In this document: positions 1 to 64,000 of the stretch, piece by piece | How the letters are laid out: every line of letters begins with the position of its first letter | Numbering within the stretch: position 1 is the stretch's first letter | From: Podarcis vaucheri | Lineage: Eukaryota | Assembly: GCA_965113315.1 (NCBI GenBank) | Contig: OZ220363.1 | Length of the DNA stretch: 64,000 bases | Direction: 5' to 3' (one strand) | Made by a program: the position numbers and the translations under genes | Notes under the pieces: generated by a model | Seen by the model: only the letters and a program-made list of their open reading frames with translations | What the model was told of the DNA's origin: nothing | Database searches by the model: none

Positions 1-226
1 GTTCCGATTTTTTTCTGCCCCCCCCTTTTCTAAGCCGCTAAGCCGCTAATAGCCTTTTAGCCGCTAAGCCGCTAAGCCTTTAATAGCCGTTAAGCCTTTA
101 ATAGCCGCTAAACCGCTAATAGTGCTAAGCCGCTAAGGCGCTAATAGGGTTGCTTCGCAAGACGAAAAAACCGCTAGACAAAGAGACTCGTGGAACGGAT
201 TATTTTCGTCTTGCGAGGCACCACTG
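1..226. mobile_element. Tc1/mariner (Tigger/pogo-like) non-autonomous MITE, family 1; left end cut by the window
   Basis: Ends in TIR ...CGTCTTGCGAGGCACCACTG followed by TA. Internal (TAAGCCGC)-like tandem repeats. Same family as 15581-15859 and 56964-57194. Confidence 0.8.
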
Positions 227-292
227 TATTCCATTACTCTTTCCCGCCTGCCTCCCAGCCTTTTCATTCCCCGCTTTCCTACGACATCAATA

Positions 293-524
293 CAGTGGTA
301 CCTCTGGTTACGAACTTAATTCATTCTGGAGGTCCATTCTTAAGCTGACACCGCTCTTATCCTGAGACACGCTTTTGCCAATGGGGCCTCCCTCTGGTGC
401 ACAATTTCCATTCACATCTTTCCATTCGCATTCTGGGGCAAAGTTTGCAACTACTTCCGGGTTAGCAGAGCTCGTAACCTGAAGTGTTTGTAACCAGAAG
501 CGTTCGTAACCAGAGGAACCACTG
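293..524. mobile_element. Tc1/mariner-type MITE, family 2
   Basis: TA-CAGTGGTACCTC...GGAACCACTG-TA terminal inverted repeats with TA target duplication. Internal sequence is shared with five other copies in the window. Confidence 0.85.
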
Positions 525-711
525 TACTCCCTTTTCTTTTTTCACGAGATCAGCCAAACTCACAGCTCATGCATGCCTATGCCAGGCCCTGCTACCTACT
601 TAGTAGTCACATGTATGTACATTGCTGAAGCAGTCACCCAGGCTCTCAACTAATAGTTCTTTGACCCTCTAGCAAGGGCAATGTGCCCCACTTCCCCATG
701 CAGTGGAACAA

Positions 712-830
712 GAACATAAGACAACCCTGCTAGGACAGGCCAATGACCCTTCTAGTTCAGCACCCTGTTTTCACTACAGCTGACCAAATGCCTGTAGGAT
801 GCCTGAAAGCAGGACATGCATGCAATAGCA
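712..830 (-). mobile_element. Degenerate CR1-like 3' end or CR1-tailed SINE fragment
   Basis: GAACATAAG...CTGCTAGGACAGGCCAATGACCCTTCTAGTTCAGCACCCTG. Related copies lie in opposite orientation near 2090-2175 and 40560-40640. Confidence 0.5.
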
Positions 831-938
831 CTCTGCTCACTGCAATTTCCAACCACTGCTATTCCAGTCTGGTGGCATGGGCTGGAGATGCTGACAACCA
901 ACCAGCAAACCCTGTGTGTATGGCTGTTTATTGGTGTA

Positions 939-1169
939 CGGTGGTACCTCGGGTTAAGAACTTAATTCATTCTGGAGGACTGTTCTTAACCTGAAATTGT
1001 TCTTAACCTGAGGTACCACTTTAGGTAATGGGGCCTCCCGCTGCTGCCATGCAATTTCTGTTCTCATCCTGAAGCAAAGTTCTTAACCCAAGGTACTATT
1101 TCTGGGTTAGCGGAGTCTGTAAACTGAAGCGTCTGTAATCTGAAGCATCTGTAACCTGAGGTACCATTG
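939..1169. mobile_element. Tc1/mariner-type MITE, family 2
   Basis: TA-CGGTGGTACCTCGGGTT...GAGGTACCATTG-TA; homologous to 2412-2637 and 11448-11689. Confidence 0.85.
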
Positions 1170-2411
1170 TATATTTTCAGTAAGCATATTTAGTAATATT
1201 TGCAGAAGTCTGAGTTGCTTCTAGGTGTCTTATTATTATTAATAATAATATTTGCTTCTAGGATGTTTATACCATCATTATTGTAACGATCACATTATTT
1301 TGAAGCTTATAAGAGAATAGAAAGCCTTTCCTGAGAGTTTGTGAAAGGGGAGCATGTTCAGAAAGAAAGGGGGGAGCACTTAAAATTCGCAAAATACAGT
1401 TTTTCATCCTAACACGTGATGCCTATCAAAAATCCAAGCACTAAGCAAAGTTTATCCCTGGCCTTCATAAATCAAAGTCATAATCTAATAAACAAACAAC
1501 ATATTGCTGCATGTGAATTGTGTAGCCATACTGCTTCAAAATGAACCATTTTTAATATCTAACGTCTTCCCATATATAGAATAAGTCAGTAACTTTTGTT
1601 TTTCCCTTAATAGGTTTCTCTGTACTGTAACTCAAATATAAATTACTATATTATACCACATTTATTATTTTGTTCTCTGACTGTTGGGGCCAGACTACTG
1701 TGTGGATTGCCTTGCTTCTTTTTTATCTGAGAAACTCCAACAATTTTAAACAGTGATGTTGCTCTGCTGGAAACTATTTTCAGCAACTTTTGCTTTGCCC
1801 TGCACCCCCTGACCCCCTAATCTGAGCCCCAAATCTGGAGGATTCTCAGGAAGAGGCAACTTACCTAGGAGGGCAGACAACTCTTTCCAGCCTGCCATTG
1901 CAAGACTCCATATTCCAGATCACCCCCAAGTGGCTTGCCCCACTGAAAATATGGGGGCTGGGGTTAAGTACACCCTGCCCCTTTCGCACTGCAAACGACT
2001 CATAGTTATTCCAAAAACTTTTAGTTGCTAGGGGTCAGGAGTCAAGGCATGAATGCTATTGCACCCATATCCTGCTGTTTATTCCCATTCACGTGTGGTC
2101 AATCCTTGTGAGAAACAGGGTGCTGGAGCAGATGGGTCTTTAGTCTGATCCAGCAGGGTTCCTAACTAGCGTTCTACCTACAATTCTACTTTTTGGCTAG
2201 ACAAGCCAAAGACGCAGACACAAAAGCCACTTAGACATCTAAATAGGTAAAACAAACATTCCCCCCTCCCCAATCCAAAGGTTATTTCCAAGGTTATCAA
2301 ACAGCATTTTAGATGGGGTTGATCACACTGTTGGCTCCAGGGAAGCATCATGTTGCTTTGCCCTTTTTATTATTTATTTTCAGATTTGAAAGTGAGCCAT
2401 GATGTGAATTA

Positions 2412-2637
2412 CAGTGGTACCTTGGGTTAAGAACTTAATTCGTTCTGGAGGTCCGTTCTAAACCTGAAACTGTTCTTAACCTGAAGCACCACTTTAGCTA
2501 ATGGGGCCTCCTGCTGCCGCCGCACCGCCAGAGCATGATTTCTGTTCTCATCCTGAAGCAAAGTTCTTAACCTGAAGCACTATTTCTGGGCTAGCAGAGT
2601 CTGTAACCTGAAGTGTATGTAACCCGAGGTACCACTG
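2412..2637. mobile_element. Tc1/mariner-type MITE, family 2, followed by a captured segment and an extra TIR end (see findings)
   Basis: TA-CAGTGGTACC...GGTACCACTG-TA; a second GGTACCACTG-TA occurs at 2765-2776. Confidence 0.9.
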
Positions 2638-2763
2638 TACTCGGTGTAATCTAATTGCTGTTATGTGATCAACTTGTAATGATTTTTTTACTTGATCCTA
2701 TTAGTCCATACCCACTGTGCTTTATATGTCACTGAGAATTTCAGTTCAGCTGGAACTCTGCAC
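2637..2763 (-). repeat. 127-bp inverted duplicate of 7971-8097
   Basis: Reverse complement aligns without gaps to 7971-8097 with about 6 mismatches counted by eye. Confidence 0.92.
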
Positions 2764-5700
2764 TGGTACCACTGTATTCAGGAGGTAAGCATTTCTGAAC
2801 AGGTATAATGTACAACAAGCCTAAATATGATACTGTCCCTTCCCCCCTCCAACTTATACAAGTGCTGACCAATATTGTCTATTACCCACTTCTTCATTAC
2901 TGGAGTAAAGATGGCAACAACTACAACTACAGAGAATACTGGCAATTTCCTATGAGACACACTTTCAAAGTCTGAATTTTAAGCAAAAGAAATGGCATTC
3001 AGAATTTGTGTGCGGTTTGCACACACGTTGACCCCTTCATATGGAAGGATATTTGCCAAGTATCGAGATGATAGCTGCAGCAGTTCCCCCACAAGGGAGA
3101 CTTCACCACTTGGGGGCAGATACAATGTGGGGTGTGTGAGAACAGCATGGATCCCCAGGAAAGACTGAGGTAGCAAAAATGTCATTCCCCTCCCAAACAA
3201 CTCTATTTTCCCAAGGGCCACTAGTTGGAGATACGCATATGCCCCACCACAATAGGTTTTTGGGGTTAATACCTCTTCTTTATGGGAGAGATATTTCTTT
3301 CTGTTGCCCTGAGCAGGAGAAAGGTATGCATGTTTGTGTGTGAAATTGACATAAATCCCCATTAAATAATGTGGTTGGGGAAAATGCAAGCAAAAGCCCT
3401 GTTATCGCAACGGTTGTTGCAGAATGGGTTTCTGTCCCCCACAGATATTTATGAGGATACAATGAAGATCTCTTCCACTGCTTACGCAGGAAGGCAGAGA
3501 GCCATAAAAAAAGCAAACAAGTTTTTAATACTTCTCCCAAATCCTGTGATTGGAATGCCTTGAGAAAATAATTCACAGTGATTAAAAGCTAGACTTGTGC
3601 ATCAAAACATCTGTCCACCTGGAAGGCAGGGGGAAAAAGTAGAATATACACCACTATCTTGCATGAGCCTACAAGAGCTTTGAGTTTGTTGGTTCATCCA
3701 CCTTTGATTTGCCCTCTCCTGACCCATTCCTTTCTTTCTTGACTGATGGGAAATGCGAATTGGGAATATGCTTCTGTAAATCCTGAACCATGATGTCTGC
3801 AAAAATGTAGCTGAAAGCTAAGTTGAGGAATATCAGAAATGTTTAAAGAAATCAGGGCTTGAGGATGGGGTGCAGGGAGGGAGTATTTTGACAGCAGTGT
3901 CCTTTTCTCCTTGATAAAATCACTTCAGCAGCATGGTGATGAAAGGAAAATATCAATTAAAGCAGCTAAATTGGGCAGGCTGTAATTATTAACATGATTT
4001 GGATTAGACAAGGGGATATTTTGAAGTGGTGAAGTTGCTTTTATTCAAAACTCAGACATGGAAGTATATCACTCTGGGTTTGTGCTTAAATGGAAAACAA
4101 AGACATTGTTCTGATCCATTGATGCAATCTTGTAATTTGTATGATGTGCTGCTATATCTTTTTTAGCTTATTTTTTCATAGATGTTCATTTCAGCCTCTC
4201 AGTTTACTACTAAATATATTTTCATATATACGGAGGATATCAGAATGGAGATTGGTTGTAATGATGACTAAAAGGACAGAGAGTTGGTATACAAAGATCA
4301 ACAATATCCTCACCGGATCCCAGCCAGAACGTTTAACGTTTGCTACAGGGTAACTCACAAGTGATAACTTCCCCCTTCAGCCATTTCTTAAATATCACCC
4401 CCACCACCACCACATCCTGGTGCAGTGTGAGTTTTGCTACTTACAAGGCTGCATGGCTGACCAATATCTGCTATCCCACCCAACTATTCCACACTGAACA
4501 AGGGTGAATAACTAAGTGTAGGGCTTGTGGCTTGAAATGACCAAGCCTGGAGCTATGAAACTACAGTTACTTTTTGAAGAGACTTTTTTGGTTAGCAGAG
4601 CAAAGCATTGTTAAAATGAAGAGAAAGGCTTCTTCAAACCTCACTCTCAAAGCTGTGCAGCTCTAGGGCAGCGGTGGAAAACATCTGGCCCACAGGGCAA
4701 TCGTGGCTCTTGAAAATATTTCCCTTGAAGCACACCAACCCACCCATCAGCTGATGTCACTAATGGCATAATATGATGGGCAGGAGTGTGGGGTCAAATA
4801 CTGTTTTGGCTCTGTAGGCACATTTTAGCCAGGGATTCAGGGTTTGTATCGGAATCCCCTGCTGTTTTCAAGATGCTATGAAGTCCTGACTTTAGGAGTT
4901 TAAAGAACCTTGCACCTGATGTCATTGCTATGTCAGGGGATTGACAGGTAGTCAGCCCCACCCACCTGTCAAATTTGGCCTGTGAGGCGAATCCTTATAA
5001 AGATCTGGCCCAAGAAACCCAAGAGGTTCACAACCACCACCACTCTAGAGATTAGGCACAAGAGCTCCTTTTGAGGAAATGCTGCCCGATCCTTCTACAC
5101 AAAGCCACAAGGCTGTGAGGGAAGTGTCAAAAGAAACATGAGGAGCCATGTGAAGTTAGTGAACTACCTATGTGACCCATTCCAAGGGCTTCCCTCCAGA
5201 AGGCTGGATACAAATGTAAAAGTAAATGAATAAACTATGCCTTTTGGGGTCAGGAACCAATGTCTGAAAGGATGTGGCTGGCTTCGGGGGATACTGGAAA
5301 CCATCCAGGCCTACCTACAGTTCACCTGTACTCTGTATAATAACTTTATTCACCCTGACTTCCACATGTGGAGGGTAACTATGGATATTATGGTGTGAAT
5401 GTGCATAAGTTCTTACCAATCCCATTGGAAAAGGCAGAAAGGATGATATTGAGAGATCATTCTCTTGACCCCCAAATTTATGCATGCAGTGTATGCGAAA
5501 TGAGGCTGATTTTCATGAACCATTCCCACAGGCTTTCATAACACTCTGCCATCGATTTTAAAGTTATATATGATCAGTAAGCATTTTGCTTCTCTCCCAT
5601 GGCTTGCTGCCAAGTGATCAATAATGTTTTAATTTAGACTTCAAGCTGAAGCAAATCAAGACCATGGAAGCATCATACAAATCAAGTTGAAAATTCAGTT

Positions 5701-8700
5701 CCTAAGAATTTGTGGGTCTCCTGGTTTTGCTGTTTGTTTCACCAGAAAGGCCACATTTCTAAGCAGCATTTTGAGGGGAACAATTTCTAGTCTTTAGTAG
5801 ATTTTTTCCCATGTGACCAGCATCTATAGGTAAATGCCCATACTTGGTTGCAATAGTTGTTCTTACTGTCATGTTGGGAGCTGTCCTCTATGTAGAATGC
5901 TTTTTTTGAATTATCCAGTAATGTTCACTTTGTGTGATGAAAACCATGAACATAATATCCTTTTATCCCAAATAAATCTTATAAAAGGATAGAATTGCTC
6001 TCTACATGCACAATTTCTTTAAATCCAGATTACAGATCTTTGAATTAAGGCTGGACAAAGCAGCATTTGGAGAAAATTTCTTCACTGACATTTGTTTTAA
6101 CAGTAATTACTGCTTTGCACAGAAAAACGAGCAACCTTTCCATCAGTTACCTCAGCTGAAGCCTACATTTTGCAGCATTAGTCTGAATTTGATACGTGCA
6201 TCAATGTACTCTGTCAAGTAATATGGCTCTGATTACAAGCTGGGGTAATATAGCCTTGGGGAAGAATATTGAAATCTGGAGTATTTCTTCACATGGCTTT
6301 TCACTATATTATTCCATTTTACAGTGACCAAATATCAGGGCAAGACAATGAAAACCATCTTGTTAGAGAGTGAAAATAGGCTAGTGAATGCCATACATGA
6401 AAAGTTTTTGAATGTATGTGTGCACATTTTTTGTGCAAATCCTGAACCAGATTCTTGCACCCGCCACTTAAAAAGTCTGCAGCCTACAGAACTTTCAAAT
6501 AACTTTAAGGCTGTGTGCTTAATTGGAAGCAAGCCTTAATGAAATCCATGGAATAAACATGCATAGGATTTAACAGCACACTACTGCCCTAAACCAATTA
6601 GTCAAAGGATGTAATGGAATGATTGAAAAGAAGAACAGCAATTATACTCTGCAGGATTTCAACAAACTTCCCATACATTGATGAGGTTCTGAATATTCTG
6701 CCGACAAGTGAGGTTGTGCTAAACTGCTAGTAGTACTCTTCTTTCATTTAAAATCCGTTTTGGTTCATCTTTCCAGTTTTTCATTCCATGTCTGATAAGT
6801 AAATCTCATACAAAATAATAGAGTAAAATCAAAATTGTATTTTCTGTTATACCTAATGCAGTGCTTAAGCAAACCAAACACAAATTCTCAAGAATAATGA
6901 AATATCACAATAAAATATTAGATCTCCACCTACAGTTTATCCAGCGAAGTATATTATTTTGAATTCAGTGAACACCAACATGTTTTGATTCTTTTTTTTT
7001 GGGGGGGGAGGGGTATTTTCTCAGAAAATAGATTATAGAGATGCAAAGCTCTGAAGAATTACATCTTGTATCTTTCTTCCAAATCTTTACCAAGATTAAT
7101 CCACCAGGCAACTCTATTTGCTGGCACTGGTGTTAGGAGTCGATCTGAAGGAACCCCCTCAGAAAATATAGGAACCCATATTTTCATGAGAATGAGCATA
7201 GTGGTTCAGGTACAAGACTAGACTCGGTGAGTGCTATACTTAAAGCACTAAACTGGAGAGAATGGAGAAAGATAAAAACTGATCAAGATAGGGACTGATG
7301 GACTGAGAAATATCCAGGTACACAAAATATACTTCCTGGAGGGTATAAGCACTCACACAAATGGTGATTCACCACAAAAAGGCTGGATGAAAGAAATTAA
7401 ATGTTAACTAAGTGAATTATTAAAACATATTGATGGAGTTTCTCACTGCCAAGCGGCAAAATGCTTATCTCTGACCAATCTGACCTCTCAGCCAATTTTG
7501 GTTTTTTTACAGCTCTATTTTGGAAAATGATGTTTGTTTTTCTTAGTGTTAAAATTTAATACAATTATTAATTAGAATAAGAAGAACTGTCAGCTAGATG
7601 ACTATGGTGTTCATTGTGGGGGAAAGTAGAAAGATCTCCCAGGAAATGTAAATTTAGACTTAATTATGAGTAGGAAATGCTTGCTGAAGAATACCTTATT
7701 GTTAGTGTATTAGGATCAATATCTGAATAAGGACATTTACTTACCTTAAATAAGGTAGAGGTTCTGGGGACTAATAAGGCTTGTTCATGTTGTCACTATG
7801 CACACCATACAGGAGCAACTATAGAAAGGATATCAGAAGGGGGCCATTCGAGCTTTCTCTGACAGGAATATGCTTACCTTGAAATATCATTATTTTCTCT
7901 TATTTCTTTACAGTGGCATAATGCTCACTGCTCAGGACAAAGCCAAATGAAATGCATAATTCCAGGGCATGTGCAGAGTTCCAGCTGAACTGAACTTCTC
8001 AGTGACACACGAAGCACAGTGGATATGGACTAATAGGATCAAGTAAAAAAATCATTACAAGTTGATCACAGAACAGCAATTAGATTACACCGAGTACCTA
8101 CCTCATGCAATTATATATTACCTAACAGTATCAGAAAAACTCCAGCAATATCAGCACTCCCCCCCCCCCATGGCTGTGGATTGTGATCAATGGAAATCTC
8201 CCCTAAAAGAGGACACTGAAGCAGGACAGAAGGTTTGTTTAATCCCTTTAAAGTATTCCTGGCTTGTTTCCCCTATGTTAGAAGATGCCAAATGCATAAC
8301 AAAGGCTGAGAGGGAAGCTTCTCCTATATGAAAATATTATAAAGGGCTAAGAGTTTCTCTCTGCATGTGCAATTCCTTTAAATCCAAAGAACAAATCAGA
8401 TTAATGATGTTATAGTTCTTTCTTGAGGAAGCAGCAGTTTGGACATAAAATTCTGGGTGATGGATTTTGATCACTAAATATTGCTGTAAAAATGCATTCA
8501 GCCAAGTTACCATTTAGAAGCTCTTCACTTCAATAAAAGCTTTAGAATATGCCGCATAGAAATGCTTTGAGATTTACCACCACATGTTTGCTTTGTTTTC
8601 AGCTGTTGTGAGAGGGAAAAAATAGTGATGTGAGGCTACGTGAAACAGAACTTAATTCAATACATATAAAGATCAAAGCCTCGAGCACCAGGGTTGGCCC

Positions 8701-8970
8701 AACATATCTTGCTGACATCCACTGCGAGACACCAAAACTTCATCCGCACCAAAGATTCAAAATATGATATTGCTTTAACTGTCATGACGTCCCTTAAAAT
8801 ATCCTGGGAACTTGCTTGTTTTGAGTGCTGAGAGCTGTTAGGGGACATCTTTTCCCCTCACAGAGTTACAGTTCTCCTAGTGATATAGCAATCAGTTCCC
8901 TTTCTGAGGAAACTCTGGGAACTGTGGCCCTGTGAGGGTAATTGGGGCCTCCTACAACTCAGTGGGAGCT

Positions 8971-9340
8971 GGGACGCGGGTGGCGCTGTGGGTAAAACCT
9001 CAGCGCCTAGGACTTGCCGATCGTATGGTCGGCGTTTCAAATCCCCGCGGCGGGGTGAGCTCCCGTCGTTCGGTCCCAGCTCCTGCCCACCTAGCAGTTC
9101 GAAAGCACGTCAAAGTGCAAGTAAATAAATAGGGACCGCTTTATAGCGGGAAGGTAAACGGTGTTTCCGTGTGCTGCACTGCTGCTGGCTCGCCAGCTGC
9201 AGCTTCGTCACGCTGGCCACGTGACCCGGAAGTGTCTTCGGACGGCGCCGGCTCACGGCCTCTAGAGCGAGATGAGCACGCAACCCTAGAGTCGGACATG
9301 ACTGGCCCGTACGGGCAGGGATACTTTTACCTTTTTACCT
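8971..9340 (+). mobile_element. Sauria SINE (full length)
   Basis: tRNA-derived head GGGACGCGGGTGGCGCTGTGG with a degenerate B-box (GTTTCAAATCC), TTTACC-type tail, and flanking direct repeat TACAACTCAGTG. Confidence 0.9.
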
Positions 9341-11447
9341 TACAACTCAGTGAGATAAATATCTTGAATTCAAGGGCAAACTGTGCTTAACGCTAACATG
9401 CAGTTTGATCCACTTTGACCCAAGTGGTCTGATCCATTGCCACTTGGGGAAGACAAAGATATGTAACATAGAACATACTTTACCTGAGTGAGAGTTATAT
9501 TCAATTGAGGCCTACTCAAAGTAGACCCACTGAAATTAATTAACCTACGGTAAATTAGTCATGCCCATTAGGTTTTCTCTGACTAGGATTAACACTGAAT
9601 ACTACCCATTCCGTCTCACATGCCTTACTCATAGCTGCCAACATTTTCCCTTTTTTAAGGGATATTCCCTTATTACGAATAGGATTCCTCGCAAGAAAAG
9701 GGAAAAGTTGACAGCTATGGATAGGGAACATCCAGGAGCTTGTCATCAAAATTGACCTCAAGATAAACTCTAAATGAATCCAAGTGATGATCAATAGAAT
9801 TAGTACCCATGTAGCAGAAACTGTTTCCAACAAGCAATTTTCTACGGAGGATTGTGCAATTGGGGTCTGACAGTTAAGATTTAAATGACTTTCTTTCAGG
9901 GGAAGTGACACTATATACTATCCTACATTCAGCAAGATCCCAATTCCCATGGTACCTATATTTCATTCAGCAGCTCCTGCAGGTATATAGCTTTGCATTT
10001 ATTCTCTTTTTACCTCTTTTTTTTTCTTTTTGCTCCCCTTACTGCAGTTAACATCAACAAGGTAAATGATCTTTCAGATTTATTAAGACATAAACTCCTC
10101 AGGTGACATTTATACCATAGGCATTTAGATGACTGATAGCATATTTTATTATGACATGCATGGACATTAAATGGGAAAGAAAAAGACATGTCTTGGCTGA
10201 ACTGTCCTAGAACAGTCATGGCTTCTGTGCTTGTTGGGCAGTGAATGACATTCATTTGGGAAGATGGTGGGCTGGGTCCTCTTAAAAGGAAAAAGCTCAT
10301 AAAATGGCCAGGGGAAAACCAAGTGCTCCCCATGCTGCACAGCTCCACCACCAACTACCAGCCAGCCTGTTTCCTCCTTTGCAAATCACATTTTCATAAC
10401 ACTAGAAAGATGCATGATGGCTACTACTTTTGGTTCAGGGGTATGCAAAACAACTGTGCTGCTAAAAGCGTCATGGGTGCATGGATATGGAAGCGTCCAT
10501 CGACCTCATTGAACCTGACCTAAAGGACCTTTCTTTACTGTCAAGCATTTTGTCTGCAGCTTCTTTTCTCCTTCAGAACCACCCAGTGTAAAATCTGTAC
10601 CTTGGAAGATGATGGATAGGAAAGTGCCAATCTGTGCCATTTTCTGTTCTGGGCTCCTTTAGAGGACCAGTTTCACACAGTGTGGATGATTTGTTGGTTT
10701 CAACTTTCCTTAACTTATTCAATATCTCTGCCTCACTAGCCCGGAAGTCATCCGTGAGAGTGGATACAACAGGCAGCTTCAGATGGCACATTTTTAGTGT
10801 TCTTTTGCTGTAAAGCATTCATTTAATGCTTCAGCTCATTTTGCCATCCTCTGTGACTTCATTTCCCATTCATTCCTGTAATGTTTCCACTTCCTCTCTC
10901 GCTGATTCCACAAGGAGCTAGTCAATCTTTAAAACATTTCTATCCATCATTTCTTCCCATCTCAACACCCACAGTTCCTTTGCATTGTTCTGGTATAACC
11001 CTTATCAAATACTTTCTTCATTATTAGGAATGTTCTTGGCATGGGACATGGACATGCGTGGGAGAAATATCCGCAGCTTATAGGAAACAGTTCTTCAATT
11101 AAAAAGTTTAACCATCTTATTTTCTAAGAAGCTAGTGATAACAGACTCCATTGATGCAGAGAGTTAAGCTAAAAACACCTATCAAACTTAGGTTGTGTAC
11201 ACACAAGACATTTAAAACATGTTGCTTCTCTCAAAAAAATCCCAGCAACTGTGATTTACCCCTCACAAACCTACAGTTACCAGCACCTTAACAAACTATA
11301 GTTCCTATGATTTTTTTTAAAAAAACAATCCTGGAAACTGTATTTTGCTGAGGGTATAGCTATGTGAGAGCAGGGGGGGGACTGCAGTTCTCAGGAATCC
11401 TTGAAGGAAGTAATGTGCTTTAACTTTATGGTGTGGATTTGCCTATA

Positions 11448-11689
11448 CAGTGGTACCTCGGGTTAAGTACTTAATTCGTTCTGGAGGTCCATACTTAACC
11501 TGAAACTGTTCTTAACCTGAAGCACCACTTTAGCTAATGGGGCCTCTTGCTGCCGCCGTGCCGCCGGAACCCAATTTCTGTTCTTATCCTGAAGCAAAGT
11601 TCTTAACCTGAAGCACTATTTGTAGGTTAGCGGAGTGTGTAACCTGAAGCGTATGTAACCTGAAGCGTATGTAACCCGTGGTACCACTA
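11448..11689. mobile_element. Tc1/mariner-type MITE, family 2
   Basis: TA-CAGTGGTACCTCGGGTT...GGTACCACTA-TA. Confidence 0.88.
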
Positions 11690-11707
11690 TACTGTTCTAT
11701 TCTTTGC

Positions 11708-11715
11708 TCTCTCTG

Positions 11716-11762
<47 letters not shown>

Positions 11763-11763
11763 T
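11708..11763. repeat. Compound (CT)n(GT)n microsatellite
   Basis: Directly visible. Confidence 0.95.
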
Positions 11764-14700
11764 TAAAACTATTTTACTTTTGTTTTATTACTATATGGAC
11801 TATATTGTTGTAACCTGCCCTGGGACTGTATGGTGAAGTGGGGGTAATAAATCTTCTAAACAAATAAATAAGAAAATAATGATACAACCATTTAGCAAGC
11901 TGAATAGCTTACTATTACAAAGCAATATGCCATAGGCACTTCAAATTTAATAATCTCCATGTTGTCTTACAACTTACACAGGAAAATGTAATCACTTGCT
12001 ACCCCTGAAATCTGTAGCTTTTATTTAATATAATTAACTATAGTTCTCAGCCAGCCAGTCAGTGCTTCCTTCTGCTCCTCCTGCAGTTTCAGCACCATTG
12101 TTAGTTTTATTAGTTCCAACTGCTCCCATATCTTTCCTACATTTTACTTGGTTTGCGTATAAACTACACAAACCACTTCTTCAAAAGTACAGTAGTGTGT
12201 AGCACTGGAATGTCTTTGACCAGGTAGCCTTAAGGAGAGGTGGTGATTCAGAGACGGGGAGGTTCAGAAGAAAGTGTGCTCTGGCAATAAATATAGTCAA
12301 GTAACTCAACAAGTTCAACAGCCTTTCAGGAGCCTCTTCGTACTTTCACATCAGTATCTGCTTGCTTTTCATTCCAAGTGTTGACTGAATAGTAAGGCTA
12401 TTCCTTACTGACCTGGGAGTTCAGTGGGACCTACTTCTGTGTCGACATGGTTAGAATTGTTTTGGAAGTCTAAACAGCCCCGAGCAGAGTTTGTCTGAGG
12501 GCTGAGGCAGGAGTCTTGTTCTTGGCATGTCAGTGTGTATCCGGCAGAGGCTCCAGCTGGCTTAGCCCTCCAAGACTCAGGGCAAGTGTATCTAACAGAG
12601 GGAAATAGAGCAGAGCAGTGAGAGGTCTGAGCAAGAAACCTCCCCCTCCCCATTTTTTCATTTTGTGAGCATTGCCACTTAAAACAACAACCCCTACTTT
12701 GTATCTATTTTGAATGTTGTATTTCTCTTCTGGCACAGTCCATGCCCTGATTGCTGTGAAATGAAAGCCACATCCTCCTGAGAAACAGACAATGAAAGGT
12801 CTCTTTCAACCGCAGCAGCAGTGGCAACAACCGCAGCAACAGCAGAGCAGTGGAGGCAATTGCATCCCCTTAGCTGGCAGAGCATTCCCAGCTGCAGGAA
12901 TGATAGTATACCCTATAGTTCAGTGTTGAAGGTGGACCTGGTGAACTTACATTGAAACAATACATGAACGAAAACACAGCCATCCATCAAAAATTGCAAT
13001 TCTCTGAATTTTACAATGCAGTTTGCCAAGCCAAGTAGTTTCCAAAAGAATGGATATGCTAGGGTAAATTGTGCACATAAACGCACCTATTACTGAAAAT
13101 AATGTACAAAAATGCATTACATTGGGGAAGCTGCTTTGCAAAAAATGTGTATATTAGACAAACTTGAATACAAAAATGTGTGTATTGGGAGAAATTTGGA
13201 CTGAAATGCTGGTGAATTTTCACAAGAACTTTTAAAAATGAAAATGGATGTGGAAATGTGGAGAACCGAGTTTAAGATTGGAGGAATGAGATACTGTGAG
13301 AAACTTGTCAGATTCATATATTCTTAGATCTAAGATACATGTAATACATTTGTTCTTACCCTTCCATTTCCAGAAAGCAAACTCTAAGGCAAGATAGTTC
13401 AGTTACATCCACTGAGGTATGTATCTGATAGACACTGAGGGTCCCTAGAGGTCTAGTATAAGATAGGTGTTCCTATCTTATAGGACATAGCCAACCAAGA
13501 GAAATAGATGTCTCTGGACTGTTAGACTAGAGGACATGAAAAAAGCAGAACGGGGGGGGGGGGGAGGGGAGGGGAGAAGAGCCCTAAAAAGAGCCCTAAA
13601 ACTTGTGTTTAGAAGGTGATCACTGCAAAATAGAATTTCTCAGGATGACTTGGTTTTATTCCCATTAGCTACCTTGACTTCTCTGTCCCTTAGTTTCCTA
13701 ATCCGTATGGTATAATAACATTTAATTTCTTACAAAGGTCATAATTAAGATTGAATCCAACTTTTATGAGCAACCTGGCATCACTTGATTCCCTCCAATA
13801 AGGAGCACTGCACTGTGCCCTTGAAAATATTGTGTCATTATTTCTTATTCATCTTATATTCAGAATTTATTTTAGACACCAAAGGACTCCGGATTATGCC
13901 TACTATATCCCCTATGACCTCTTCTGTTAAAAAATGATATGCAACTAATGAAGATTTATTTGAAGAGAGACTTTCAGATGATGTCAAAGCAACCTTTGCC
14001 ATACGCAGTCTTAAAATGAAAGACCACAGTTAACACTATGTGTAGCTGTCAATGATTGGTATTGCCTCTATCTCCCCATCTCCTGAGATTGGTGAGTGAG
14101 ACCATGTTCAATCATGGCACCTCATTTCACTAAATTATGGTATCTCACTTTTGTGTACAGTTCTAGCTTCAGTACAGGGAGATACCATAAGTGTGGTGCC
14201 TCCCTACTCTGTAGAATTCACCTTCCTACAGAATATTCATGGCTACATCACTGTAGGAGGATGTAGACTAGGGATAAACAATGCAATTCTCCCTTTCTGG
14301 ATGTGAAGTACAACAGCCACCACCCCTGGCTAGGGACCTGCACCTGGAATTTGCCACTTCTTGGAAATGAGATTGTTTTACCTCCTATGCACTATGTTGT
14401 GAATGTCTTAAAATGTGATGTAGGTATGTCAGTGTTGTCTTCATAGGGGGAAATGTAGCAATTGGTTTGATTTCAATAGCACTCTAATTGTTAGAGATGG
14501 TTGTTGTTTACAATGCTATCAACCATTTAAAGATGGTGGAGTTGGAAGGTGGAGGTGGAAGGTCAGTGAACAACCAGTCAATCATAAGTACCAAACAAGA
14601 GCAAGGGAGGCAAATGTGCAGCAGCCCACCCTCGATAGCTCACTCACCTGCTCTGCTGTCATCTTCATTCTCATAATGATGGGCTTAGAGGAAGCAGGAA

Positions 14701-15580
14701 AAACGGCACAACATTAATCCCATCTTGTGGCAATGATGGTAATGAGAATGGGAACTGAGATTTAACCCATTCTTGTTATGCGCTTAGAGCTGTAATCTCA
14801 TAAGCCTCTTTACATGATGGACTTTTTGAAACTGGAAATAGCAACTTGTGATGATGTCATCTAAACCATTTAGGAGCGTGAGTGGCATGCTGCATGTAGC
14901 TATCAGCTTCTAGGGTGCAAGGGAGTTGAGATTATTTTAGATTAATCTACCCTCCTGGACCAGCTGCTGAAAGCTGAGCAAGCTCCAGTGCTTCCATGAG
15001 GCTCTGCAGAAGCCCACATTGCACCACTCCCCCCCGTGTCATTTTTTCAGTGTTTTCCCCCAAGTATGAATCCTCATTTTGCAAGCGAGGCATTGTCACA
15101 CAAGACAGTCTCGGAGCTATTCTAGAAATTAGCAAAGAGTCAAGCAACTCTGCTTGACAAGGGCTGGATTATCTGCTCTGCTCAAGACAAAGGTTTATTG
15201 GGTTGTGCTGCTTATTCCAGGAACAAGTGCCTCACCATTAGAGATAGCACAGAAATTCAAAAGTACAATACTAACCTTCCTTGATATTAATTAAATATGT
15301 GTGATGATCTGTATATCAGAGACTGCAAAAAAGGACTTCCTTTCAGTGCTTTTGTTTTTTTAGAGCCGCCCTTGGGAATGTGGGTCAAGTGCCTGTCATT
15401 CTTGGTATCAGAGGTCACGGTGGCCCGAGTGTCAGTTAATGTGTTTCAATGAAATTCTTTCCTTCCTCTTTACCAGGTGCCCTCACTCTGATTTGGCTTC
15501 AAGACAATAGCGAATCAGAAACATTGTTTGTTGATAACATTGCAAACACAAATCAGGGTGATGGCCTTCAACGTGCAGTA

Positions 15581-15859
15581 CAGTGGTGCCTCGCAAGACA
15601 AAATTAATCCGTTCCGCGAGTCTCTTCATCTTGCGGTTTTTTCGTCTTGCGAAGCACGGCTATTAGCGGCTTAGCGGCTATTAGCGGCTTAGCGGCTTTA
15701 AGAAAAAGGAAACAAACTCGCAAGAACTCACAAGATGTTTCGTCTTATGAAGCAAGCCCATAGGGAAATTCGTCTTGCGGAACAACTCAAAAAACGGAAA
15801 ACTCTTTCGCCTTGCGTGTTTTTCGTCTTGCGAGGCATTCGTCTTGCGAAGTACCACTG
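15581..15859. mobile_element. Tc1/mariner-type MITE, family 1
   Basis: TA-CAGTGGTGCCTCGCAAGAC...GTCTTGCGAAGTACCACTG-TA; internal (TTAGCGGC) repeats. Confidence 0.88.
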
Positions 15860-16074
15860 TAGAGAAATGAAATATAGTACCAAGCAGCAGTCCCACTCAC
15901 AACTACCATCTATCTTTCTTTGCCTTGTGGCCTGACCGAGGAAAGTGGCGCACTTTCCCAGTAGAAGAAAGAATCTTAAGATCAGCTGGACAGCAACCTA
16001 GCCTCCAACAATTAGGATACCAACATTAGACTAAAATGCTGCTAAGAAGGAATGACATTTTTTCATGGAGACCT

Positions 16075-16525
16075 AGGTGCAATCTGCACTATACTGTACA
16101 TTTAAAGCAATATTATACCACTTTAAGCTGCCATGTTGTTTGATATGAATTATATACCAACTGATTGCTAAAGCAAAAAACCCCATGCACTTCCAGGCAC
16201 TTTAGAAAACCATAAAATGAAATGTTTAAAAAGTTATGAACAGGTTGTTAAAAGCATTCAAATGATGGCTTCCTCCAAAGAAACATGGGAAATGTAGTTT
16301 GTTAAGAGCAGTGAGAGTTGCCAGGAGATCTCCTGTTCCCCTCACAGAGCTACAATTCTCAGGGTTGTCTTCCCAGGAAACTCTGTGAAATGTTGCTCTA
16401 TGAGGGAAACAAGGGACTACAAAAAACTCTCAGCACCCTTTGCAAACTACAGTTCCCAGTGGTGAAGCCACAGCTGCTTAAAGTAGCCTGGTATTGCTTT
16501 AACTGTATAGCACAAATGGAGCCCA
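16075..16525. mobile_element. Degenerate palindromic non-autonomous DNA transposon (possibly Harbinger-like)
   Basis: Imperfect long inverted arms (ACATTTAAAGCAATATTATACCACTTTAAGC / GCTTAAAGTAGCCTGGTATTGCTTTAACTGT). Related relics at ~8770-8965 and ~11190-11440. Confidence 0.5.
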
Positions 16526-17039
16526 AGTAAGTCATTAATCAGTTTCTGACCATGTGGCAACAATAGCTATGAGCCTGGCCAACTTGTCCTGCTGAATGTA
16601 CATTGCAAAAGTGGTGTTGTTCCCCCTCCCCAGGTTGACCCCAGTTCAAAACACATCTCTTCAGTATTTGCAAATGGAGCAAAAGTACCTGCCTTGTTAT
16701 ATAACTCAATGTTACGAGCACAGAAAATTCATATTAATCAATATATCATCCTTATGAGTGGAAGATGCCCTATTACTTCACACTAGCTATGTGACTGGAA
16801 CTTGAAACTGGAATCAAGCTGCCCATCAAATAGCTAAGAGTTAGTACATCTTGTTCCCTTTACTAAGCCTTCTTTTCTGAGAACTGCTGCTCCCTTTAGT
16901 GCTCCCTGAGGTGACGCACCTGCGCCAAGTCAGTTAAATTAGTTACAAAATGTACTTCCATGGTGTTCACTAATCTGGCATTTGATGCATTTATTTGAGT
17001 CCCCCTTTTGCATCACGAAGTCCTAAGTTAAATTATCTT

Positions 17040-17042
<3 letters not shown>

Positions 17043-17088
<46 letters not shown>
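17043..17088. repeat. (AC)n microsatellite
   Basis: Directly visible. Confidence 0.97.
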
Positions 17089-17090
<2 letters not shown>

Positions 17091-17887
17091 CTCCCCAACT
17101 CCCCCCAAAAACTTTGTCAAGTTTAATTTATAGGTTAGAGAATGATGGCCGAAGAAATTGCTTTGAAATAATAATAAAAAAGACTGATAATGGTATTTTT
17201 GAGAAGGAGGGGGGAAAGTAAGAACACTGCTCCAAGCACAGAGGACCAGCTGTCAGTTGAATGTATAATTAGATGGATTTTTCAACAGCAGTGAACAACA
17301 ACACATCTTGATGAAGATATTCAAAGAACATTTTGCCTTGTGATCAGGTGCTTTGAATATTCAGGCTTGTCCAAGGGGATTAAAAGAATGCTGTGCGCTT
17401 AGCTTCTGAATTGGTGGTGATTATTTCTTTTTTTTCTTCTAGACATGAGCGAACTGTCATACTGAATTGTTGGCCATGCCTATACTGTCTTCTTAATATG
17501 TATTTAGCACACATCTCACTGGTGGTACCTACCCCTCAGATTGCTAGTAATCAGTACACCTATTCTGTTCTGGCATGAAAAGCTATCTCCGTTTAAAGAA
17601 GGATTAACAGTGCAAAATGAGGCAAATGTACTCAAACATAAGCCCCAAGGAGTTCAGTGTGACCTACTCCCAGATGATGGTGTACAGCAGCCTTCCCCAG
17701 CCTGGTGCCCATAGAGATTTTGGACTACAACTCCCATCAACCCTAACAATCATGTCCAATGGTCAGGGATGATGAGTTTTGGTCCAAAACCTCAAGTTCG
17801 AGGAAGGCTGATGTATAGAATAGCAACATAATATACACAACAAAATGGGGTCCAAGAGAAATCATTATTTCAGAAAGAGACTACCTT

Positions 17888-18100
17888 GAGGGGTGGGAAA
17901 CTTTTTCAGCCAGAATATCAGATTCTCTGTTGGATAATCGTCCAAGGGCCACATGCCAGTGATAGGTTGGGTCAGAAGCAAATGAAAGTGGAGTTAGAAA
18001 TGTAAAATTTACTTTTGTAGAGTAGGTTAGCTTCTACACACACTCAGACTGGGGCCTAGGGAGAGTTCTGAGGGCCAAATGGAGTTCTGAACGCCACATT
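17888..18100. mobile_element. Degenerate hAT-like non-autonomous element
   Basis: GGGAAACTTTTTCAGCC...AATTTTACTTTTGTAGAGTAGG; a homologous copy lies at ~28220-28510. Confidence 0.5.
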
Positions 18101-20088
18101 TGCTGCTCGGGACTTCGGCGCTGCACACCTATTCTAAGGATAGCCAGCAAATCACGCAAAACCATGACTTGCCAGATATTGGGAGGCTGTACCTAAAAGA
18201 TGCATTTTCAACAAGATTCTTCTCTCTAGCTATTTTCTCTTGGATGCATGCACTTACTCATACAAGGCCTATTCCCCTTCCTAAACAAGCACACTCCACA
18301 TGTTAAGGCTGAAGTGTACAATACCTTACTCTCTTCTTCTTTTCCTTGTCCTTCCTCTTGAAATAGCCCTCATCTACCAGAGAACAGCTTAAAAACTTTA
18401 CAGAGGCACGGTTGGCTTCCTCGGGAATCAATGAAGCTCTAGGACAAAGTTCATTGATTCCTAAAAGAAGTCTCTGGCAACGCTCCTGTGTAAACCTGTT
18501 GTTGATCCTAGGGACAAGCTTCGAAAAGATGAAATGGGTTTCAGTGCTTCAAAAAGAGAATTCAGACACTGCCTCCCCGCCATTTCACCCTTCGGTGCAG
18601 ACAGCAGGGCAAGGAACATGCAGTTCAGCCACAGTTGTGCAGCAGGGGACACAACAAGATTAATACAGAGCCTCAGATCTCATTGTCACAAGGAAGAAGA
18701 AATGTGGATTCCCATGTTGGAGAGTGTTTAGAAAATCAGGATATAAACAGAATATGACCGCAGTCTCCTAAATGTTCTGGTCCATATCCCTGATTCATGC
18801 TTTCAACCTGTTTTCAGAAACATCTATAGGTTTTTCTTTCCTCCTTGACAATACCACAAAGTAGAAAATTCTTATGGTTCAGTCATTATCAGAACAGTTT
18901 GCAAAAGAAATCAATAAAATACACACAAAAAAAATGTTAATAAAGCCATCAACAAGCAAGAGTCACGGTTCAAACATATCCTGAAACCTTGACTAGTACA
19001 GGACTGTAGCATCCTATTCATTTACTTAACATAATTTTCTGTTTAAGTACAATGTAAAGGACAATAAGTTCTCAACTATACTTTAGAAAAGCTTTGTTAG
19101 AAGTGGGTTATGGTGTTTCCCACTTCCATTTAATCTACCCAAAAGACATCTGTGAAAACATGAATAGACTTCTGAATGTTTCTAAATATGATTTACAGAC
19201 AATTGCTGAACTGAGTGCTAAATCTTCTGGGATTTAACGATCTGTTCTATAATCAGCTAGCTGTGGTTATAATTTGATATCGCTCTCTTCACACAGCCAA
19301 ATGGAAGGGATTTAGCTTTGGGCAAAGGAAAACCATTATGCTTTTTAGTTCAGAGCCACATTAAAAATATTCTTAAATATTCTTTATGTGTTTGGGAATT
19401 TGATTCTCTTTATAAAACCACACAGCTGCAGACCAGCATTAGCTGCTAATTAACTTACTAGGAACTTGTGTATGCAAAAGTGCATTCAAAACAATTGGCC
19501 TGAAATAAAGCAAAGGACTGAGCTGAGATAAATGGGCCTAACAGTGACATCAGCTCTTCAACCAAACAAAAGTATTATTTAATGTGTGTAACTAAGCTAA
19601 TGCTTGGCCAACAGTATGAAAATATGAAAATTAAGTCCAAATTGGAGGTGGGGGAGAGTGCTTGAGGCAAAAATTGGAGGGTAAAAGTGCTTCCTTACTT
19701 TTTTCTCTTTCTCAGAAGGAAGGCTAATTTCAGGGAAGGGAAGAAGCCAAGCAAATTGCTCCTGTGGACTCTTGTGGTTTATTTGCCATCCGTGGTCACC
19801 ATCTTTACCCTCAATGCAGTGTGCTGTAATATTATATCCCCATCATAACCACAAAATCCATATCCACCAGCTGAAGAAAATAGCCCAAATGGTCCATTTA
19901 CATTATGGGGTGGGAAAGGGTGTCAGTTTCAGTCTACATCTCAGTAGATTTCACATCCAGTAGATTTCGCATTCATCTAGTGTGGCAGTGCCTACACTTT
20001 GGGACTCCCTGCCGACTAATGCTAAATTCAAGCAGGCATCTTGAATGCACTCTTTTCAGCACCTGATAAAAAATCATTCCTGGGTAAG

Positions 20089-20179
20089 TTACAGATAGGT
20101 AGCCATGTTGGTCTGCCATAGTCAAAATAAAAGAACTAACTTAGTTGGTCTTTAAGGTGCTACTGGAAGGATTTTTTTT
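20089..20179. mobile_element. Short Penelope-like element remnant with 13-bp target duplication
   Basis: Flanked by an exact ATTCCTGGGTAAG direct repeat (20076-20088, 20180-20192). TTACAG.TAGGTAGCC.TGTTGGTCTGCC joined to TTGGTCTTTAAGGTGCTACTGG resembles, from memory, inverted Penelope pseudo-LTR pieces of reptiles. Confidence 0.6.
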
Positions 20180-20322
20180 ATTCCTGGGTAAGCAAGCCTA
20201 CCCAAATGTATGGAAAGTTGAGGCAATTTTAATTTGTTTTAGTATTTTACATGTCATATGTTTTAAAGTACAGTTGTAAATCTTTACTGAATTTGCAATT
20301 TTATATTTGTAAACCTCTTGGG

Positions 20323-20323
<1 letters not shown>

Positions 20324-20370
<47 letters not shown>
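20324..20370. repeat. (TTA)n microsatellite
   Basis: Directly visible. Confidence 0.97.
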
Positions 20371-21966
20371 TTACAATCAAGTAGTGTATAAATTTAAATA
20401 AATGAATGAATAGAATGGATTCCAGTCATCTGTCTGACCATCATAGTGTGGGATTGAAAGATTGGTGTTTGAAGGAGAAGAAGATTGCTGTGCACAGAAG
20501 ATGATGTTGGTTTCAAGTTTGGGTTGGAAATTTGAATGCATGAGAGCTCAGATTATGTAAAGAAATGAGAGTCCTGCCCCAAATTTCCATTCCTGTCCCC
20601 AATTTCCCCATGTCTGCTGTTTCCACCCACTCCTCCCCCAGCCTTTTGCATATGAGAACAAAGGTCTGTCAAGAGATTCTAAATGTTTTCAATTGAACAT
20701 GGTTCTCCTACAGACCTTTGTGCTGAACCGATGAAAGGTTGTGAAAGAAGGGGCTGGGGTTGGTGTATAGGAAATATTGAGGGTGATGTGGTGTGCACAT
20801 AACCACATAGCCTGACACATTTTGAGTCATTTGGAACACCTGAAAAAACTGACAAAATCCAGTTTTAGAATAATGGCAAATTCAGCACTTGAGTCATCTA
20901 GTAAGATGAATCTTCGCAATGGGCAAGCGCTCAAATGGTACCCAGTTTTCTGTTTTTGAAAAGTGAGTATAATGAGCTGGGTCATGGGCCAAAAAGAAAT
21001 AGCTTACGTCCTTTCACTACTACTTGGAAGAAGTTTAAGCTTTGTTCTGTTTCATTTTCTGCATCAGCAGAGGTTGTATTCCAGTGAAAATAATAATCCA
21101 ATCTTGATAAAAAGAAAAAAAAACAAGGATGAAAATGACATGGGCAATTTTTTCCACTACAAATTATAGCAGCAAAATACAAAGATCAAACACATCAGTG
21201 GAATTTAGAAAGCAGATCATGCTCAATCCATCCTGTCTAGCATGCAGCATAATAAATTGTAACAATATTGAGACTCAGGGAGTAAAGACTCTTGTAGTTC
21301 ATAATCCAATTACACAAGAACAGAAAATCTTTAAGGAAGAATTATTATGCTGAAGGACAATTTTGAATTTTTTAAAAATGAAAAAGGGTGAGCTAGTGCT
21401 TGGAGAAAAAATGGAAGGAGGTTTTTGCACAAGGCTTTCATTTGTTTTTGACAATTACCCAGTAACCCTTCTCTGGAGAAATATATTTGGTAATCTAAAA
21501 TAAGAGAGAAAAGGTCAAAGTTAAGTGCTTTAAAATATCATGGATGTGCTTACCTTGGCAGGTTCTTTCTCAAGAATAACAGAACCAAATGTAAGCAGTG
21601 TATGCCACCCATTAGACACAATTGTATAATAACAGAATTATTGAGAGCCAGAGTTGACAATATAGTTGGATGTCTGTGATGTGGTATCTGTGCTAGGCTG
21701 TGGGAGTTTAAAGGACTCTTTGTAAGAAGGCAGGTAAACTGCTATTAAAACAATGTCAGTCTGTACTGTGAATTTGGCCTTAGAGCAAGCTCAATGAGTT
21801 GTAAAGTACTGTACGTTTCTATCCATAGCTTCACAAAAGAATCACTGTCTATATCTCAAAACCTTGGGAGCATGACATGCTACCTCATGTTGAGCCAGAC
21901 CATTAGACCATCAAGGCCAATACTGTATAATCCAATTTGACATGGCTGTCCAAGGTGGGATATTTC

Positions 21967-22678
21967 CAGGGCTTGGAATGAACTAGTTCAGATGAAGGAA
22001 GTTCACTGAACTAGTTCAAAGTCTCTACACATCTGAGACTAATTCCCGTAATTGCCAGGAAAACTAAAGGCTGATTGAGTTCATTTTCGTGTAGAACTCT
22101 GAAAAAATCCTAGTTTATCGTGTTCATTACCTCCCCACATTCTTCCTCCTCCAATAAAGCCAATACAGAAAGTTAGAAAACAAAACATGGGGCAATATTC
22201 CAAGCCTATTAGGCAGATATTGAGGTGAAACTGTTGCAAAGCAGGCTTAGTCATTTAATCACCATTGCTAAGCAGACAGAAGGAACAAATATGTTGTATC
22301 ATCCCTGCTGAAGATATTTGCTCTCTTCCAATAGTAGCAGGTACAGGAAGAAACTAAATGATGTCTTGAGCCCTGTGCATCTGTTTGGCTAGCACAAAGT
22401 TAACAGGGTAAGTCTTTCCATTATGTGGAATACTTCATTTGTTGTCATTCTGTCTGTCAGTCAGGCATCATATTATATTTGTGGAGCCCTGATTTGCTTT
22501 TTGGACCCTATACTTTAGCAGAGCAGCTTATAACATTCTGAATGCTGGATATTTTAGTTTGCAGAGGATGGACTTGGGATATGCTTTGAAGTTTGTTTGT
22601 TTGTTTGTTTCATTTTCTGAATGAATGAACTGGAATTGGAACTAGTTCCTTTTTAAAGAAGGAACTTTTCAAGCACTA
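21967..22678. mobile_element. hAT-superfamily deleted element nested in an old tRNA-derived SINE
   Basis: Exact 8-bp TSD GATATTTC (21959-21966, 22679-22686). Imperfect TIR CAGGGCTTGGAA / TTTCAAGCACTA with subterminal GAACTAGTTC repeats. The flanks join to give a minus-strand SINE like 57670-57852. Confidence 0.75.
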
Positions 22679-23444
22679 GATATTTCCTAACCCTGCTTCT
22701 CAAAATCCTTTTACTGGAGATTTAAATATTGATTCCGAGATATTCTGCATTCAAAGCCTGGATTCTACCAATGAGCTATGGCTGCTCCCTCTTATTCATC
22801 ACTTGTCAATAAACTGTGAATCAAATTGACTTTCATTCAAAAATCCACGCAGCTACTAAGCAGAAACATGAAATAATGCATTAGCCGTTAAGTGTGCAAA
22901 AATTAAGATGCCACACAAGCGTAATACCAGATAGGGAGCTCAAAGGATGCAGGCAGTCAGAGACTTCAGGATCTTTGACAGTTTGCCTAAAGAAAGACAA
23001 TCTTCCACACAGCCAGAAATGGTTTTTCTGATGCACAGCAAGAGTGCTTAAAATGAGGGAAAGGATTCCAACCAACATCATCAAAAGGCTGGTGCAGAAT
23101 TGTAGAGCCGCATGAATTTTGACTTTGACTTTGAGAAGGCACAGAGTGAAAATGAGGATTTCTATCTCTTACTTGCAAAGAAAAATAGGTCAGGGTGCTG
23201 AATTTTATGCACTCGGTGGTGGTGAGGCTTCTGCAGGGGGGTGATAATATTCAAAAAGTACCAACATTGTATCAGTGTTGCAGGTGCAACTTTGGGGTGT
23301 CATGACAGCTGCAAAAGACAACTGCTGTGATGGTGTGTGTGTCAATAAATATCCCCATTGTGCTCTAAAGAACAGGATTGCTAGCTGAGATCTTGTGAGG
23401 AAAGCATACTAATACGATCCTCTGTGTGTGCATACATGTGTGTG

Positions 23445-23600
23445 NNNNNNNNNNNNNNNNNNNNNNNNNNNNNNNNNNNNNNNNNNNNNNNNNNNNNNNN
23501 NNNNNNNNNNNNNNNNNNNNNNNNNNNNNNNNNNNNNNNNNNNNNNNNNNNNNNNNNNNNNNNNNNNNNNNNNNNNNNNNNNNNNNNNNNNNNNNNNNNN
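23445..23600. other. Assembly gap (156 N) next to a GT-rich repeat
   Basis: Run of N. Confidence 1.
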
Positions 23601-24957
23601 NAAGGAAGATGCTTTTGCCCAATTTTCAGTGAATCAACCCCATGTGCTATAGCCTATCAAAACCAATGTGGACCTCTGACTCTTGGGAGAAACTTTGAGT
23701 GGGTGGGATTGGGGGCAGAAAAGGGTGGTTGTTGTTGTTTCTCTAGCTCCAGCCCAAACAATATGGCATTGTAGTGTGTTCATCAGAGTATTTTAATTCA
23801 ATGTGTTCCTAATACAGAAATGGTTATGCCTGTTTCAGATAAACCCTATGATCTATGCTGTCAGTTACTACATCTTTCAAGTAAACATCATGGCTCTCAG
23901 AGTTGGTAAAAGGCAATAAAACTAGCCTTGCTGTCTAAACTAGAGGAAAAGTAATCAGATGTTTAACAGTCCATTGCAACACTACATAACAGTTTAATAT
24001 AGTGAGTAAATAATAAAGGGTCTGATTCATCACTGTGTTGCACCAATTTTATGCCAGGCCTATTCTATTGATTGGACTAAAGTTGCAATCGAATAGAACT
24101 GCTGCAGCAGATAATATTCTTTTTTAAAAAGATCTTTTCTTTTCTCATAAGAATCTTCAGGACAAAAAAAATTGCATTGGAAAGGACACAAGCAACTTAC
24201 ATTACATTTTGGTAATAATAATATATTCTAAATATTCAATAAGCATCAGCTACATTATCTTAGTCATCCTTACAATATCCATGTAAATGAGGTATGTGGA
24301 ATGTCAGACCTGTGGACCAAATGCAGCTTCCAGGCCTCTCTGTCTTGCCCTTGAGGTTTCCCCAGGCCATGCTCCTTCTCTAGCTACACCTCGTCTCCCA
24401 GAGCTGTGGCTCATGCTGGCCCTGCTTTTTACCTACTCCTTGATAATTTTTGCCTGGCTGACATGTGTCTGTGAACTCTGATGATGGCTTTTGCCTGGTG
24501 GAGGATTGGGAAGGTATCTGCATGTGTGCAGAAAGTAGCCTGCCATAGAAAGGTAAAGCATGTTTCTCTGCCCACCACTGCCACGTGGCCCCTGGAAGGT
24601 TGTCTGGAAGTCAATGTGGCCCTCAGCCTGAAAAAGGTCCCCTGCCCCCACAGGCGCCAACTCCTAGGGGCCCAGGTCCCTTCGAGCCCTGCAATAAAAT
24701 ATTTGAGAGGTTCCCTTAAAGTTGATGGGTACTGCTGCCTTTCTTTCTTTTCCACACTTGGACTTCGTTTCCCAACAAGCCCTGTAAACTAACTTGTAAA
24801 AGTGTTGCTGGGTGGCAAGAGAGCTGGGATTGGGCAAAAACCTCCAGCATTGTTTCTTACAGCCCTTGCAATTGGAGCAGAGAAAGAAAGAGAGAATGCA
24901 CTTCTTCCAAGTGTCCCAATTTTCCAGGAATAACAAAAGCCACTCCGGCTTCAGATT

Positions 24958-26370
24958 TCATAGAATCATAGAATAGAATCATAGAATCATAGAGTTGGAA
25001 GAGACCACAAGGGCCATCGAGTCCAACCCCCTGCCAAGCAGGAAACACCATCAGAGCACTCCTGACATATGGTTGTCAAGCCTCTGCTTAAAGACCTCCA
25101 AAGTAGGAGACTCCACCACACTCCTTGGCAGCAAATTCCACTGTTGAACAGCTCTTACTGTCACGAAGTTCTTCCTAATGTTTAGGTGGAATCTTCTTTC
25201 TTGTAGTTTGGATCCATTGCTCCGTGTTCGCTTCTCTGGAGCAGCAGAAAACAACCTTTCTCCCTCCTCTATGTGACATCCTTTTATATATTTGAACATG
25301 GCTATCATATCACCCCTTAACCTCCTCTTCTCCAGGCTAAACATGCCCAGCTCCCTTAGCCGTTCCTCATAAGGCATCGTTTCCAGGCCTTTGACCATTT
25401 TGGTTGTCCTCCTCTGGACACGTTGCAATTTGTCAGTGTCCTTCTTGAATTGTGGTGCCCAGAACTGGACACAGTACTCCAGGTGAGGTCTGACCAGAGC
25501 AGAATACAGTGGTACTATTACTTTCCTTGATCTAGATGCTATACTCCTATTGATGCAGCCCAGAATTGCATTGGCTTTTTTAGCTGCCGCATCACACTGT
25601 TGGCTCATGTCAAGTTTGTGGTCAACCAAGACTCCTAGATCCTTTTCACATGTACTGCTCTCAAGCCAGGTGTCCCCCATCTTGTATTTGTGCCTCTCAT
25701 TTTTTTTGCCCAAGTGCAATACTTTACATTTCTCCCTGTTAAAATTCATCTTGCTTGTTTTCCCCAGTTCTCTAATCTGCCAAGGTCATTTTGAAGTGTG
25801 ATCCTGTCCTCTGGGGTGTTAGCCACCCCTCCCAGTTTGGTGTCATCTGCAAATTTGATCAGGATGCCCTTGAGTCCATCATCCAAGTCGTTGATAAAGT
25901 TGTTGAATAAGACCGGGCCCAAGACAGAACCCTGTGGCACCCCACTAGTCACTCTTCTCCAGGATGAAGAGGAACCATTGATGAGCACCCTTTGGGTTCG
26001 GTCAGTCAGCCAGTTACAAATCCACTGAGTGGTAGCATAGTCAAGACCGCATTTTACCAGCTTCTTTACAAGAATATCATGGGGCACCTTGTCAAATGCC
26101 TTGCTGAAATCAAGGTAGGCTACATCCACTGCATTCCCTTCATCTACCAGGCTTGTAATTCTGTCAAAAAACGAGATCAGGTTAGTCTGACATGACTTAT
26201 TTTTCAGAAATCCATGCTGACTATTGGTGATCACAGCATTCCTTTCTAGGTGCTCACAGACTGTTTGCTTAATGATCTGCTCCAGAATCTTCCCTGGTAT
26301 TGATGTCAAACTGACTGGGCGGTAATTATTTGGGTCCTCTCTTTCCCCCTTTTTGAAAATAGGGACAACA
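24958..26370 (-). mobile_element. CR1 LINE, 5'-truncated, ORF2 reverse transcriptase C-terminal part with one frameshift
   Basis: ORFs 25746-26370 (NYRPVSLTS, YLDFSKAFD, GVPQGSVLGP, FADD) and 25051-25749 ([16 protein letters not shown]); (ATTCTATG)n tail. A 1-bp deletion near 25755 relative to the second copy explains the frameshift. Confidence 0.97.
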
Positions 26371-29067
26371 ATTTGATCCAGGAATGTACCTATTTCCCTT
26401 GCCACCAAGCTCAGCAAGGAAGATGAACCAGTGCTTGTCCTGAGTGACAGTGGCAGCTGGGAGGGAGCACCCTGTTGCCTTTCCATGGCCTCTCCTGGGA
26501 TCTGAAGTGTGTTTAAGCCAAACCTTGGGATTCTGATAATTTCCTATATGCATGACTCCTGGGTGCATCCTACTGGGTGAAGGACTGGGGTTGTTAGAGA
26601 AAAGCTGGCAGCTCTGATTTCTGGGTGAGGCAGAGAGTGACTGTACTCCTTCAGTAAATTGAGAAGGATCTGCCTGGGAATTGCAGGGTGCATTGTCTCA
26701 AGATCCTGGGTTCAAGTATTTCCTGGGGCACCCCAGAATTCTCTCCTGTCTGGAGGCTGTAAATTTGAAAGGGAGCGGGGAGGTCAGCTATAGTTCAGAC
26801 ACAACTGGCCAGCCCTACAGGACTGTTGTTCAAGGAGGAATGTAAGCAGGCTCTCTTCGCCTTACCCTTCTGTTACAGGGGTCACTAGTGGCTGCTTTGC
26901 CAAGTGCATTCTCAAACTTGCACCTGGCCATGGCATATAGCTGCAGCAATTATAAAATGCTTCAAAGGCTGACTGGGTCAGTTAAGATAAAATATAAAGG
27001 ATTAAAGATTAAAGATTAAAAGAAGTCCAAGGAGCCGCGGTAGGCGCGTCTTACCTCGGCGCCATTTTCTCCCCTCCCTCTCCAAGACCAGAGAACAGGA
27101 TCCTTGCACCTGGCCCTGTTCACACACATTACCTGTGGAAGAGTGTGACCTTGAGACTGAAAGGGCTTCCTCACCTTTGCTCTAGAGACATTTATTTGAG
27201 GGCTGAAATTTCACCTGAGTAGAGCTGCAGTCTCTGCATGCAGAGGAGAGGAGAAAAATTTGGCTCAGAATCCACCTGTACACATCATACCACAGATGGG
27301 CAAAATGATTCCTCCCTTCCTATTTACAGTTTAACAGGATATCAAGATTGTCATCTATATAAAAACATGTTTAACTGCCACATATCAATCAATACCAAAT
27401 AAGGGTGACATATTTACTAGTTGTGACTTTTATTACATCAAAGAATATCCCAGAGGTCATTTTGGTGCTTCCGAAGGGATGACTTCCCAGAGCCCTCGCT
27501 CTGCCTCTTCAGAAAATGAGGCTATAAAATGGAAAATTGATTAAAAATGTAAGATATACAGCTTTGGTTCTATTTCTATTGAAAGTAATATAAAAATACT
27601 GCAGCATATCAGTTTATAACAGCTTCTGTATCACAGGAGGTCCCCCTAATGGTTTATTTCTTGGTACTGGGCACTGGACTGATTTACTTAACTGTGTGAA
27701 AAATTGAATTTTTTGGTCTGTTTGCATGGTGGTGGTTTTTTTTTGTTTGTTTCTTATTATTTTCCTTTTCGCCCACTGCATGACAATAAAACAGTGTGCT
27801 GAAGCTCATTGTGTCATTCGATTCTGACCGCATCAAAAATGCACCTGTAGTCACCTCTGTGGGAGCGCTCAAGTGCTCAATATAAGCTGGAGTTCGCAGG
27901 TGCCAAGCTCCATAACCTTTCTTCCTAGCAGGAATTGAACATCAATTGTTCAGCATCTAAAGCAAAGAGTCACTCTTGCTGCACTCGGTGCCATCCATGT
28001 GTTCATAGGTTAACTTTAAATTAAAGGAGCAGAATAAACAATTAATCTCAGCTCCGCTGTTCACATTCTATTACGTTAGGTCTGTTTCTGAAACATTGTG
28101 TGTCAGCATAGTTTTCCTTTCACCGACATTCATCAGTTTGCTTCAGATTTTTTCTCTCTCTTTCTCTTGTTCTCTTCTATTTGGACTATTGGAAGTTGGG
28201 GTCAAACTATATCCAAGAGATGGGGGAACTTTTTCAGCCTGGGCACTACAATCCCTTCCAGTGGTGGGCAGGGCCAGAAGCAAGAGTGGGTGGAGTGATG
28301 GATGTAAATTTTACCTTTGTACAGTAGGCTACTTTCTATGAACACACACACACACACTCCCTATTCTCCATTCAAGGAAGTAGGAGGTGTTGTCATAGTT
28401 TAAGGACACATTCCAGCCAGGCTAAAATATCAAAGGAAGCTATGAAGCAGTGGATGTGGATGGGCAGAGTCCCCAGAGGCAGATAGACAGGAATGGAGGA
28501 TGCCCACCTCTGCTATACAATGGCACTGTTCATGTCTTTAGCCCTAGTGTTACTGTATTTATTTTTTAAATAAATAAATCATCAGAGTAGGAAGAGGAGG
28601 GGCAGTCAGATCTCTCAGAATCATATCCATACTACCCACAGCAGTCATTTGCAATGGGAGGATGTTCCCAATGGCTCCCTACAAGGAGAGGGCGAGAAAT
28701 ACACAATGTGATGTCAGCACAACACAGGGAAGTGTGCCCAAATGATACAGAGATAGAGATAGAACTCGATGTTGGGATGCTGGTTTTGCCAATATTGGGG
28801 AGCACAGGGTGTGCGCAGGGGGAAAGGAGTGCAACCTGCTGTGCCAGTGGAAGTTCTTGTTCAGGGCTTCTCCTGACAGGACTCATTTGGTTGAATCCTC
28901 CCTTAAGGATGGGAAAAGATGTGACACTGGATACAGGCCTGCTGCCAAAATGGGCATTCCCATGTTGAGTTCTCCCTCAGTCATTTTGACACATTTACTT
29001 GTGTGATGGCATCAATTCATGTGTTTTCCAGTCTCCCCTTCTTGCCTTGTGTTGAGCATAACACTTG

Positions 29068-29599
29068 ATTACTGGGAAATGATATATAATTAATTGAGAA
29101 GGATGTTCAAGATAACATCACACCCAGAAGCTTTTCTTTTGGGAATTATAGGGACAGAGCTACCTAAATTGCATATAAATTTATTTATATGCTACTACAG
29201 CAGCAAGAATGTTACTTGCCCCAAAATGGAAGGAAGCAGAAATCCCAGTAAAGAAACAATGGATACAAAAACTTATGGAATATGCAGAAATGGCAAAACT
29301 TACCGGAAGAATAAGAAATCAAGATAACAATTTTTTTAATAAAAGAATAAAAATGGTTTATTGAATATTTACAGATAAATTATAAACAGATAAAACCATT
29401 AGCAGGATTATTGTAATAACCTGGAGTTTTATAAGTGTATATATTTACAGTAGATAATTAAATGAGTAAGTTGAATGAATCTGGATATGCAGAAGATATG
29501 AAAAAAAAATTTAAGGAACTGCAGAAAGAGGGGGAAGGAAGTCAAATTTTGAAATGTTAAATGGATTGCAAAATTAATGAAAGTATAAATTTGAACAGT

Positions 29600-29600
<1 letters not shown>
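29068..29600 (+). mobile_element. L1-clade LINE 3' fragment (degenerate ORF2 end and 3' UTR)
   Basis: Translates to YWEMIY..L.RMFKIT..PEAFLLGIIG..., with W-containing motifs typical of reptile L1 ORF2 C-termini; frameshifted. Confidence 0.7.

Positions 29601-29601
<1 letters not shown>

Positions 29602-29635
<34 letters not shown>
29602..29635. repeat. (GT)n microsatellite
   Basis: Directly visible. Confidence 0.97.
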
Positions 29636-29637
<2 letters not shown>

Positions 29638-31103
29638 GACAAGAGACCAGAGGAGGTTGTGCCCATGGCCCTCCCTGAAAATCCAGATGTGTCCATCATC
29701 CTAAAAAGCTTGCCAATCCTTGGACTGACATATCCCAGGAGTTAAGAGCATGAACAAGAATGTCACTAGTTCAAATTTCAGTTTTGGCTTCTGCCTAGCT
29801 TCATGGCAATCTCACCAGTGCATGGCCATCCCTTGTGCTCAAAGGTCTGTCAACATTTCTCTTTCGCATAAAGGGCTAATGAGTCAATCTGAGAGCAGAA
29901 ATGTTGATGTCCTTTCCTGGCACCCCGGATCCAGAGCAACAAAGAACTCTCAACCCTAAGCAGCTGGTACATGCAGCAGATCCCACAATACATGCATTGT
30001 GGAAAACATTTGTGCTATTCTTAAAAGGATGCAATATAATTTCCATGTCAGGAAAAGTAATGTATGAAGTGGTCACGGCTTCAGTTCAGTAAAATGGGGA
30101 TGATGATCATCTAGTCTACTTTGCAAGGTTGTTAGAGAATTAAATTAGATAAAGACTGCAACACACTTTGCACTGCTAAAAGGATCTATATAAATGATAA
30201 ATAGCAATAATAATAGATCTGCCAGGCTCATAACTTTCTCCATTTTTTTAAATAGCTCAACCGTGCCTATCCATGTCTTTCAAGGTGAATCAGGTCTGTA
30301 ACATTTTTCCTTGTCATCTTTTTTCCTTCATTAACTTTCCAATGATGACTTTGTGTTTTGTTTTGTTTTTCCACAGTTTTTATGACCGAGCAACAAGATA
30401 TTTATGTTAAGCAGTAGAATAGTTCTCAGCCCATCATAAAATTAAGTAGCAAGTGAAAGAGAGAACACTGTTGGCTGCAATCCTGCAAACAGTTGCACTA
30501 TTAAAATTCTAATTGAAGAGGCACTCTAAATAAACAGCTCGTCACCTATAGTTCCTAAGGGCTTTCAGGAGCCTGTTCCTAAGGTTTAGACCAGGGTCAC
30601 TGAATGCATGTAAAGCAGGAGGCAGAACCATGGCAGGCCCCACATGCCATGTATATGCATTCAGTTCAAGGATAGAACAGATGCACGTATATAGGCTCCC
30701 CTCCATGTAATTTGTTTTGTATATGCAGGCTGCGTTCTGAACCCAAATTAAATACAAACAGATCTGGGGCAAGGGCTGCTGCCCAAATACCACTCCATCC
30801 CTTTATCCGCATGTATTCCAAATTGACTTCCAACATCCTGTTCATGTTCACCTGTAAGGAATATGAACGTGGGATGGGATACCTAACAAAGGGCCTGCTT
30901 GGGTGGGATGTCTTCTGGGAAGTGGCACCGCGCTCTGGCCACCTGAGGATCCTGCTCTCACTTATCTTTAGAGAAGGCCTCATCAGGGCCAGGTGGAGAG
31001 TCCACATTTCAGGCCATGATAGAAAGGTGTTCCAGACCATACCACGTGCCACTGGCGGTATTGTATGGCTGTTACACGTTCTCCATGAACAAAGAAGAAA
31101 CTT

Positions 31104-31233
31104 TCCTCAGTCAGTAGAGCATGAGGCTGTTAATCTCAGGATCATATTGTTCAAACCTCATGTTGGGTGAAAAATCCCTGCATTGCTGGGGGTTGGATTA
31201 GAAGGCCCTTCCAACTCTACAATTATATGATTC
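31104..31233 (+). mobile_element. tRNA-Lys-derived SINE with a CR1-type 3' tail (degenerate)
   Basis: CTCAGTCAGTAGAGCATGAGGCTGTTAATCTCAGG...GTTCAAACCTCATGTTGGG resembles tRNA-Lys(CTT). The tail GGTTGGA.TAGA.GGCCCTTCCAACTCTA...ATGATTC matches the CR1 3' end in this window. Confidence 0.7.
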
Positions 31234-31297
31234 ACACATATTATTGCAATCATATTATTATTTATTAACTTTCTATACCACCCTTAAGATCCTTTAA

Positions 31298-31665
31298 GGG
31301 ATGCAGGTGGCACTGTGGTCTAAACCACAGAGCCTAGGACTTGCCGATCGGAAGGTCGGCGGTTCGAATCCCTGCGACGGGGTGAGCTCCCGTTGCTCGG
31401 TCCCTGCTCCTGCCAACCTAGCAGTTCGAAAGCACGTCAAAGTGCAAATAGATAAATAGGTACCATTCCGGCAGCAAGCTAAACGGCGTTTCCATGCGCT
31501 GCTCTGGTTTGCCAGAAATGGCTTAGTGATGCTGGCCACATGACCCGGAAGCTGTCTGCGGACAAACGCCAGCTCCCTTGGCCAGTATAGCTAGGTGAGC
31601 TCTGCAACCCTGGAGTCGTCCACGACTGGACTTAACAGTCAGGGGGTCCCTTTACCATTACCTTT
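31298..31665 (+). mobile_element. Sauria SINE
   Basis: Head with GGTTCGAATCC B-box, TTTACC tail, flanking repeat TATACCACCCTT. Confidence 0.9.
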
Positions 31666-31699
31666 TATACCACCCTTTATCCGAGGTTCACAGGATGGT

Positions 31700-32400
31700 T
31701 TACAATGTAAAAACACAGAAGTACATACTGTAATGTAGTAACAAGCAAAAACAATACCTTTCGTGGAGAGGCATATGAACAAGGGCCCCAGAAGTTGATA
31801 GCAGGATCCAGATCAGTTCATATGGGGGGAGGCAGTTCTTGGGGTATTGTGGTCCTGAGCCATTTAACCAGATAGTGGTGCAGCTATGCCACCAGCTGAA
31901 GCTGATGAAAGGCACTCTGTCTTTCAGAGGATGTGTAACCCAACAAGAGCACGCAATTTCCCAGCCATCCGGTCTAGGGAACCCCCCATTATGAGTGTCT
32001 CAGCCTTATCTGGACTGAGTTTTAATTTATTGGCTCTCATCTAGACCATTACTGAGGCAAGACAACAGTCCAGCACATCTACTGCCATACCTGCAGATGT
32101 AAAGGAGAAGTAGAGCTGTGTGTCACCAGCATATTGCTGACAATGTACTCCAAAACTCTGGATGACCCCTCTCAGCGGTTTCATGCAAATATTAAGCAGT
32201 ATGGGGGATAAAAATGAACCTTGATGAGCCCCACATTGAAAGCTTTACCAGGCCAAAGAGCATTCCCCAAGCATCACCCTCTAGAAGCAGCTATCCAAGT
32301 AGGATCAGAACAACCACAGGGTGAAGCCACCCACCCCTAACTAAGACAGTCGCTCCAGAAGGATACCATGGTTGATGCTACTGAAAGCTGTTGTGGGGGT
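31700..32400 (-). mobile_element. Degenerate L2-clade LINE fragments
   Basis: Minus strand shows decayed RT-like segments (FSSINHGIL, Q.QYADDTQLYFS). Confidence 0.6.
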
Positions 32401-33653
32401 GAAGGAGAATTAACAAGGACACATTTCCCTTGTCACTCTACTTGGAAAAGCATTATCCCACCAAAAATCCCTTGTGATTGTTCTCAATGCACAGGTCCCT
32501 GGCCTCTCAACATCTCCATGTCAGATTGCGAGTCCAGCAGCAGCCCCACATCATATCAATGCATTCATGTGAGGGCCTCTGCTAGTTTATGTACCAGGCC
32601 AATTGGGCTTGCCATATTGACTTCTCAGAAAACATTGACTTTGCCTGGATGAATAGACTTTGTTTCTTAAACCTCACTTCATGTTCCAATTATTTAAATT
32701 GTTAATTCTTGGGAAACTGTGGGAAAACGACTTAGGCATACATAACCATATTGGGGGATCTTACAGAATAAAGGCAGTCTCTGAGTATAAATTTATTCTC
32801 TCTTCGGAGGGCAGCTGATGATGTTTCTAGCATTCTAAAAGATTGCTTGGTAACTTTCATGTGCACTGTTCATTTTTCTTCTCCGCTCAGTGTTATGACC
32901 ATACCATTTCCCTTATGTGTGTTCAAGAAAACCAGCTAATCAGAAATAGAAGGAAAGATACATTGTTTTAACAGCAATAATCTTGTGAATCATACATCAG
33001 AAGGCTATTTTGCTATCACTTTTGTTGATGAATACTGTAAACGGCTCAGATATGTAGTGAAATGCCATAAAATCTCAAGGATACCCAGGGGGAAATAGTA
33101 CTATAAAGCTGTGATGAATTGTAATTTGCCAGGATATTTCCATGGCATCTACAATAGTAAATAGAATGAGTAAGGGAAACAGTGTTGCCTACCATTTTAC
33201 TGTTATTGTGCCATTTTTGGTCAGTTTACTTTTTATATGAATTTGATTTAACATCTTTTATGTATTTAAAACAAAGTAAACATTGATGCTTTCAAATCAC
33301 ATTTATTACAACTGTCTGACAGTGCATACAGTATATAGCTATAAGCATACAATATTATGAAATGGGCAGCATTCAGTGCTGTATAGCAGGCCCTGTACAG
33401 CAGTGCTGTTTATGGCAAAGTTGCCATAATATTATCATTATACTTAACATTTATCTAGAGTTGTCTGAAAGCAGCCTTTGGAAGAAGGGAACAGGACCCT
33501 TGGAAAGATGGAAATGTTCCTGGCTAGGAGAATGACTGATCCAATGATAGGGCTTCATTCTGGCCTCTTGACAAATCACATTTGCAGCTTTGGTGGGAGG
33601 TCTTGTAAATGGCCTTGCTCCTGGAATACCAGTTAGTCTCTCTGACCAGGAGT

Positions 33654-34506
33654 GAATCATAGAATCATAGAATCATAGAGTTGGAAGAGACCACAAGGGC
33701 CACTGAGTCCAACCCCCTGCCAAGCAGGAAACACCATCAGAGCACTCCTGACATATGGTTGTCAAGCCTCTGCTTAAAGACCTCCAAAGTAGGAGACTCC
33801 ACCACACTCCTTGGCAGCAAATTCCACTGTCGAACAGCTCTTACTGTCAGGAAGTTCTTCCTAATGTTTAGGTGGAATCTTCTTTCTTGTAGTTTGGATC
33901 CATTGCTCCGTGTCCGCTTCTCTGGAGCAGCAGAAAACAACCTTTCTCCCTCCTCTATGTGACATCCTTTTATATATTTGAACATGGCTATCATATCACC
34001 CCTTAACCTCCTCTTCTCCAGGCTAAACATGCCCAGCTCCCTTAGCCGTTCCTCATAAGGCATCGTTTCCAGGCCTTTGACCATTTTGGTTGCCCTCCTC
34101 TGGACACGTTCCAGCTTGTCAGTATCCTTCTTGAATTGTGGTGCCCAGAACTGGACACAGTACTCCAGGTGAGGTCTGACCAGAGCAGAATACAGTGGCA
34201 CTATTACTTCCCTTGATCTAGATGCTATACTCCTATTGATGCAGCCCAGAATTGCATTGGCTTTTTTAGCTGCCGCGTCACACTGTTGGCTCATGTCAAG
34301 TTTGTGGTCAACCAAGACTCCTAGATCCTTTTCACATGTACTGCTCTCAAGCCAGGTGTCACCCATCTTGTATTTGTGCCTCTCATTTCTTTTGCCCAAG
34401 TGCAATACTTTACATTTCTCCCTGTTAAAGTTCATCTTGTTTGTTTTGGCCCAGTTCTCTAATCTGTCAAGGTCGTTTTGAAGTGTGATCCAAGGTCGTT
34501 TTGAAG
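33654..34506 (-). mobile_element. CR1 LINE, 5'-truncated, open ORF2 C-terminus, nested in an old L2 fragment
   Basis: ORF 33737-34490 is nearly identical to the 24958-26370 copy. (ATTCTATG)n tail; 16-bp duplication at the 5' junction. The right flank reads as decayed L2 ORF2 (HQLHPVL...[12 protein letters not shown]). Confidence 0.96.
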
Positions 34507-35046
34507 AGTGCACCAACTGCACCCAGTTTTGAGGAAGGTGGACTTGCCTATGGTCAGATATGTCTTAGTTACTTCAAGCTTGGACCAATATAACACTATT
34601 ATATTAGTAAGCTGCAGATAGGGAAAGAATGTAGCTGGTGAACTGTTGACTGGATCCTGCCTTGGGGCCGGGATACTTAAAGGATCATCTCCCCCTGTCT
34701 GATCCTGACTATGCACTGAGTTCATCTAAGGAGGCTGTTCCACACATCCCCAGCCCAAAATAAGATGGGGTTTCATCAACTGTTGCTTTGAGAGATTTGC
34801 TTAGCACCCCTCTGAGATGGCATTTGGCCACCACCTGAAACCCTTTCTGGAGAGTTAAGCCATGGGTCTGAATGTTTATTGCTTTTGGCTGTATTGACTC
34901 TCTTCTGTTACAATTCTTGGTTTTCATTATTACCTGTCACCCTTCTGCTTGTTTTTAGAATGTTATAATTGTTTTAATAGACACCTCGAGGAGAAATTTG
35001 AATCTCAAAGTCATCAGTATTTAAGGCCACCTAAGCTAATGGAGCA

Positions 35047-35400
35047 GAGACATGGGTGGCGCTGTGGTCTAAAGCAGGGAGCCTAGGGCTTGCCAATCAG
35101 AAGGTTGGCGGTTTGAATCCTCGGGATGGGGTGAGCTCCCATTGTTCGGTCCCAGCTCCTGCCAACCTAGCAGTTTGAAAGCACGTCAAAATGCAAGTAG
35201 ATAAATAGGTACCGCTCCAGCAAAAAGGTAAACGGCATTTCCGTGCACTGCTCTGGTTTGCCAGAAGTGGCTTAGTCATGCTGGACACATGACCCGGAAG
35301 TGGTACGCCGGCTCCCTCAGCCAACAAAGTGAGATGAGCACCGCAATCCCAGAGTCGTTTGCGACTGGACCTAATGGCCAGGGGTCCCTTTACCTTTACC
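35047..35400 (+). mobile_element. Sauria SINE
   Basis: Conserved body, TTTACCTTTACC tail, TSD CCTAAGCTAATGGA. Confidence 0.9.
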
Positions 35401-36364
35401 TAAGCTAATGGATATCACCACAGCTGAGTGATTAAGTTGTTCATTTTGCCTTTCCTGAATCTCCCTAGCAGAACCACCAATGGATGAATCTTGGTCCTAG
35501 TATTACAGGAAAGGAAGAATCACACACACACACTGTTTCTTAATACCAGACATTCTTTTTCTGAAAACTGCAAAATCTTTACAACAGCAGTGGGGAACCT
35601 GCAGCTCTCCAGAAGTTCGAGGACTACAGCTGCCACCATCCCATCTCAGCATTGGCCATTCTGGCTGAGGCTGAAGTGAAATAGAAGCCCAACAGTATAT
35701 GAAGGGTTACAGGTTACCCACCTCTGCTTCACAGGTTTGCTTCACTGTTTAACACAACTATCACATTTTACCAACAGGAAAAAGAAATATATAGCCAGAA
35801 GAAGCACTTGCACAGTCTAGGGTAATTGACACTGGTCAAAGTCTATTGTACAGTATCAAATCTATATTGTTACTGTCCACCATGGAAATATTAGGTTTAA
35901 ATTAGGAAGGAGCTCCTCCCTTGGCTGAAAATGGGGGGGGGGGACAACCTAATCTCTTTTGATTGGTCCAGGAGGCTAATATTCCACTCCTTTACAATCA
36001 GCAACTTGTTTTTTATTAATTTCTCCCCTGGTTTACACTCTCTGTGGCTTAGGTTGGTGGAGTGGCAATTATGAGAAATGAACTCACGAGCTTTACCCGC
36101 TCAGGAACTAAGCAAAACCTCACTTCTCTTCACACACAAACGCACACACAATCCTACTTGCTGCTGCCAGTTTTACTCTGAGCAATTTGCATTAGAATGT
36201 TTACAGTAGGACACTTGAGCCCTTACCATATGCTTGTTGTCTCCCAGGATGCTCGTGGAATTGAAACATGTATCTCCTAAGGCTATGACAGCAAACACAC
36301 ATTTAAATAAGAATCCAGCACCGATTTAAACCTGAAAGAGGTAAAGGAGGCTAATACTTCTTGG

Positions 36365-36855
36365 ATATATATATATATATATATATGCAGGTTTTGGTGT
36401 CTTCGGGTGTCTTCCCGTGTAAGAGTCGGGGTGTCTGTGCGACGTTTCGACGAGGTCTCGCACAGACGTCGCACAGACACCCCGACTCTTACACGGGAAG
36501 ACACCCGAAGACACCAAAACCTGCATTCCTATACCCGTGAAAATCTACGAAAGCATATATATATATATATATATATATATGCAGGTTTTGGTGTCTTCGG
36601 GTGTCTTCCCGTGTAAGAGTCGGGGTGTCTGGGCGACGTTTCGACGAGGTCTCACTCGTCATCTTCAGGCTGGTGCTTTCGGCTTCTTGTTACAAGAAGC
36701 CGAAAGCACCAGCCTGAAGATGACGAGTGAGACCTCGTCGAAACGTCGCCCAGACACCCCGACTCTTACACGGGAAGACACCCGAAGACACCAAAACCTG
36801 CATTCCTGTACCCGTGAAAATCTACGAAAGCATATATATATATATATATATATAT
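36365..36855. mobile_element. Tandem pair of Penelope-like inverted (palindromic) pseudo-LTR insertions in a (TA)n tract
   Basis: Palindrome 1 has arms 36385-36445 / 36466-36526. Palindrome 2 has arms 36579-36690 / 36692-36803 with a 1-nt centre. Each is followed by TCCTRTACCCGTGAAAATCTACGAAAGC and (AT)n, and hammerhead cores are present. Confidence 0.8.
36712..36749 (+). ncRNA. Minimal type-I hammerhead ribozyme motif (Penelope type); mirror copy on the minus strand at 36633-36670
   Basis: CTGAAGA-T-[GACGAG tgagac CTCGTC]-GAAA-C-GTC: conserved core boxes, a 6-bp stem II, and a palindromic ACGT stem III of the dimer-requiring type. Stem I is only ~2 bp. Confidence 0.7.
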
Positions 36856-36980
36856 CTCCACTAAGAAGTTCAAGGAGGGAAATGAAAGCCAATTTCAAGA
36901 TGTTTATTCTACCTATAGGTGCATCCTGAAAGAATATAACTGTTAAGTTAAATCTTCAGTAACGGCAGAAAGCAGGAATA

Positions 36981-37221
36981 CAGTGTTACCTCTAGTTACA
37001 AACTTAATTCGTTCCGGAGGTCCGTTCTTAACCTGAAACTCTTCTTAACTAGAGGCGTGCTTTCACTAATGGGGCCTCTTGTTGCTGCTGTGCCACTGGC
37101 ACACGATTTCTGTTCTCATCCTGGGGCAAATTTCTCAACTCAAGGTAATTCTTCTAGGTTAGCGGAGATTGTAACTTGAAGCGTTTGTAACCTGAGGCGT
37201 TTGTAATTCGAGGTACTATTG
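36981..37221. mobile_element. Tc1/mariner-type MITE, family 2 (diverged)
   Basis: TA-CAGTGTTACCTC...GAGGTACTATTG; internal homology to other copies. Confidence 0.8.
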
Positions 37222-38339
37222 GAGATATATTTCCTGATTTGAAATGCTATTTGCCCACTAAGAAAAGCCATACTGAATAGCTCAAAATCAGGGAACAAGG
37301 AAAAGCTTACATACACGCATGTTTTGAATTACACTTACTATAGCAGTATGTTAATACTTGTGGAATGAGTGTTTGCAGTTAGCACCAGTTATTCCTTGAG
37401 ATACGATCACTGTACTGCTTTGTCTTTTTTATATTATTATTGTTGTTATCAATTAAAAATATTCAAGAAACATATTTTAAAAGTTCCCTTTGGTAGTTTT
37501 GGGCGTCCAAAATTAAACTTGTGTTATCTAAAGATTCTTTGAGGTCTTAAACTTTGGTATACTGTTAATTGGCTGTGGCCCGAATGATAAAAACGCACAT
37601 CAAAGATGTGATATATCAGAGAAATAATAAGTGTTTCCTTGCATGAGCTTTTAATTCTTGTTATGGATCCGTGGTGCTCAGAGTTAGTTGTGATGCAGAA
37701 TTTCTTCATTATCTGTGTTTTTAATTGAAGATCCCTTCTACAGATGTCCACAGTGAGCCAGATGAGACCATGTGTAGTAAATGACATAATTACCACCCAT
37801 TTAGTTGAGTCTTGCAGTTTGAGAACGTATAAGAGAGTTCAAAGCCTATAATATTCCTCTGAAGGCTTCGTTCTTATCAATAAGGGGAGAAATCAGTGTA
37901 CATTGTGTAACTTAATAGCCTCCTTGCAATGCGGCAGTCTGGTGATGAACTTTGGTCTATTGTTCCTGCAATCTCAATTTAATTTTACAAGGCCCATCAC
38001 ACCAAGAGTTTTATAATCACCCAAGGCTTCTCCTGCTTTCAAAGCTTCCATTCTCATTCTACACTAGGATTTGTTGAAAGCCAGTGTGATTTAGTGGCTG
38101 CAAGCCAAGCTCTAAGCCTCTTCTGCTGTTGACACATTGGGTGCCCTTGGGCAAGTCAGACATTTTTCAGACCAGTTTGCCATAAGTAATTAAAAGTGGG
38201 ATCATAGCAAACTCTCCAAGTGTCTCTATTTTCCAGGGATGTCCCTGTTTTAGAGAAGCCGTCCCAGTTTCTGATTTGATCCCAGAATGTCCCACTTTCC
38301 CTTAGAATGTCCCTATTTTCATTAGAGAAATGTTGGAGA

Positions 38340-38342
<3 letters not shown>

Positions 38343-38397
<55 letters not shown>

Positions 38398-38560
38398 TTT
38401 ATTTATACCCCGCCCATCTGGCTGGGTTTCCCTAGCCACTCTGGGCAGCTTCCAAATGACTATTAAAAACACAGCACAACATCAAACATTAAAAACTTCC
38501 CTTCGGGTGTCTTTTAAAAGTAAGATAGTTGCTTATTGCCTAGATATCTGCTGGGAGGGA
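38343..38560 (-). mobile_element. L2-like 3' tail with (AAT)n, inserted in a GGGAC-rich repeat
   Basis: (AAT)n followed by TTTATTTATACCCCGCCCATCTGGCTGGG; flanked by a ~28-bp imperfect direct repeat CCCTATTTTCAT.A.AGAAATGTTGGAG. Confidence 0.6.
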
Positions 38561-41192
38561 CGTCCCTATTTTCATCAAAGAAATGTTGGAGGGTATGTCA
38601 TAGTTATAGTTATAGAGTGTGTTTCATCTGTCTCTTTAAGAGACTTACCTGAACTATAAGAGAAGCTCCCCTCCCCTCTTTGGGTGTGATTTCCCCCATA
38701 GCTGAAGGAGAACTAGTTGGAACCTTTGTACTGCCTAAGTAGCAAGTCCTTGCTGCTATGCTGATTTGTTGTTCTGTCATTCATAAAGATTCTCATGACT
38801 TCTGCTGCTTATTGGAATTAGAGGAGACCCTTTGCACACAGTGACCAACCATCCTTCCCAAACCCTTGGGATGCTACATGGTGTCAGAAGTGGGCATGCA
38901 CTTTCAATAAACTAGACACTTTTCTAACAACAAGCCTGCAGTTATTGCTGGAAGCTGCAATATTGATGTTTTCATGCCTCCTCCTTAGCTGTGCCTGACT
39001 AGAAATTTGGGGGAGAACTGGAAAAGGTGAGATCAAAAGTTTCTTTTCTTCTGTACTATCCCATGGGTTTGGTGAAGATACTCACTGTGTCCGCTTCGTA
39101 AAAGTCGTATATACCTGCCTCAGAACAATACCACCTTTCATGAATATTCACTAAATGGCAACATTTTGGTTTTTTTCATGATTTTTATGCAATTGTATCC
39201 TGGAATGGATTGGGAATCTTTTTTAAAAAATAAACAAATAAAGGCAAGCTAGAAAAATGGCAGAGATGCTGTTGATTTTATCTACATGCAAGTAATTTTG
39301 CTGTTTACTTTTTTAAAGTCTGTTTATTTTATTGGTAGTTTCATTTGAATATTTTGTTTTATTTTTTATACTCTCTTATGTAAACCACAGGGCATTTTTT
39401 AGTAAGCAGCATATAAATCTCATAGTAGTAAATATAATAAATCAAACACATAAGGATAAATTAAAATTGCTAATGCCAGAGGAAGGAATACATTTCCAGA
39501 TGTATTATCAGCTGAAATTAGGCAGGCCCCCAGCTTCATAATCTTTAGTCACCTACTGAAGATGTTTTTGTTTAAGGAGCTTTTCCATGAGGGGTAACCC
39601 AGTCATTTATGGAATATTAACTGCACACCTGTAGGAATAGTTTTATTGTTTCTTGAGTTGGTAGAAATGGTTTGCACTTTTTTTTAGAATTTGTATTATT
39701 GTAAATTATTTTTGTATGATTTTTTATCGTGTTGCACACTGCTTCGATAGCCTTAGGCCAAGAAGCATTTTATACACTTGTGTAATAAATAAATGAAATG
39801 AAATGTGCAGGTATGGTCTAGAGGATCCTAGGCAATATTAAGGAGGCCTTGAAAATAAGCCCTCACTGTATCTCATGCTGTTCATTCTGTTAATTCCCTT
39901 TTCAAAATTTGAGCTTTGCCTCCTTGTAACCCATGGTGACTTCAAGACAAAAACGAATGCATCCGAGAGGAAAAGTTGTGTCAGTCAGCTTAACAGCAGG
40001 ACCAGTAATTGCCCTTGATTCTATCCGAAATGAATCTCTACATTTGGGGCTTTCTTTTCTTTTGGGGTTAGCTTCCCATTGTGTTCTTTTGTCTTCTTTC
40101 CAGCACAGCCATTACATTTTCAAGATATTCAATTTACATAATTGAGGACGTCCAGTTAATTTTAGGAAAATTACTACTTTGTGGGGGGAAAATAACTGTT
40201 ATACAGTAATTACTCTAAAGATATGCTGCTTTGTGTCAGGCACAATGAAATTAGTGGGTTTAAAAAAATTAAAAACATAGGCTTCTAAGCTCTCAGTGCC
40301 ACATTTAAAGGAAGAACGAATCCTGTTCGGAGACAGCTTAGCAAATTAACCACGGTGCTTGGGCACACGTTGGGTGAAGATGTGTGATTTTCAAACATCG
40401 CTAATAGGAATACTAAAAGAAGGCACTGATTTTTGCTATAGTAAATTTGCTTGTCAGGCTGCAAGATGTGCTTTCTCTACAGATGCCCATTAGAGAAGAT
40501 TACTGTGTGAAAAACCAGATAGAAAGGAATAAGTGAAGGCAAGATGGATGAAAAGGGCATAGCCATCTGGTTGGCTACTGTGAAAAACAGGGCACTGGTC
40601 AAGGCAGGCCTTTGATCAGATCCAGCAGCACACCTCTTATAAAACACGAGCCAGTGAGGTGGGAGAAGGAAAAGTACCAAAGGAGCTGTGAGGTACACAG
40701 GACCCACACCTGTGACTGAAATGTGCATAAAATTTGCATACAATGATGCAAGGTGAATTACAATGGTGTGGGACTGCAATGTAACCAGCACTGCAATTTG
40801 CAGCATGCCCAGTTGCCTGGTAAATAAAGTTTTAAAAAAGAGGTTTTAAAAAGAGGGAAAGGAGATCTCTAAAGACCCAGAGCTGACCTTCCTGGGATTT
40901 CCCCTCACAACATCCAGCAATTCACTGAGGGAAAACAAAAGGTAAACATTCTGTTCCTACCACACCCTTCCGTTTACCCACCATAGAAGTCAACTCCTAG
41001 GGGCTGAGGTCCTTTCACACAGCCCTAAAATATGTGAGGGGGCCAGCCCTCCCACAAAGTTGGTGGGCATTGCCATTTAAAATTGTGTACATGTTCTGCG
41101 TCATGTGATTGATTATATGGGGCAGGTACCCCGATCCCTGTAATATTTTATTCAAGTTGTCATCCTTGCTACCTATCACCCATCCTCTAGAC

Positions 41193-41328
41193 CAGGCATC
41201 CGCAAACTCGGCCCTCCAGAAGTTTTGGGACTACCATTCCCATCATCTGTGGCCACTGGTCCTGTTAGCTAGGGATGATGGGAGTTGTAGTCCCAAAACA
41301 TCTGGAGGGCTGACTTTGGGAATGCCTG
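41193..41328. mobile_element. hAT MITE (136 bp, palindromic)
   Basis: TIR CAGGCAT.C / GAATGCCTG with long internal inverted arms; 8-bp TSD CTCTAGAC / TTCTAGAC. Older relatives at ~17687-17810 and ~35590-35730. Confidence 0.88.
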
Positions 41329-43039
41329 TTCTAGACTGAAGACTTCATTCTCCCTCCCCACCTTCGTTCCCTCCATTTTAAGGTCTGTTGTCTCCCCTGC
41401 TGTAGTTTCCCTGAAATAAGGCCAAGAGTCAAATGTCCCAAACCTGGTGTAACTGAGCTAGCTGGTCCTGTGGTTTGACTTGGTGCATGGCAGCTTCCTT
41501 ACTGCATGCAGTATCTCAGCAGTACCCACAACAGGAAATAAATGTAAGTTTGAAATTGGCTGTCATACGTCTACACAAGGCAAATCACATTCATATATAC
41601 TATGCATCTTACTTTGCACAGAATGGCAAGTGTTTCTTACCTAAGCACTCTGCTCCTTTTTTCTGTCATTGAAAAACAACAACCACAAACCACCAAATCC
41701 ATCTCATCTCACCCTCAAGTGAAAATGAGATATTGAACGCGGTAGACAGGACTCTCTCTCTCCTTCCTAGCTCCCTGTCTCTCTTTATACCTCCAACTTT
41801 TCATTTTGGTACAACAAAGAGTATCTCTGGCCTCTGATCCTTCGCAAGCACCGCGTCAGAAAGTGGCGCGGTTCTTAACAAGCTATTGAAGAGATGACAA
41901 TATTGCAAAGTAACTCCATCCTCTGCATTTGACTGACATGGCTTTAGATTTTTTTCTTTTTTCTTTTTTTTACAACATTCAAATTCAAATCTACATGGTG
42001 ATGGCTTCAGCTCAGCCATCAAGAAGAAACAGCAATGTATTTATTTTTTGACATTCGATTGGAGTGTGTGTGTGTGGACTATGTAATGCAGACCAATATT
42101 GACTTTAATTTTCTTTTTAAATTAGTTTTTCTGCTTCTCAGTAATTCACTCTCAGATGCATTCTGTTGATTATATTTTGGATAGGTCTGAACTCTTGTCT
42201 CTTGTAGCAGACAAGTACCTCCATTTTCTCTATCAGTGTTTCTGCTAGCAAAACACAATGGCTGCATGCATTACACATCCATTTCTCCACTTCAGGTTAC
42301 CCAAATCTGTTTTGTTAGAGAGAAAATCCGACAAAACACTGTATGAAGTGTATTTCCGCAACCCTTTACAGTCAATCTTAATGCACTTGATGTGAGTACA
42401 ACTTTGTAACATATGGTTTAAGGCCTTTTTACATAACTTCCTTGCTGATGAATTCTGAAAATAGCTGGAGGGGGACAATCTGGATAAGCTATGGACTAAG
42501 TGCTGTGGTTTGATCCAAATCCTCATGTTTACCCCGTGAGCACTAAACGGTTTGATTTCCCGTCTATCTAGTGTGGCTTACAGTCTCAGACGGAATACAG
42601 TGATAACTCTATATTGTAAATAACATATTTTGCCTTAAAAGGGCTAGTTACCAAATATTTAGCTTGGGATCTTGTAGAAATCAGAGTGTATCTCTGTGTG
42701 TATATTCACAGGTGTGATTACACCCTTGAAAATGCCACCGAAACAAAGGAAAAAAGAGAATTTTATGTAGGTCCTCTACATGGCAAACATCACTGTTCTT
42801 GAGTGTAGAGAGGATGTTGCAAATTCTCCTATTCTTAAACTGAGGTGGAGCCAAATGTCTCAACAGCCCAATCCTGGTCCCTGCTTTAGCTGTTGTTGGT
42901 AGTGCTGTGGGGGAAAATTACCTCACATATTTTGACTTTTCTCCACCAATTAAAGAGGAAAGAAATTACAGTTAAAATTATCAGTGGGGGCAGAAAATTT
43001 TGGTATGATTCTCATGGGTGGGGCACAAAATTTCCAGCT

Positions 43040-43465
43040 CTTCTTCTTGGCATCCATCTGTCTTGGGAGAGAATGGAGGAATGCGCCTTTGGGGGTGGAG
43101 TCAAACTGTTGGGAGGTTACAATGTCTGTTGTTGCTGTAGAGACTGATATGGGAGAGACATGTTTTGTTGCAGCTGGGACAGATGAAGGCATCCAGTTGT
43201 GCTGCTGCAGATGCACCATGGCGTTTCTTCTCTCTGTGCTCCTCACAGCAGTCATTGCTCCTCTGGTCACTGCTATGGCCGAATGACCTGACTGCCTGTC
43301 TCCAGGCACTGTAGTAATCTGCAAGGGATTTCCACATGGCAGGGTTGATGCCGCCAGCCTTTATGTCCCATGTGAAGACATCTTTGTAATGCAGAGTTGG
43401 CCTGCCAACAGGTCTAGTGCCTGAAGCCAGCTCCCTGTAGAGCACGCCCTTGCAGATCCTGCCAT
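43040..43465 (-). mobile_element. RTE-clade LINE 3' fragment
   Basis: ORF 43101-43445: LYRELASG.R.VGRP.LHYKD...W..LA...SAWR..., a C-terminal CxxC zinc-finger-like motif, and a short 3' UTR ending in (GAA)n. Confidence 0.8.
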
Positions 43466-46309
43466 TGCTTCATCTGCTTGCTGCTGTCTGTAATGGCCTC
43501 ACCTGATGAAGTTTTCAATGGTTCATTTTCCTGACTGTTGGTAAAAAGGCTTTCTTCATGCCTTTGTAAATTTTGCAAGTATGCCCAGTATCACCAGAGT
43601 GCTGAATGCTCTGACACAGTTTTAGCCAGTAGTTATTGACACATCATGTGGCATTATCTTTGAACACTAGCATATACATAAAATCAATACAAATTCAATA
43701 CAGAACCAGCTGGGATAAATACTGTAATAGACTTGTTGAAAAAGGGATATTTTTACCATATGCTAAAAAGATAATAGATACATTGTTGTTGTTGTTAATT
43801 TAGGGGAAGAAGGCACACAACGCCTTTGTTTTAGTGGAAACTGTGTACAATTTTAATGCAATTTTTGTTGCATTAAAAAAAAATACCCACATGGGACCGA
43901 TTTCTGATTATGTACATGCCAATCTTGCATGGACTGGAGATAGGCTGATCTGCTATCCCTGCTCTTGGAAAAAGCCTAGGATTAGCTACCGCTACTGTTT
44001 TGCTTTTTAAAAAACAACTTCCACCGACTTCTGTTCTTCTAACAACACTTAACAACAATGCCTGGTTTTTAAAGCACATCAAAGAGTTGATTTACAAATG
44101 TCTGTTATCATTTCCTTCTCCTGAAGATTATTTGAGGCAAGCTTCTTCTTGTTTTTTCATTCTGAATTTTCCAGCTGCTCTGGGAAGGGACTATAAAATG
44201 TTTCTTCCTTAAGGGAGCCACTAGGGTTTTTGAGTATTATAGTATTCAGAGATGTGTTTTACACACAGCGGTAGCCAAACATGAAGTGTTAAATGGTTGT
44301 ACTGGGGCCAATACAGAGGCAATTTGGCATGCAAATTATTTGCAGGAATGCTGCTGTTTTTCATGAGTCTGATACATTCTGGTCGTCCCTGAAGATGCTT
44401 GTGGGAGACTGGGGTGAAAATTACAGAGTGTTTAAGAATTTTAATGTGATTTTTATTGCATTCTAGTTTTTAATAGAATTCATAGCTTGAAAGTGCAGTT
44501 GAAAAGCAGCTGTGATTGGGCTTTCTTTACACTGTTGCTTTTACCTTAGAATTCTAAATGTACATCCATGCCCCAGCATTCCTATTATCTAAGCAAACAC
44601 TGGACAGAATATTGGACTTGTAGCTCCCTGTGCCACATAGGACTCTTGAGGCTGAATCTATGTTTCTAAGAATCCTCCATGTTGCAGAATGTGTTCTGAC
44701 ATTCTACAAGCTAAACAATTTCCACAACAGGAAAAATAAGTCTCTTATTTTCTGATTGCTGAGAAAACATACTGTTATGTAACACATAACAAAAACCCCA
44801 AAACTTTTGGTGACAGCATTTTGTTAATACTCCAGGTGGTTCAAGATGATTGTGGGAGTCCCATGCAAAAACTGGCAATACACCCCAGAACTAGTAATGT
44901 ATTAAATGTTTACACATATTCAGGAAATTCTAGGGCACAATGTCTCCTAAGAGAGGAGTGAGCAGAAGGTAGATTGGGACCACAGTATCGCTGAGAGGTG
45001 GATAGGAAGGAAAGCAGAGCAGCCCAGCAATGCCTCTGACGTTTTGGTCAACAATGAACCCCCATCAGCTCCAGCGCCTACCAGCCTCCACTGATCAGCA
45101 GGAGTTTTGATTTTAATAATAATAGCAACAAAAAGACATTTTCTCCCTTCTAAATCAAGATAATGAAGGCTAGGTGGAAAATATTGATTAAGCTATATTT
45201 CTTGACATTGCTTGCTAAAATAATAAGATGAACACATAGTGGAAACATCCTTGAATGTCTTGTTCGTACGTAGAAAGTCTTTGTTTAGGAAATGCTGGCA
45301 TGTAGTTGGTAGACTGGGCTTCAGACAGTTCATTGTTTTAAGTATGACTTCAAAAGACAGGACAGAAATATTTCTGAAGTTCAAGCAAGTTTAATTCTGT
45401 AATCAAGGGAGAAATATGAAGATGAAGCAAATATTGGTCTTAACATATAACCTGGAGCTAAATAACTCCATTGTTGAAGAGTGCTTATCAGAGACCCTTT
45501 TAAGTTAGATTAGCTTGCTCTAAGGGTGCCTCCAGACCCTAACTGTGGGAGGGATTTAGGTTTCTGCAATTGAAGTGCATGACAGCACTGTCATCCCAGT
45601 CTAGCAAATCCCTTTTTAAAAACCTGACATTTTAGGAAAGCAACAAGGAAGTGTGCTTTGTTTTAATTTCTTGGAAGCTGTAAAATGTGGGGTGAACAAT
45701 TTGCTAATGGGAAGGCGTGTAAATATCCCACAAGCTGAGCTTGGTTCCTGTTAAAAAGTGGCATTGCCAACCACTACTGAAAAGCATCCAGAGGTCTGGT
45801 AAGGAAGCAATGAATAGAGCTGCAACTGAGTCAGGCTGCTCAGGGACCCTGTCCAGGAGTCATTAGCCAGAGCCCAGCCCAACTGACCATTGACACTGAG
45901 CCTGGCAAGCAGAGAGGGGAAATGAGTCTCAGTAATGTACCCCAATATTCATTCTTTCCTCTCTACTCTACCTCTTGTTCCTCCATAGAGGAAAAGCATT
46001 ATCCAGAGTGGTCCTAATGTAATTCCTTTCCATTCCAATAAAAAGTAGTGATAGAAATAGATGATACAGCTACTTCACAGGGACTTGGGGAGGTAATGAC
46101 TTTAATTTGTTTGTAGATCTCAGATGAAAGATGCAATAAAAATGCAAATAACTATTATTATTTATGTAGCTCTGTTATAAACATGACCTAGGGATGTACA
46201 GGAGATCAGCCTAAACTGCCAGGTTCCACAGCTGCTCTGCTCTAAGGCAGGGCCATTTTATTTAGTGATGTAAAGGACAGTTGCCCAGCTGTCAGTTAGC
46301 ATCAGAAGA

Positions 46310-46681
46310 CCGGTACACTCAATACAATACAAAAACACACAAAAAACACAAAATGTGCAAACCGAAACAATAACTCGCACAGCTTTAAAGGCCATAGATT
46401 ATTAGCCAAAGGCCTAGGAGAAGAGAAATGTTTTTGCCAGGTGCCTAAGTATATCTATTGAAGGCACCAGGTAAGCCCCTGCCCCTCTGAGGAGAGCATT
46501 CCACAAGGGAGAAGCCACTGCAAAAACGGCCCATTCTCACATTGCTGCCCTCTGGACGTTTCACCGAGGAGGCACACAAAACGATCACAGGGTCTGGGTT
46601 GGTTCATATGATTAGAGGCAGTACTTGATCTACTGCAGTCCTGAGCTGTTGAAAGCTTTATAGTTCAAACCCAGCACTTGA
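46310..46681 (-). mobile_element. Old L2-like LINE 3' part, left half; interrupted by a nested insertion and continuing at 54955-55175
   Basis: ...AAAGCTTTATAGTTCAAACCCAGCACTT joins to TGAACTGGGCCCAGAAACTAAT... in the pattern of squamate L2 3' regions. Confidence 0.65.
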
Positions 46682-46714
46682 GATTTATGGATGAAGGCAG
46701 TATACAAATTTAAA

Positions 46715-46932
46715 CAAAGCGTGTTCTCACTAAGGGAGAGCACGTGTTGCGGCTGGGGCCAGGCAAAGCACCCTTTAGTTGCCAGGCAGAATTGTTGGAA
46801 GGGGCCTGGCCAGGATTGGTGTTGGCGTTGCTGGGGCAAATAGTATGTTGCCAATTTGGGGGTGGAGATCAGAGGATATTTAAGCAAGGCCCACAGAGAG
46901 TTGCTTTCTCTTTCACTGTGGGCATCGGATCA
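46715..46932 (+). repeat. Split direct repeat A1 (218 bp); copies A2 53301-53518 and A3 54116-54333
   Basis: CAAAGCGTGTTCTC...GGCATCGGATCA occurs three times, identical by eye. Confidence 0.97.
46877..46883 (+). promoter_or_regulatory. TATA-like box in repeat A (putative element promoter)
   Basis: TATTTAA ~30 bp upstream of a pyrimidine-rich Inr-like TTTCACT, close to the 3' end of A. Confidence 0.45.
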
Positions 46933-47099
46933 GCTCGGATCGAACCATAGCGAAGGACTGGTTGTATACAACTTATTCCATTCCCAATCTCCTCTCCTTT
47001 TAATTTTATTTAATTTACCTATTTCTTTGCCTCTGGTAATTTGCCATATTCCTCTTCATATTTTCTCTTCTTTCTGAGTTTTCTTGGGCTTCTTAATTT

Positions 47100-47950
47100 C
47101 AGTTAGACCCCTGACGCAGCTCCCCCGGGGGCTTCGGGCCCTGCGGGCCGCTGGGGGTGGCCGGGTTAGGCACCAGACCCTAGGCTTACGGTCCGGTACA
47201 CGGCTGAAGCAGGCGAAGGGGGTCGGTCCTTTGGGACCCGGCTATTGCCGGCTGGCACTCTTGGCCTGAAGCAGCAGGCCCGGGGGGATCGCAAGGCCAG
47301 GGGTCTGTAGTTAATAGCTTAGGCTCATTTAATCTCGCCCCCTTCCCCCCTTTTCCCTCCCCCCTTTTTCTTTACCCGTATTGGATCGGGCACTTACCGG
47401 GTCGTCGGTGGCCTCCTTTCTCGTGCGCTCCGACGCGCCTGGCTCGGCCGAGTCAGGCCGAGTGGGTGGAGGCGCCGCGCAGGCGCCTGGGTGAGCGGCC
47501 GATTCGCGCTTCGCGCTCTCGGCGGCTAGGCCCGCGAGGCCTTTAGGCGCCCGAGGCCTCGTTCGAGAGGCTGAGCGGTGCTTTCCTCCCCCCCCGGGTT
47601 GTTGTGGGGCGGCGGGGGAGCCGGCGACAGGCCGCGGGGCGGCTTCCCGGCCTAAAGAAGGGCCTCCGCGTTCCCTCCCCCCACGCTCACGCGGGTGGCG
47701 GTGTTGGCGCGCTCCTACCGGGCCGCTTCGGGTGGTGGGGCTGCGTAGGCGCCGCTGCTCGGTTCGGCCTCCTCGGCCCATAATCGGCCTAATTTAGGCC
47801 TTTGGGAGGGGGCCTGCTGACCAAGGGCGGTGAGGGCCGCCATTTTGGTGTTTTGGCGCGAGCGCCAATTTTTCTTTAGCCTTTCTGCATTAGTGTGCTG
47901 GCCTCTAGTGGCCATTGATAGCAAGTGCAGCCTATAATTGGCCTAGGCTG
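47100..47950. promoter_or_regulatory. CpG-island-like GC-rich 5' leader of the Ngaro element
   Basis: Very high GC and CpG density against a CpG-depleted background; YY1-like GCCGCCATTTT near 47837. Confidence 0.7.
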
Positions 47951-48102
47951 CCGGTGTGCCACCTGCTGGTGAGCGGTATAATTACACCTGCCTGGAATTA
48001 ATTGGTTTACTTTGCAGTTTTAAGCTATTTCTTGGTCAGAGTAAGTTTTATTCCTAAAATTACTTGCATTCATTGTTAATTTGTATACCGTTGGCAGCAG
48101 GT

Positions 48103-49734
48103 ATGGCTCCAAAGAATAGGGCGGCAAAGAGGCCTGGGCCGGAGCCCTCAGCAAAGCAGCCCATGAAAGCAAAGAGGCCTATAAAGGGCCCGTCCCAGGC
48201 TTTGCGGTCACCTCGGCCGGATCAGTCGATGAGCCGCATCCAGGCCATGATCACTGGTCTGGCTGGTGACCCTCCTGCACTGGCCCGATTGGAGGCTGAA
48301 ATGAATGGCCTGTTACATCGTTGTTCTACTCCATCAACTTCTACTGCAGGGCTGGCCCCTCCTGCTGGCATTGCCTCTTCGGCGTCCTCTTCTAGTGAAG
48401 ATGAGGGAGGGATTGTAGCAGCTGGAGATTCCTCTCCTGGCGCCTTGGCCCAGGCCCCGGACTTACCAGCAGGACCGGCGCCTGCACGAAGGGGTCAGGG
48501 GGGTGCCAGGGGTACGGCCAATAGAAGGGCGTCAGCTAGGATCAGAGCAGCACAGGCGCCGGGCGTCCCGTCTCCTGCGGCTGCACGATTGGTCCCTGGT
48601 CATTCACAGATTCTGTCTTTTCAGTCTCTTCCTGGTGCAATTCAGCAAAGAAGAGGAGCTTCAAGAGGCGGGCCAAGCGGAGTCGGAGGGTCACTTCATC
48701 ATCTGCCTCAGTCAGTTCCAGGCGTCGTGATGCAAGGTGACGCATCCGAGTCCTCTGTGGAGGACAGCCTTCCACCACCTCCAAAGTCGTCTTCGGGTGG
48801 GCTCCGTCGCCGAAAAAAGAGTTCTAGGAGGCACGCCAAGAAGAGACGGAGGGACACTTCATCCTCTTCCGCAGGTACTTCGTCCCAAACATCCAGTAGT
48901 GACGAGGAAGCCTCACTCAAGCTATACTGGGGCTTTGCAGAGACCTCTGGTCTCCCAAAATGGGCTTGGGAGCGGAGGGCAAACTCTCATAGGGCTAGGT
49001 ATGGGGCGGTGCAGGACTGCCTGGAGGGGGTCCTCATGCCTGACGTGAAGGTCTCTACCAATTCGGCTAGGGACATTATTCCCGGTGCCCACTTGCATAC
49101 AAAACTGCGGTCCAGGATTCTGGATGGCCGTTACATTGATATATTTAGTTTGGCACCCCCTCAGGAGTGCCAGGACTCGCAGGATAGGGGTGTGGCAGCC
49201 ACAAAAAAGAGGGTGGTCTTGCCAAAGGTGGAAAGGACCTTCGAGCGATGGTTGGATAGTTTCCAGGTGTTCGCTGGAGTGGTGGCTGCGGCTTACCCAC
49301 AGAGATCCATGCACTTATGGGTTTATTTGTCCATAGTCCGCTCAGCGTTTACGATGGCGGGAGCGTCTGCTGCAATTTCTTATGATGAGAATTTCAGACG
49401 CAGGGCTGCCAAGATCCCCACTGCCCGCTGGGATCGTAAGGATTTAGATGTCTGGACTACTTATGTAGCCCCACGCATCGATAATAAGGTCCCTGAATTG
49501 CAGAAACCTAAGAATGTGCCAGCTAAAATTGGTCGTAAGTTCTTTTGTTGGGACTTTAACAAGGGTACCTGTCAGCGCCAGTTCTGCAGATATTCCCATA
49601 GTTGTGAGAAGTGTGCAGGGAACCACCCGGCATCTTCTTGTGCGGGGGTGCGACGGCCCTTTCGAAAAGGAGGGGGCTCTCAGCAGCCCCCAAAGGCCGC
49701 CCCCCAGGCTACAGTCTCCGGAGCAGGAAAATAG
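48103..49734 (+). CDS. gag: Ngaro ORF1 Gag-like protein (first ATG 48103; 543 aa)
   Basis: Low-complexity basic/Ser-rich N-terminus with an NLS-like RRRKK...KKRRR. Conserved-looking core (I..G.YIDIF.L, W...F.VF, YDE.FRR) and C-terminal CWDFNKGTC...C.Y.H.C..C...H....C zinc finger. Confidence 0.9.
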   Translation: MAPKNRAAKRPGPEPSAKQPMKAKRPIKGPSQALRSPRPDQSMSRIQAMITGLAGDPPALARLEAEMNGLLHRCSTPSTSTAGLAPPAGIASSASSSSEDEGGIVAAGDSSPGALAQAPDLPAGPAPARRGQGGARGTANRRASARIRAAQAPGVPSPAAARLVPGHSQILSFQSLPGAIQQRRGASRGGPSGVGGSLHHLPQSVPGVVMQGDASESSVEDSLPPPPKSSSGGLRRRKKSSRRHAKKRRRDTSSSSAGTSSQTSSSDEEASLKLYWGFAETSGLPKWAWERRANSHRARYGAVQDCLEGVLMPDVKVSTNSARDIIPGAHLHTKLRSRILDGRYIDIFSLAPPQECQDSQDRGVAATKKRVVLPKVERTFERWLDSFQVFAGVVAAAYPQRSMHLWVYLSIVRSAFTMAGASAAISYDENFRRRAAKIPTARWDRKDLDVWTTYVAPRIDNKVPELQKPKNVPAKIGRKFFCWDFNKGTCQRQFCRYSHSCEKCAGNHPASSCAGVRRPFRKGGGSQQPPKAAPQATVSGAGK

Positions 49735-51340
49735 TGTTCTTTCCTCTTTAGCTTATACCCCAGTTAAGTTACAGCCATTGTTGTCATGGTTACAATTATA
49801 CCCTCTTCAGGAAGCAGCGTCTTATTTGCGTGATGGTTTCTCTCTGGGCTTTCGAATCCCAGTGGCGTCAACTCCAGTAGCTAGGAACCCTTCAAACCAG
49901 AAGTCGGTGAGGGAAATGCCTGAAGTCGCGCGTAGGAAGATTGGGAAAGAACTGGCTTTACGACGTATGGCCGGCCCCTTTGCTGAGCCCCCCTTTCCCA
50001 ATCTTCATATTTCACCCTTAGGTATAGTTCCTAAAAAAGCTCCAGGGGAATTTCGCCTGATTCACAACCTTTCTCACCCTAGGGGCACATCAGTAAATGA
50101 TGTTATTCCCCCGGAGCTTTGTTCTGTGAAGTATGCTTCGCTTGATCAAGCGATCAAAATGATAAGGAAATTTGGGCAGGGTGCCCTGCTGGCCAAATGT
50201 GACATTGAGTCTGCATTTCGGTTGCTTCCAATTCATCCAGACGACTTCTGGCTGCTGGGATTTCAGTTTGATGGGGAATTTTATTTTGACAAGGCCATGC
50301 CCATGGGCTGCTCAGTAGCCTGTGCCGCCTTTGAGTGTTTTAGTTCCTTTCTGGACTGGGCCCTACGCAAAAGAACTGGTTTGGGCGGGGTCACTCATTA
50401 TCTCGATGATTATTTATTGGCCTCAGCTAGTGATACGGGAGACTGTGTGGTGTTGCTGCAGGCCTTCGCGGCCTTAACTGAGGAACTGGGCGTACCGTTA
50501 GCCGCTGAGAAGACTGAAGGTCCTTCTACGCAGCTGACTTATCTGGGTATTCTGTTGGATACGGTGGCGCAAACTTCTAGTTTGCCGGCAGATAAGATTC
50601 TCGCGCTGAGAGGTGTTATTTCTGACCTCATTCCCTTAAAAAAGGTTACTCTGCGACAACTGCAGTCGTTGCTGGGCCACCTAAATTTTGCTTGCAGGGT
50701 GATTGCTCCGGGGCGGCCTTTCTGTTCCCGTCTGGCCAGACTTATGTCTGGTTTGCGGTCCCCGAGGCATAGAGTGCGCTTGTCAGCCCAAGTGCGTGCT
50801 GATCTTCGTATTTGGTTGGAATTCCTGGAGGAATTCAACGGCGTGTCGCTTTGGCAGGACACCCTGAACCTGTGTAATGATTTTCAGGTGCACTCTGATG
50901 CTGCAGGGTCACTGGGCTTCGGTTTGTATTGGGATGGCAGGTGGTGTGCCGAACGTTGGCCTCTGGCTTGGCGTGGGGAAGCTATAACTCGGGACTTAAC
51001 TTTTCTTGAGTTTTTCCCTATTGTAGTGGCTGTCCATTTGTGGGTCGAGCATTTCAGGGACCGGCGCGTATGTTTTTGGACAGATAACCTGGCGGTGGTG
51101 AACGTGCTGGCCAAGCAGTCTTCACGATCACCTAGGGTATCAGCACTGCTGAGGGTTTTCGTTTTGCATTGCTTGCGCCTTAATATTGTATTTTCCGCTC
51201 GTTTTGTGCCTGGAGTATCTAACGAGATTGCTGATGCTCTGTCCCGTTTTCAGATGGAGCGATTCAGGTCCCTGGCGCCAGTGGCTCGAGACCGTCCGGA
51301 ATTTTTCCCGGATCATCTCTGGAACCTTGGCAGCACTTAG
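49514..51340 (+). CDS. pol: Ngaro reverse transcriptase / RNase H
   Basis: SPLGIVPKK, FRLIHNLS, KCDIESAFRLLP, MPMG, HYLDD; RNase H residues SDA, LEFFP, TDN, ADALSR. Overlaps gag by 221 nt. Confidence 0.96.
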   Translation: MCQLKLVVSSFVGTLTRVPVSASSADIPIVVRSVQGTTRHLLVRGCDGPFEKEGALSSPQRPPPRLQSPEQENSVLSSLAYTPVKLQPLLSWLQLYPLQEAASYLRDGFSLGFRIPVASTPVARNPSNQKSVREMPEVARRKIGKELALRRMAGPFAEPPFPNLHISPLGIVPKKAPGEFRLIHNLSHPRGTSVNDVIPPELCSVKYASLDQAIKMIRKFGQGALLAKCDIESAFRLLPIHPDDFWLLGFQFDGEFYFDKAMPMGCSVACAAFECFSSFLDWALRKRTGLGGVTHYLDDYLLASASDTGDCVVLLQAFAALTEELGVPLAAEKTEGPSTQLTYLGILLDTVAQTSSLPADKILALRGVISDLIPLKKVTLRQLQSLLGHLNFACRVIAPGRPFCSRLARLMSGLRSPRHRVRLSAQVRADLRIWLEFLEEFNGVSLWQDTLNLCNDFQVHSDAAGSLGFGLYWDGRWCAERWPLAWRGEAITRDLTFLEFFPIVVAVHLWVEHFRDRRVCFWTDNLAVVNVLAKQSSRSPRVSALLRVFVLHCLRLNIVFSARFVPGVSNEIADALSRFQMERFRSLAPVARDRPEFFPDHLWNLGST

Positions 51341-52227
51341 TTTTACAGGGAGTAGCTGCATCTATTGCCCCCTCCACATTGCGGTCCTATAAGAAGGCTT
51401 GGACCGATTTTTTGCATTTTACTGGGCGGTCAGTGGGAGGGGAAGTGCACACACCTCATTCTACCACACAAGTGCTCAAATATTTGGCGCATCTATTTCA
51501 GATGCGGCGGGCAGCTAGGACTCTGAGGTTGCATTCAGCTGCAATTTCCTTCTTTAGCAAGGTCTATTTTAATAATGATCCTTGTGGGAAGTTCGTTGTG
51601 CGCAAGGCTTTGGAGGGTTGGGGGCGTCTCAGCCCGTCCAGACCAGCTACAAGGAGGCCTATAACGTTTGGTTTGTTGACCGAGATGCAAGGTAAATTGA
51701 AGGGCATCTGTTGGTCCAGGTTTGAGGCTCGGTTGTTTTCCGCAGCCTATTCGCTAGCCTTTTTTGGGGCCCTGAGAGTTGGGGAGGTGGTGTTTGAACC
51801 TAAACAGGATGGTGGTTCCAGAGGCTTGTTGCTGCAGGACGTGAGCCTGTCTCAGTCGGAACTGCAGGTCCATGTCAGGAGTTCCAAAACTGATCAACTG
51901 GGTAGGGGAGCGGTTATTCGGCTCCCAGCAACTGGGATGGGGGGCCCTTGCCCAGTTAAGGATCTCCAGAAATATATGGCTTTGCGACCTCCCGGAAGTG
52001 GGCCCCTGTTCATTCATGAAGATGGGCGGCCATTGGCGCGCCATCAGTTCGCCGGTGTCTTGCGCAAAGTCGTGGCTGCCTGTGGCCATGCAGCCTCTGA
52101 ATTTGCTCCTCATTCCTTCAGGATTGGGGCTGCAACGACAGCTGCCCATTGGGGCTTGTCGGTTAAAAGGATAAAAGACCTGGGCCGTTGGAAGTCGGGC
52201 GCATACAGGGGTTATGTGCGGAAATAA
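51235..52227 (+). CDS. Ngaro tyrosine recombinase (frame open from 51235; no ATG before the conserved N-terminal region)
   Basis: Catalytic set R (GALRVGE), K (SSKTDQ), HxxR (HSFRIG), W (GRWKS), Y (YRGYVR); N-terminal APSTLRSYKKAW. Confidence 0.95.
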   Translation, partial: CSVPFSDGAIQVPGASGSRPSGIFPGSSLEPWQHLVLQGVAASIAPSTLRSYKKAWTDFLHFTGRSVGGEVHTPHSTTQVLKYLAHLFQMRRAARTLRLHSAAISFFSKVYFNNDPCGKFVVRKALEGWGRLSPSRPATRRPITFGLLTEMQGKLKGICWSRFEARLFSAAYSLAFFGALRVGEVVFEPKQDGGSRGLLLQDVSLSQSELQVHVRSSKTDQLGRGAVIRLPATGMGGPCPVKDLQKYMALRPPGSGPLFIHEDGRPLARHQFAGVLRKVVAACGHAASEFAPHSFRIGAATTAAHWGLSVKRIKDLGRWKSGAYRGYVRK

Positions 52228-52841
52228 TGTTGATTTCATGTACTCACATCTGTTGTTTTACCCTAGGTCTCCCCACTATCAGGGTCTGGATAGTGGGGCA
52301 CAGTATTGTGCATTGGGCGGCTTGCAGAGCTCGGCAATCCGAATTGGGAGCTGGCCTTGGCTTTCCTCAGCACGTACAAGTGTCCTGGATCTCCAGAAGG
52401 GGGATGCTGTGGAAGGAATTCTTACCACTCATGCAGAGACGGGTTCTGCTGGAGGGCCCCCCAACAGCGATTGTGGTGCAGCTTGGGGAAAATGATATGG
52501 TTTCCTCTTCTTGTTATGTTTTACGTGCTATTATTTTGCAGGATTTGAGGGACTTGGCGGCCTTGGTACCCGCTACTAAGATAATTTGGTCCCAGTTGCT
52601 TCAGCGTTGCATCTGGAGGGGTAGTCCCTGCCCTGTGGCCACCGAAAGGGTGCGAAAGCGTATCAATTCAGCTGCGAGCAAACTGGTGTTTGATATGGGT
52701 GGGCTTGTGATTCCCCACCCAGATATTAATGTTAAAGCCACTGATTGCTACAGGTTGGATGGGGTTCATCTTACCTCAGTTGGGAATGATGTATGGTTGA
52801 GGTCAGTGGTGGCTATGTTGAGGGTGTGTTTAAGCTTGTGA
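52227..52841 (+). CDS. SGNH/GDSL-family hydrolase (esterase-like) accessory ORF
   Basis: Block I VWIVGHSIV, block II RRG, block III QLGENDM, block V DGVHL. The ATG at 52227 overlaps the recombinase stop (TAATG). Confidence 0.88.
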   Translation: MLISCTHICCFTLGLPTIRVWIVGHSIVHWAACRARQSELGAGLGFPQHVQVSWISRRGMLWKEFLPLMQRRVLLEGPPTAIVVQLGENDMVSSSCYVLRAIILQDLRDLAALVPATKIIWSQLLQRCIWRGSPCPVATERVRKRINSAASKLVFDMGGLVIPHPDINVKATDCYRLDGVHLTSVGNDVWLRSVVAMLRVCLSL

Positions 52842-52870
52842 GTGGTTGGCGGCGAGCGTAAGGGCTCGGG

Positions 52871-53300
52871 TGGCGGTTAGGCATTGGTTTAAATTGGTTG
52901 GTGGAGGGGTATGGATTGGCTGTGCCTGCCCCTCAGGTGATGCTGCTGCACGGGAATTCCGTTAAAGGAATTCAGGGGCTTACCATCCTTTCGTCCAAAC
53001 CCCTGGAATCGGGTTTGGGCCGCGTAAGCCCCTAGGAGCATGTGGGGAGAAGCTGAGGGTCTGTGTCGCAGCTCCAGTTATCCCCGAACTTGTTCCTCCA
53101 CACTGGCTTCCGCTGGAATCCGGAAGTCAGTACTGTCCCCATGGCGGGGGGACAGATAGTCTTAACCAATGCCTAAGCAACCACTCACAATTATGTATGA
53201 TAATAAAGTTGTGGCCAAAATTATGCCAAAAACCTTAAACAAAAATTATGTGTGAAGTGTGAGTTATTGGGGTAGGGGTGTTTTGGGGGACCTCAGCACG
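52871..53300 (+). repeat. Split direct repeat B1 (430 bp); copies B2 53686-54115 and B3 54501-54930
   Basis: TGGCGGTTAGGCATTGG...CCTCAGCACG three times. B3 differs by C>T at 54751. Confidence 0.97.
53202..53207 (+). terminator. Polyadenylation signal AATAAA in repeat B (also 54017 and 54832)
   Basis: AATAAA followed by a GT-rich downstream element (TGTGTGAAGTGTGAGTT). Confidence 0.6.
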
Positions 53301-53518
53301 CAAAGCGTGTTCTCACTAAGGGAGAGCACGTGTTGCGGCTGGGGCCAGGCAAAGCACCCTTTAGTTGCCAGGCAGAATTGTTGGAAGGGGCCTGGCCAGG
53401 ATTGGTGTTGGCGTTGCTGGGGCAAATAGTATGTTGCCAATTTGGGGGTGGAGATCAGAGGATATTTAAGCAAGGCCCACAGAGAGTTGCTTTCTCTTTC
53501 ACTGTGGGCATCGGATCA

Positions 53519-53685
53519 CCCGCCCGCCCTCCCTTGTTTGGGCTTTCGCTTTGACCTTGCTATTGCCTGTCATGGGGTCGTTCGCCTTGGTGCGGGGGCC
53601 CGGTAGGAATTTTGCCATTTGGCTGATTAGTGTGTGCCACTTGGTTTTTGCCTACCGCGTAGCAAATCGTCACAACTTGTAAGGT
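53519..53685 (+). repeat. Spacer C1 (167 bp) between A and B; copy C2 54334-54500
   Basis: Identical by eye; not present at the 5' end of the element. Confidence 0.95.
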
Positions 53686-54930
53686 TGGCGGTTAGGCATT
53701 GGTTTAAATTGGTTGGTGGAGGGGTATGGATTGGCTGTGCCTGCCCCTCAGGTGATGCTGCTGCACGGGAATTCCGTTAAAGGAATTCAGGGGCTTACCA
53801 TCCTTTCGTCCAAACCCCTGGAATCGGGTTTGGGCCGCGTAAGCCCCTAGGAGCATGTGGGGAGAAGCTGAGGGTCTGTGTCGCAGCTCCAGTTATCCCC
53901 GAACTTGTTCCTCCACACTGGCTTCCGCTGGAATCCGGAAGTCAGTACTGTCCCCATGGCGGGGGGACAGATAGTCTTAACCAATGCCTAAGCAACCACT
54001 CACAATTATGTATGATAATAAAGTTGTGGCCAAAATTATGCCAAAAACCTTAAACAAAAATTATGTGTGAAGTGTGAGTTATTGGGGTAGGGGTGTTTTG
54101 GGGGACCTCAGCACGCAAAGCGTGTTCTCACTAAGGGAGAGCACGTGTTGCGGCTGGGGCCAGGCAAAGCACCCTTTAGTTGCCAGGCAGAATTGTTGGA
54201 AGGGGCCTGGCCAGGATTGGTGTTGGCGTTGCTGGGGCAAATAGTATGTTGCCAATTTGGGGGTGGAGATCAGAGGATATTTAAGCAAGGCCCACAGAGA
54301 GTTGCTTTCTCTTTCACTGTGGGCATCGGATCACCCGCCCGCCCTCCCTTGTTTGGGCTTTCGCTTTGACCTTGCTATTGCCTGTCATGGGGTCGTTCGC
54401 CTTGGTGCGGGGGCCCGGTAGGAATTTTGCCATTTGGCTGATTAGTGTGTGCCACTTGGTTTTTGCCTACCGCGTAGCAAATCGTCACAACTTGTAAGGT
54501 TGGCGGTTAGGCATTGGTTTAAATTGGTTGGTGGAGGGGTATGGATTGGCTGTGCCTGCCCCTCAGGTGATGCTGCTGCACGGGAATTCCGTTAAAGGAA
54601 TTCAGGGGCTTACCATCCTTTCGTCCAAACCCCTGGAATCGGGTTTGGGCCGCGTAAGCCCCTAGGAGCATGTGGGGAGAAGCTGAGGGTCTGTGTCGCA
54701 GCTCCAGTTATCCCCGAACTTGTTCCTCCACACTGGCTTCCGCTGGAATCTGGAAGTCAGTACTGTCCCCATGGCGGGGGGACAGATAGTCTTAACCAAT
54801 GCCTAAGCAACCACTCACAATTATGTATGATAATAAAGTTGTGGCCAAAATTATGCCAAAAACCTTAAACAAAAATTATGTGTGAAGTGTGAGTTATTGG
54901 GGTAGGGGTGTTTTGGGGGACCTCAGCACG

Positions 54931-54955
54931 CAAACAAACAAACAAACAAACAAAC
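54931..54955. repeat. (CAAA)n microsatellite, the Ngaro target site
   Basis: Directly abuts B3; the left junction reads TTTAAA-CAAA-GCG. Confidence 0.9.
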
Positions 54956-56963
54956 TTTGAACTGGGCCCAGAAACTAATCAGCTTCCAATGCAGTCAGGC
55001 CAGGATCAGTGTAATAAGCTCAAACTATCTTGCCCCAATGAGCACCCTGGTTGCCAAATTCTGCACCAGCTGAAGTTTCCAACCATCTTTAGAGGCACCC
55101 TCGCGTATAAAATAGTGCAATAATATAACCTGGAGATTACCAGAGCATGGCTGACAAAAGTTAGGTTATCCCTGCCTTTTCTGTACTGAGCTTCAGTTTA
55201 TTGGTTCTCATCCAGTAAACCTGTGGATTTGTTAGTTTCCTCAGTCCAGGAAGTGGCAAGTTAGGGCTTCTGCAGTAGTATGGATTTTGTAGGATGGCTA
55301 ACTTTTGGTTCACGTATTGCTTCAGAAAGTACAAATTAGGTAATTAGTCTTTAAATGCAAACTGAAGCACATCTCTCCCCCATCCCTACTCTTTAGGTTC
55401 AAAGATTTGAGGCAATGTGTGCAGACAGTATTCTCTCTTATTGCTTGGTGAGAAATTCATTTAAACCTTCTTCCATTGTTTGTAGCCCATGAGGGAAGCC
55501 ACAGCAAGGATGGATATCACACAGCTAGTTAACCTAGCTTCTTATTTTATTTATTTGCTTTTCTGTTTTATATTATCATCAATGCATAGTATGTTATGGT
55601 TAACCTATCATAACAACATCGAAAAAGCCCTGTTGGATAAAAAGTGAATTTCCAAAGTGCACGCGTCCATTTCCTCCACATTGCCATGCTGAACCAGTCA
55701 AGGATGAAGTGAGACCACACAATGCATTTGGTGGAGATGCAGGATGTAACCATTGTTTATCAAGATTATTTGAGGGAACAAGAAAAAAGAGGTTGACGGC
55801 TGTTAATTCATGGGTCACAGAACAAAGATAGTGCTGGTATATCCCTAGTTCAATTTATGTTGTCCAATATATGGAAGCAGAAACTTTCCCAACCAAATAG
55901 ATATTTTATATGATCCTGAAGCATGGCACCTAAAATTAGAACTCCTGTGACTGATAGTTCCAGTATGACAGTCTCTTCATAGATCTGCCCCCCACCCCCA
56001 AATAATATTGATGAGTTTTGTGTTTTGCTTGTGGGTTTTAATTTCCTTGGCTGGTTGGTTATGGAGGGCAGGGGGCATTTTTTTCACAGGAACTATTCAA
56101 GCCTTCTGGGCTGCTGGTGTCTGATGCTAGTATCCGCTATATAGAGACCTCCCATTTTCAAAAGAAATCCACAGAGATTCCTGAACTTGAGCACTGCTAT
56201 CAAAAAGAACAGTCCTTCCTGCAGGTTTTCATTTCAAAATAGTTGCTTACAGCCTTAATTTAAACTTGAGTAACAAATGTGAGGTTCCTTCCCCCATCCC
56301 AAGAGACACATAGTTCACATAAGTGAAAAAGTAGAAAATTCATCTCTCTCTCATTCCACCCCCACCCCCTCTGCAGCCAGCCACTGCTGGTGCTTCAATA
56401 GTGATAAAGGGAGGGGGGCTGTCATGAGATGGATTGAGGGAGGCTTTGGGACTGAATGATCCAGTGTCTACCCATTCCCATAAAACACTCCCACAAGGGA
56501 GGCAGAATATGTCGGGATTCATGCCTGCCTTCAGGAGAAACTGGCCACTCTCCAGGCACCCGGCTTGAATCACCGGTTGACCTCCCTGTCTACATTCCCG
56601 GCAAGATCCAGGCAAGGTCGCGATCGGCGATCCTCCCCAGCGTGAAGAGGACACACCACTCTTTTCTGCCCCTAGGCAGGGGAAAGAGATAGACAGAAAC
56701 GTATTTACATGTCTTTATTTCTGTCTTTGCAGCATTACAGAGAAACACGTCTGCTCTCTTCAGACTCCAACAGCAGAGAGACACAAACTCCACCTACTGT
56801 ACATCCTGCACAGCTCATATTACACTGTGAGCTAATTCTGGTGCTTCGCACTGTGAAAAGACTGCCCCTTTGTTTCCCACGGAACAGTACCCAACATTCT
56901 TATTATGTTTTGCTTCCAAGCTAGCAGCTGGCAGCCGCATTGCTTCTTTTCCGTAACAGAATA

Positions 56964-57194
56964 CAGTGGTGCCTCGCAAGACGAAATTAATTCGTTCCGC
57001 GAGTTTTGCCGTCTAGCGAATTTTTCGTCTTGCGAAGCACGGTTTTAACGGTTTAACAAAGTCGCGAAAAGTTTTCGTCTTGCGAAGCAAGCCCATAGGG
57101 GAATTCGTCTTGCGATGCAAATCGAAAACGAAAAAACCTTTCGTCTAGCGAGTTTTTTTGTCTTGCGAGGCATTCGTCTTGCGAGGTACCACTG
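56964..57194. mobile_element. Tc1/mariner-type MITE, family 1
   Basis: TA-CAGTGGTGCCTCGCAAGACGAA...TTCGTCTTGCGAGGTACCACTG-TA. Confidence 0.9.
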
Positions 57195-57211
57195 TATACC
57201 AAAGGCTTGTA

Positions 57212-57437
57212 CAATGGTACCTCAGGTTACATACACTCCAGGTTACAGACTCCGCTAACCCAGAAATAGTACCTCGGGTTAAAAACTTTGCTTCAGGATG
57301 AGAACAGAAATCATGTTCCGGCAGCGCGGTGGCAGCAGGAGGCCCCATTAGCTAAAGTAGTGCTTCAGGTTATGAACAGTCTCAGATTAAGAACAGACCT
57401 CCGGAACGAATTAAGGACTTAACCCGAGGTACCACTG
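57212..57437. mobile_element. Tc1/mariner-type MITE, family 2 (reverse orientation)
   Basis: TA-CAATGGTACCTC...GAGGTACCACTG-TA. Confidence 0.88.
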
Positions 57438-57669
57438 TATACTTATTCACCACCTCCTATCCTGTGCAACCCAGCAGGCTATAGGAAGTGGTGGTACCTG
57501 CACTCAGCTCTGCCCAATGCCCACCTTAGAATTGCTTTGTCAGAGAGCTGAAGCAGTTATTGAGAATATGCAGAAGTTAAAGCCCACAGTTGTCTTTGAG
57601 GGGTTTTGCAGGGCAGGCACAGTTTAAATTTTACAACTTTCTGCTTTCCTCTTTTAGTTGACGTCTAAG

Positions 57670-57852
57670 GGACATAGGAAACTACGTTATGCCAAATCAG
57701 GTGATTGGTTCATCAGACTCAATGCTGTTGACACTGTCTGACAGCCATACTGTGATTTCAAACAAGGGACATTCCCAATTCAATCTAGGAATGCTGGGGG
57801 TCGGTTCTGGGACCTTCGGCAAGCAAAGCAGATGCTCTACAACTGAGCTATG
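57670..57852 (-). mobile_element. Old tRNA-derived squamate SINE (Squam3-like)
   Basis: Minus strand begins CCATAGCTCAGTTGTAGAGCATCTGCTTTGC (A-box) and ends in TTCCTATGTCC. Confidence 0.6.
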
Positions 57853-59800
57853 GTTCTTCTGCTGATAGGAGCAGTAAACAATCCAAAAAGATTAATGAAA
57901 CCAAAATAAATTGGCCAGATATTAGATACTCTTATGAGGGCACAGACCAGGACCTCTTTTCCCAGGGGTTTTGTTGTGACAGAGGATGTACTTCAAAAGC
58001 GGCATTAGGCCATCATTCAGTTATTCTCTCTGTCTCTCTGTGTGTGCTCTGAGAGGGAAACAAAAGCAGCGGTAATCACATTACCCTAAGGACCCGACAC
58101 AATTAGCAGGCATGCTAAAGCAAAAAGAATTCACTTTAGTGCCCCTAGAAGCTTTAGTGCAGTTAGCAAGTGATCATTTTCATAATAATATAATTGCCAG
58201 AATGGGAAATTACAGGTAATTGCTGTTGTTGTGACCCTGATCTTTCAGTAATGAAATTAAAGTAACTGTTATCTTCTAGATTACTGCTGGTTCAGGGTGG
58301 GTTTTTTTGTTTTACCCTCTTCCTATTCCCTCCCCTCCGCACTCCACCTCAAAGTTTTATTTATTTTTACAGTGCAAGAAAGAAGTTTATTTAAATTTAA
58401 AATTGTACATTTACTCCCTGGTGGATTAATAGAAATCTGTCACATATCTGACATAAGCTTATTTTTGTCACCAGGCCGATTACTCATATGGAAGGAGGCA
58501 ATAATCCTTTATGAGCGTTGTAGCAGTGCAAGACCTGAATTCATTTGGAAAGAGGCAGAACCACCAAAAGGCAAAAGAGGTCACAAGTCTTCAGGGATTT
58601 TTTCATTTCATTGGGTCATCCATTTCCAAAATCCCTTGGAAATGTTTTTCAGCCCTTGAATTGCCTGTCAAAATTTTCCAGCTTTATTTACAGAATTGCA
58701 GGGTGGCAGTGAGAGGACAGAGGTGTTCACTGAATAATCTCTAGGGAAAAGTGAAATGAATTCTCCCAAAAGGTCAAATTTCCTCTGTGGGATTTTGGCC
58801 TCGAAGTTATTCCGCAATTTGGAGAAAGGCCTAAACAACAACAACAGCTTTTCTGACAATTTTGGGTTCCACTCTGGTCCAAGGGCTATTATACTGTTTG
58901 GGTCACAATCCTTAAACTTTGGTTGGTATTCAGCTAAGTTTTACTCAGAGCATATCCATTGAAATTAATGGTCCTAGCACATTCACCACCCCTGTTCAAT
59001 TACATTGTGCTGGGACATTCTGCTGTCTTGGCACCATCAAATAAAAGGTTTCCCCCATCATTCTTAGCTGCTGAATTTCAGATGGCAGAGGTAAATGAAG
59101 CAGAACCTTAGTAGGCTATTTCAAGAGTTGGGAAGATTTGTATTGGCTGAGGTGATTCTGCAGAAATCTGGTCCCAGACCATTTAATACCAGTATCAGCA
59201 ATTTGTATTGAGCTCAGAAATGAAGTGAAGGCCAACATGTGTGGTTTGGTATCATCCAATTATTACTAAAGTATATAATTTTGATATAAGTGTCCCCAAA
59301 ATATCTAAGATCTGTAACCAAACACCATGCTCAGTAATAAATTGTTCAGATGGAATTGAGAAACTTGTCATAATTGCATTATTGAATGGGGGAAGAGTTA
59401 GCAACATTTAAGATATTGGCAAGGAGGGAGGTTGCCTATGGTGGAAAGAGTGAGAACCAATATGATACAGGGTTTCAAAGTGATAGATAGTCAGACTAGC
59501 ACCAAGGAGGTTTTGTTTCAAATTCCTTCTCAGCTGTGATGCCCCTCTGATGATTTAGGCCTAGGCGCTCTCATCAATTTAACCTTCCTCTCAGGATTGT
59601 TGTGAAACTAAAATGGAGAGGTATGCTTGCCCCCCTGAGCTCCCAAAACCAGAATAAAAATTGAATCAATAAAGGCCAACCATTTTTGAAATAGTATGGA
59701 AGAGGAGGGAGGGGCTATGAGGAAACAGGTATCACACACCCCAGTATCTTTCCTCAATCATATCCCAGATCGTGATGCATAGCTCTTCTGGACAGGCTTT

Positions 59801-60245
59801 GCTGTTGTTGTTTAGTCTTTCAGTCGTGTCCGACTCTTCGTGACCCCATGGACCAGAGCACGCCAGGCACTCCTGTCTTCCACTGCCTCCTGCAGTTTGG
59901 TTAGACTCATGTTAGTAGCTTCGAGAACACTGTCCAACCATCTCGTCCTCTGTCGTCCCCTTCGCCTTGTGCCCTCAATCTTTCCCAACATCAGAGTCTT
60001 TTCCAGGGAGTCTTCTCTTCTCATCAGGTGGCCAAAGTATTGAAGCCTCAGCTTCAGGATCTGTCCTTCCAGTGAGCACTCAGGGCTAATTTTCTTAAGA
60101 ATGGATGTGTTTGATCTTCTTGCAGTCCATGGGACTCTCAAGAGTCTCCTCCAGCACTATAATTCAAAAGCATCAATTCTTCGGCGATCAGCTTTCTTTA
60201 TGGTCCAGCTCTCACTTCCATACATCACTACTGGGAAAACCATAG
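59801..60245 (-). mobile_element. BovB (RTE) LINE 3' fragment
   Basis: VFPVVMYGSESWTIKKADRRRIDAFEL and RVPWTARRSN...LQYFGHLMRR.DSLEKTLMLGKIEG.RRRGRQR.RWLD...VHGVTKSRTRL; (CAA)n tail. Confidence 0.95.
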
Positions 60246-61637
60246 TAATTCTGTCCATTTGCACAAAGTAATGTATTTCTTTCTGATACTTTGGGAGCCT
60301 ATTAAAATGATGTAGAGAGAAGAGAGCCTGGTCTTTAATCTGCACTATCCTTGAGGCGTTTTGCTACTGCTACCCATTGGCAAAAGTAGGATGTTTTGGT
60401 TCTTAGATGATTAATCAGTTTCACTTGGTTATGACATGTGTTGGTATTTCAGCCTCACAGTGAGGTTGTGAGATGGACTGAGAGTCTGTGCCAAGGTGAA
60501 TAACCACAGCTCATTGTGAAACATGCCCATTCCCAACCCAGGTCCACAACTATCATGACTGGTTTGTGCTCCAACTAGGGATGCAGTCAGACATGGGGAA
60601 TACTACACTAGTTTTCCTGCTTATTATGCTAGCATGTCTGTCCCATTTTCTAACGTTCCTTTCATACTGTCTTACCTGTTGCATTGTGGAACTGTGTCTT
60701 TTTGACTAACAGACCATCATGTCCTTCCAAATATCTTTCACCCCAGTGGGCGTGGTGTGATACAATAATGACCCCATCTGACAACATCACTACTCCCAAC
60801 ACTTTTTGCATTATGTGTGTTTCTGTTCCCCCATAATTCCCTCAAAAAGGAATGGTTTGTTGCTTCAAATTTGACATGTTGTTCAATCAATTTTCTGGGT
60901 TTGAGGGTGGGGGCTACAAATGGGTTTTTCTGGAATCAAATAACATGGAAATGAGCACTCAGCATACTCTATTCTTTTTCTAGAAGTAGCTTTTATGACA
61001 TTTGAAAGCTCAAATATATCGTGGAAATTAACAGTTAGGGAAATGTACATAAAATGGAATGAACTGCTGTGTGAATGTAGCCTAGGAGAGCAGCGCTCCA
61101 GTCAGGATCCCTTCATTCTCAAAGACCTGAAGATCGTGGAGCACTTCAGAAAAAATTAGGCCACAAACATGCCAGTGATAGAGGGCCCATCACCCAGTCA
61201 GAAGAAGTGATCACTAAAAATGGTTGTATTGGTGTGTTTTTTTAAAAAAAGTCATCAGACCTTCAGAAGCTATGACTCCAGAACATTTATTTATTGGAGC
61301 ATGCTCAAACTTTGCAGACATCTTATTCTGACCTAGTCCTTGTACCAGTTATCATTCATGAATTGCGTTATTTTCTTTCTGCTCTTATCAGGCATTTCTG
61401 TTTGTTTTATGTTCTGCCACTTTCAGTTAAGCCTTCTTTCTTCCTGACATTCTTATCCATATCAGTCATACTGGTAACACGCAGTAACACGCAATAGCCA
61501 GTCACTGGAAGATGGATTGCTAGAGGCAGATCTTGCAACTTTGGCTCCTCAGATTACATGGCCATATCAGTGCCGATTACAACCACAATCCTGACCTGAT
61601 CCATAACTTTCTGTTTGTGCTCTCTTTGTAATTGTAG

Positions 61638-61684
61638 CTCTTCTCTTCTCTTCTCTTCTCTTCTCTTCTCTTCTCTTCTCTTCT
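61638..61684. repeat. (CTTCT)n microsatellite
   Basis: Directly visible. Confidence 0.97.
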
Positions 61685-61772
61685 TTCCAATGAGAATACC
61701 TACATTGTACCTCTTCACTTATCAGCTATAGTCATGATGATTCATTTATTCTTATATATGTTAAGTATAGGA

Positions 61773-62138
61773 GGGACGCGGGTGGCGCTGTGGGTAAAAC
61801 CTCAGTGCCTAGGACTTGCCGATCGCATGGTCAGCGGTTCGAATCCCCGCGGTGGAGTGAGCTCCTGTCTTTCGGTCCCAGCTCCTGCCCACCTAGCAGT
61901 TCGAAAGCACCCCTAAGTGCAAGTAGATAAATAGGTACTGCTTTATAGTGGGAAGGTAAACGGCGTTTCCGTGTGCTGCGCTGGTGCTGGCTCGCCAGAG
62001 CAGCTTTGTCACGCTGGCCACGTAACCCAGAAGTGTCTCCGGACAGCGCTGGCTCCCGGCCTTTTAAGTGAGATGAGCACACAACCTTAGAGTCGGACAC
62101 GACTGGCCCGTACGGGCAGGGGTACCTTTACCTTTACC
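61773..62138 (+). mobile_element. Sauria SINE (full length)
   Basis: Head GGGACGCGGGTGGCGCTGTGG, B-box GGTTCGAATCC, (ACCTTT)n tail, TSD TATGTTAARTATA. Confidence 0.92.
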
Positions 62139-62222
62139 TATGTTAAATATATGAACATTTAGAGCACCTGTGTGAGCCTCATTGAATCCGGTGGGAATTA
62201 CTCCCAAGTAGGTAAAGTTACA

Positions 62223-62762
62223 GGGCGCGGGTGGCGCTGTGATCTAAACCACTGAGCCTAGGGCAGGGGTCAGCAAACTTCCCGCGCCTCAGGCCGGTGT
62301 CTCCAGTGCCGATCGTGTGGCGGGCCAGAGGGCGGGGGAGCGCATGCCCATACACGTATGCACAGGCTATTTCACGCGCACTTCCGAATTGGAGGAGCAC
62401 CAGAATAGCTTGTGTGCATGTGCACGGGCCTCCTCTGACCTGCATGTGTGGGTCTCATCTCGCTTTCAGGCCGAGGGAGCCGGTGTTTGTCCACAGACAG
62501 CTTTCCAGGTCATGTGGCCAGCATGACTAAACCGCTTCTGGCACCACAGAACAGCATGACAGAAACCAGAGTGCACGGAAACACCATTTACCTTCCTGCC
62601 ACAGCAGTACCTATTTATCAACTTGCATTGGCATGCTTTCGAACTGCTAGGTTGGCAGGAGCTGGGACACAGCAATGGGAACTCACTACTCCGTTGCGGG
62701 GATTTGAACCACTGACCTTCTGATCGGCAAGCCCAAGAGGCTCAGTGGTTTAGACCACAGCA
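62223..62762. mobile_element. Composite: Sauria SINE head (+, 62223-62262), hAT-like terminus and GC-rich insert, then Sauria SINE on the minus strand (~62450-62762)
   Basis: The SINE head stops at CCTAGGG, followed by CAGGGGTCAGCAAACTT (hAT MITE-type end); a reverse-complement SINE body follows. Confidence 0.7.
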
Positions 62763-63616
62763 TAAAATGAAGCACCTGTTGCCCTCCCAGAGTGGGATAT
62801 AAATTCAATAAATAATTAAACTGATGGCTGTGTCTAATCCCATTTTAAAGCCATTTTACACTGCACTCCCAACTGTGTCTACTCAGAGCTAAGTCCTGGT
62901 GAGTTCAAACGGGTTTACTCCCATGTAAATGGGGTTAGGACTGTGACCTTAACTTCTAGCTATCACCACATCTTGTAGCAAGGAAGGCCATAGTTAAACT
63001 ATGTGCTGTGGGCTATGGGGAGTGCTTCTTTTTATTCTCTCCTAACCAGCTGCCCAATGATGCATCAACCTGATTATGCCTAAATATACAAATAAACATT
63101 TGTATTGCCATTTATTGCCCACGCCAGAAAATCCAACAGTTCCTTAACAGGACCATTTGTAACGAAGCAAGGTTTTTGTTTTTCACCTCCTGGTTTTCTG
63201 TTTCTCTTCAGAACACGGCTCGAAGAAGCCCTAAGCCACTCTTGTCCGTTAATGGCATCTTTATTTATTAGACAATCTGCAATGATCTCTCATGTTATGG
63301 TGCCTCAGAGTTATAAAGCAGGTAGGCAAAACAAACAGTTAACCGTTAAAAAAAAGAGGACCAAACAGTACAATGAAATAAAATGCACTGCTGCCTCCTC
63401 AGAGCTGTGACGAATTCTCACAAGAGCTAGCTTGCCACTGGTGTGGTTGAAAAATGGGAGAAAGAGAGAGAGCTCTGAAAGAGGAGTATTTTAGCTGACA
63501 TTAAAGTACAAATCAGACCGTGACTGGGAGGGAGGAAGGAATTAATTTTTATTTATGGAGAGAAGGTGATATCTTGTATGAAGCCATGATCTGCTTCCCA
63601 GATTGGTGTATGCCAA

Positions 63617-63617
<1 letters not shown>

Positions 63618-63661
<44 letters not shown>
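63618..63661. repeat. (TTA)n microsatellite
   Basis: Directly visible. Confidence 0.97.
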
Positions 63662-63790
63662 GGGACATAAGATGGGTGCTGCTCATTACAGAGACAGAGA
63701 CTGGAGGAGAGGGGAAGGCTGGGGGTTGTCTCCTTTTGGGTTCTGTCTCGCTCTGTCCATCTTATTTTTATGGGTGAAAATGCTGAATTG

Positions 63791-64000
63791 CCGTATTTTT
63801 CGTCCCATAGGATGCTCTGTCCCATAGGATGCACCTAGTGGTGTTTTTTTTGGGGGGGGAATAAAGGAAAAATTTTCGGGGAAACCAAACCAGCCGAGGA
63901 ACAGTGGGATGGTGGCGCTACGCCTCCCTGCTGTCCCCCGAGCTTGTGGGGCTGGCCCATGTCTGCCCGGCGCGAGGGGCGCTCTGTTTCAGGGCGCCCT
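63791..64000. mobile_element. Left end of a pogo/Tigger-like DNA transposon (cut by the window end)
   Basis: CCGTATTTTTCGTCCCATAGGATGC terminus with a subterminal repeat of GTCCCATAGGATGC. Confidence 0.55.

Follow-up and report, generated by a model that had tools for sequence, protein, structure and literature searches.

Split direct repeats in the order A1 ... B1 A2 B2 are given as the defining trait of Ngaro-like retrotransposons in the accessible text of PMC9210276. The Xenopus elements DIRS-53_XT and DIRS-54_XT (PMC9210276) and the newt element Bou1 (PMC13003380) are described, in the parts of these accounts available to us, as combining such repeats with overlapping Gag-like, RT/RH, tyrosine recombinase (YR) and SGNH ORFs, as is the case here. 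The question addressed here is how YR retrotransposons express an orphan SGNH ORF and a recombinase that lacks an ATG; the stated guess is frameshifting, proposed for the YR in a 2015 review by Poulter and Butler, as quoted in the available portion of PMC13003380. In LTR elements ORF3 is expressed from spliced RNA, and some rotifer ORF3s are SGNH esterases, according to the sections accessible in PMC5408684.

The window analysed here is a stretch of 64,000 nucleotides from Podarcis vaucheri contig OZ220363.1. It contains an element that is, by its ORFs and repeats, a Ngaro-type tyrosine-recombinase retrotransposon (order DIRS). Conservation was assessed over 71 genomic copies, 65–92% identical. 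The repeats and associated signals are:

46715–46932, + strand: split direct repeat A1, the 5′ end of the element, 100% identical to 53301–53518 and 54116–54333.
46960–46967, + strand: GGTYGTAY motif just 3′ of A1, in 62/71 copies; possibly a weak leader donor or a replication signal.
52868–54934, + strand: 3′ repeats B1, A2, spacer, B2, A3, spacer, B3, with one extra 815-nt unit.
52868–53304, + strand: repeat B1, with AATAAA at 53202.

The layout A1 ... B1 A2 B2 is thus present, its A and B copies being 99.5–100% identical, together with the extra unit; an AAAC microsatellite directly follows the 3′ repeats. The ORFs encode Gag, RT/RNase H, YR and SGNH, with the SGNH hydrolase downstream of the YR as in vertebrate Ngaro-like members. 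Both Phage_integrase and Phage_int_SAM_4 (Pfam) match the YR slightly below their curated cut-offs, its many relatives are named 'xerD homolog', and no DDE integrase is found among the Pfam matches of the four ORFs. Pol, which ends at 51340, gives RVT_1 only (Pfam, E up to 0.1), with no methyltransferase domain after RT/RH. DIRS1-like and PAT-like identities were rejected: inverted terminal repeats with an ICR mark the DIRS1 type and a methyltransferase marks both, whereas here only direct repeats surround the element and no methyltransferase match is seen. A complex retrovirus, with LTRs, DDE integrase and env, was also rejected; split direct repeats and a YR are present instead, and the four ORFs give no such Pfam matches. 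The resemblance to a complex retrovirus lies in splicing only.

We propose, with a probability of about 0.8, that a single donor in gag (48874/48875) joins an N-terminal Gag exon (Gag-N) to either the YR or SGNH, and that unspliced RNA yields Gag and, probably by recoding, Pol. The exon starting at ATG 48103 would be spliced at 48874 to the YR acceptor at 51254 or, alternatively, the same exon (48103–48874) to the SGNH acceptor at 52267; unspliced RNA, read through the donor at 48875, would give full Gag, and recoding at the Gag stop would give Pol from this same RNA. The features concerned are:

48075–48100, + strand: T-rich tract and two tandem AGs ahead of the Gag ATG, where a 5′ leader intron is predicted to end; AG before 48098 in 70/71 copies and before 48101 in 71/71, mean pyrimidine content 0.68.
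48103–48874, + strand: predicted shared coding exon, the N-terminal 257 aa of Gag (~220 aa in most copies), with a basic tract and Ser run at its end; open and in phase 1 in 65/71.
48103–49734, + strand: Gag ORF, 543 aa, unspliced and reading through the donor; full-length relatives P0021–P0025.
48625–48736, + strand: 'start exon' of a first-pass annotation; Gag coding sequence within the shared exon, in a part that is longer here than in most copies; donor GT in 10/71, AG before 48625 in 44/71.
48875–48880, + strand: splice donor GTACTT; GT in 71/71, GTACGT in 33 copies and GTATGT in 8.
49726–49753, + strand: Gag stop in a Lys-codon-plus-stop context, 19 nt upstream of a Pol Ala codon; candidate site for +1 recoding into Pol, spacing fixed in 70/71.
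49735–51340, + strand: Pol, RT plus an RNase H-like C-terminal part; Pfam RVT_1, E 6e-14; in this copy the frame is open as far back as 49469.
51230–51253, + strand: signals of the YR acceptor, within the Pol codons for ADALSRFQ: branch point GCTGAT, pyrimidine tract and AG; AG in 71/71.
51254–52227, + strand: exon of the tyrosine recombinase, in phase 1 with Asp as junction codon; Pfam Phage_integrase and Phage_int_SAM_4; RefSeq models joined at Asp.
52241–52266, + strand: signals of the SGNH acceptor, lying in non-coding spacer: branch point TACTCAC, T-rich tract and AG; AG and branch-like motif each in 71/71.
52267–52841, + strand: exon of the SGNH esterase, carrying the GHS, GxND and DGxH motifs; all three and an open frame in 66/71; weak Pfam Lipase_GDSL match.

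The first-pass annotation had instead placed a small start exon at 48625–48736, with its ATG at 48730, and spliced it in phase 1 to four acceptors, before the Gag core, Pol, YR and SGNH. Its reading of the letters is accurate: AG precedes 48875, 49752, 51254 and 52267, always in phase 1 of the frame concerned; the 112-nt segment has a single ATG and a phase-1 end before GTGACG; the YR frame lacks an ATG until 51502; and a phase-0 AG precedes 51349. When YAG sites from 47000 to 52900 are ranked by pyrimidine count, the four proposed acceptors come 1st, 2nd, 4th and 9th. Phase agreement at four preset sites would have a chance of about 1 in 27, but these were chosen post hoc, so that a single sequence is not enough to settle the matter.

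The 71 copies separate the five sites: 51254 and 52267 are real acceptors, 48875 is a donor, and 49752 and 48737 are not conserved. A common phase-1 exon with alternative, conserved acceptors is therefore upheld for the YR and SGNH, whose AGs are invariant, and not for the Gag core, Pol or the limits of the exon. GT at 48737 is found in 10/71 copies and an in-frame ATG 48–49 codons before 48875, at the proposed codon or the next, in 5/71; the Pol AG is kept in 42/71, and from the donor to RT there is no conserved acceptor that could be used. The AG upstream of 48875 is lost in all 32 copies of a distant subset, so that 48875 cannot be an acceptor, and a contig and gene models (below) place 48874 on the donor side. 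The 138-nt Gag intron thought to remove the basic tract is likewise not borne out, since 48875 is the donor and fusion models retain the tract. Despite its shared phase in this copy and its two real acceptors, the small-exon scheme is largely refuted and highly improbable; at most, it might persist as minor cryptic splicing confined to this copy. Gag's own ATG at 48103, missing from that annotation, is the first ATG after 46900.

The donor at 48875 ranks top among 77 conserved GT sites, and on a rough matrix its score in this copy is only moderate. The shared exon, 772 nt here compared with 664–670 nt in most copies, matches the N-terminus of 16/20 SGNH fusion models, and may provide a start codon together with a basic nuclear-targeting or RNA-binding tag. 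With the conserved GT, branch point, pyrimidine tract, AG and maintained frame, the sequence features of U2-type alternative 3′ splicing are present. Near the Gag C-terminus there is a weak match to a CCCH zinc finger. The tract before the Gag ATG suggests a 5′ leader intron; a strong leader donor conserved among the element copies was looked for and not found. Joints 48136–48707 and 48200–48708 in run contigs were considered as introns and rejected: their ends are not GT/AG, they flank a divergent region, and they are taken as divergence.

In none of the 71 copies does the YR frame contain an upstream ATG, and it is closed 6–10 codons above its acceptor AG. The seven Pol codons upstream of this AG show no synonymous change, compared with 19 of 342 background codons. 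An alternative is that the YR is made by −1 ribosomal frameshifting from Pol and that only SGNH is spliced: the YR overlaps the end of Pol in the −1 frame, the invariance around 51233–51253 could be a recoding signal, and no YR junction reads were seen among raw reads that barely touch the ORFs and some contig joints. A canonical X XXY YYZ heptamer, however, is found in the overlap of none of the 71 copies, the invariant block has the make-up of a branch point, a pyrimidine tract and an AG, and the YR join lies at the predicted Asp both in RefSeq models and in isoform pairs. We consider frameshifting unlikely and splicing to 51254 the better explanation. In the P. muralis models P0049 and P0291, Gag-N is joined to the YR at this Asp; of the YR models examined, these two alone carry an N-terminus with clear homology to the present Gag. 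Among the 34 examined (≥325 aa, from 120 listed of 184 found), three fuse RT pieces to the YR, and in at least three the model continues across the acceptor instead. The phase-0 AG before 51349 is invariant (71/71) and is a minor candidate acceptor; it lies amid other AGs, and no matching conserved phase-0 donor or model was found.

The SGNH acceptor lies in a spacer of 29–56 nt after the YR stop, with no preference of frame (24/25/22). Sixteen of 20 long SGNH proteins consist of Gag-N and SGNH joined at 48874/52267, and three join YR to SGNH. A search of PDB sequences gave no match for SGNH at E up to 1.

Beyond the sites and their conservation, the evidence comprises one Gag–SGNH junction of probable RNA origin, from a related family, and RefSeq models that match. 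In a contig of run X2, 48876 is joined to 52285 by an insert of 16 letters, exactly as many as splicing of 48874 to 52267 predicts; 13/16 of these letters match the post-acceptor sequence of seven copies and at most 6/16 the start of the intron. This is a single contig of depth 4.87, perhaps from another organism, and its status as RNA is the tool's guess. No Gag–YR joint occurs among the contig joints shown, 30 further joints lying outside that listing, and that this copy uses the YR junction is predicted from the sites and models. Four 2026 RNA runs (70–105 reads each, mostly terminal repeats, with the ORFs barely covered and no joints) are uninformative. In runs X1–X3 contig depth is greater over 48680–48899 and SGNH than over Pol, a measure that cannot rank gene parts. 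Two junction patterns detected no intron-less genomic copy, compared with 163 exact copies of the unspliced YR acceptor motif. Eight gag-less derivatives were rejected as copies of spliced RNA, their breaks not being at the acceptors.

Podarcis RefSeq models carry both the Gag-N/YR and Gag-N/SGNH junctions. Isoforms X1 and X2 of Zootoca LOC118082278 have 206 identical residues in common and then continue as YR or SGNH, and Anolis sagrei XP_067323425-27 likewise have one N-terminus with YR or SGNH. These models are automatic predictions, error-prone for transposons, and the junction is seen in one contig only; the sites might thus be kept as coding or replication signals, the junctions being annotation artefacts or rare cryptic events. 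We regard this as very unlikely: the SGNH acceptor retains AG, tract and branch motif in 71/71 copies despite lying in non-coding sequence of variable length, no conserved ATG could otherwise start the YR or SGNH, and the common N-terminus recurs in distant lizards.

As Pol has no conserved acceptor, splicing feeds two ORFs and Pol needs another route. Our best guess is recoding at the Gag stop. The Pol frame is stop-free in 43/43 distinct spacers from the Gag stop, with synonymous Leu changes, whereas AAG-stop, found in 24/70 copies, fits poorly with simple +1 re-pairing. Splicing of Pol from the 48874 donor, with an acceptor that varies between families, would be consistent with the TTAG at 49750, which is in phase 1 behind a good pyrimidine tract, both in this copy and in 42/71; that AG is gone in 29/71 with no conserved replacement in the open Pol frame, however, and the Pol-frame codons from the Gag stop to it change synonymously and so look translated. 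No Gag-N/Pol model occurs among 302 proteins, a weak negative, Pol not having been a target of those searches. When longer proteins were sought with Gag-N, the search proved insensitive, returning five Gag proteins only and missing known YR fusions. We therefore rate spliced Pol as rather improbable and favour recoding. A change in length of the G-run at 49668, fusing the Gag and Pol frames in 5/71 copies, is confined to copies with a run of ≥7; the run itself lacks conservation, and the change is treated as slippage or assembly error.

More speculatively, squamate and perhaps all vertebrate Ngaro elements might build full Gag, Gag-N/recombinase and Gag-N/esterase on one Gag-N module, a nuclear-targeting or particle-assembly tag, with Pol reached by a +1 shift at a lysine-codon-plus-stop. 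If true, this combination of splicing and stop-codon recoding is not described for any retrotransposon in the literature searched. The donor and two acceptors would define the products needed for recombinase and esterase biochemistry, ~545 aa for Gag-N/YR and 413 aa for Gag-N/SGNH in the Podarcis models, and would explain a class of 'uncharacterized' lizard RefSeq genes as transposon isoforms. Splicing may also offer a point of host control, and the Gag stop is a recoding candidate in a vertebrate.

Complex retroviruses make spliced env-type messages from one donor and downstream acceptors. The arrangement proposed here has the same single donor, downstream acceptors and spliced 3′ accessory ORF as retroviral and LTR env/ORF3 messages, but places the integration enzyme on a spliced message and has as leader a coding exon of ~220–257 aa. 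In the Arabidopsis Ty1/copia element EVADE, splicing from a gag site (shGAG) likewise sets the protein ratios of one transcription unit; in the accessible text of PMC8892269 it yields extra Gag alone, whereas here half of Gag would be grafted on to two downstream enzymes. The predicted Gag-N/SGNH product converges on the layout of the LINE esterase ORF1p of ZfL2-1, with an N-terminal region and arginine-rich motif followed by an SGNH esterase; from what is available of PMC3905857, that protein is encoded by one contiguous ORF1, whereas here it would be assembled by splicing, and the comparison of the two esterases is one of layout. No account of Ngaro Gag-N/YR or Gag-N/SGNH splicing was found in a literature search that lacked Goodwin and Poulter 2004 and Poulter and Butler 2015. 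The Xenopus and newt accounts, in their accessible parts (PMC9210276, PMC13003380), give overlapping frames, quote frameshifting for the YR and do not mention splicing; the present element differs in its conserved YR and SGNH acceptors, fed by a donor in gag, and in its one extra 3′ repeat unit.

The window contains a complete Ngaro-type tyrosine-recombinase retrotransposon, at positions 46715-54934 of the + strand.

Layout of the element (YR, tyrosine recombinase; SGNH, esterase ORF)
From 46715, + strand: repeat A1, 5' start of the element
48103-49734, + strand: Gag, from its ATG
Up to 51340, + strand: Pol
Up to 52227, + strand: YR
Up to 52841, + strand: SGNH
3' of SGNH to the element end at 54934, + strand: B1-A2-B2 plus one extra 815-nt unit

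Pfam searches of the ORFs identify RVT_1 and Phage_integrase with a SAM-like domain, as well as weak matches to GDSL and to a CCCH finger. Podarcis muralis models share 96-99% identity with the SGNH part, which makes a lacertid lizard the probable host. The Gag ATG, overlooked in the first-pass annotation, is the first ATG downstream of 46900. AAAC repeats adjoin both ends of the element (46705-46718 and 54930-54955) with no obvious target-site duplication, which suggests insertion into an AAAC microsatellite. The extra B-A-spacer unit (within 52868-54934) shows 99.8% identity, and genomic copy L069 likewise has an extra 3' unit. A GGTYGTAY motif 3' of A1 (46960-46971) is kept in 62/71 copies and is palindromic in the window copy. 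Farther downstream (56958-57443 and 61774-62761), short elements bearing inverted or direct repeats are probably other transposon remnants.

Conservation was counted over 71 rows, the window and 70 copies 65-92% identical to it; these share descent, so that the counts are not independent events. The Gag region as query retrieved 39 loci and a more distant family 40 more, from which a truncated copy (L045) and eight loci without gag, nine in all, were left out before counting. Those eight (L072, L073, L078, L081, L093, L104, L107 and L109; 8/40 loci from the SGNH-similarity retrieval) have neither gag nor RT. In them, an A repeat and a block of tandem repeats accompany decayed RH-YR(-SGNH) sequence from a distant Ngaro family. 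Their 3' end is young, with the SGNH frame still open and the acceptor of YR or SGNH retained; these loci are apparently non-autonomous chimeras.

The first-pass annotation proposed that a start exon (48625-48736, ATG 48730) is spliced to acceptors preceding Gag core, Pol, YR and SGNH. All the sites it quoted are present, each in phase 1; the observation is confirmed and its interpretation partly supported, the alternative YR and SGNH acceptors being conserved whereas the start exon and the Gag and Pol acceptors are not. The GT of its donor at 48737 is retained in just 10/71 copies, and an in-frame ATG 48-49 codons upstream of 48875 in 5/71. At 48875 itself, the AG expected of a Gag-core acceptor is missing from 32/32 distant copies, whereas GT is present in 71/71 and ranks first among 77 conserved GT sites. 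The Gly codon here is GGT in every copy, whereas most other conserved Gly codons are variable. These comparisons lead us to read 48875 as a splice donor and not a Gag acceptor. Between the Gag ATG and this donor the frame is open, with a phase-1 end, in 65/71 copies, so that the basic tract, supposedly removed with a Gag intron, would instead remain within the shared exon. A pyrimidine-rich phase-1 AG in gag before 48722 (48700-48722), conserved in 64/71, could be a minor acceptor or a codon effect.

The AGs preceding 51254 (YR) and 52267 (SGNH) are each present in 71/71 copies. As the first-pass annotation had noted for the window, the YR frame lacks an upstream ATG; in all 71 rows it is closed at 6 or 10 codons upstream of its AG, with no ATG in that stretch. 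The seven Pol codons above this AG show no synonymous change, compared with 19/342 background codons, and the Pol/YR overlap contains no canonical slippery heptamer in any of the 71 copies. The SGNH AG lies 29-56 nt downstream of the YR stop, with the three frames used about equally; a branch-like motif accompanies it in 71/71, but a motif this short turns up often where sequence is T-rich, and more weight therefore falls on the AG and tract. On this sequence evidence we consider both acceptors to be genuine. Within YR, a pyrimidine-rich phase-0 AG before 51472 (51446-51479) occurs in 66/71 copies, not in the window copy, and is a possible minor acceptor or codon effect.

The 48874 donor would thus join the Gag-N exon (48103 to 48874) to the SGNH acceptor, a product we hold at a probability of about 0.9, or to the YR acceptor, which we consider likely. 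Raw RNA reads give thin coverage. Among contigs from four probable-RNA runs, one of run X2 (depth 4.87) connects 48876 with 52285 through 16 intervening letters, exactly the length left by splicing 48874 to 52267 in a related family. These letters agree with the post-acceptor sequence of seven copies at 13/16 positions and with the start of the intron at 6/16 at most. No joint at 48736, 49752 or 51254 was found among the joints listed. Searching the genome with two junction patterns yielded no intron-less copy, while exact genomic matches to the unspliced YR motif number 163.

Both predicted junctions also occur in annotated protein models. Among 20 proteins exceeding the SGNH ORF length, 16 have the Gag N-terminus joined to SGNH at the predicted junction, three combine YR with SGNH and the remaining one starts with a different N-terminus. 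YR relatives numbered 184; among the 120 listed, the 34 of at least 325 aa were examined. In two (P0049 and P0291) the predicted Asp is where a Gag N-terminus meets YR, and eight more carry an N-terminal extension attached at that residue, while three carry RT pieces and at least three read through the acceptor. In Zootoca LOC118082278, the identical 206 residues precede YR in isoform X1 and SGNH in isoform X2; one N-terminus is likewise common to YR and SGNH isoforms in Anolis sagrei XP_067323425-27, and Hemicordylus has such a pair, 97% identical, at two loci. Isoform labels usually require transcript support. In these distant families, examined as protein models, the shared exon is the putative start of gag. 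A 1030-aa Zootoca model (P0019) has a long non-Gag N-terminus joined to the SGNH exon, perhaps because a host gene is spliced to the acceptor of the element. Long extensions also precede SGNH or YR in mollusc models P0169, P0086 and P0112, and the shared-N-terminus plan may extend beyond vertebrates.

Pol appears to be reached differently. Gag ends in Lys-stop (TAG, TGA or TAA) exactly 19 nt upstream of the Pol Ala codon in 70/71 copies. Across 43 distinct spacers the Pol (+1) frame is stop-free in 43/43, as is the third frame; a Leu four codons upstream is encoded by five different codons, and the next Pol ATG downstream lies, in most copies, another 39-72 codons away. Together, the stop-free +1 frame, synonymous Leu changes and distant ATG suggest that coding in the Pol frame starts at the Gag stop. 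We tentatively favour a +1 shift there, at slightly less than even odds, ahead of AUG-independent reinitiation, known from LINE-1, which we think rather unlikely. Family-specific splicing comes third: the AG before 49752 is retained in 42/71 copies, and in most copies no conserved AG within 48876-49950 leads into an open Pol frame. Our confidence in the Pol route overall is below one half. A G-run at 49665-49675, in the Gag/Pol overlap, is an indel hotspot, with Gag and Pol in a single frame in 5/71 copies. Copies L075, L076, L077, L080 and L101 have an in-frame ATG one codon ahead of the Pol Ala, where others have TTA, TTG or CTG.

Ahead of the Gag ATG, a T-rich tract and tandem AG occur in nearly all copies, and a 5' leader intron is predicted from them; no convincing conserved donor for it was found among the copies.

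Goodwin and Poulter, in 2004, reportedly mentioned spliceosomal introns in some elements, so that an earlier mention of splicing is possible. In the papers searched, including PMC9210276, PMC8547959, PMC7192593, PMC3783388, PMC6681497, PMC3266345, PMC4495291, PMC3905857, PMC5408684, PMC4157794, PMC8892269, PMC9341512 and PMC13003380, we found no report of splicing from a Gag donor to YR or SGNH. According to Poulter and Butler 2015, as quoted in PMC13003380, YR is probably produced by programmed frameshifting; for the element described here, we propose splicing from a donor within gag.

Follow-up and report, generated by a model that had tools for sequence, protein, structure and literature searches.

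A stretch of 64,000 nt of Podarcis vaucheri DNA (GenBank assembly GCA_965113315.1, contig OZ220363.1; the window) carries an 8.2 kb tyrosine recombinase (YR) retrotransposon of the Ngaro type at positions 46718–54933 (+ strand). Across 131 copies of its family the join to host DNA is fixed, the target is one-sided and there is no duplication; in an alignment of junctions from this and other Ngaro families, the stems that surround the joining point in the element covary. That it is a Ngaro element, an ordinary and young member of its family inserted at the family's target motif, is almost certain. As a model for the whole process, to which we give about an even chance, the recombinase would cut the junction between the element's B and A repeats once, on the sense strand folded as a two-stem hairpin, in the style of an integron integrase.

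The comparison of the 131 copies sets the boundaries of the element, which reads A1-internal-B1-A2-spacer-B2-A3-spacer-B3, all on the + strand. The first split direct repeat, A1 (46718–46932), is followed by the internal region, B1 (52868–53303, with CGCAA at its end), A2 (53304–53518), a spacer (53519–53682) and B2 (53683–54118), after which there is an extra A3-spacer-B3 unit (54119–54933), and the element's last bases, to 54933, are again CGCAA. A1, A2 and A3 are the same over 218 nt and a single base differs between the two 815-nt units, so this copy is young. Split direct repeats of the form A1...B1A2B2 are a defining feature of Ngaro elements, and 61 of the 131 sampled copies have the full-length form. 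The extra A-spacer-B unit was seen in two of 61 B-anchored elements (the window copy and L123), and two junctions 803 nt apart on contig C19 (26906261–26907090) suggest a third case; its source could be an extra template jump, an unequal crossover or an assembly error. Every A repeat carries a TATA-like box (46875, 53461 and 54276) and every B repeat an AATAAA (53202, 54017 and 54832), so that a transcript containing the junction must read through B1.

Four overlapping open frames, all intact, lie between A1 and B1. ORF1 (48058–49734, +; 558 aa from stop to stop) is gag-like by position, with a weak CCCH match below the cut-off, and overlaps the reverse transcriptase/RNase H (RT/RH) ORF (49469–51340, +; 623 aa; RVT_1, E 6e-14). 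A methyltransferase domain separates PAT elements, which have it, from Ngaro elements, which lack it. In the RT/RH ORF none was found, RVT_1 being the only Pfam match at E up to 1, and the translation leaves too little room for one, as the ORF stops about 30 aa past the end of RNase H. The recombinase ORF follows on the same strand, the order expected of a Ngaro (51235–52227, +; 330 aa; its Phage_integrase match, E 5e-6, falls slightly short of the curated cut-off), and contains candidate R, K, HxxR, W and Y residues that we take to be the catalytic set. Its nearest named homologues are from lizards (53–63% identity), and no solved structure matched it by sequence. Downstream, where Ngaros of the vertebrate subtype carry an SGNH hydrolase ORF, is a putative SGNH/GDSL-like hydrolase ORF (52167–52841, +; 224 aa) with a weak Lipase_GDSL match below the cut-off (E 0.029) and, by eye in the translation, motif-like GHS, GEND and DGVH. 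Sequencing reads aligned to it derive from relatives, for the most part under 95% similar; they showed neither start nor end sites and carry no weight as evidence.

This layout matches Ngaro descriptions in the available parts of PMC9210276, PMC8547959 and PMC4157794, the likeness being one of descriptions. With amphibian Ngaros of the SGNH type (such as Xenopus DIRS-53_XT), as excerpted from PMC9210276, it shares the A1...B1A2B2 repeats, gag, RT/RH and YR, as well as a hydrolase-like fourth ORF and the lack of a methyltransferase. Unlike the Ngaros in those parts of the descriptions, there is a spacer between A2 and B2 and, in the window copy, the extra A-spacer-B unit.

On the left, the element follows the host half-site A-C-A-A (46714–46717, +), which by position counts fits R-[C/T/G]-A-A, and the join lies after 46717; on the right it is followed by host (CAAA)n (54934–54955, +). 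Together with 46681–46717 the latter makes up a ~60-nt insert in an older dispersed repeat, 18 other copies of which all lack it (0/18), and no second copy of this insert was present in the fetched loci. There are thus three nested layers, the Ngaro within the ~60-nt (CAAA)n insert within the older repeat, and the insert resembles a truncated LINE tail. Elsewhere in the window, broken ORFs at 25051–26543 (−) and 33737–34564 (−), with an RVT_1 match at 25746–26543 (E 2e-28), are probably LINE fragments. Inverted repeats occur at 41186–41335 (a hairpin with 62-nt arms) and 56958–57443 (a MITE-like pair), and a third, at 61850–62693, consists of two SINE-like copies in opposite orientation.

The ends and the junction are as described in an earlier, sequence-only reading of this DNA. 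The left end is host ...TTTAAA CAAA GCGTG, with CAAA at 46715–46718, the right end is CAGCACG CAAA CAAACAAAC from 54931 on, in a (CAAA)6.2 array that spans 54931–54955, and at the internal B|A junction AGCACGC (53295–53301), AAA (53302–53304) and GCGTGTT (53305–53311) form inverted arms that match at 6/7 positions. The same junction sequence recurs at 54110–54126. It is found 154 times in the genome and is therefore not a chance arrangement.

Across the genome there are 480 occurrences of the B-end motif; subtracting the 154 internal junctions leaves about 326 right ends. Two samples were drawn, one of 60 loci anchored on B ends from three contigs and one of 76 loci anchored on A starts from later contigs. 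Seven loci were dropped: one had no left end, five lacked a right end within 9.5 kb, and one duplicated another. After one right end had been relocated by hand, the set, to which the window copy was added, numbered 131 paired elements. Ending in CAA was a condition of selection for the B-anchored half, and the 71 A-anchored copies are unselected. Among the loci, a Ngaro copy starts ~10 nt past the right end of another at L026, the left flank of L243 is like the start of an A repeat and suggests insertion into or beside the element's own family, L113 lies in a tandem satellite whose adjacent units show the empty site at 95–100% identity, and two solo copies 4.3 kb apart with near-identical flanks (L128) are probably the result of local duplication. 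Contig C41 (41 Mb) has many YR matches of other Ngaro families and several loci without normal repeats (L251, L257 and L258), and is possibly a repeat-rich chromosome.

In all 131 copies the join is at CAA|A, the element beginning with A and ending in CAA (131/131 each), which bears out the earlier proposal that the B|A junction is the recombination point of a tyrosine recombinase retroelement. The target is R-[C/T/G]-A-A|N. Position −1 is a purine in 124 copies (A 73, G 51), c1 is C in 61, T in 52, G in 17 and A in one, c2 is A in 126 and c3 is A in 112. Left ends of other Ngaro families show the same motif (−1 purine 16/16, AA 14/16). Target information is confined to one side of the cut and there is no second half-site in the 131 copies; past the cut the first host base alone is biased, the second having no pairing-type bias. 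That first base is C in 44/131 copies (17% expected, p = 3e-6) and G in 8/131, less often than host DNA has it behind this motif (p = 3e-6), and A shows no enrichment relative to the motif background (p = 0.24). In the other families C comes first in 12 of 30 right ends (two internal junctions having been removed by hand).

These counts decide the proposal of the sequence-only reading that a palindromic site directs the element to (CAAA)n microsatellite tails, with CAAA as the core common to both. The window copy does lie in (CAAA)n, and three others (L103, L150 and L277) are in or against simple repeats. The flank survey, a check which that reading itself had suggested, refutes such targeting: among the ~326 right ends one runs into CAAA repeats, which is the window copy itself, (CAAA)n was found at 0/130 other sampled copies, and insertions within any short tandem repeat (2/130) are at the 2.1 expected from motif frequency. 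What element and target share is AA and not CAAA, the left end being CAA in 58/131 copies, and the palindrome is not conserved. We regard microsatellite targeting as highly improbable and of no importance; the match between the junction's CAAA and its (CAAA)n flank is a one-off, and the array was a target since the motif happens to occur within it.

Ordinary target-site duplications, which would also have told against that reading, are absent. At five insertions into host repeats with uninterrupted copies the flank spacing is 0 (in 4/4, 1/1, 26/26, 14/15 and 1/1 of the uninterrupted repeats). Flank matches of 2–3 bp are at the level of shuffles, and 4-bp matches number five against 1.0. A 2-bp duplication was ruled out by left ends in AT that are paired with right ends in AA.

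The two ends of the element differ in how strictly they are kept. Mismatches to AA occur at left ends only (11/71, against 0/71 at right ends; Fisher p = 6e-4), and in an unselected search CAA was kept in 50/50 true right ends (hand count). Four further B-like matches of that search (L247–L250) diverge early, have no upstream B repeat and were set aside as due to chance. No right end carries the six post-cut bases expected of a second-exchange product, and the five matches to them, roughly as many as chance would give, have all diverged by the third base. The one-sided mismatch, the lack of a second-exchange product and the lack of a second half-site together indicate that the products record a single exchange at CAA|A; one strand exchange is also all that is seen in the products of integron-like recombination.

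The 131 elements comprise, besides those of full length, 52 solo A-spacer-B and 18 A-internal-B copies, and none that is permuted (A-spacer-B-A-internal-B). A free circle with two equal junctions would yield about half permuted copies, so that the 0/131 seen means that entry does not take place interchangeably through the internal junction. The internal junctions at 53300 and 54115, which the sequence-only reading called additional donor-like sites, are intact in sequence, but a plain circle that could use either junction is unlikely. The internal junction may generate shorter forms. Solo copies, also known from Cafeteria Ngaros in the portion of PMC8547959 consulted, are older than full-length ones (median nearest-neighbor divergence 1.4% against 0.17%, p = 1.5e-5), an age difference that fits homologous recombination and recombinase use of the internal junction equally, and A-internal-B copies are not older (0.17%, p = 0.86).

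The classical scheme, published for DIRS1-like elements (PMC3266345 and PMC7192593, in the parts available), has a double-stranded circle undergo two exchanges over a core of 2–3 bp that is the same in the target, and agrees with the absence of duplication here. It predicts mismatches at both ends, where 11 and 0 were seen, and permuted copies from a two-junction circle, and its third core base is not shared, the target having A there in just 55/131 copies. It is already disfavored, and we consider it very unlikely.

Folding shows that the B end pairs with a stretch ~30 nt into A (z −3.1 to −4.9 in longer windows). The junction hairpin, defined by predicted folds and covariation, spans 53294–53341 of the sense strand (+), with the cut point at 53303|53304. 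Its outer stem (53299–53303 with 53333–53337) is followed by two unpaired positions and an inner stem (53306–53314 with 53322–53330) that includes an invariant T53310·G53326 pair; in the extra tandem unit a second hairpin lies at 54109–54156 (+), with the cut point at 54118|54119. For comparison, junctions were collected from other Ngaro families of the same genome (YR 54–59% identical where measured): 40 loci from other YR matches gave a B1/B2 junction in 21 and none in 19, and 18 distinct junctions make up the alignment. In these the two-stem hairpin is paired in 97.4% of 234 cells, a figure for a structure derived from the same sequences on which it was scored, and 34 cells are changed on both sides, which corresponds to far fewer events, the junctions being related. 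None of 500 shuffles scored as high, slid controls reached at most 60%, and RNAalifold recovers the same two stems unaided. The distance between the arms varies from 28 to 32 nt, 6/13 pairs show no variation, and of 12 distinct junctions folded singly, seven have a weak z-score (above −2). Every family has its cut at the outer stem's edge, and three sequences have a compensatory change in the pairing partner of the CRCAA arm. The 7-3-7 palindrome of the sequence-only reading is present (53295–53311, +), but it is specific to this family and not conserved across Ngaro families; as a functional dyad it was rejected, being paired in 69.8% of cells in the other families with covariation not above that of shuffles.

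The strand is suggested by the T·G pair, which is invariant in 18/18 junctions and can form on the sense strand only, and by the stability of the fold, which is higher for the sense strand in 9/12 distinct junctions and for the bottom strand in 3/12. We propose that the post-cut C excess and G deficit arise because the incoming host base pairs with an invariant hairpin G. The second post-cut base, with no bias of the pairing type, and the unenriched A at the first count against the model. The donor could instead be a folded antisense cDNA, cut at T|TTG, with the target bases serving as a homology check on the free 5′ end. The sole single-stranded cDNA of the DIRS order observed to date, according to the part of PMC7192593 available, is the antisense one that accumulates for DIRS-1, the antisense strand folds as well (z −3.1 to −4.9), and the donor G could form a pair with C, or a wobble with T, at c1. 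On that strand the invariant T·G turns into an A·C mismatch, the −1 position (A 73, G 51) is near background, so that homology is not being read there, and the C excess is not predicted. An antisense donor is accordingly an unlikely alternative, though one we rate above the classical circle.

For the sense-strand model, a possible sequence of steps is as follows. One recombinase monomer would bind the outer CRCAA/TTGYG stem and cut after AA, and a partner monomer, at the T·G-wobble stem six bases on, would make no cut. One strand pair would then be exchanged with the host half-site, and insertion would be completed by replication or repair. The donor would have defined ends, with the enzyme holding its outer junctions or the two being joined, and would not be a free circle on which both junctions are equal.

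A more serious competitor, somewhat doubtful in our judgement yet the likeliest of the alternatives, has the recombinase act on a double-stranded donor with an AA-N6-T(T/C) core. The single target half-site would limit exchange to the top strands, host enzymes or replication would resolve the junction, and the hairpin would work in RNA, at the transcript or reverse transcription step, as in a template jump or termination. Read as duplex, the junctions do have AA-N6-T in 18/18 and AA-N6-TT in 16/18 cases, a core that needs no fold; the T·G of the sense strand would be a G·U in RNA, and an RNA hairpin would account just as well for both the wobble and the stability of the sense strand. A donor of this kind also explains the fixed crossover and the one-sided target no less well. 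It leaves unexplained that in all families the cut coincides exactly with the end of the outer stem, that a partner copies the CRCAA arm with compensatory change in three sequences, and that C is in excess past the cut.

The sense-strand model draws on the integron integrase, which in the parts of PMC4792948 and PMC10127599 consulted cuts after AA on a folded single strand, is lax at the base beside the cut and resolves by replication. As described there, recombination of attC with attI or secondary sites has in common with the Ngaro junction a folded two-stem site, a variable loop and one exchange, and here too the laxer A is next to the cut (112 against 126). Unlike integrons, there is no cassette array or attI, the element is a eukaryotic retroelement, and use of a single strand is a prediction; extrahelical bases, an integron feature, are absent from the consensus fold of the inner stem, their place being taken by the T·G pair together with an internal loop of 2x2.

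With DIRS1-like elements and their 3-bp circular junction, as covered in the available text of PMC3266345 and PMC7192593, the Ngaro shares a junction that begins with AA and the absence of target duplication. The published DIRS model already has a short junction in common with the target and no duplication, so that this portion of the sequence-only reading was known. The DIRS1-like elements of those texts differ in having inverted repeats and an ICR, where the Ngaro has split direct repeats, AA|N on the sense strand and only AA in common with its target. In Table 3 of PMC3266345, the middle base of the terminal trinucleotide is off-junction in 6/28 DIRS1-like elements, all at the 3′ end, in which we (the interpretation is ours and not that paper's) see the one-sided laxity of the Ngaro again, now on the antisense strand. 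Taken jointly, these analogies allow a broader scheme, which we hold more tentatively than the model for the Ngaro itself, its chances falling a little short of even: vertebrate Ngaro elements would integrate in integron-like fashion, the folded sense strand being cut once after AA, joined to any R-[C/T/G]-A-A half-site and resolved by replication, with the T·G pair disarming the second cut, and in DIRS1-like elements the antisense strand would take this course, with the ICR building the duplex.

The target motif, crossover polarity and junction hairpin are absent from the Ngaro descriptions in the available portions of PMC9210276 and PMC8547959, and a literature search outside the founding Goodwin and Poulter papers found no Ngaro junction hairpin, crossover polarity or target motif. 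New from this locus are the target census of 131 events, the asymmetry of the ends, the lack of second-exchange and permuted products, and the strand argument. In 2020, the specificity of DIRS-order recombinases was described in the accessible part of PMC7192593 as untried, and inverse PCR had given no circle junction. For the study of integration in this order, the Ngaro family offers a cut that is exactly placed and a predicted strand, along with a target motif drawn from 131 events and an enzyme that is intact. Folded single-strand recombination has so far been bacterial and phage in the portions of the literature consulted; if the fold is the substrate, it would also take place in vertebrate genomes.

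What the first reader, a model, noticed from the sequence alone, without database searches (positions are those of the whole stretch)
53601..53657. ENE-like (poly(A)-capturing triple helix) hairpin confined to spacer C
Seen: CGGTAGG-AA-TTTT-GCCA-tt-TGGC-loop-GCCA-ct-TGGT-TTTT-G-CCTACCG. This is a 7-bp lower stem, opposing U4/U4 internal-loop tracts and an upper stem; a second copy lies at 54416-54472. Known: ENEs (KSHV PAN RNA, MALAT1, plant and fungal transposon RNAs) have this architecture and protect poly(A) tails by U-A.U triples. Inference: C lies after B1 and ~360 nt before the B2 AATAAA. Only the read-through genomic RNA, not mRNAs ending at B1, would be stabilised, which would separate the RT template from the messages.
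Basis: partly seen in the sequence, partly recalled or inferred. Interest (0 to 1): 0.75.

Follow-up and report, generated by a model that had tools for sequence, protein, structure and literature searches.

The report
ENE-like hairpin in lizard Ngaro retrotransposon
A lizard jumping gene carries, near its 3' end, a well-kept RNA hairpin shaped like the clamps that some viruses and plant transposons use to grip and protect their poly(A) tails, but neither the gripping nor the RNA it would protect has been shown.

Summary
The hairpin is real. It lies in spacer C of an intact, young Ngaro (tyrosine-recombinase) retrotransposon of a squamate, laid out A1-ORFs-B1-A2-C-B2-A3-C-B3. It folds at z = -4.7 and persists in 44 of 44 modelled contexts. 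A strict ENE descriptor hits only its two copies in 64 kb. The second copy comes from an 815-bp tandem duplication and is not independent. In related lizard reads the stems are kept while the apical loop changes, and 3 of 4 visible 5' loop strands keep four or more U. No two-sided covariation was seen. None of 24 distant Ngaro spacers has an ENE, so it is lineage-specific. Best reading (0.5): a single-domain ENE-like poly(A) clamp. Main rival (0.3): an RT/Gag recognition signal. The claim that only genomic RNA benefits is not supported. Use of the B1 poly(A) site is unshown, and A2 is identical to A1, so A2 could drive a ~550-nt A'-C-B' RNA that carries the hairpin too. So could SIRE-like A-C-B units, which appear far more abundant than the coding part. 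Poly(A) binding and stabilisation are untested.

The parts
46715..46932 (+). A1 repeat (left end); TATA-like TATTTAA at 46877
   Evidence: 100% identical to A2 and A3 over 218 nt; promoter role inferred, not tested
48103..49734 (+). ORF1, gag-like by position
   Evidence: Open frame 48058-49734, ATG at 48103; no Pfam hit
49469..51340 (+). Reverse transcriptase ORF (YLDD)
   Evidence: Pfam RVT_1 E 6.2e-14; no internal stop
51235..52227 (+). Tyrosine recombinase ORF
   Evidence: Pfam Phage_integrase E 4.8e-6, just under the curated cut-off; best named relatives from lacertid lizards, 53-63% identity
52167..52841 (+). ORF in the place of the Ngaro SGNH hydrolase; candidate splice acceptor ending at 52268
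   Evidence: Open frame; no Pfam hit; label from recalled SGNH motifs and PMC9210276 passages; tblastn hits behind the YR in distant loci
52871..53300 (+). B1 repeat; 13-bp long-range stem 52877-52889/53164-53176; AATAAA 53202-53207
53301..53518 (+). A2 repeat; TATA-like box at 53463
53519..53685 (+). Spacer C, unique to the 3' end; starts with a C-rich motif
   Evidence: motif at the start of C in 9 of 12 complete elements and after A1 in 0 of 12
53601..53657 (+). ENE-like hairpin: lower stem, AAUUUU/UUUUG internal loop, CCA/UGG stem, 2x2 pyrimidine loop, UGGC/GCCA stem, 12-nt apical loop
   Evidence: variants
53657..53678 (+). Candidate tether strand: can pair with B2 54021-54041 (10-bp plus 6-bp helices), bringing the predicted 3' end to the base of the hairpin
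   Evidence: Folding model only; not better than shuffles as a free duplex
53686..54115 (+). B2 repeat; AATAAA 54017-54022, candidate CA cleavage site 54042-54043, GU-rich tract behind it
   Evidence: cleavage site inferred from canonical spacing, not observed
54116..54934 (+). Tandem duplicate A3 (54116-54333), C' (54334-54500, second hairpin 54416-54472), B3 (54501-54934); followed by (CAAA)n
   Evidence: 815-bp period, one mismatch at 53936/54751; same layout with period 384 in L086

Best explanation
The hairpin is a single-domain ENE-like RNA element, gained by the squamate branch of Ngaro retrotransposons, on the sense RNA. Shown: its sequence, its predicted fold and its selective retention among related lizard copies. 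Inferred: an RNA that contains C is cleaved and polyadenylated about 20 nt after the B AATAAA; the tail's adenosines pair with the 3' U tract, the 5' U tract adds Hoogsteen contacts (4-5 U.A-U triples), and the two G-C pairs closing the lower stem take A-minor contacts; deadenylation is slowed. Every RNA with C upstream of a tail would benefit: the full-length RT template, but also a ~550-nt RNA started in A2 and transcripts of solo A-C-B units. RNAs ending at B1, if they exist, would not.
For: Descriptor hit only at the two copies in 64 kb, with shuffles of C at 13, 1 and 3 of 5000. Lower and upper stems at P>=0.95 in 44 of 44 start/end contexts, U tracts open. G-C pairs flank the loop, which Evade mutants show to be essential (PMC12501189) and which the review lists as part of the definition (PMC7583470 passages). 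U tracts on the same strand on both sides are not a DNA dyad. The plus strand folds better as RNA (-23.1 vs -18.0) but not as DNA (-8.7 vs -9.1). In one search the bin 53628-53678 is the deepest of 30 in X1, X21 and X23 and third in X11. The three substitutions listed inside the hairpin fall at the outer pair (C>T, G.U-compatible), the apical loop and the 2x2 loop. Four loose-end consensuses keep CCA-YY-TGGC while the apical loop changes, and one has U5 opposite the U5. Divergent copies begin to align exactly at the AATAAA (53202: 43 records in X1, 10 reads in X23).
Against: No two-sided (compensatory) change was visible; 315 substitution rows and 517 loose ends were not shown, so invariance of stems and tracts is not established. 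One loose-end consensus (33 reads, X21) has AAUUUCCC on the 5' strand (three U), another variant inserts a U after G53614, and a fifth (6 reads) has unrelated sequence in place of the 5' half. The 5' AA between the lower stem and the U tract is not part of the PAN or MALAT1 pattern as I recall it, and it can pair with the 3' tract at a cost of only 1.4 kcal/mol. 0 of 24 distant spacers carry the motif and 0 of 11 distant B repeats have AATAAA/ATTAAA. No RNA 3' end, strand or expression of the element was shown: reads lay on both strands, 84-89% of them ran on into unlike sequence, and most ORF bins had zero depth.
Confidence: 0.5

Rival explanations
1. The hairpin is a cis signal for replication on the RNA (Gag packaging or RT docking/priming, in the manner of a psi or epsilon element). 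The pyrimidine-rich loops are protein-binding or U.U-paired loops, not poly(A) receptors. C must be on the template and on any non-autonomous A-C-B unit.
For: C is confined to RNA that can serve as template. The termini are covered about 100-2000 times deeper than the hydrolase ORF in DNA contigs (depth is not copy number), as expected if short units with the cis signals are mobilised. SIRE of Trypanosoma cruzi equals A2 + ~30 bp + B2 of VIPER (PMC6681497 passage). The primer of DIRS-order elements is unknown (PMC7192593 passages). The 2x2 pyrimidine loop and the sequence 3' of the hairpin are also kept, which an ENE does not need. A variant with three U is tolerated.
Against: A core replication signal might be expected in distant Ngaro, but their spacers share only the C-rich start, not this fold. 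The match to the ENE pattern (opposed U tracts between G-C pairs, downstream AATAAA) would be coincidence.
Confidence: 0.3
2. The conserved letters act as DNA. Two direct copies of the quasi-palindrome (G)CCA-YY-TGG lie 22 bp apart with an inverted CCAAT box between them and GC boxes at the start of C, and serve as promoter or protein-binding sites. The upper stems are a by-product of the repeated palindrome.
For: The two palindromes explain both upper stems without RNA selection. The apical loop keeps 11-12 nt, and 3 of 4 loose-end loops contain ATTGG; 53629 A>G, which makes that box, is in 14 of 15 and 5 of 5 X21 reads.
Against: It does not explain the 6-7-bp lower stem or the two same-strand T tracts. 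The window copy and one loop variant lack ATTGG, and the G allele is only about 10% of DNA depth at 53629.
Confidence: 0.1
3. It is one of several ordinary hairpins of a highly structured terminal region and has no special role; the U tracts are incidental.
For: Four other 57-nt windows of B1-A2-C fold as well or better, though all are richer in G+C. The relaxed descriptor hits 61 of 300 shuffles. No Rfam match.
Against: Strict descriptor chance is below 0.3% for C. The segment is among the best-kept parts of the terminus across divergent copies while its apical loop drifts.
Confidence: 0.1

Closest known systems
Single-domain ENE of KSHV PAN RNA
   Same: Stem-loop with a U-rich internal loop on both strands, flanked by G-C pairs, upstream of a poly(A) signal (PMC7583470 and PMC13541005, passages).
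   Different: PAN forms five U.A-U triples shown by crystallography; here 4 (5 in one variant) are only possible. Two adenosines precede the 5' tract, a 2x2 pyrimidine loop interrupts the upper stem, and the AATAAA is 360 nt away with the folded B domain between.
Transposon ENEs (Evade/Copia93 of Arabidopsis; plant, fungal, slime-mould and stickleback elements)
   Same: Sits in a non-coding spacer between the ORFs and the terminal repeat of a retrotransposon; Evade's ENE raises RNA stability and mobility (PMC12501189, parts 1-2 read).
   Different: Host element is a tyrosine-recombinase retrotransposon with split direct repeats in an amniote. One U-rich loop, not the double domain usual in plants. 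No function tested.
MALAT1/MEN-beta ENE with a genomic A-rich tract
   Same: B holds CAAAAACC (54042-54049), complementary to the 3' strand GGUUUUUG, at the predicted cleavage site.
   Different: Such a match occurs in 874 of 5000 shuffles of B, does not form in co-folding, and the purine/pyrimidine layout differs from MALAT1's interrupted tracts.
Ngaro retrotransposons (DIRS order) and the SIRE unit of VIPER
   Same: A1-ORFs-B1-A2-B2 repeats, RT, YR and a fourth ORF (PMC9210276 passages); an A2-spacer-B2 unit as in SIRE (PMC6681497 passage).
   Different: An extra A-C-B unit in tandem. The passages I saw describe no structure in the spacer; distant Ngaro spacers lack this hairpin.

Membership tests
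Single-domain ENE | Stem-loop with a U-rich internal loop on both strands between two helices | tested here: met
Single-domain ENE | G-C pairs next to the U-rich loop (A-minor receptors) | tested here: met
   G53606-C53652 and G53607-C53651 close the loop below; C-G pairs follow a G.U wobble above. Departure: AA lies between the lower stem and the 5' tract
Single-domain ENE | About four or more consecutive possible U.A-U triples, kept across relatives | tested here: inconclusive
   Four in the window; 3 of 4 visible variant 5' strands keep >=4 U, one has 3; most variant rows hidden
Single-domain ENE | Stems supported by covariation | tested here: inconclusive
   Only one one-sided change seen (53601 C>T); no full relative sequences could be aligned
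Single-domain ENE | Lies near the 3' end of a polyadenylated sense transcript | tested here: inconclusive
   AATAAA 360 nt downstream and kept in divergent copies; no 3' end or strand shown by 146 and 114 RNA reads
Single-domain ENE | Forms a triple helix with oligo(A) and stabilises a reporter RNA | not testable with these tools
   needs bench assays
Double-domain ENE (dENE) | Two U-rich internal loops separated by a short duplex, with an adenosine triad | tested here: not met
   The second loop is only 2x2 pyrimidines
MALAT1/MEN-beta-type ENE | Genomic A-rich tract complementary to the loop | tested here: inconclusive
   8-nt complement at 54042-54049; 874 of 5000 by chance; not formed in co-folding
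MALAT1/MEN-beta-type ENE | tRNA-like structure downstream for RNase P cleavage | not tested
   No dedicated tRNA scan was run; Rfam gave no such match over 46300-55200
Ngaro retrotransposon | Split direct repeats A1 ... B1 A2 B2 | tested here: met
Ngaro retrotransposon | RT and tyrosine recombinase ORFs after a gag-like ORF | tested here: met
Ngaro retrotransposon | SGNH hydrolase ORF after the YR (vertebrate forms) | tested here: inconclusive
   ORF present in that place, 0 Pfam families; identity rests on recalled motifs

The most novel reading that the evidence does not exclude
Squamate Ngaro elements, and very many SIRE-like A-C-B units, make a PAN-like non-coding RNA of about 550 nt from the A2 promoter. 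In it the 22 nt right after the hairpin pair with the stretch between AATAAA and the cleavage site, so the poly(A) tail starts at the foot of the ENE and is clamped as a pre-tethered third strand. In folding models that tether has P>=0.86 in 12 of 12 contexts that start at 53480-53510 and end at 54032-54050, and P<=0.21 in 8 of 8 that run to the end of B. This stable RNA would be the template or helper that lets the short units outnumber the coding element.
Probability: 0.15. Interest if true: 0.8.

Novelty: new member of a known kind. Interest (0 to 1): 0.5.

Why it matters
Known transposon ENEs are mostly from plants and fungi, with slime-mould and stickleback cases (PMC7583470 passage). A working ENE in a tyrosine-recombinase retrotransposon of an amniote would widen that range. 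It would also give a first handle on the RNA biology of split-direct-repeat elements, whose 3'-end formation and priming are not known. The element here is intact with identical repeats, so the question can be tested directly. If the hairpin is instead a packaging or priming signal, it would be a first candidate for one in this group, as far as my searches reach.

Tried and rejected
Rfam: three chance-level matches over 46300-55200 and none over 53560-53700; I did not check whether Rfam holds a transposon-ENE model. No genome is held for this window. Exact DNA patterns of the hairpin found 0 stretches in genome contigs and viral contigs; YR and RT searches of viral contigs found no relatives. 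No RNA holder was listed for the stretch, which is no evidence on expression. RNA reads laid come from a different species label than the two DNA sets, are few and mostly 82-95% alike, so strand ratios were not used. The C/B tether is not better than shuffles as a free duplex (101 of 300; the best duplex was elsewhere in B) and is not general in 13 distant elements. Clustering of three >=7-nt C/B complements near the AATAAA occurred in 63, 241 and 77 of 3000 shuffles and was noticed after the fact. No differential hiding of the AATAAA between B1 and B2 contexts. Pairing of the C-rich start of C with a G-rich end of B as a self-primer had no consistent position in 12 elements. An L058 hairpin that looked U4/U3 by eye failed the relaxed descriptor. 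Long contexts holding both B1 and B2 lose the B stem in equilibrium folding, so they do not test the tether in genomic RNA. Literature: no paper held 'triple helix', 'ENE', 'transposable element' and 'DIRS' together; a looser search gave three papers, none linking the two; motif strings were found in no paper. The 2016 survey of transposon ENEs (PMC4864102) is not held, so I cannot say whether it or its supplements list a DIRS-order element.

Full report
Setting. The finding lies in the 3' end of an 8.2-kb retrotransposon at 46715-54934. Four open frames follow A1: a gag-like ORF, an RT (Pfam RVT_1, E 6.2e-14), a tyrosine recombinase (Phage_integrase, E 4.8e-6, just under the curated cut-off) and a fourth ORF with no Pfam hit. 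The best named relatives of the recombinase are from lacertid lizards at 53-63% identity. Repeats map as A1 46715-46932, B1 52871-53300, A2 53301-53518, C 53519-53685, B2 53686-54115, then a tandem copy A3-C'-B3 to 54934. A1, A2 and A3 are identical and the 815-bp duplication has one mismatch. This is the Ngaro layout of split direct repeats (PMC9210276, passages) with one extra A-C-B unit. The element looks young and intact.

The observation. The hairpin is there as described and folds at -23.1 kcal/mol, z -4.69, 0 of 200 shuffles as good. A strict ENE descriptor finds only its two copies on both strands of the window; shuffles of C hit in 13, 1 and 3 of 5000 at lower-stem minima of 5, 6 and 7. 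A relaxed descriptor is weak (61 of 300). The lower and upper stems hold at P>=0.95 in 44 of 44 modelled transcripts, with both U tracts open. The outermost pair is mostly open in context. U4/U4 depends on a G.U wobble. The second copy is a duplicate, not evidence.

Close relatives. No genome is held, so I laid two contig sets (X1, X11) and two raw RNA runs (X21, X23) on 52200-53700 at 82% likeness. The bin 53628-53678, the 3' half of the hairpin and the 21 nt after it, is the deepest of 30 bins in X1 (1.37 million), X21 and X23, and third in X11 (137,000), behind the two bins around the AATAAA. Bins in the middle of the fourth ORF are at about 600-1,250. The tool warns that depth is not copy number, but a gap of two to three orders of magnitude suggests many short or divergent elements that share these blocks. 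Inside the hairpin the substitutions listed are 53601 C>T (G.U-compatible), 53629 A>G (apical loop) and 53640 C>T (2x2 loop), plus a T after 53614 and a C after 53630. 315 further substitution rows were not shown, so I cannot claim the stems are invariant. Four loose-end consensuses from RNA reads (3, 33, 10 and 10 reads) show the upper part in divergent copies. All keep CCA-YY-TGGC, while the 11-12-nt apical loop changes. The 5' loop strand reads AAUUUUG in the window and AAUUUUU, AAUUUUGU (seen twice) and AAUUUCCC in relatives, so 3 of 4 keep at least four U. A fifth consensus (6 reads) has unrelated sequence there; 517 loose ends were not shown. The 3' halves attached to these variants were not visible letter by letter. 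Divergent copies begin to align exactly at the AATAAA (53202), so that hexamer is kept in lizards. No two-sided change was seen.

RNA evidence. 146 and 114 reads were laid. They cover both strands, 84-89% run on into unlike sequence, most ORF bins have no depth, and no place where many molecules end was found. They most likely come from copies inside host transcripts (inference) and say nothing on B1 versus B2 use.

Distant relatives. A recombinase alignment gave 80 loci from metagenomes (best 80 of 539) and 49 from genome contigs, at about 30-45% identity. From their self-repeats I defined 13 spacers C (48-1433 nt) and 11 B1-to-B2 intervals; the other 105 loci lacked visible B1/B2 pairs. None of these 24 has the motif even under the relaxed descriptor, and none of 11 B repeats checked has AATAAA or ATTAAA. 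What they share is a C-rich motif at the start of C, in 9 of 12 complete elements including the window and after A1 in 0 of 12. L086 has the same B-A-C-B-A-C-B tandem with a 384-nt period. So spacer C and its duplication are general to Ngaro, but the U-rich hairpin is lineage-specific. No amphibian, fish or other vertebrate spacer could be fetched.

Mechanism. The best reading is an ENE-like poly(A) clamp (0.5). The definition in the review is a stem-loop with a U-rich internal loop next to G-C pairs for A-minor contacts, and four consecutive triples are enough in MALAT1 mutants (PMC7583470, passages). Evade shows that such an element in a retrotransposon spacer raises RNA stability and mobility, and that the flanking G-C pairs are needed (PMC12501189, parts 1 and 2 of 5 and passages). 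The hairpin meets the structural part. It departs by the two adenosines before the 5' tract, judged against PAN and MALAT1 as I recall them; these can pair with the 3' tract for 1.4 kcal/mol. Cleavage, tail capture and stabilisation are all inferred. The main rival is a packaging or RT signal (0.3): C is on the template and on any short unit, the primer of this order is unknown (PMC7192593, passages), and SIRE is exactly such an A2-spacer-B2 unit (PMC6681497, passage). A DNA-level reading (0.1) explains the upper stems as two palindromes 22 bp apart around an inverted CCAAT box, but not the lower stem or the same-strand T tracts. The two functions ENE and packaging signal do not exclude each other.

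C does lie after B1 and 360 nt before the B2 AATAAA. But nothing shows that messages end at B1. A2 carries the same TATA-like box as A1, so if A1 is a promoter, A2 should start an RNA of about 550 nt that holds the hairpin and ends at B2. Solo A-C-B units would do the same. In folding models of that short RNA, 53657-53678 pairs with 54021-54041 and places the predicted 3' end at the foot of the hairpin. The 10-bp helix has P>=0.86 in 12 of 12 contexts starting at 53480-53510 and ending at 54032-54050, 0.07-0.96 for earlier starts with those ends, and <=0.21 when the RNA runs to the end of B. Both partners lie in the deepest bins. Against it: the duplex is not better than shuffles when tested free (101 of 300), variants with an extra A in the C strand appear among the loose ends, and I found it after the fact. 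I give that picture 0.15.

Novelty. My searches found no paper linking an ENE to a DIRS-order element, but the 2016 survey and its supplements are not held and the review names slime-mould elements among its hits without saying which. A second id that I recalled for a structural paper was not held either. PMC13541005, PMC8547959 and PMC5767303 were seen as passages only. Verdict: a real, selectively kept, ENE-shaped hairpin in a new host class; probable new member of a known kind; function unproven; interest 0.5.

Noticed in passing
window 53519-53535; L035, L073, L088, L092, L105, L115, L123, L127 at the start of C: A C-rich motif (CCCRCCC-like) marks the A2|C boundary in 9 of 12 complete elements and never follows A1 (0 of 12); the other three start with a T run. 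It is the only feature of C shared with distant Ngaro and is a candidate replication signal.
   Followed up: partly
window 52836-52873 and 53178-53190; L022 ~2270-2310, L042 ~6680-6712, L011 ~4438-4482: Only B1 is preceded by a small hairpin between two TGGCG(G) motifs, and the same layout is seen by eye in three distant hydrolase-bearing loci. In the window a perfect 13-bp helix 52836-52848/53178-53190 is available only upstream of B1; it could mark B1 off from B2.
   Followed up: partly
window 52877-52889/53164-53176 (and the B2, B3 copies); L022, L042, L011: B is closed by a 13-bp long-range stem just before the AATAAA; distant hydrolase-bearing loci show a similar closure followed by TG(T/C)GGCC but without AATAAA at that spot.
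   Followed up: partly
window 46711-46718, 53297-53304, 54931-54956: The B|A junction and both element ends share CAAA, and the right end is followed by a (CAAA)n run, consistent with recombinase insertion into a CAAA microsatellite.
   Followed up: no
window 52240-52268 and 48027-48047: Splice-acceptor-like sequence (branch-point-like motif, pyrimidine tract, AG) inside the start of the fourth ORF, and donor/acceptor-like sites before the gag ATG, suggest spliced messages.
   Followed up: no
window 52863-53321 and 53526-53700: Terminal blocks are covered 100-2000 times deeper than the fourth ORF in two lizard contig sets, hinting at a very abundant SIRE-like or solo-repeat population.
   Followed up: partly
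L081-L129: Many bacterial and archaeal genome bins from sponge, coral and worm samples hold contigs with eukaryote-type Ngaro elements, some complete, probably host DNA in the bins.
   Followed up: no
window 56958-57443 and 61774-62693: Inverted-repeat element with 25-42-nt arms (MITE-like) and a pair of related repeats in opposite orientation that resemble a reptile SINE (label recalled, not tested).
   Followed up: no
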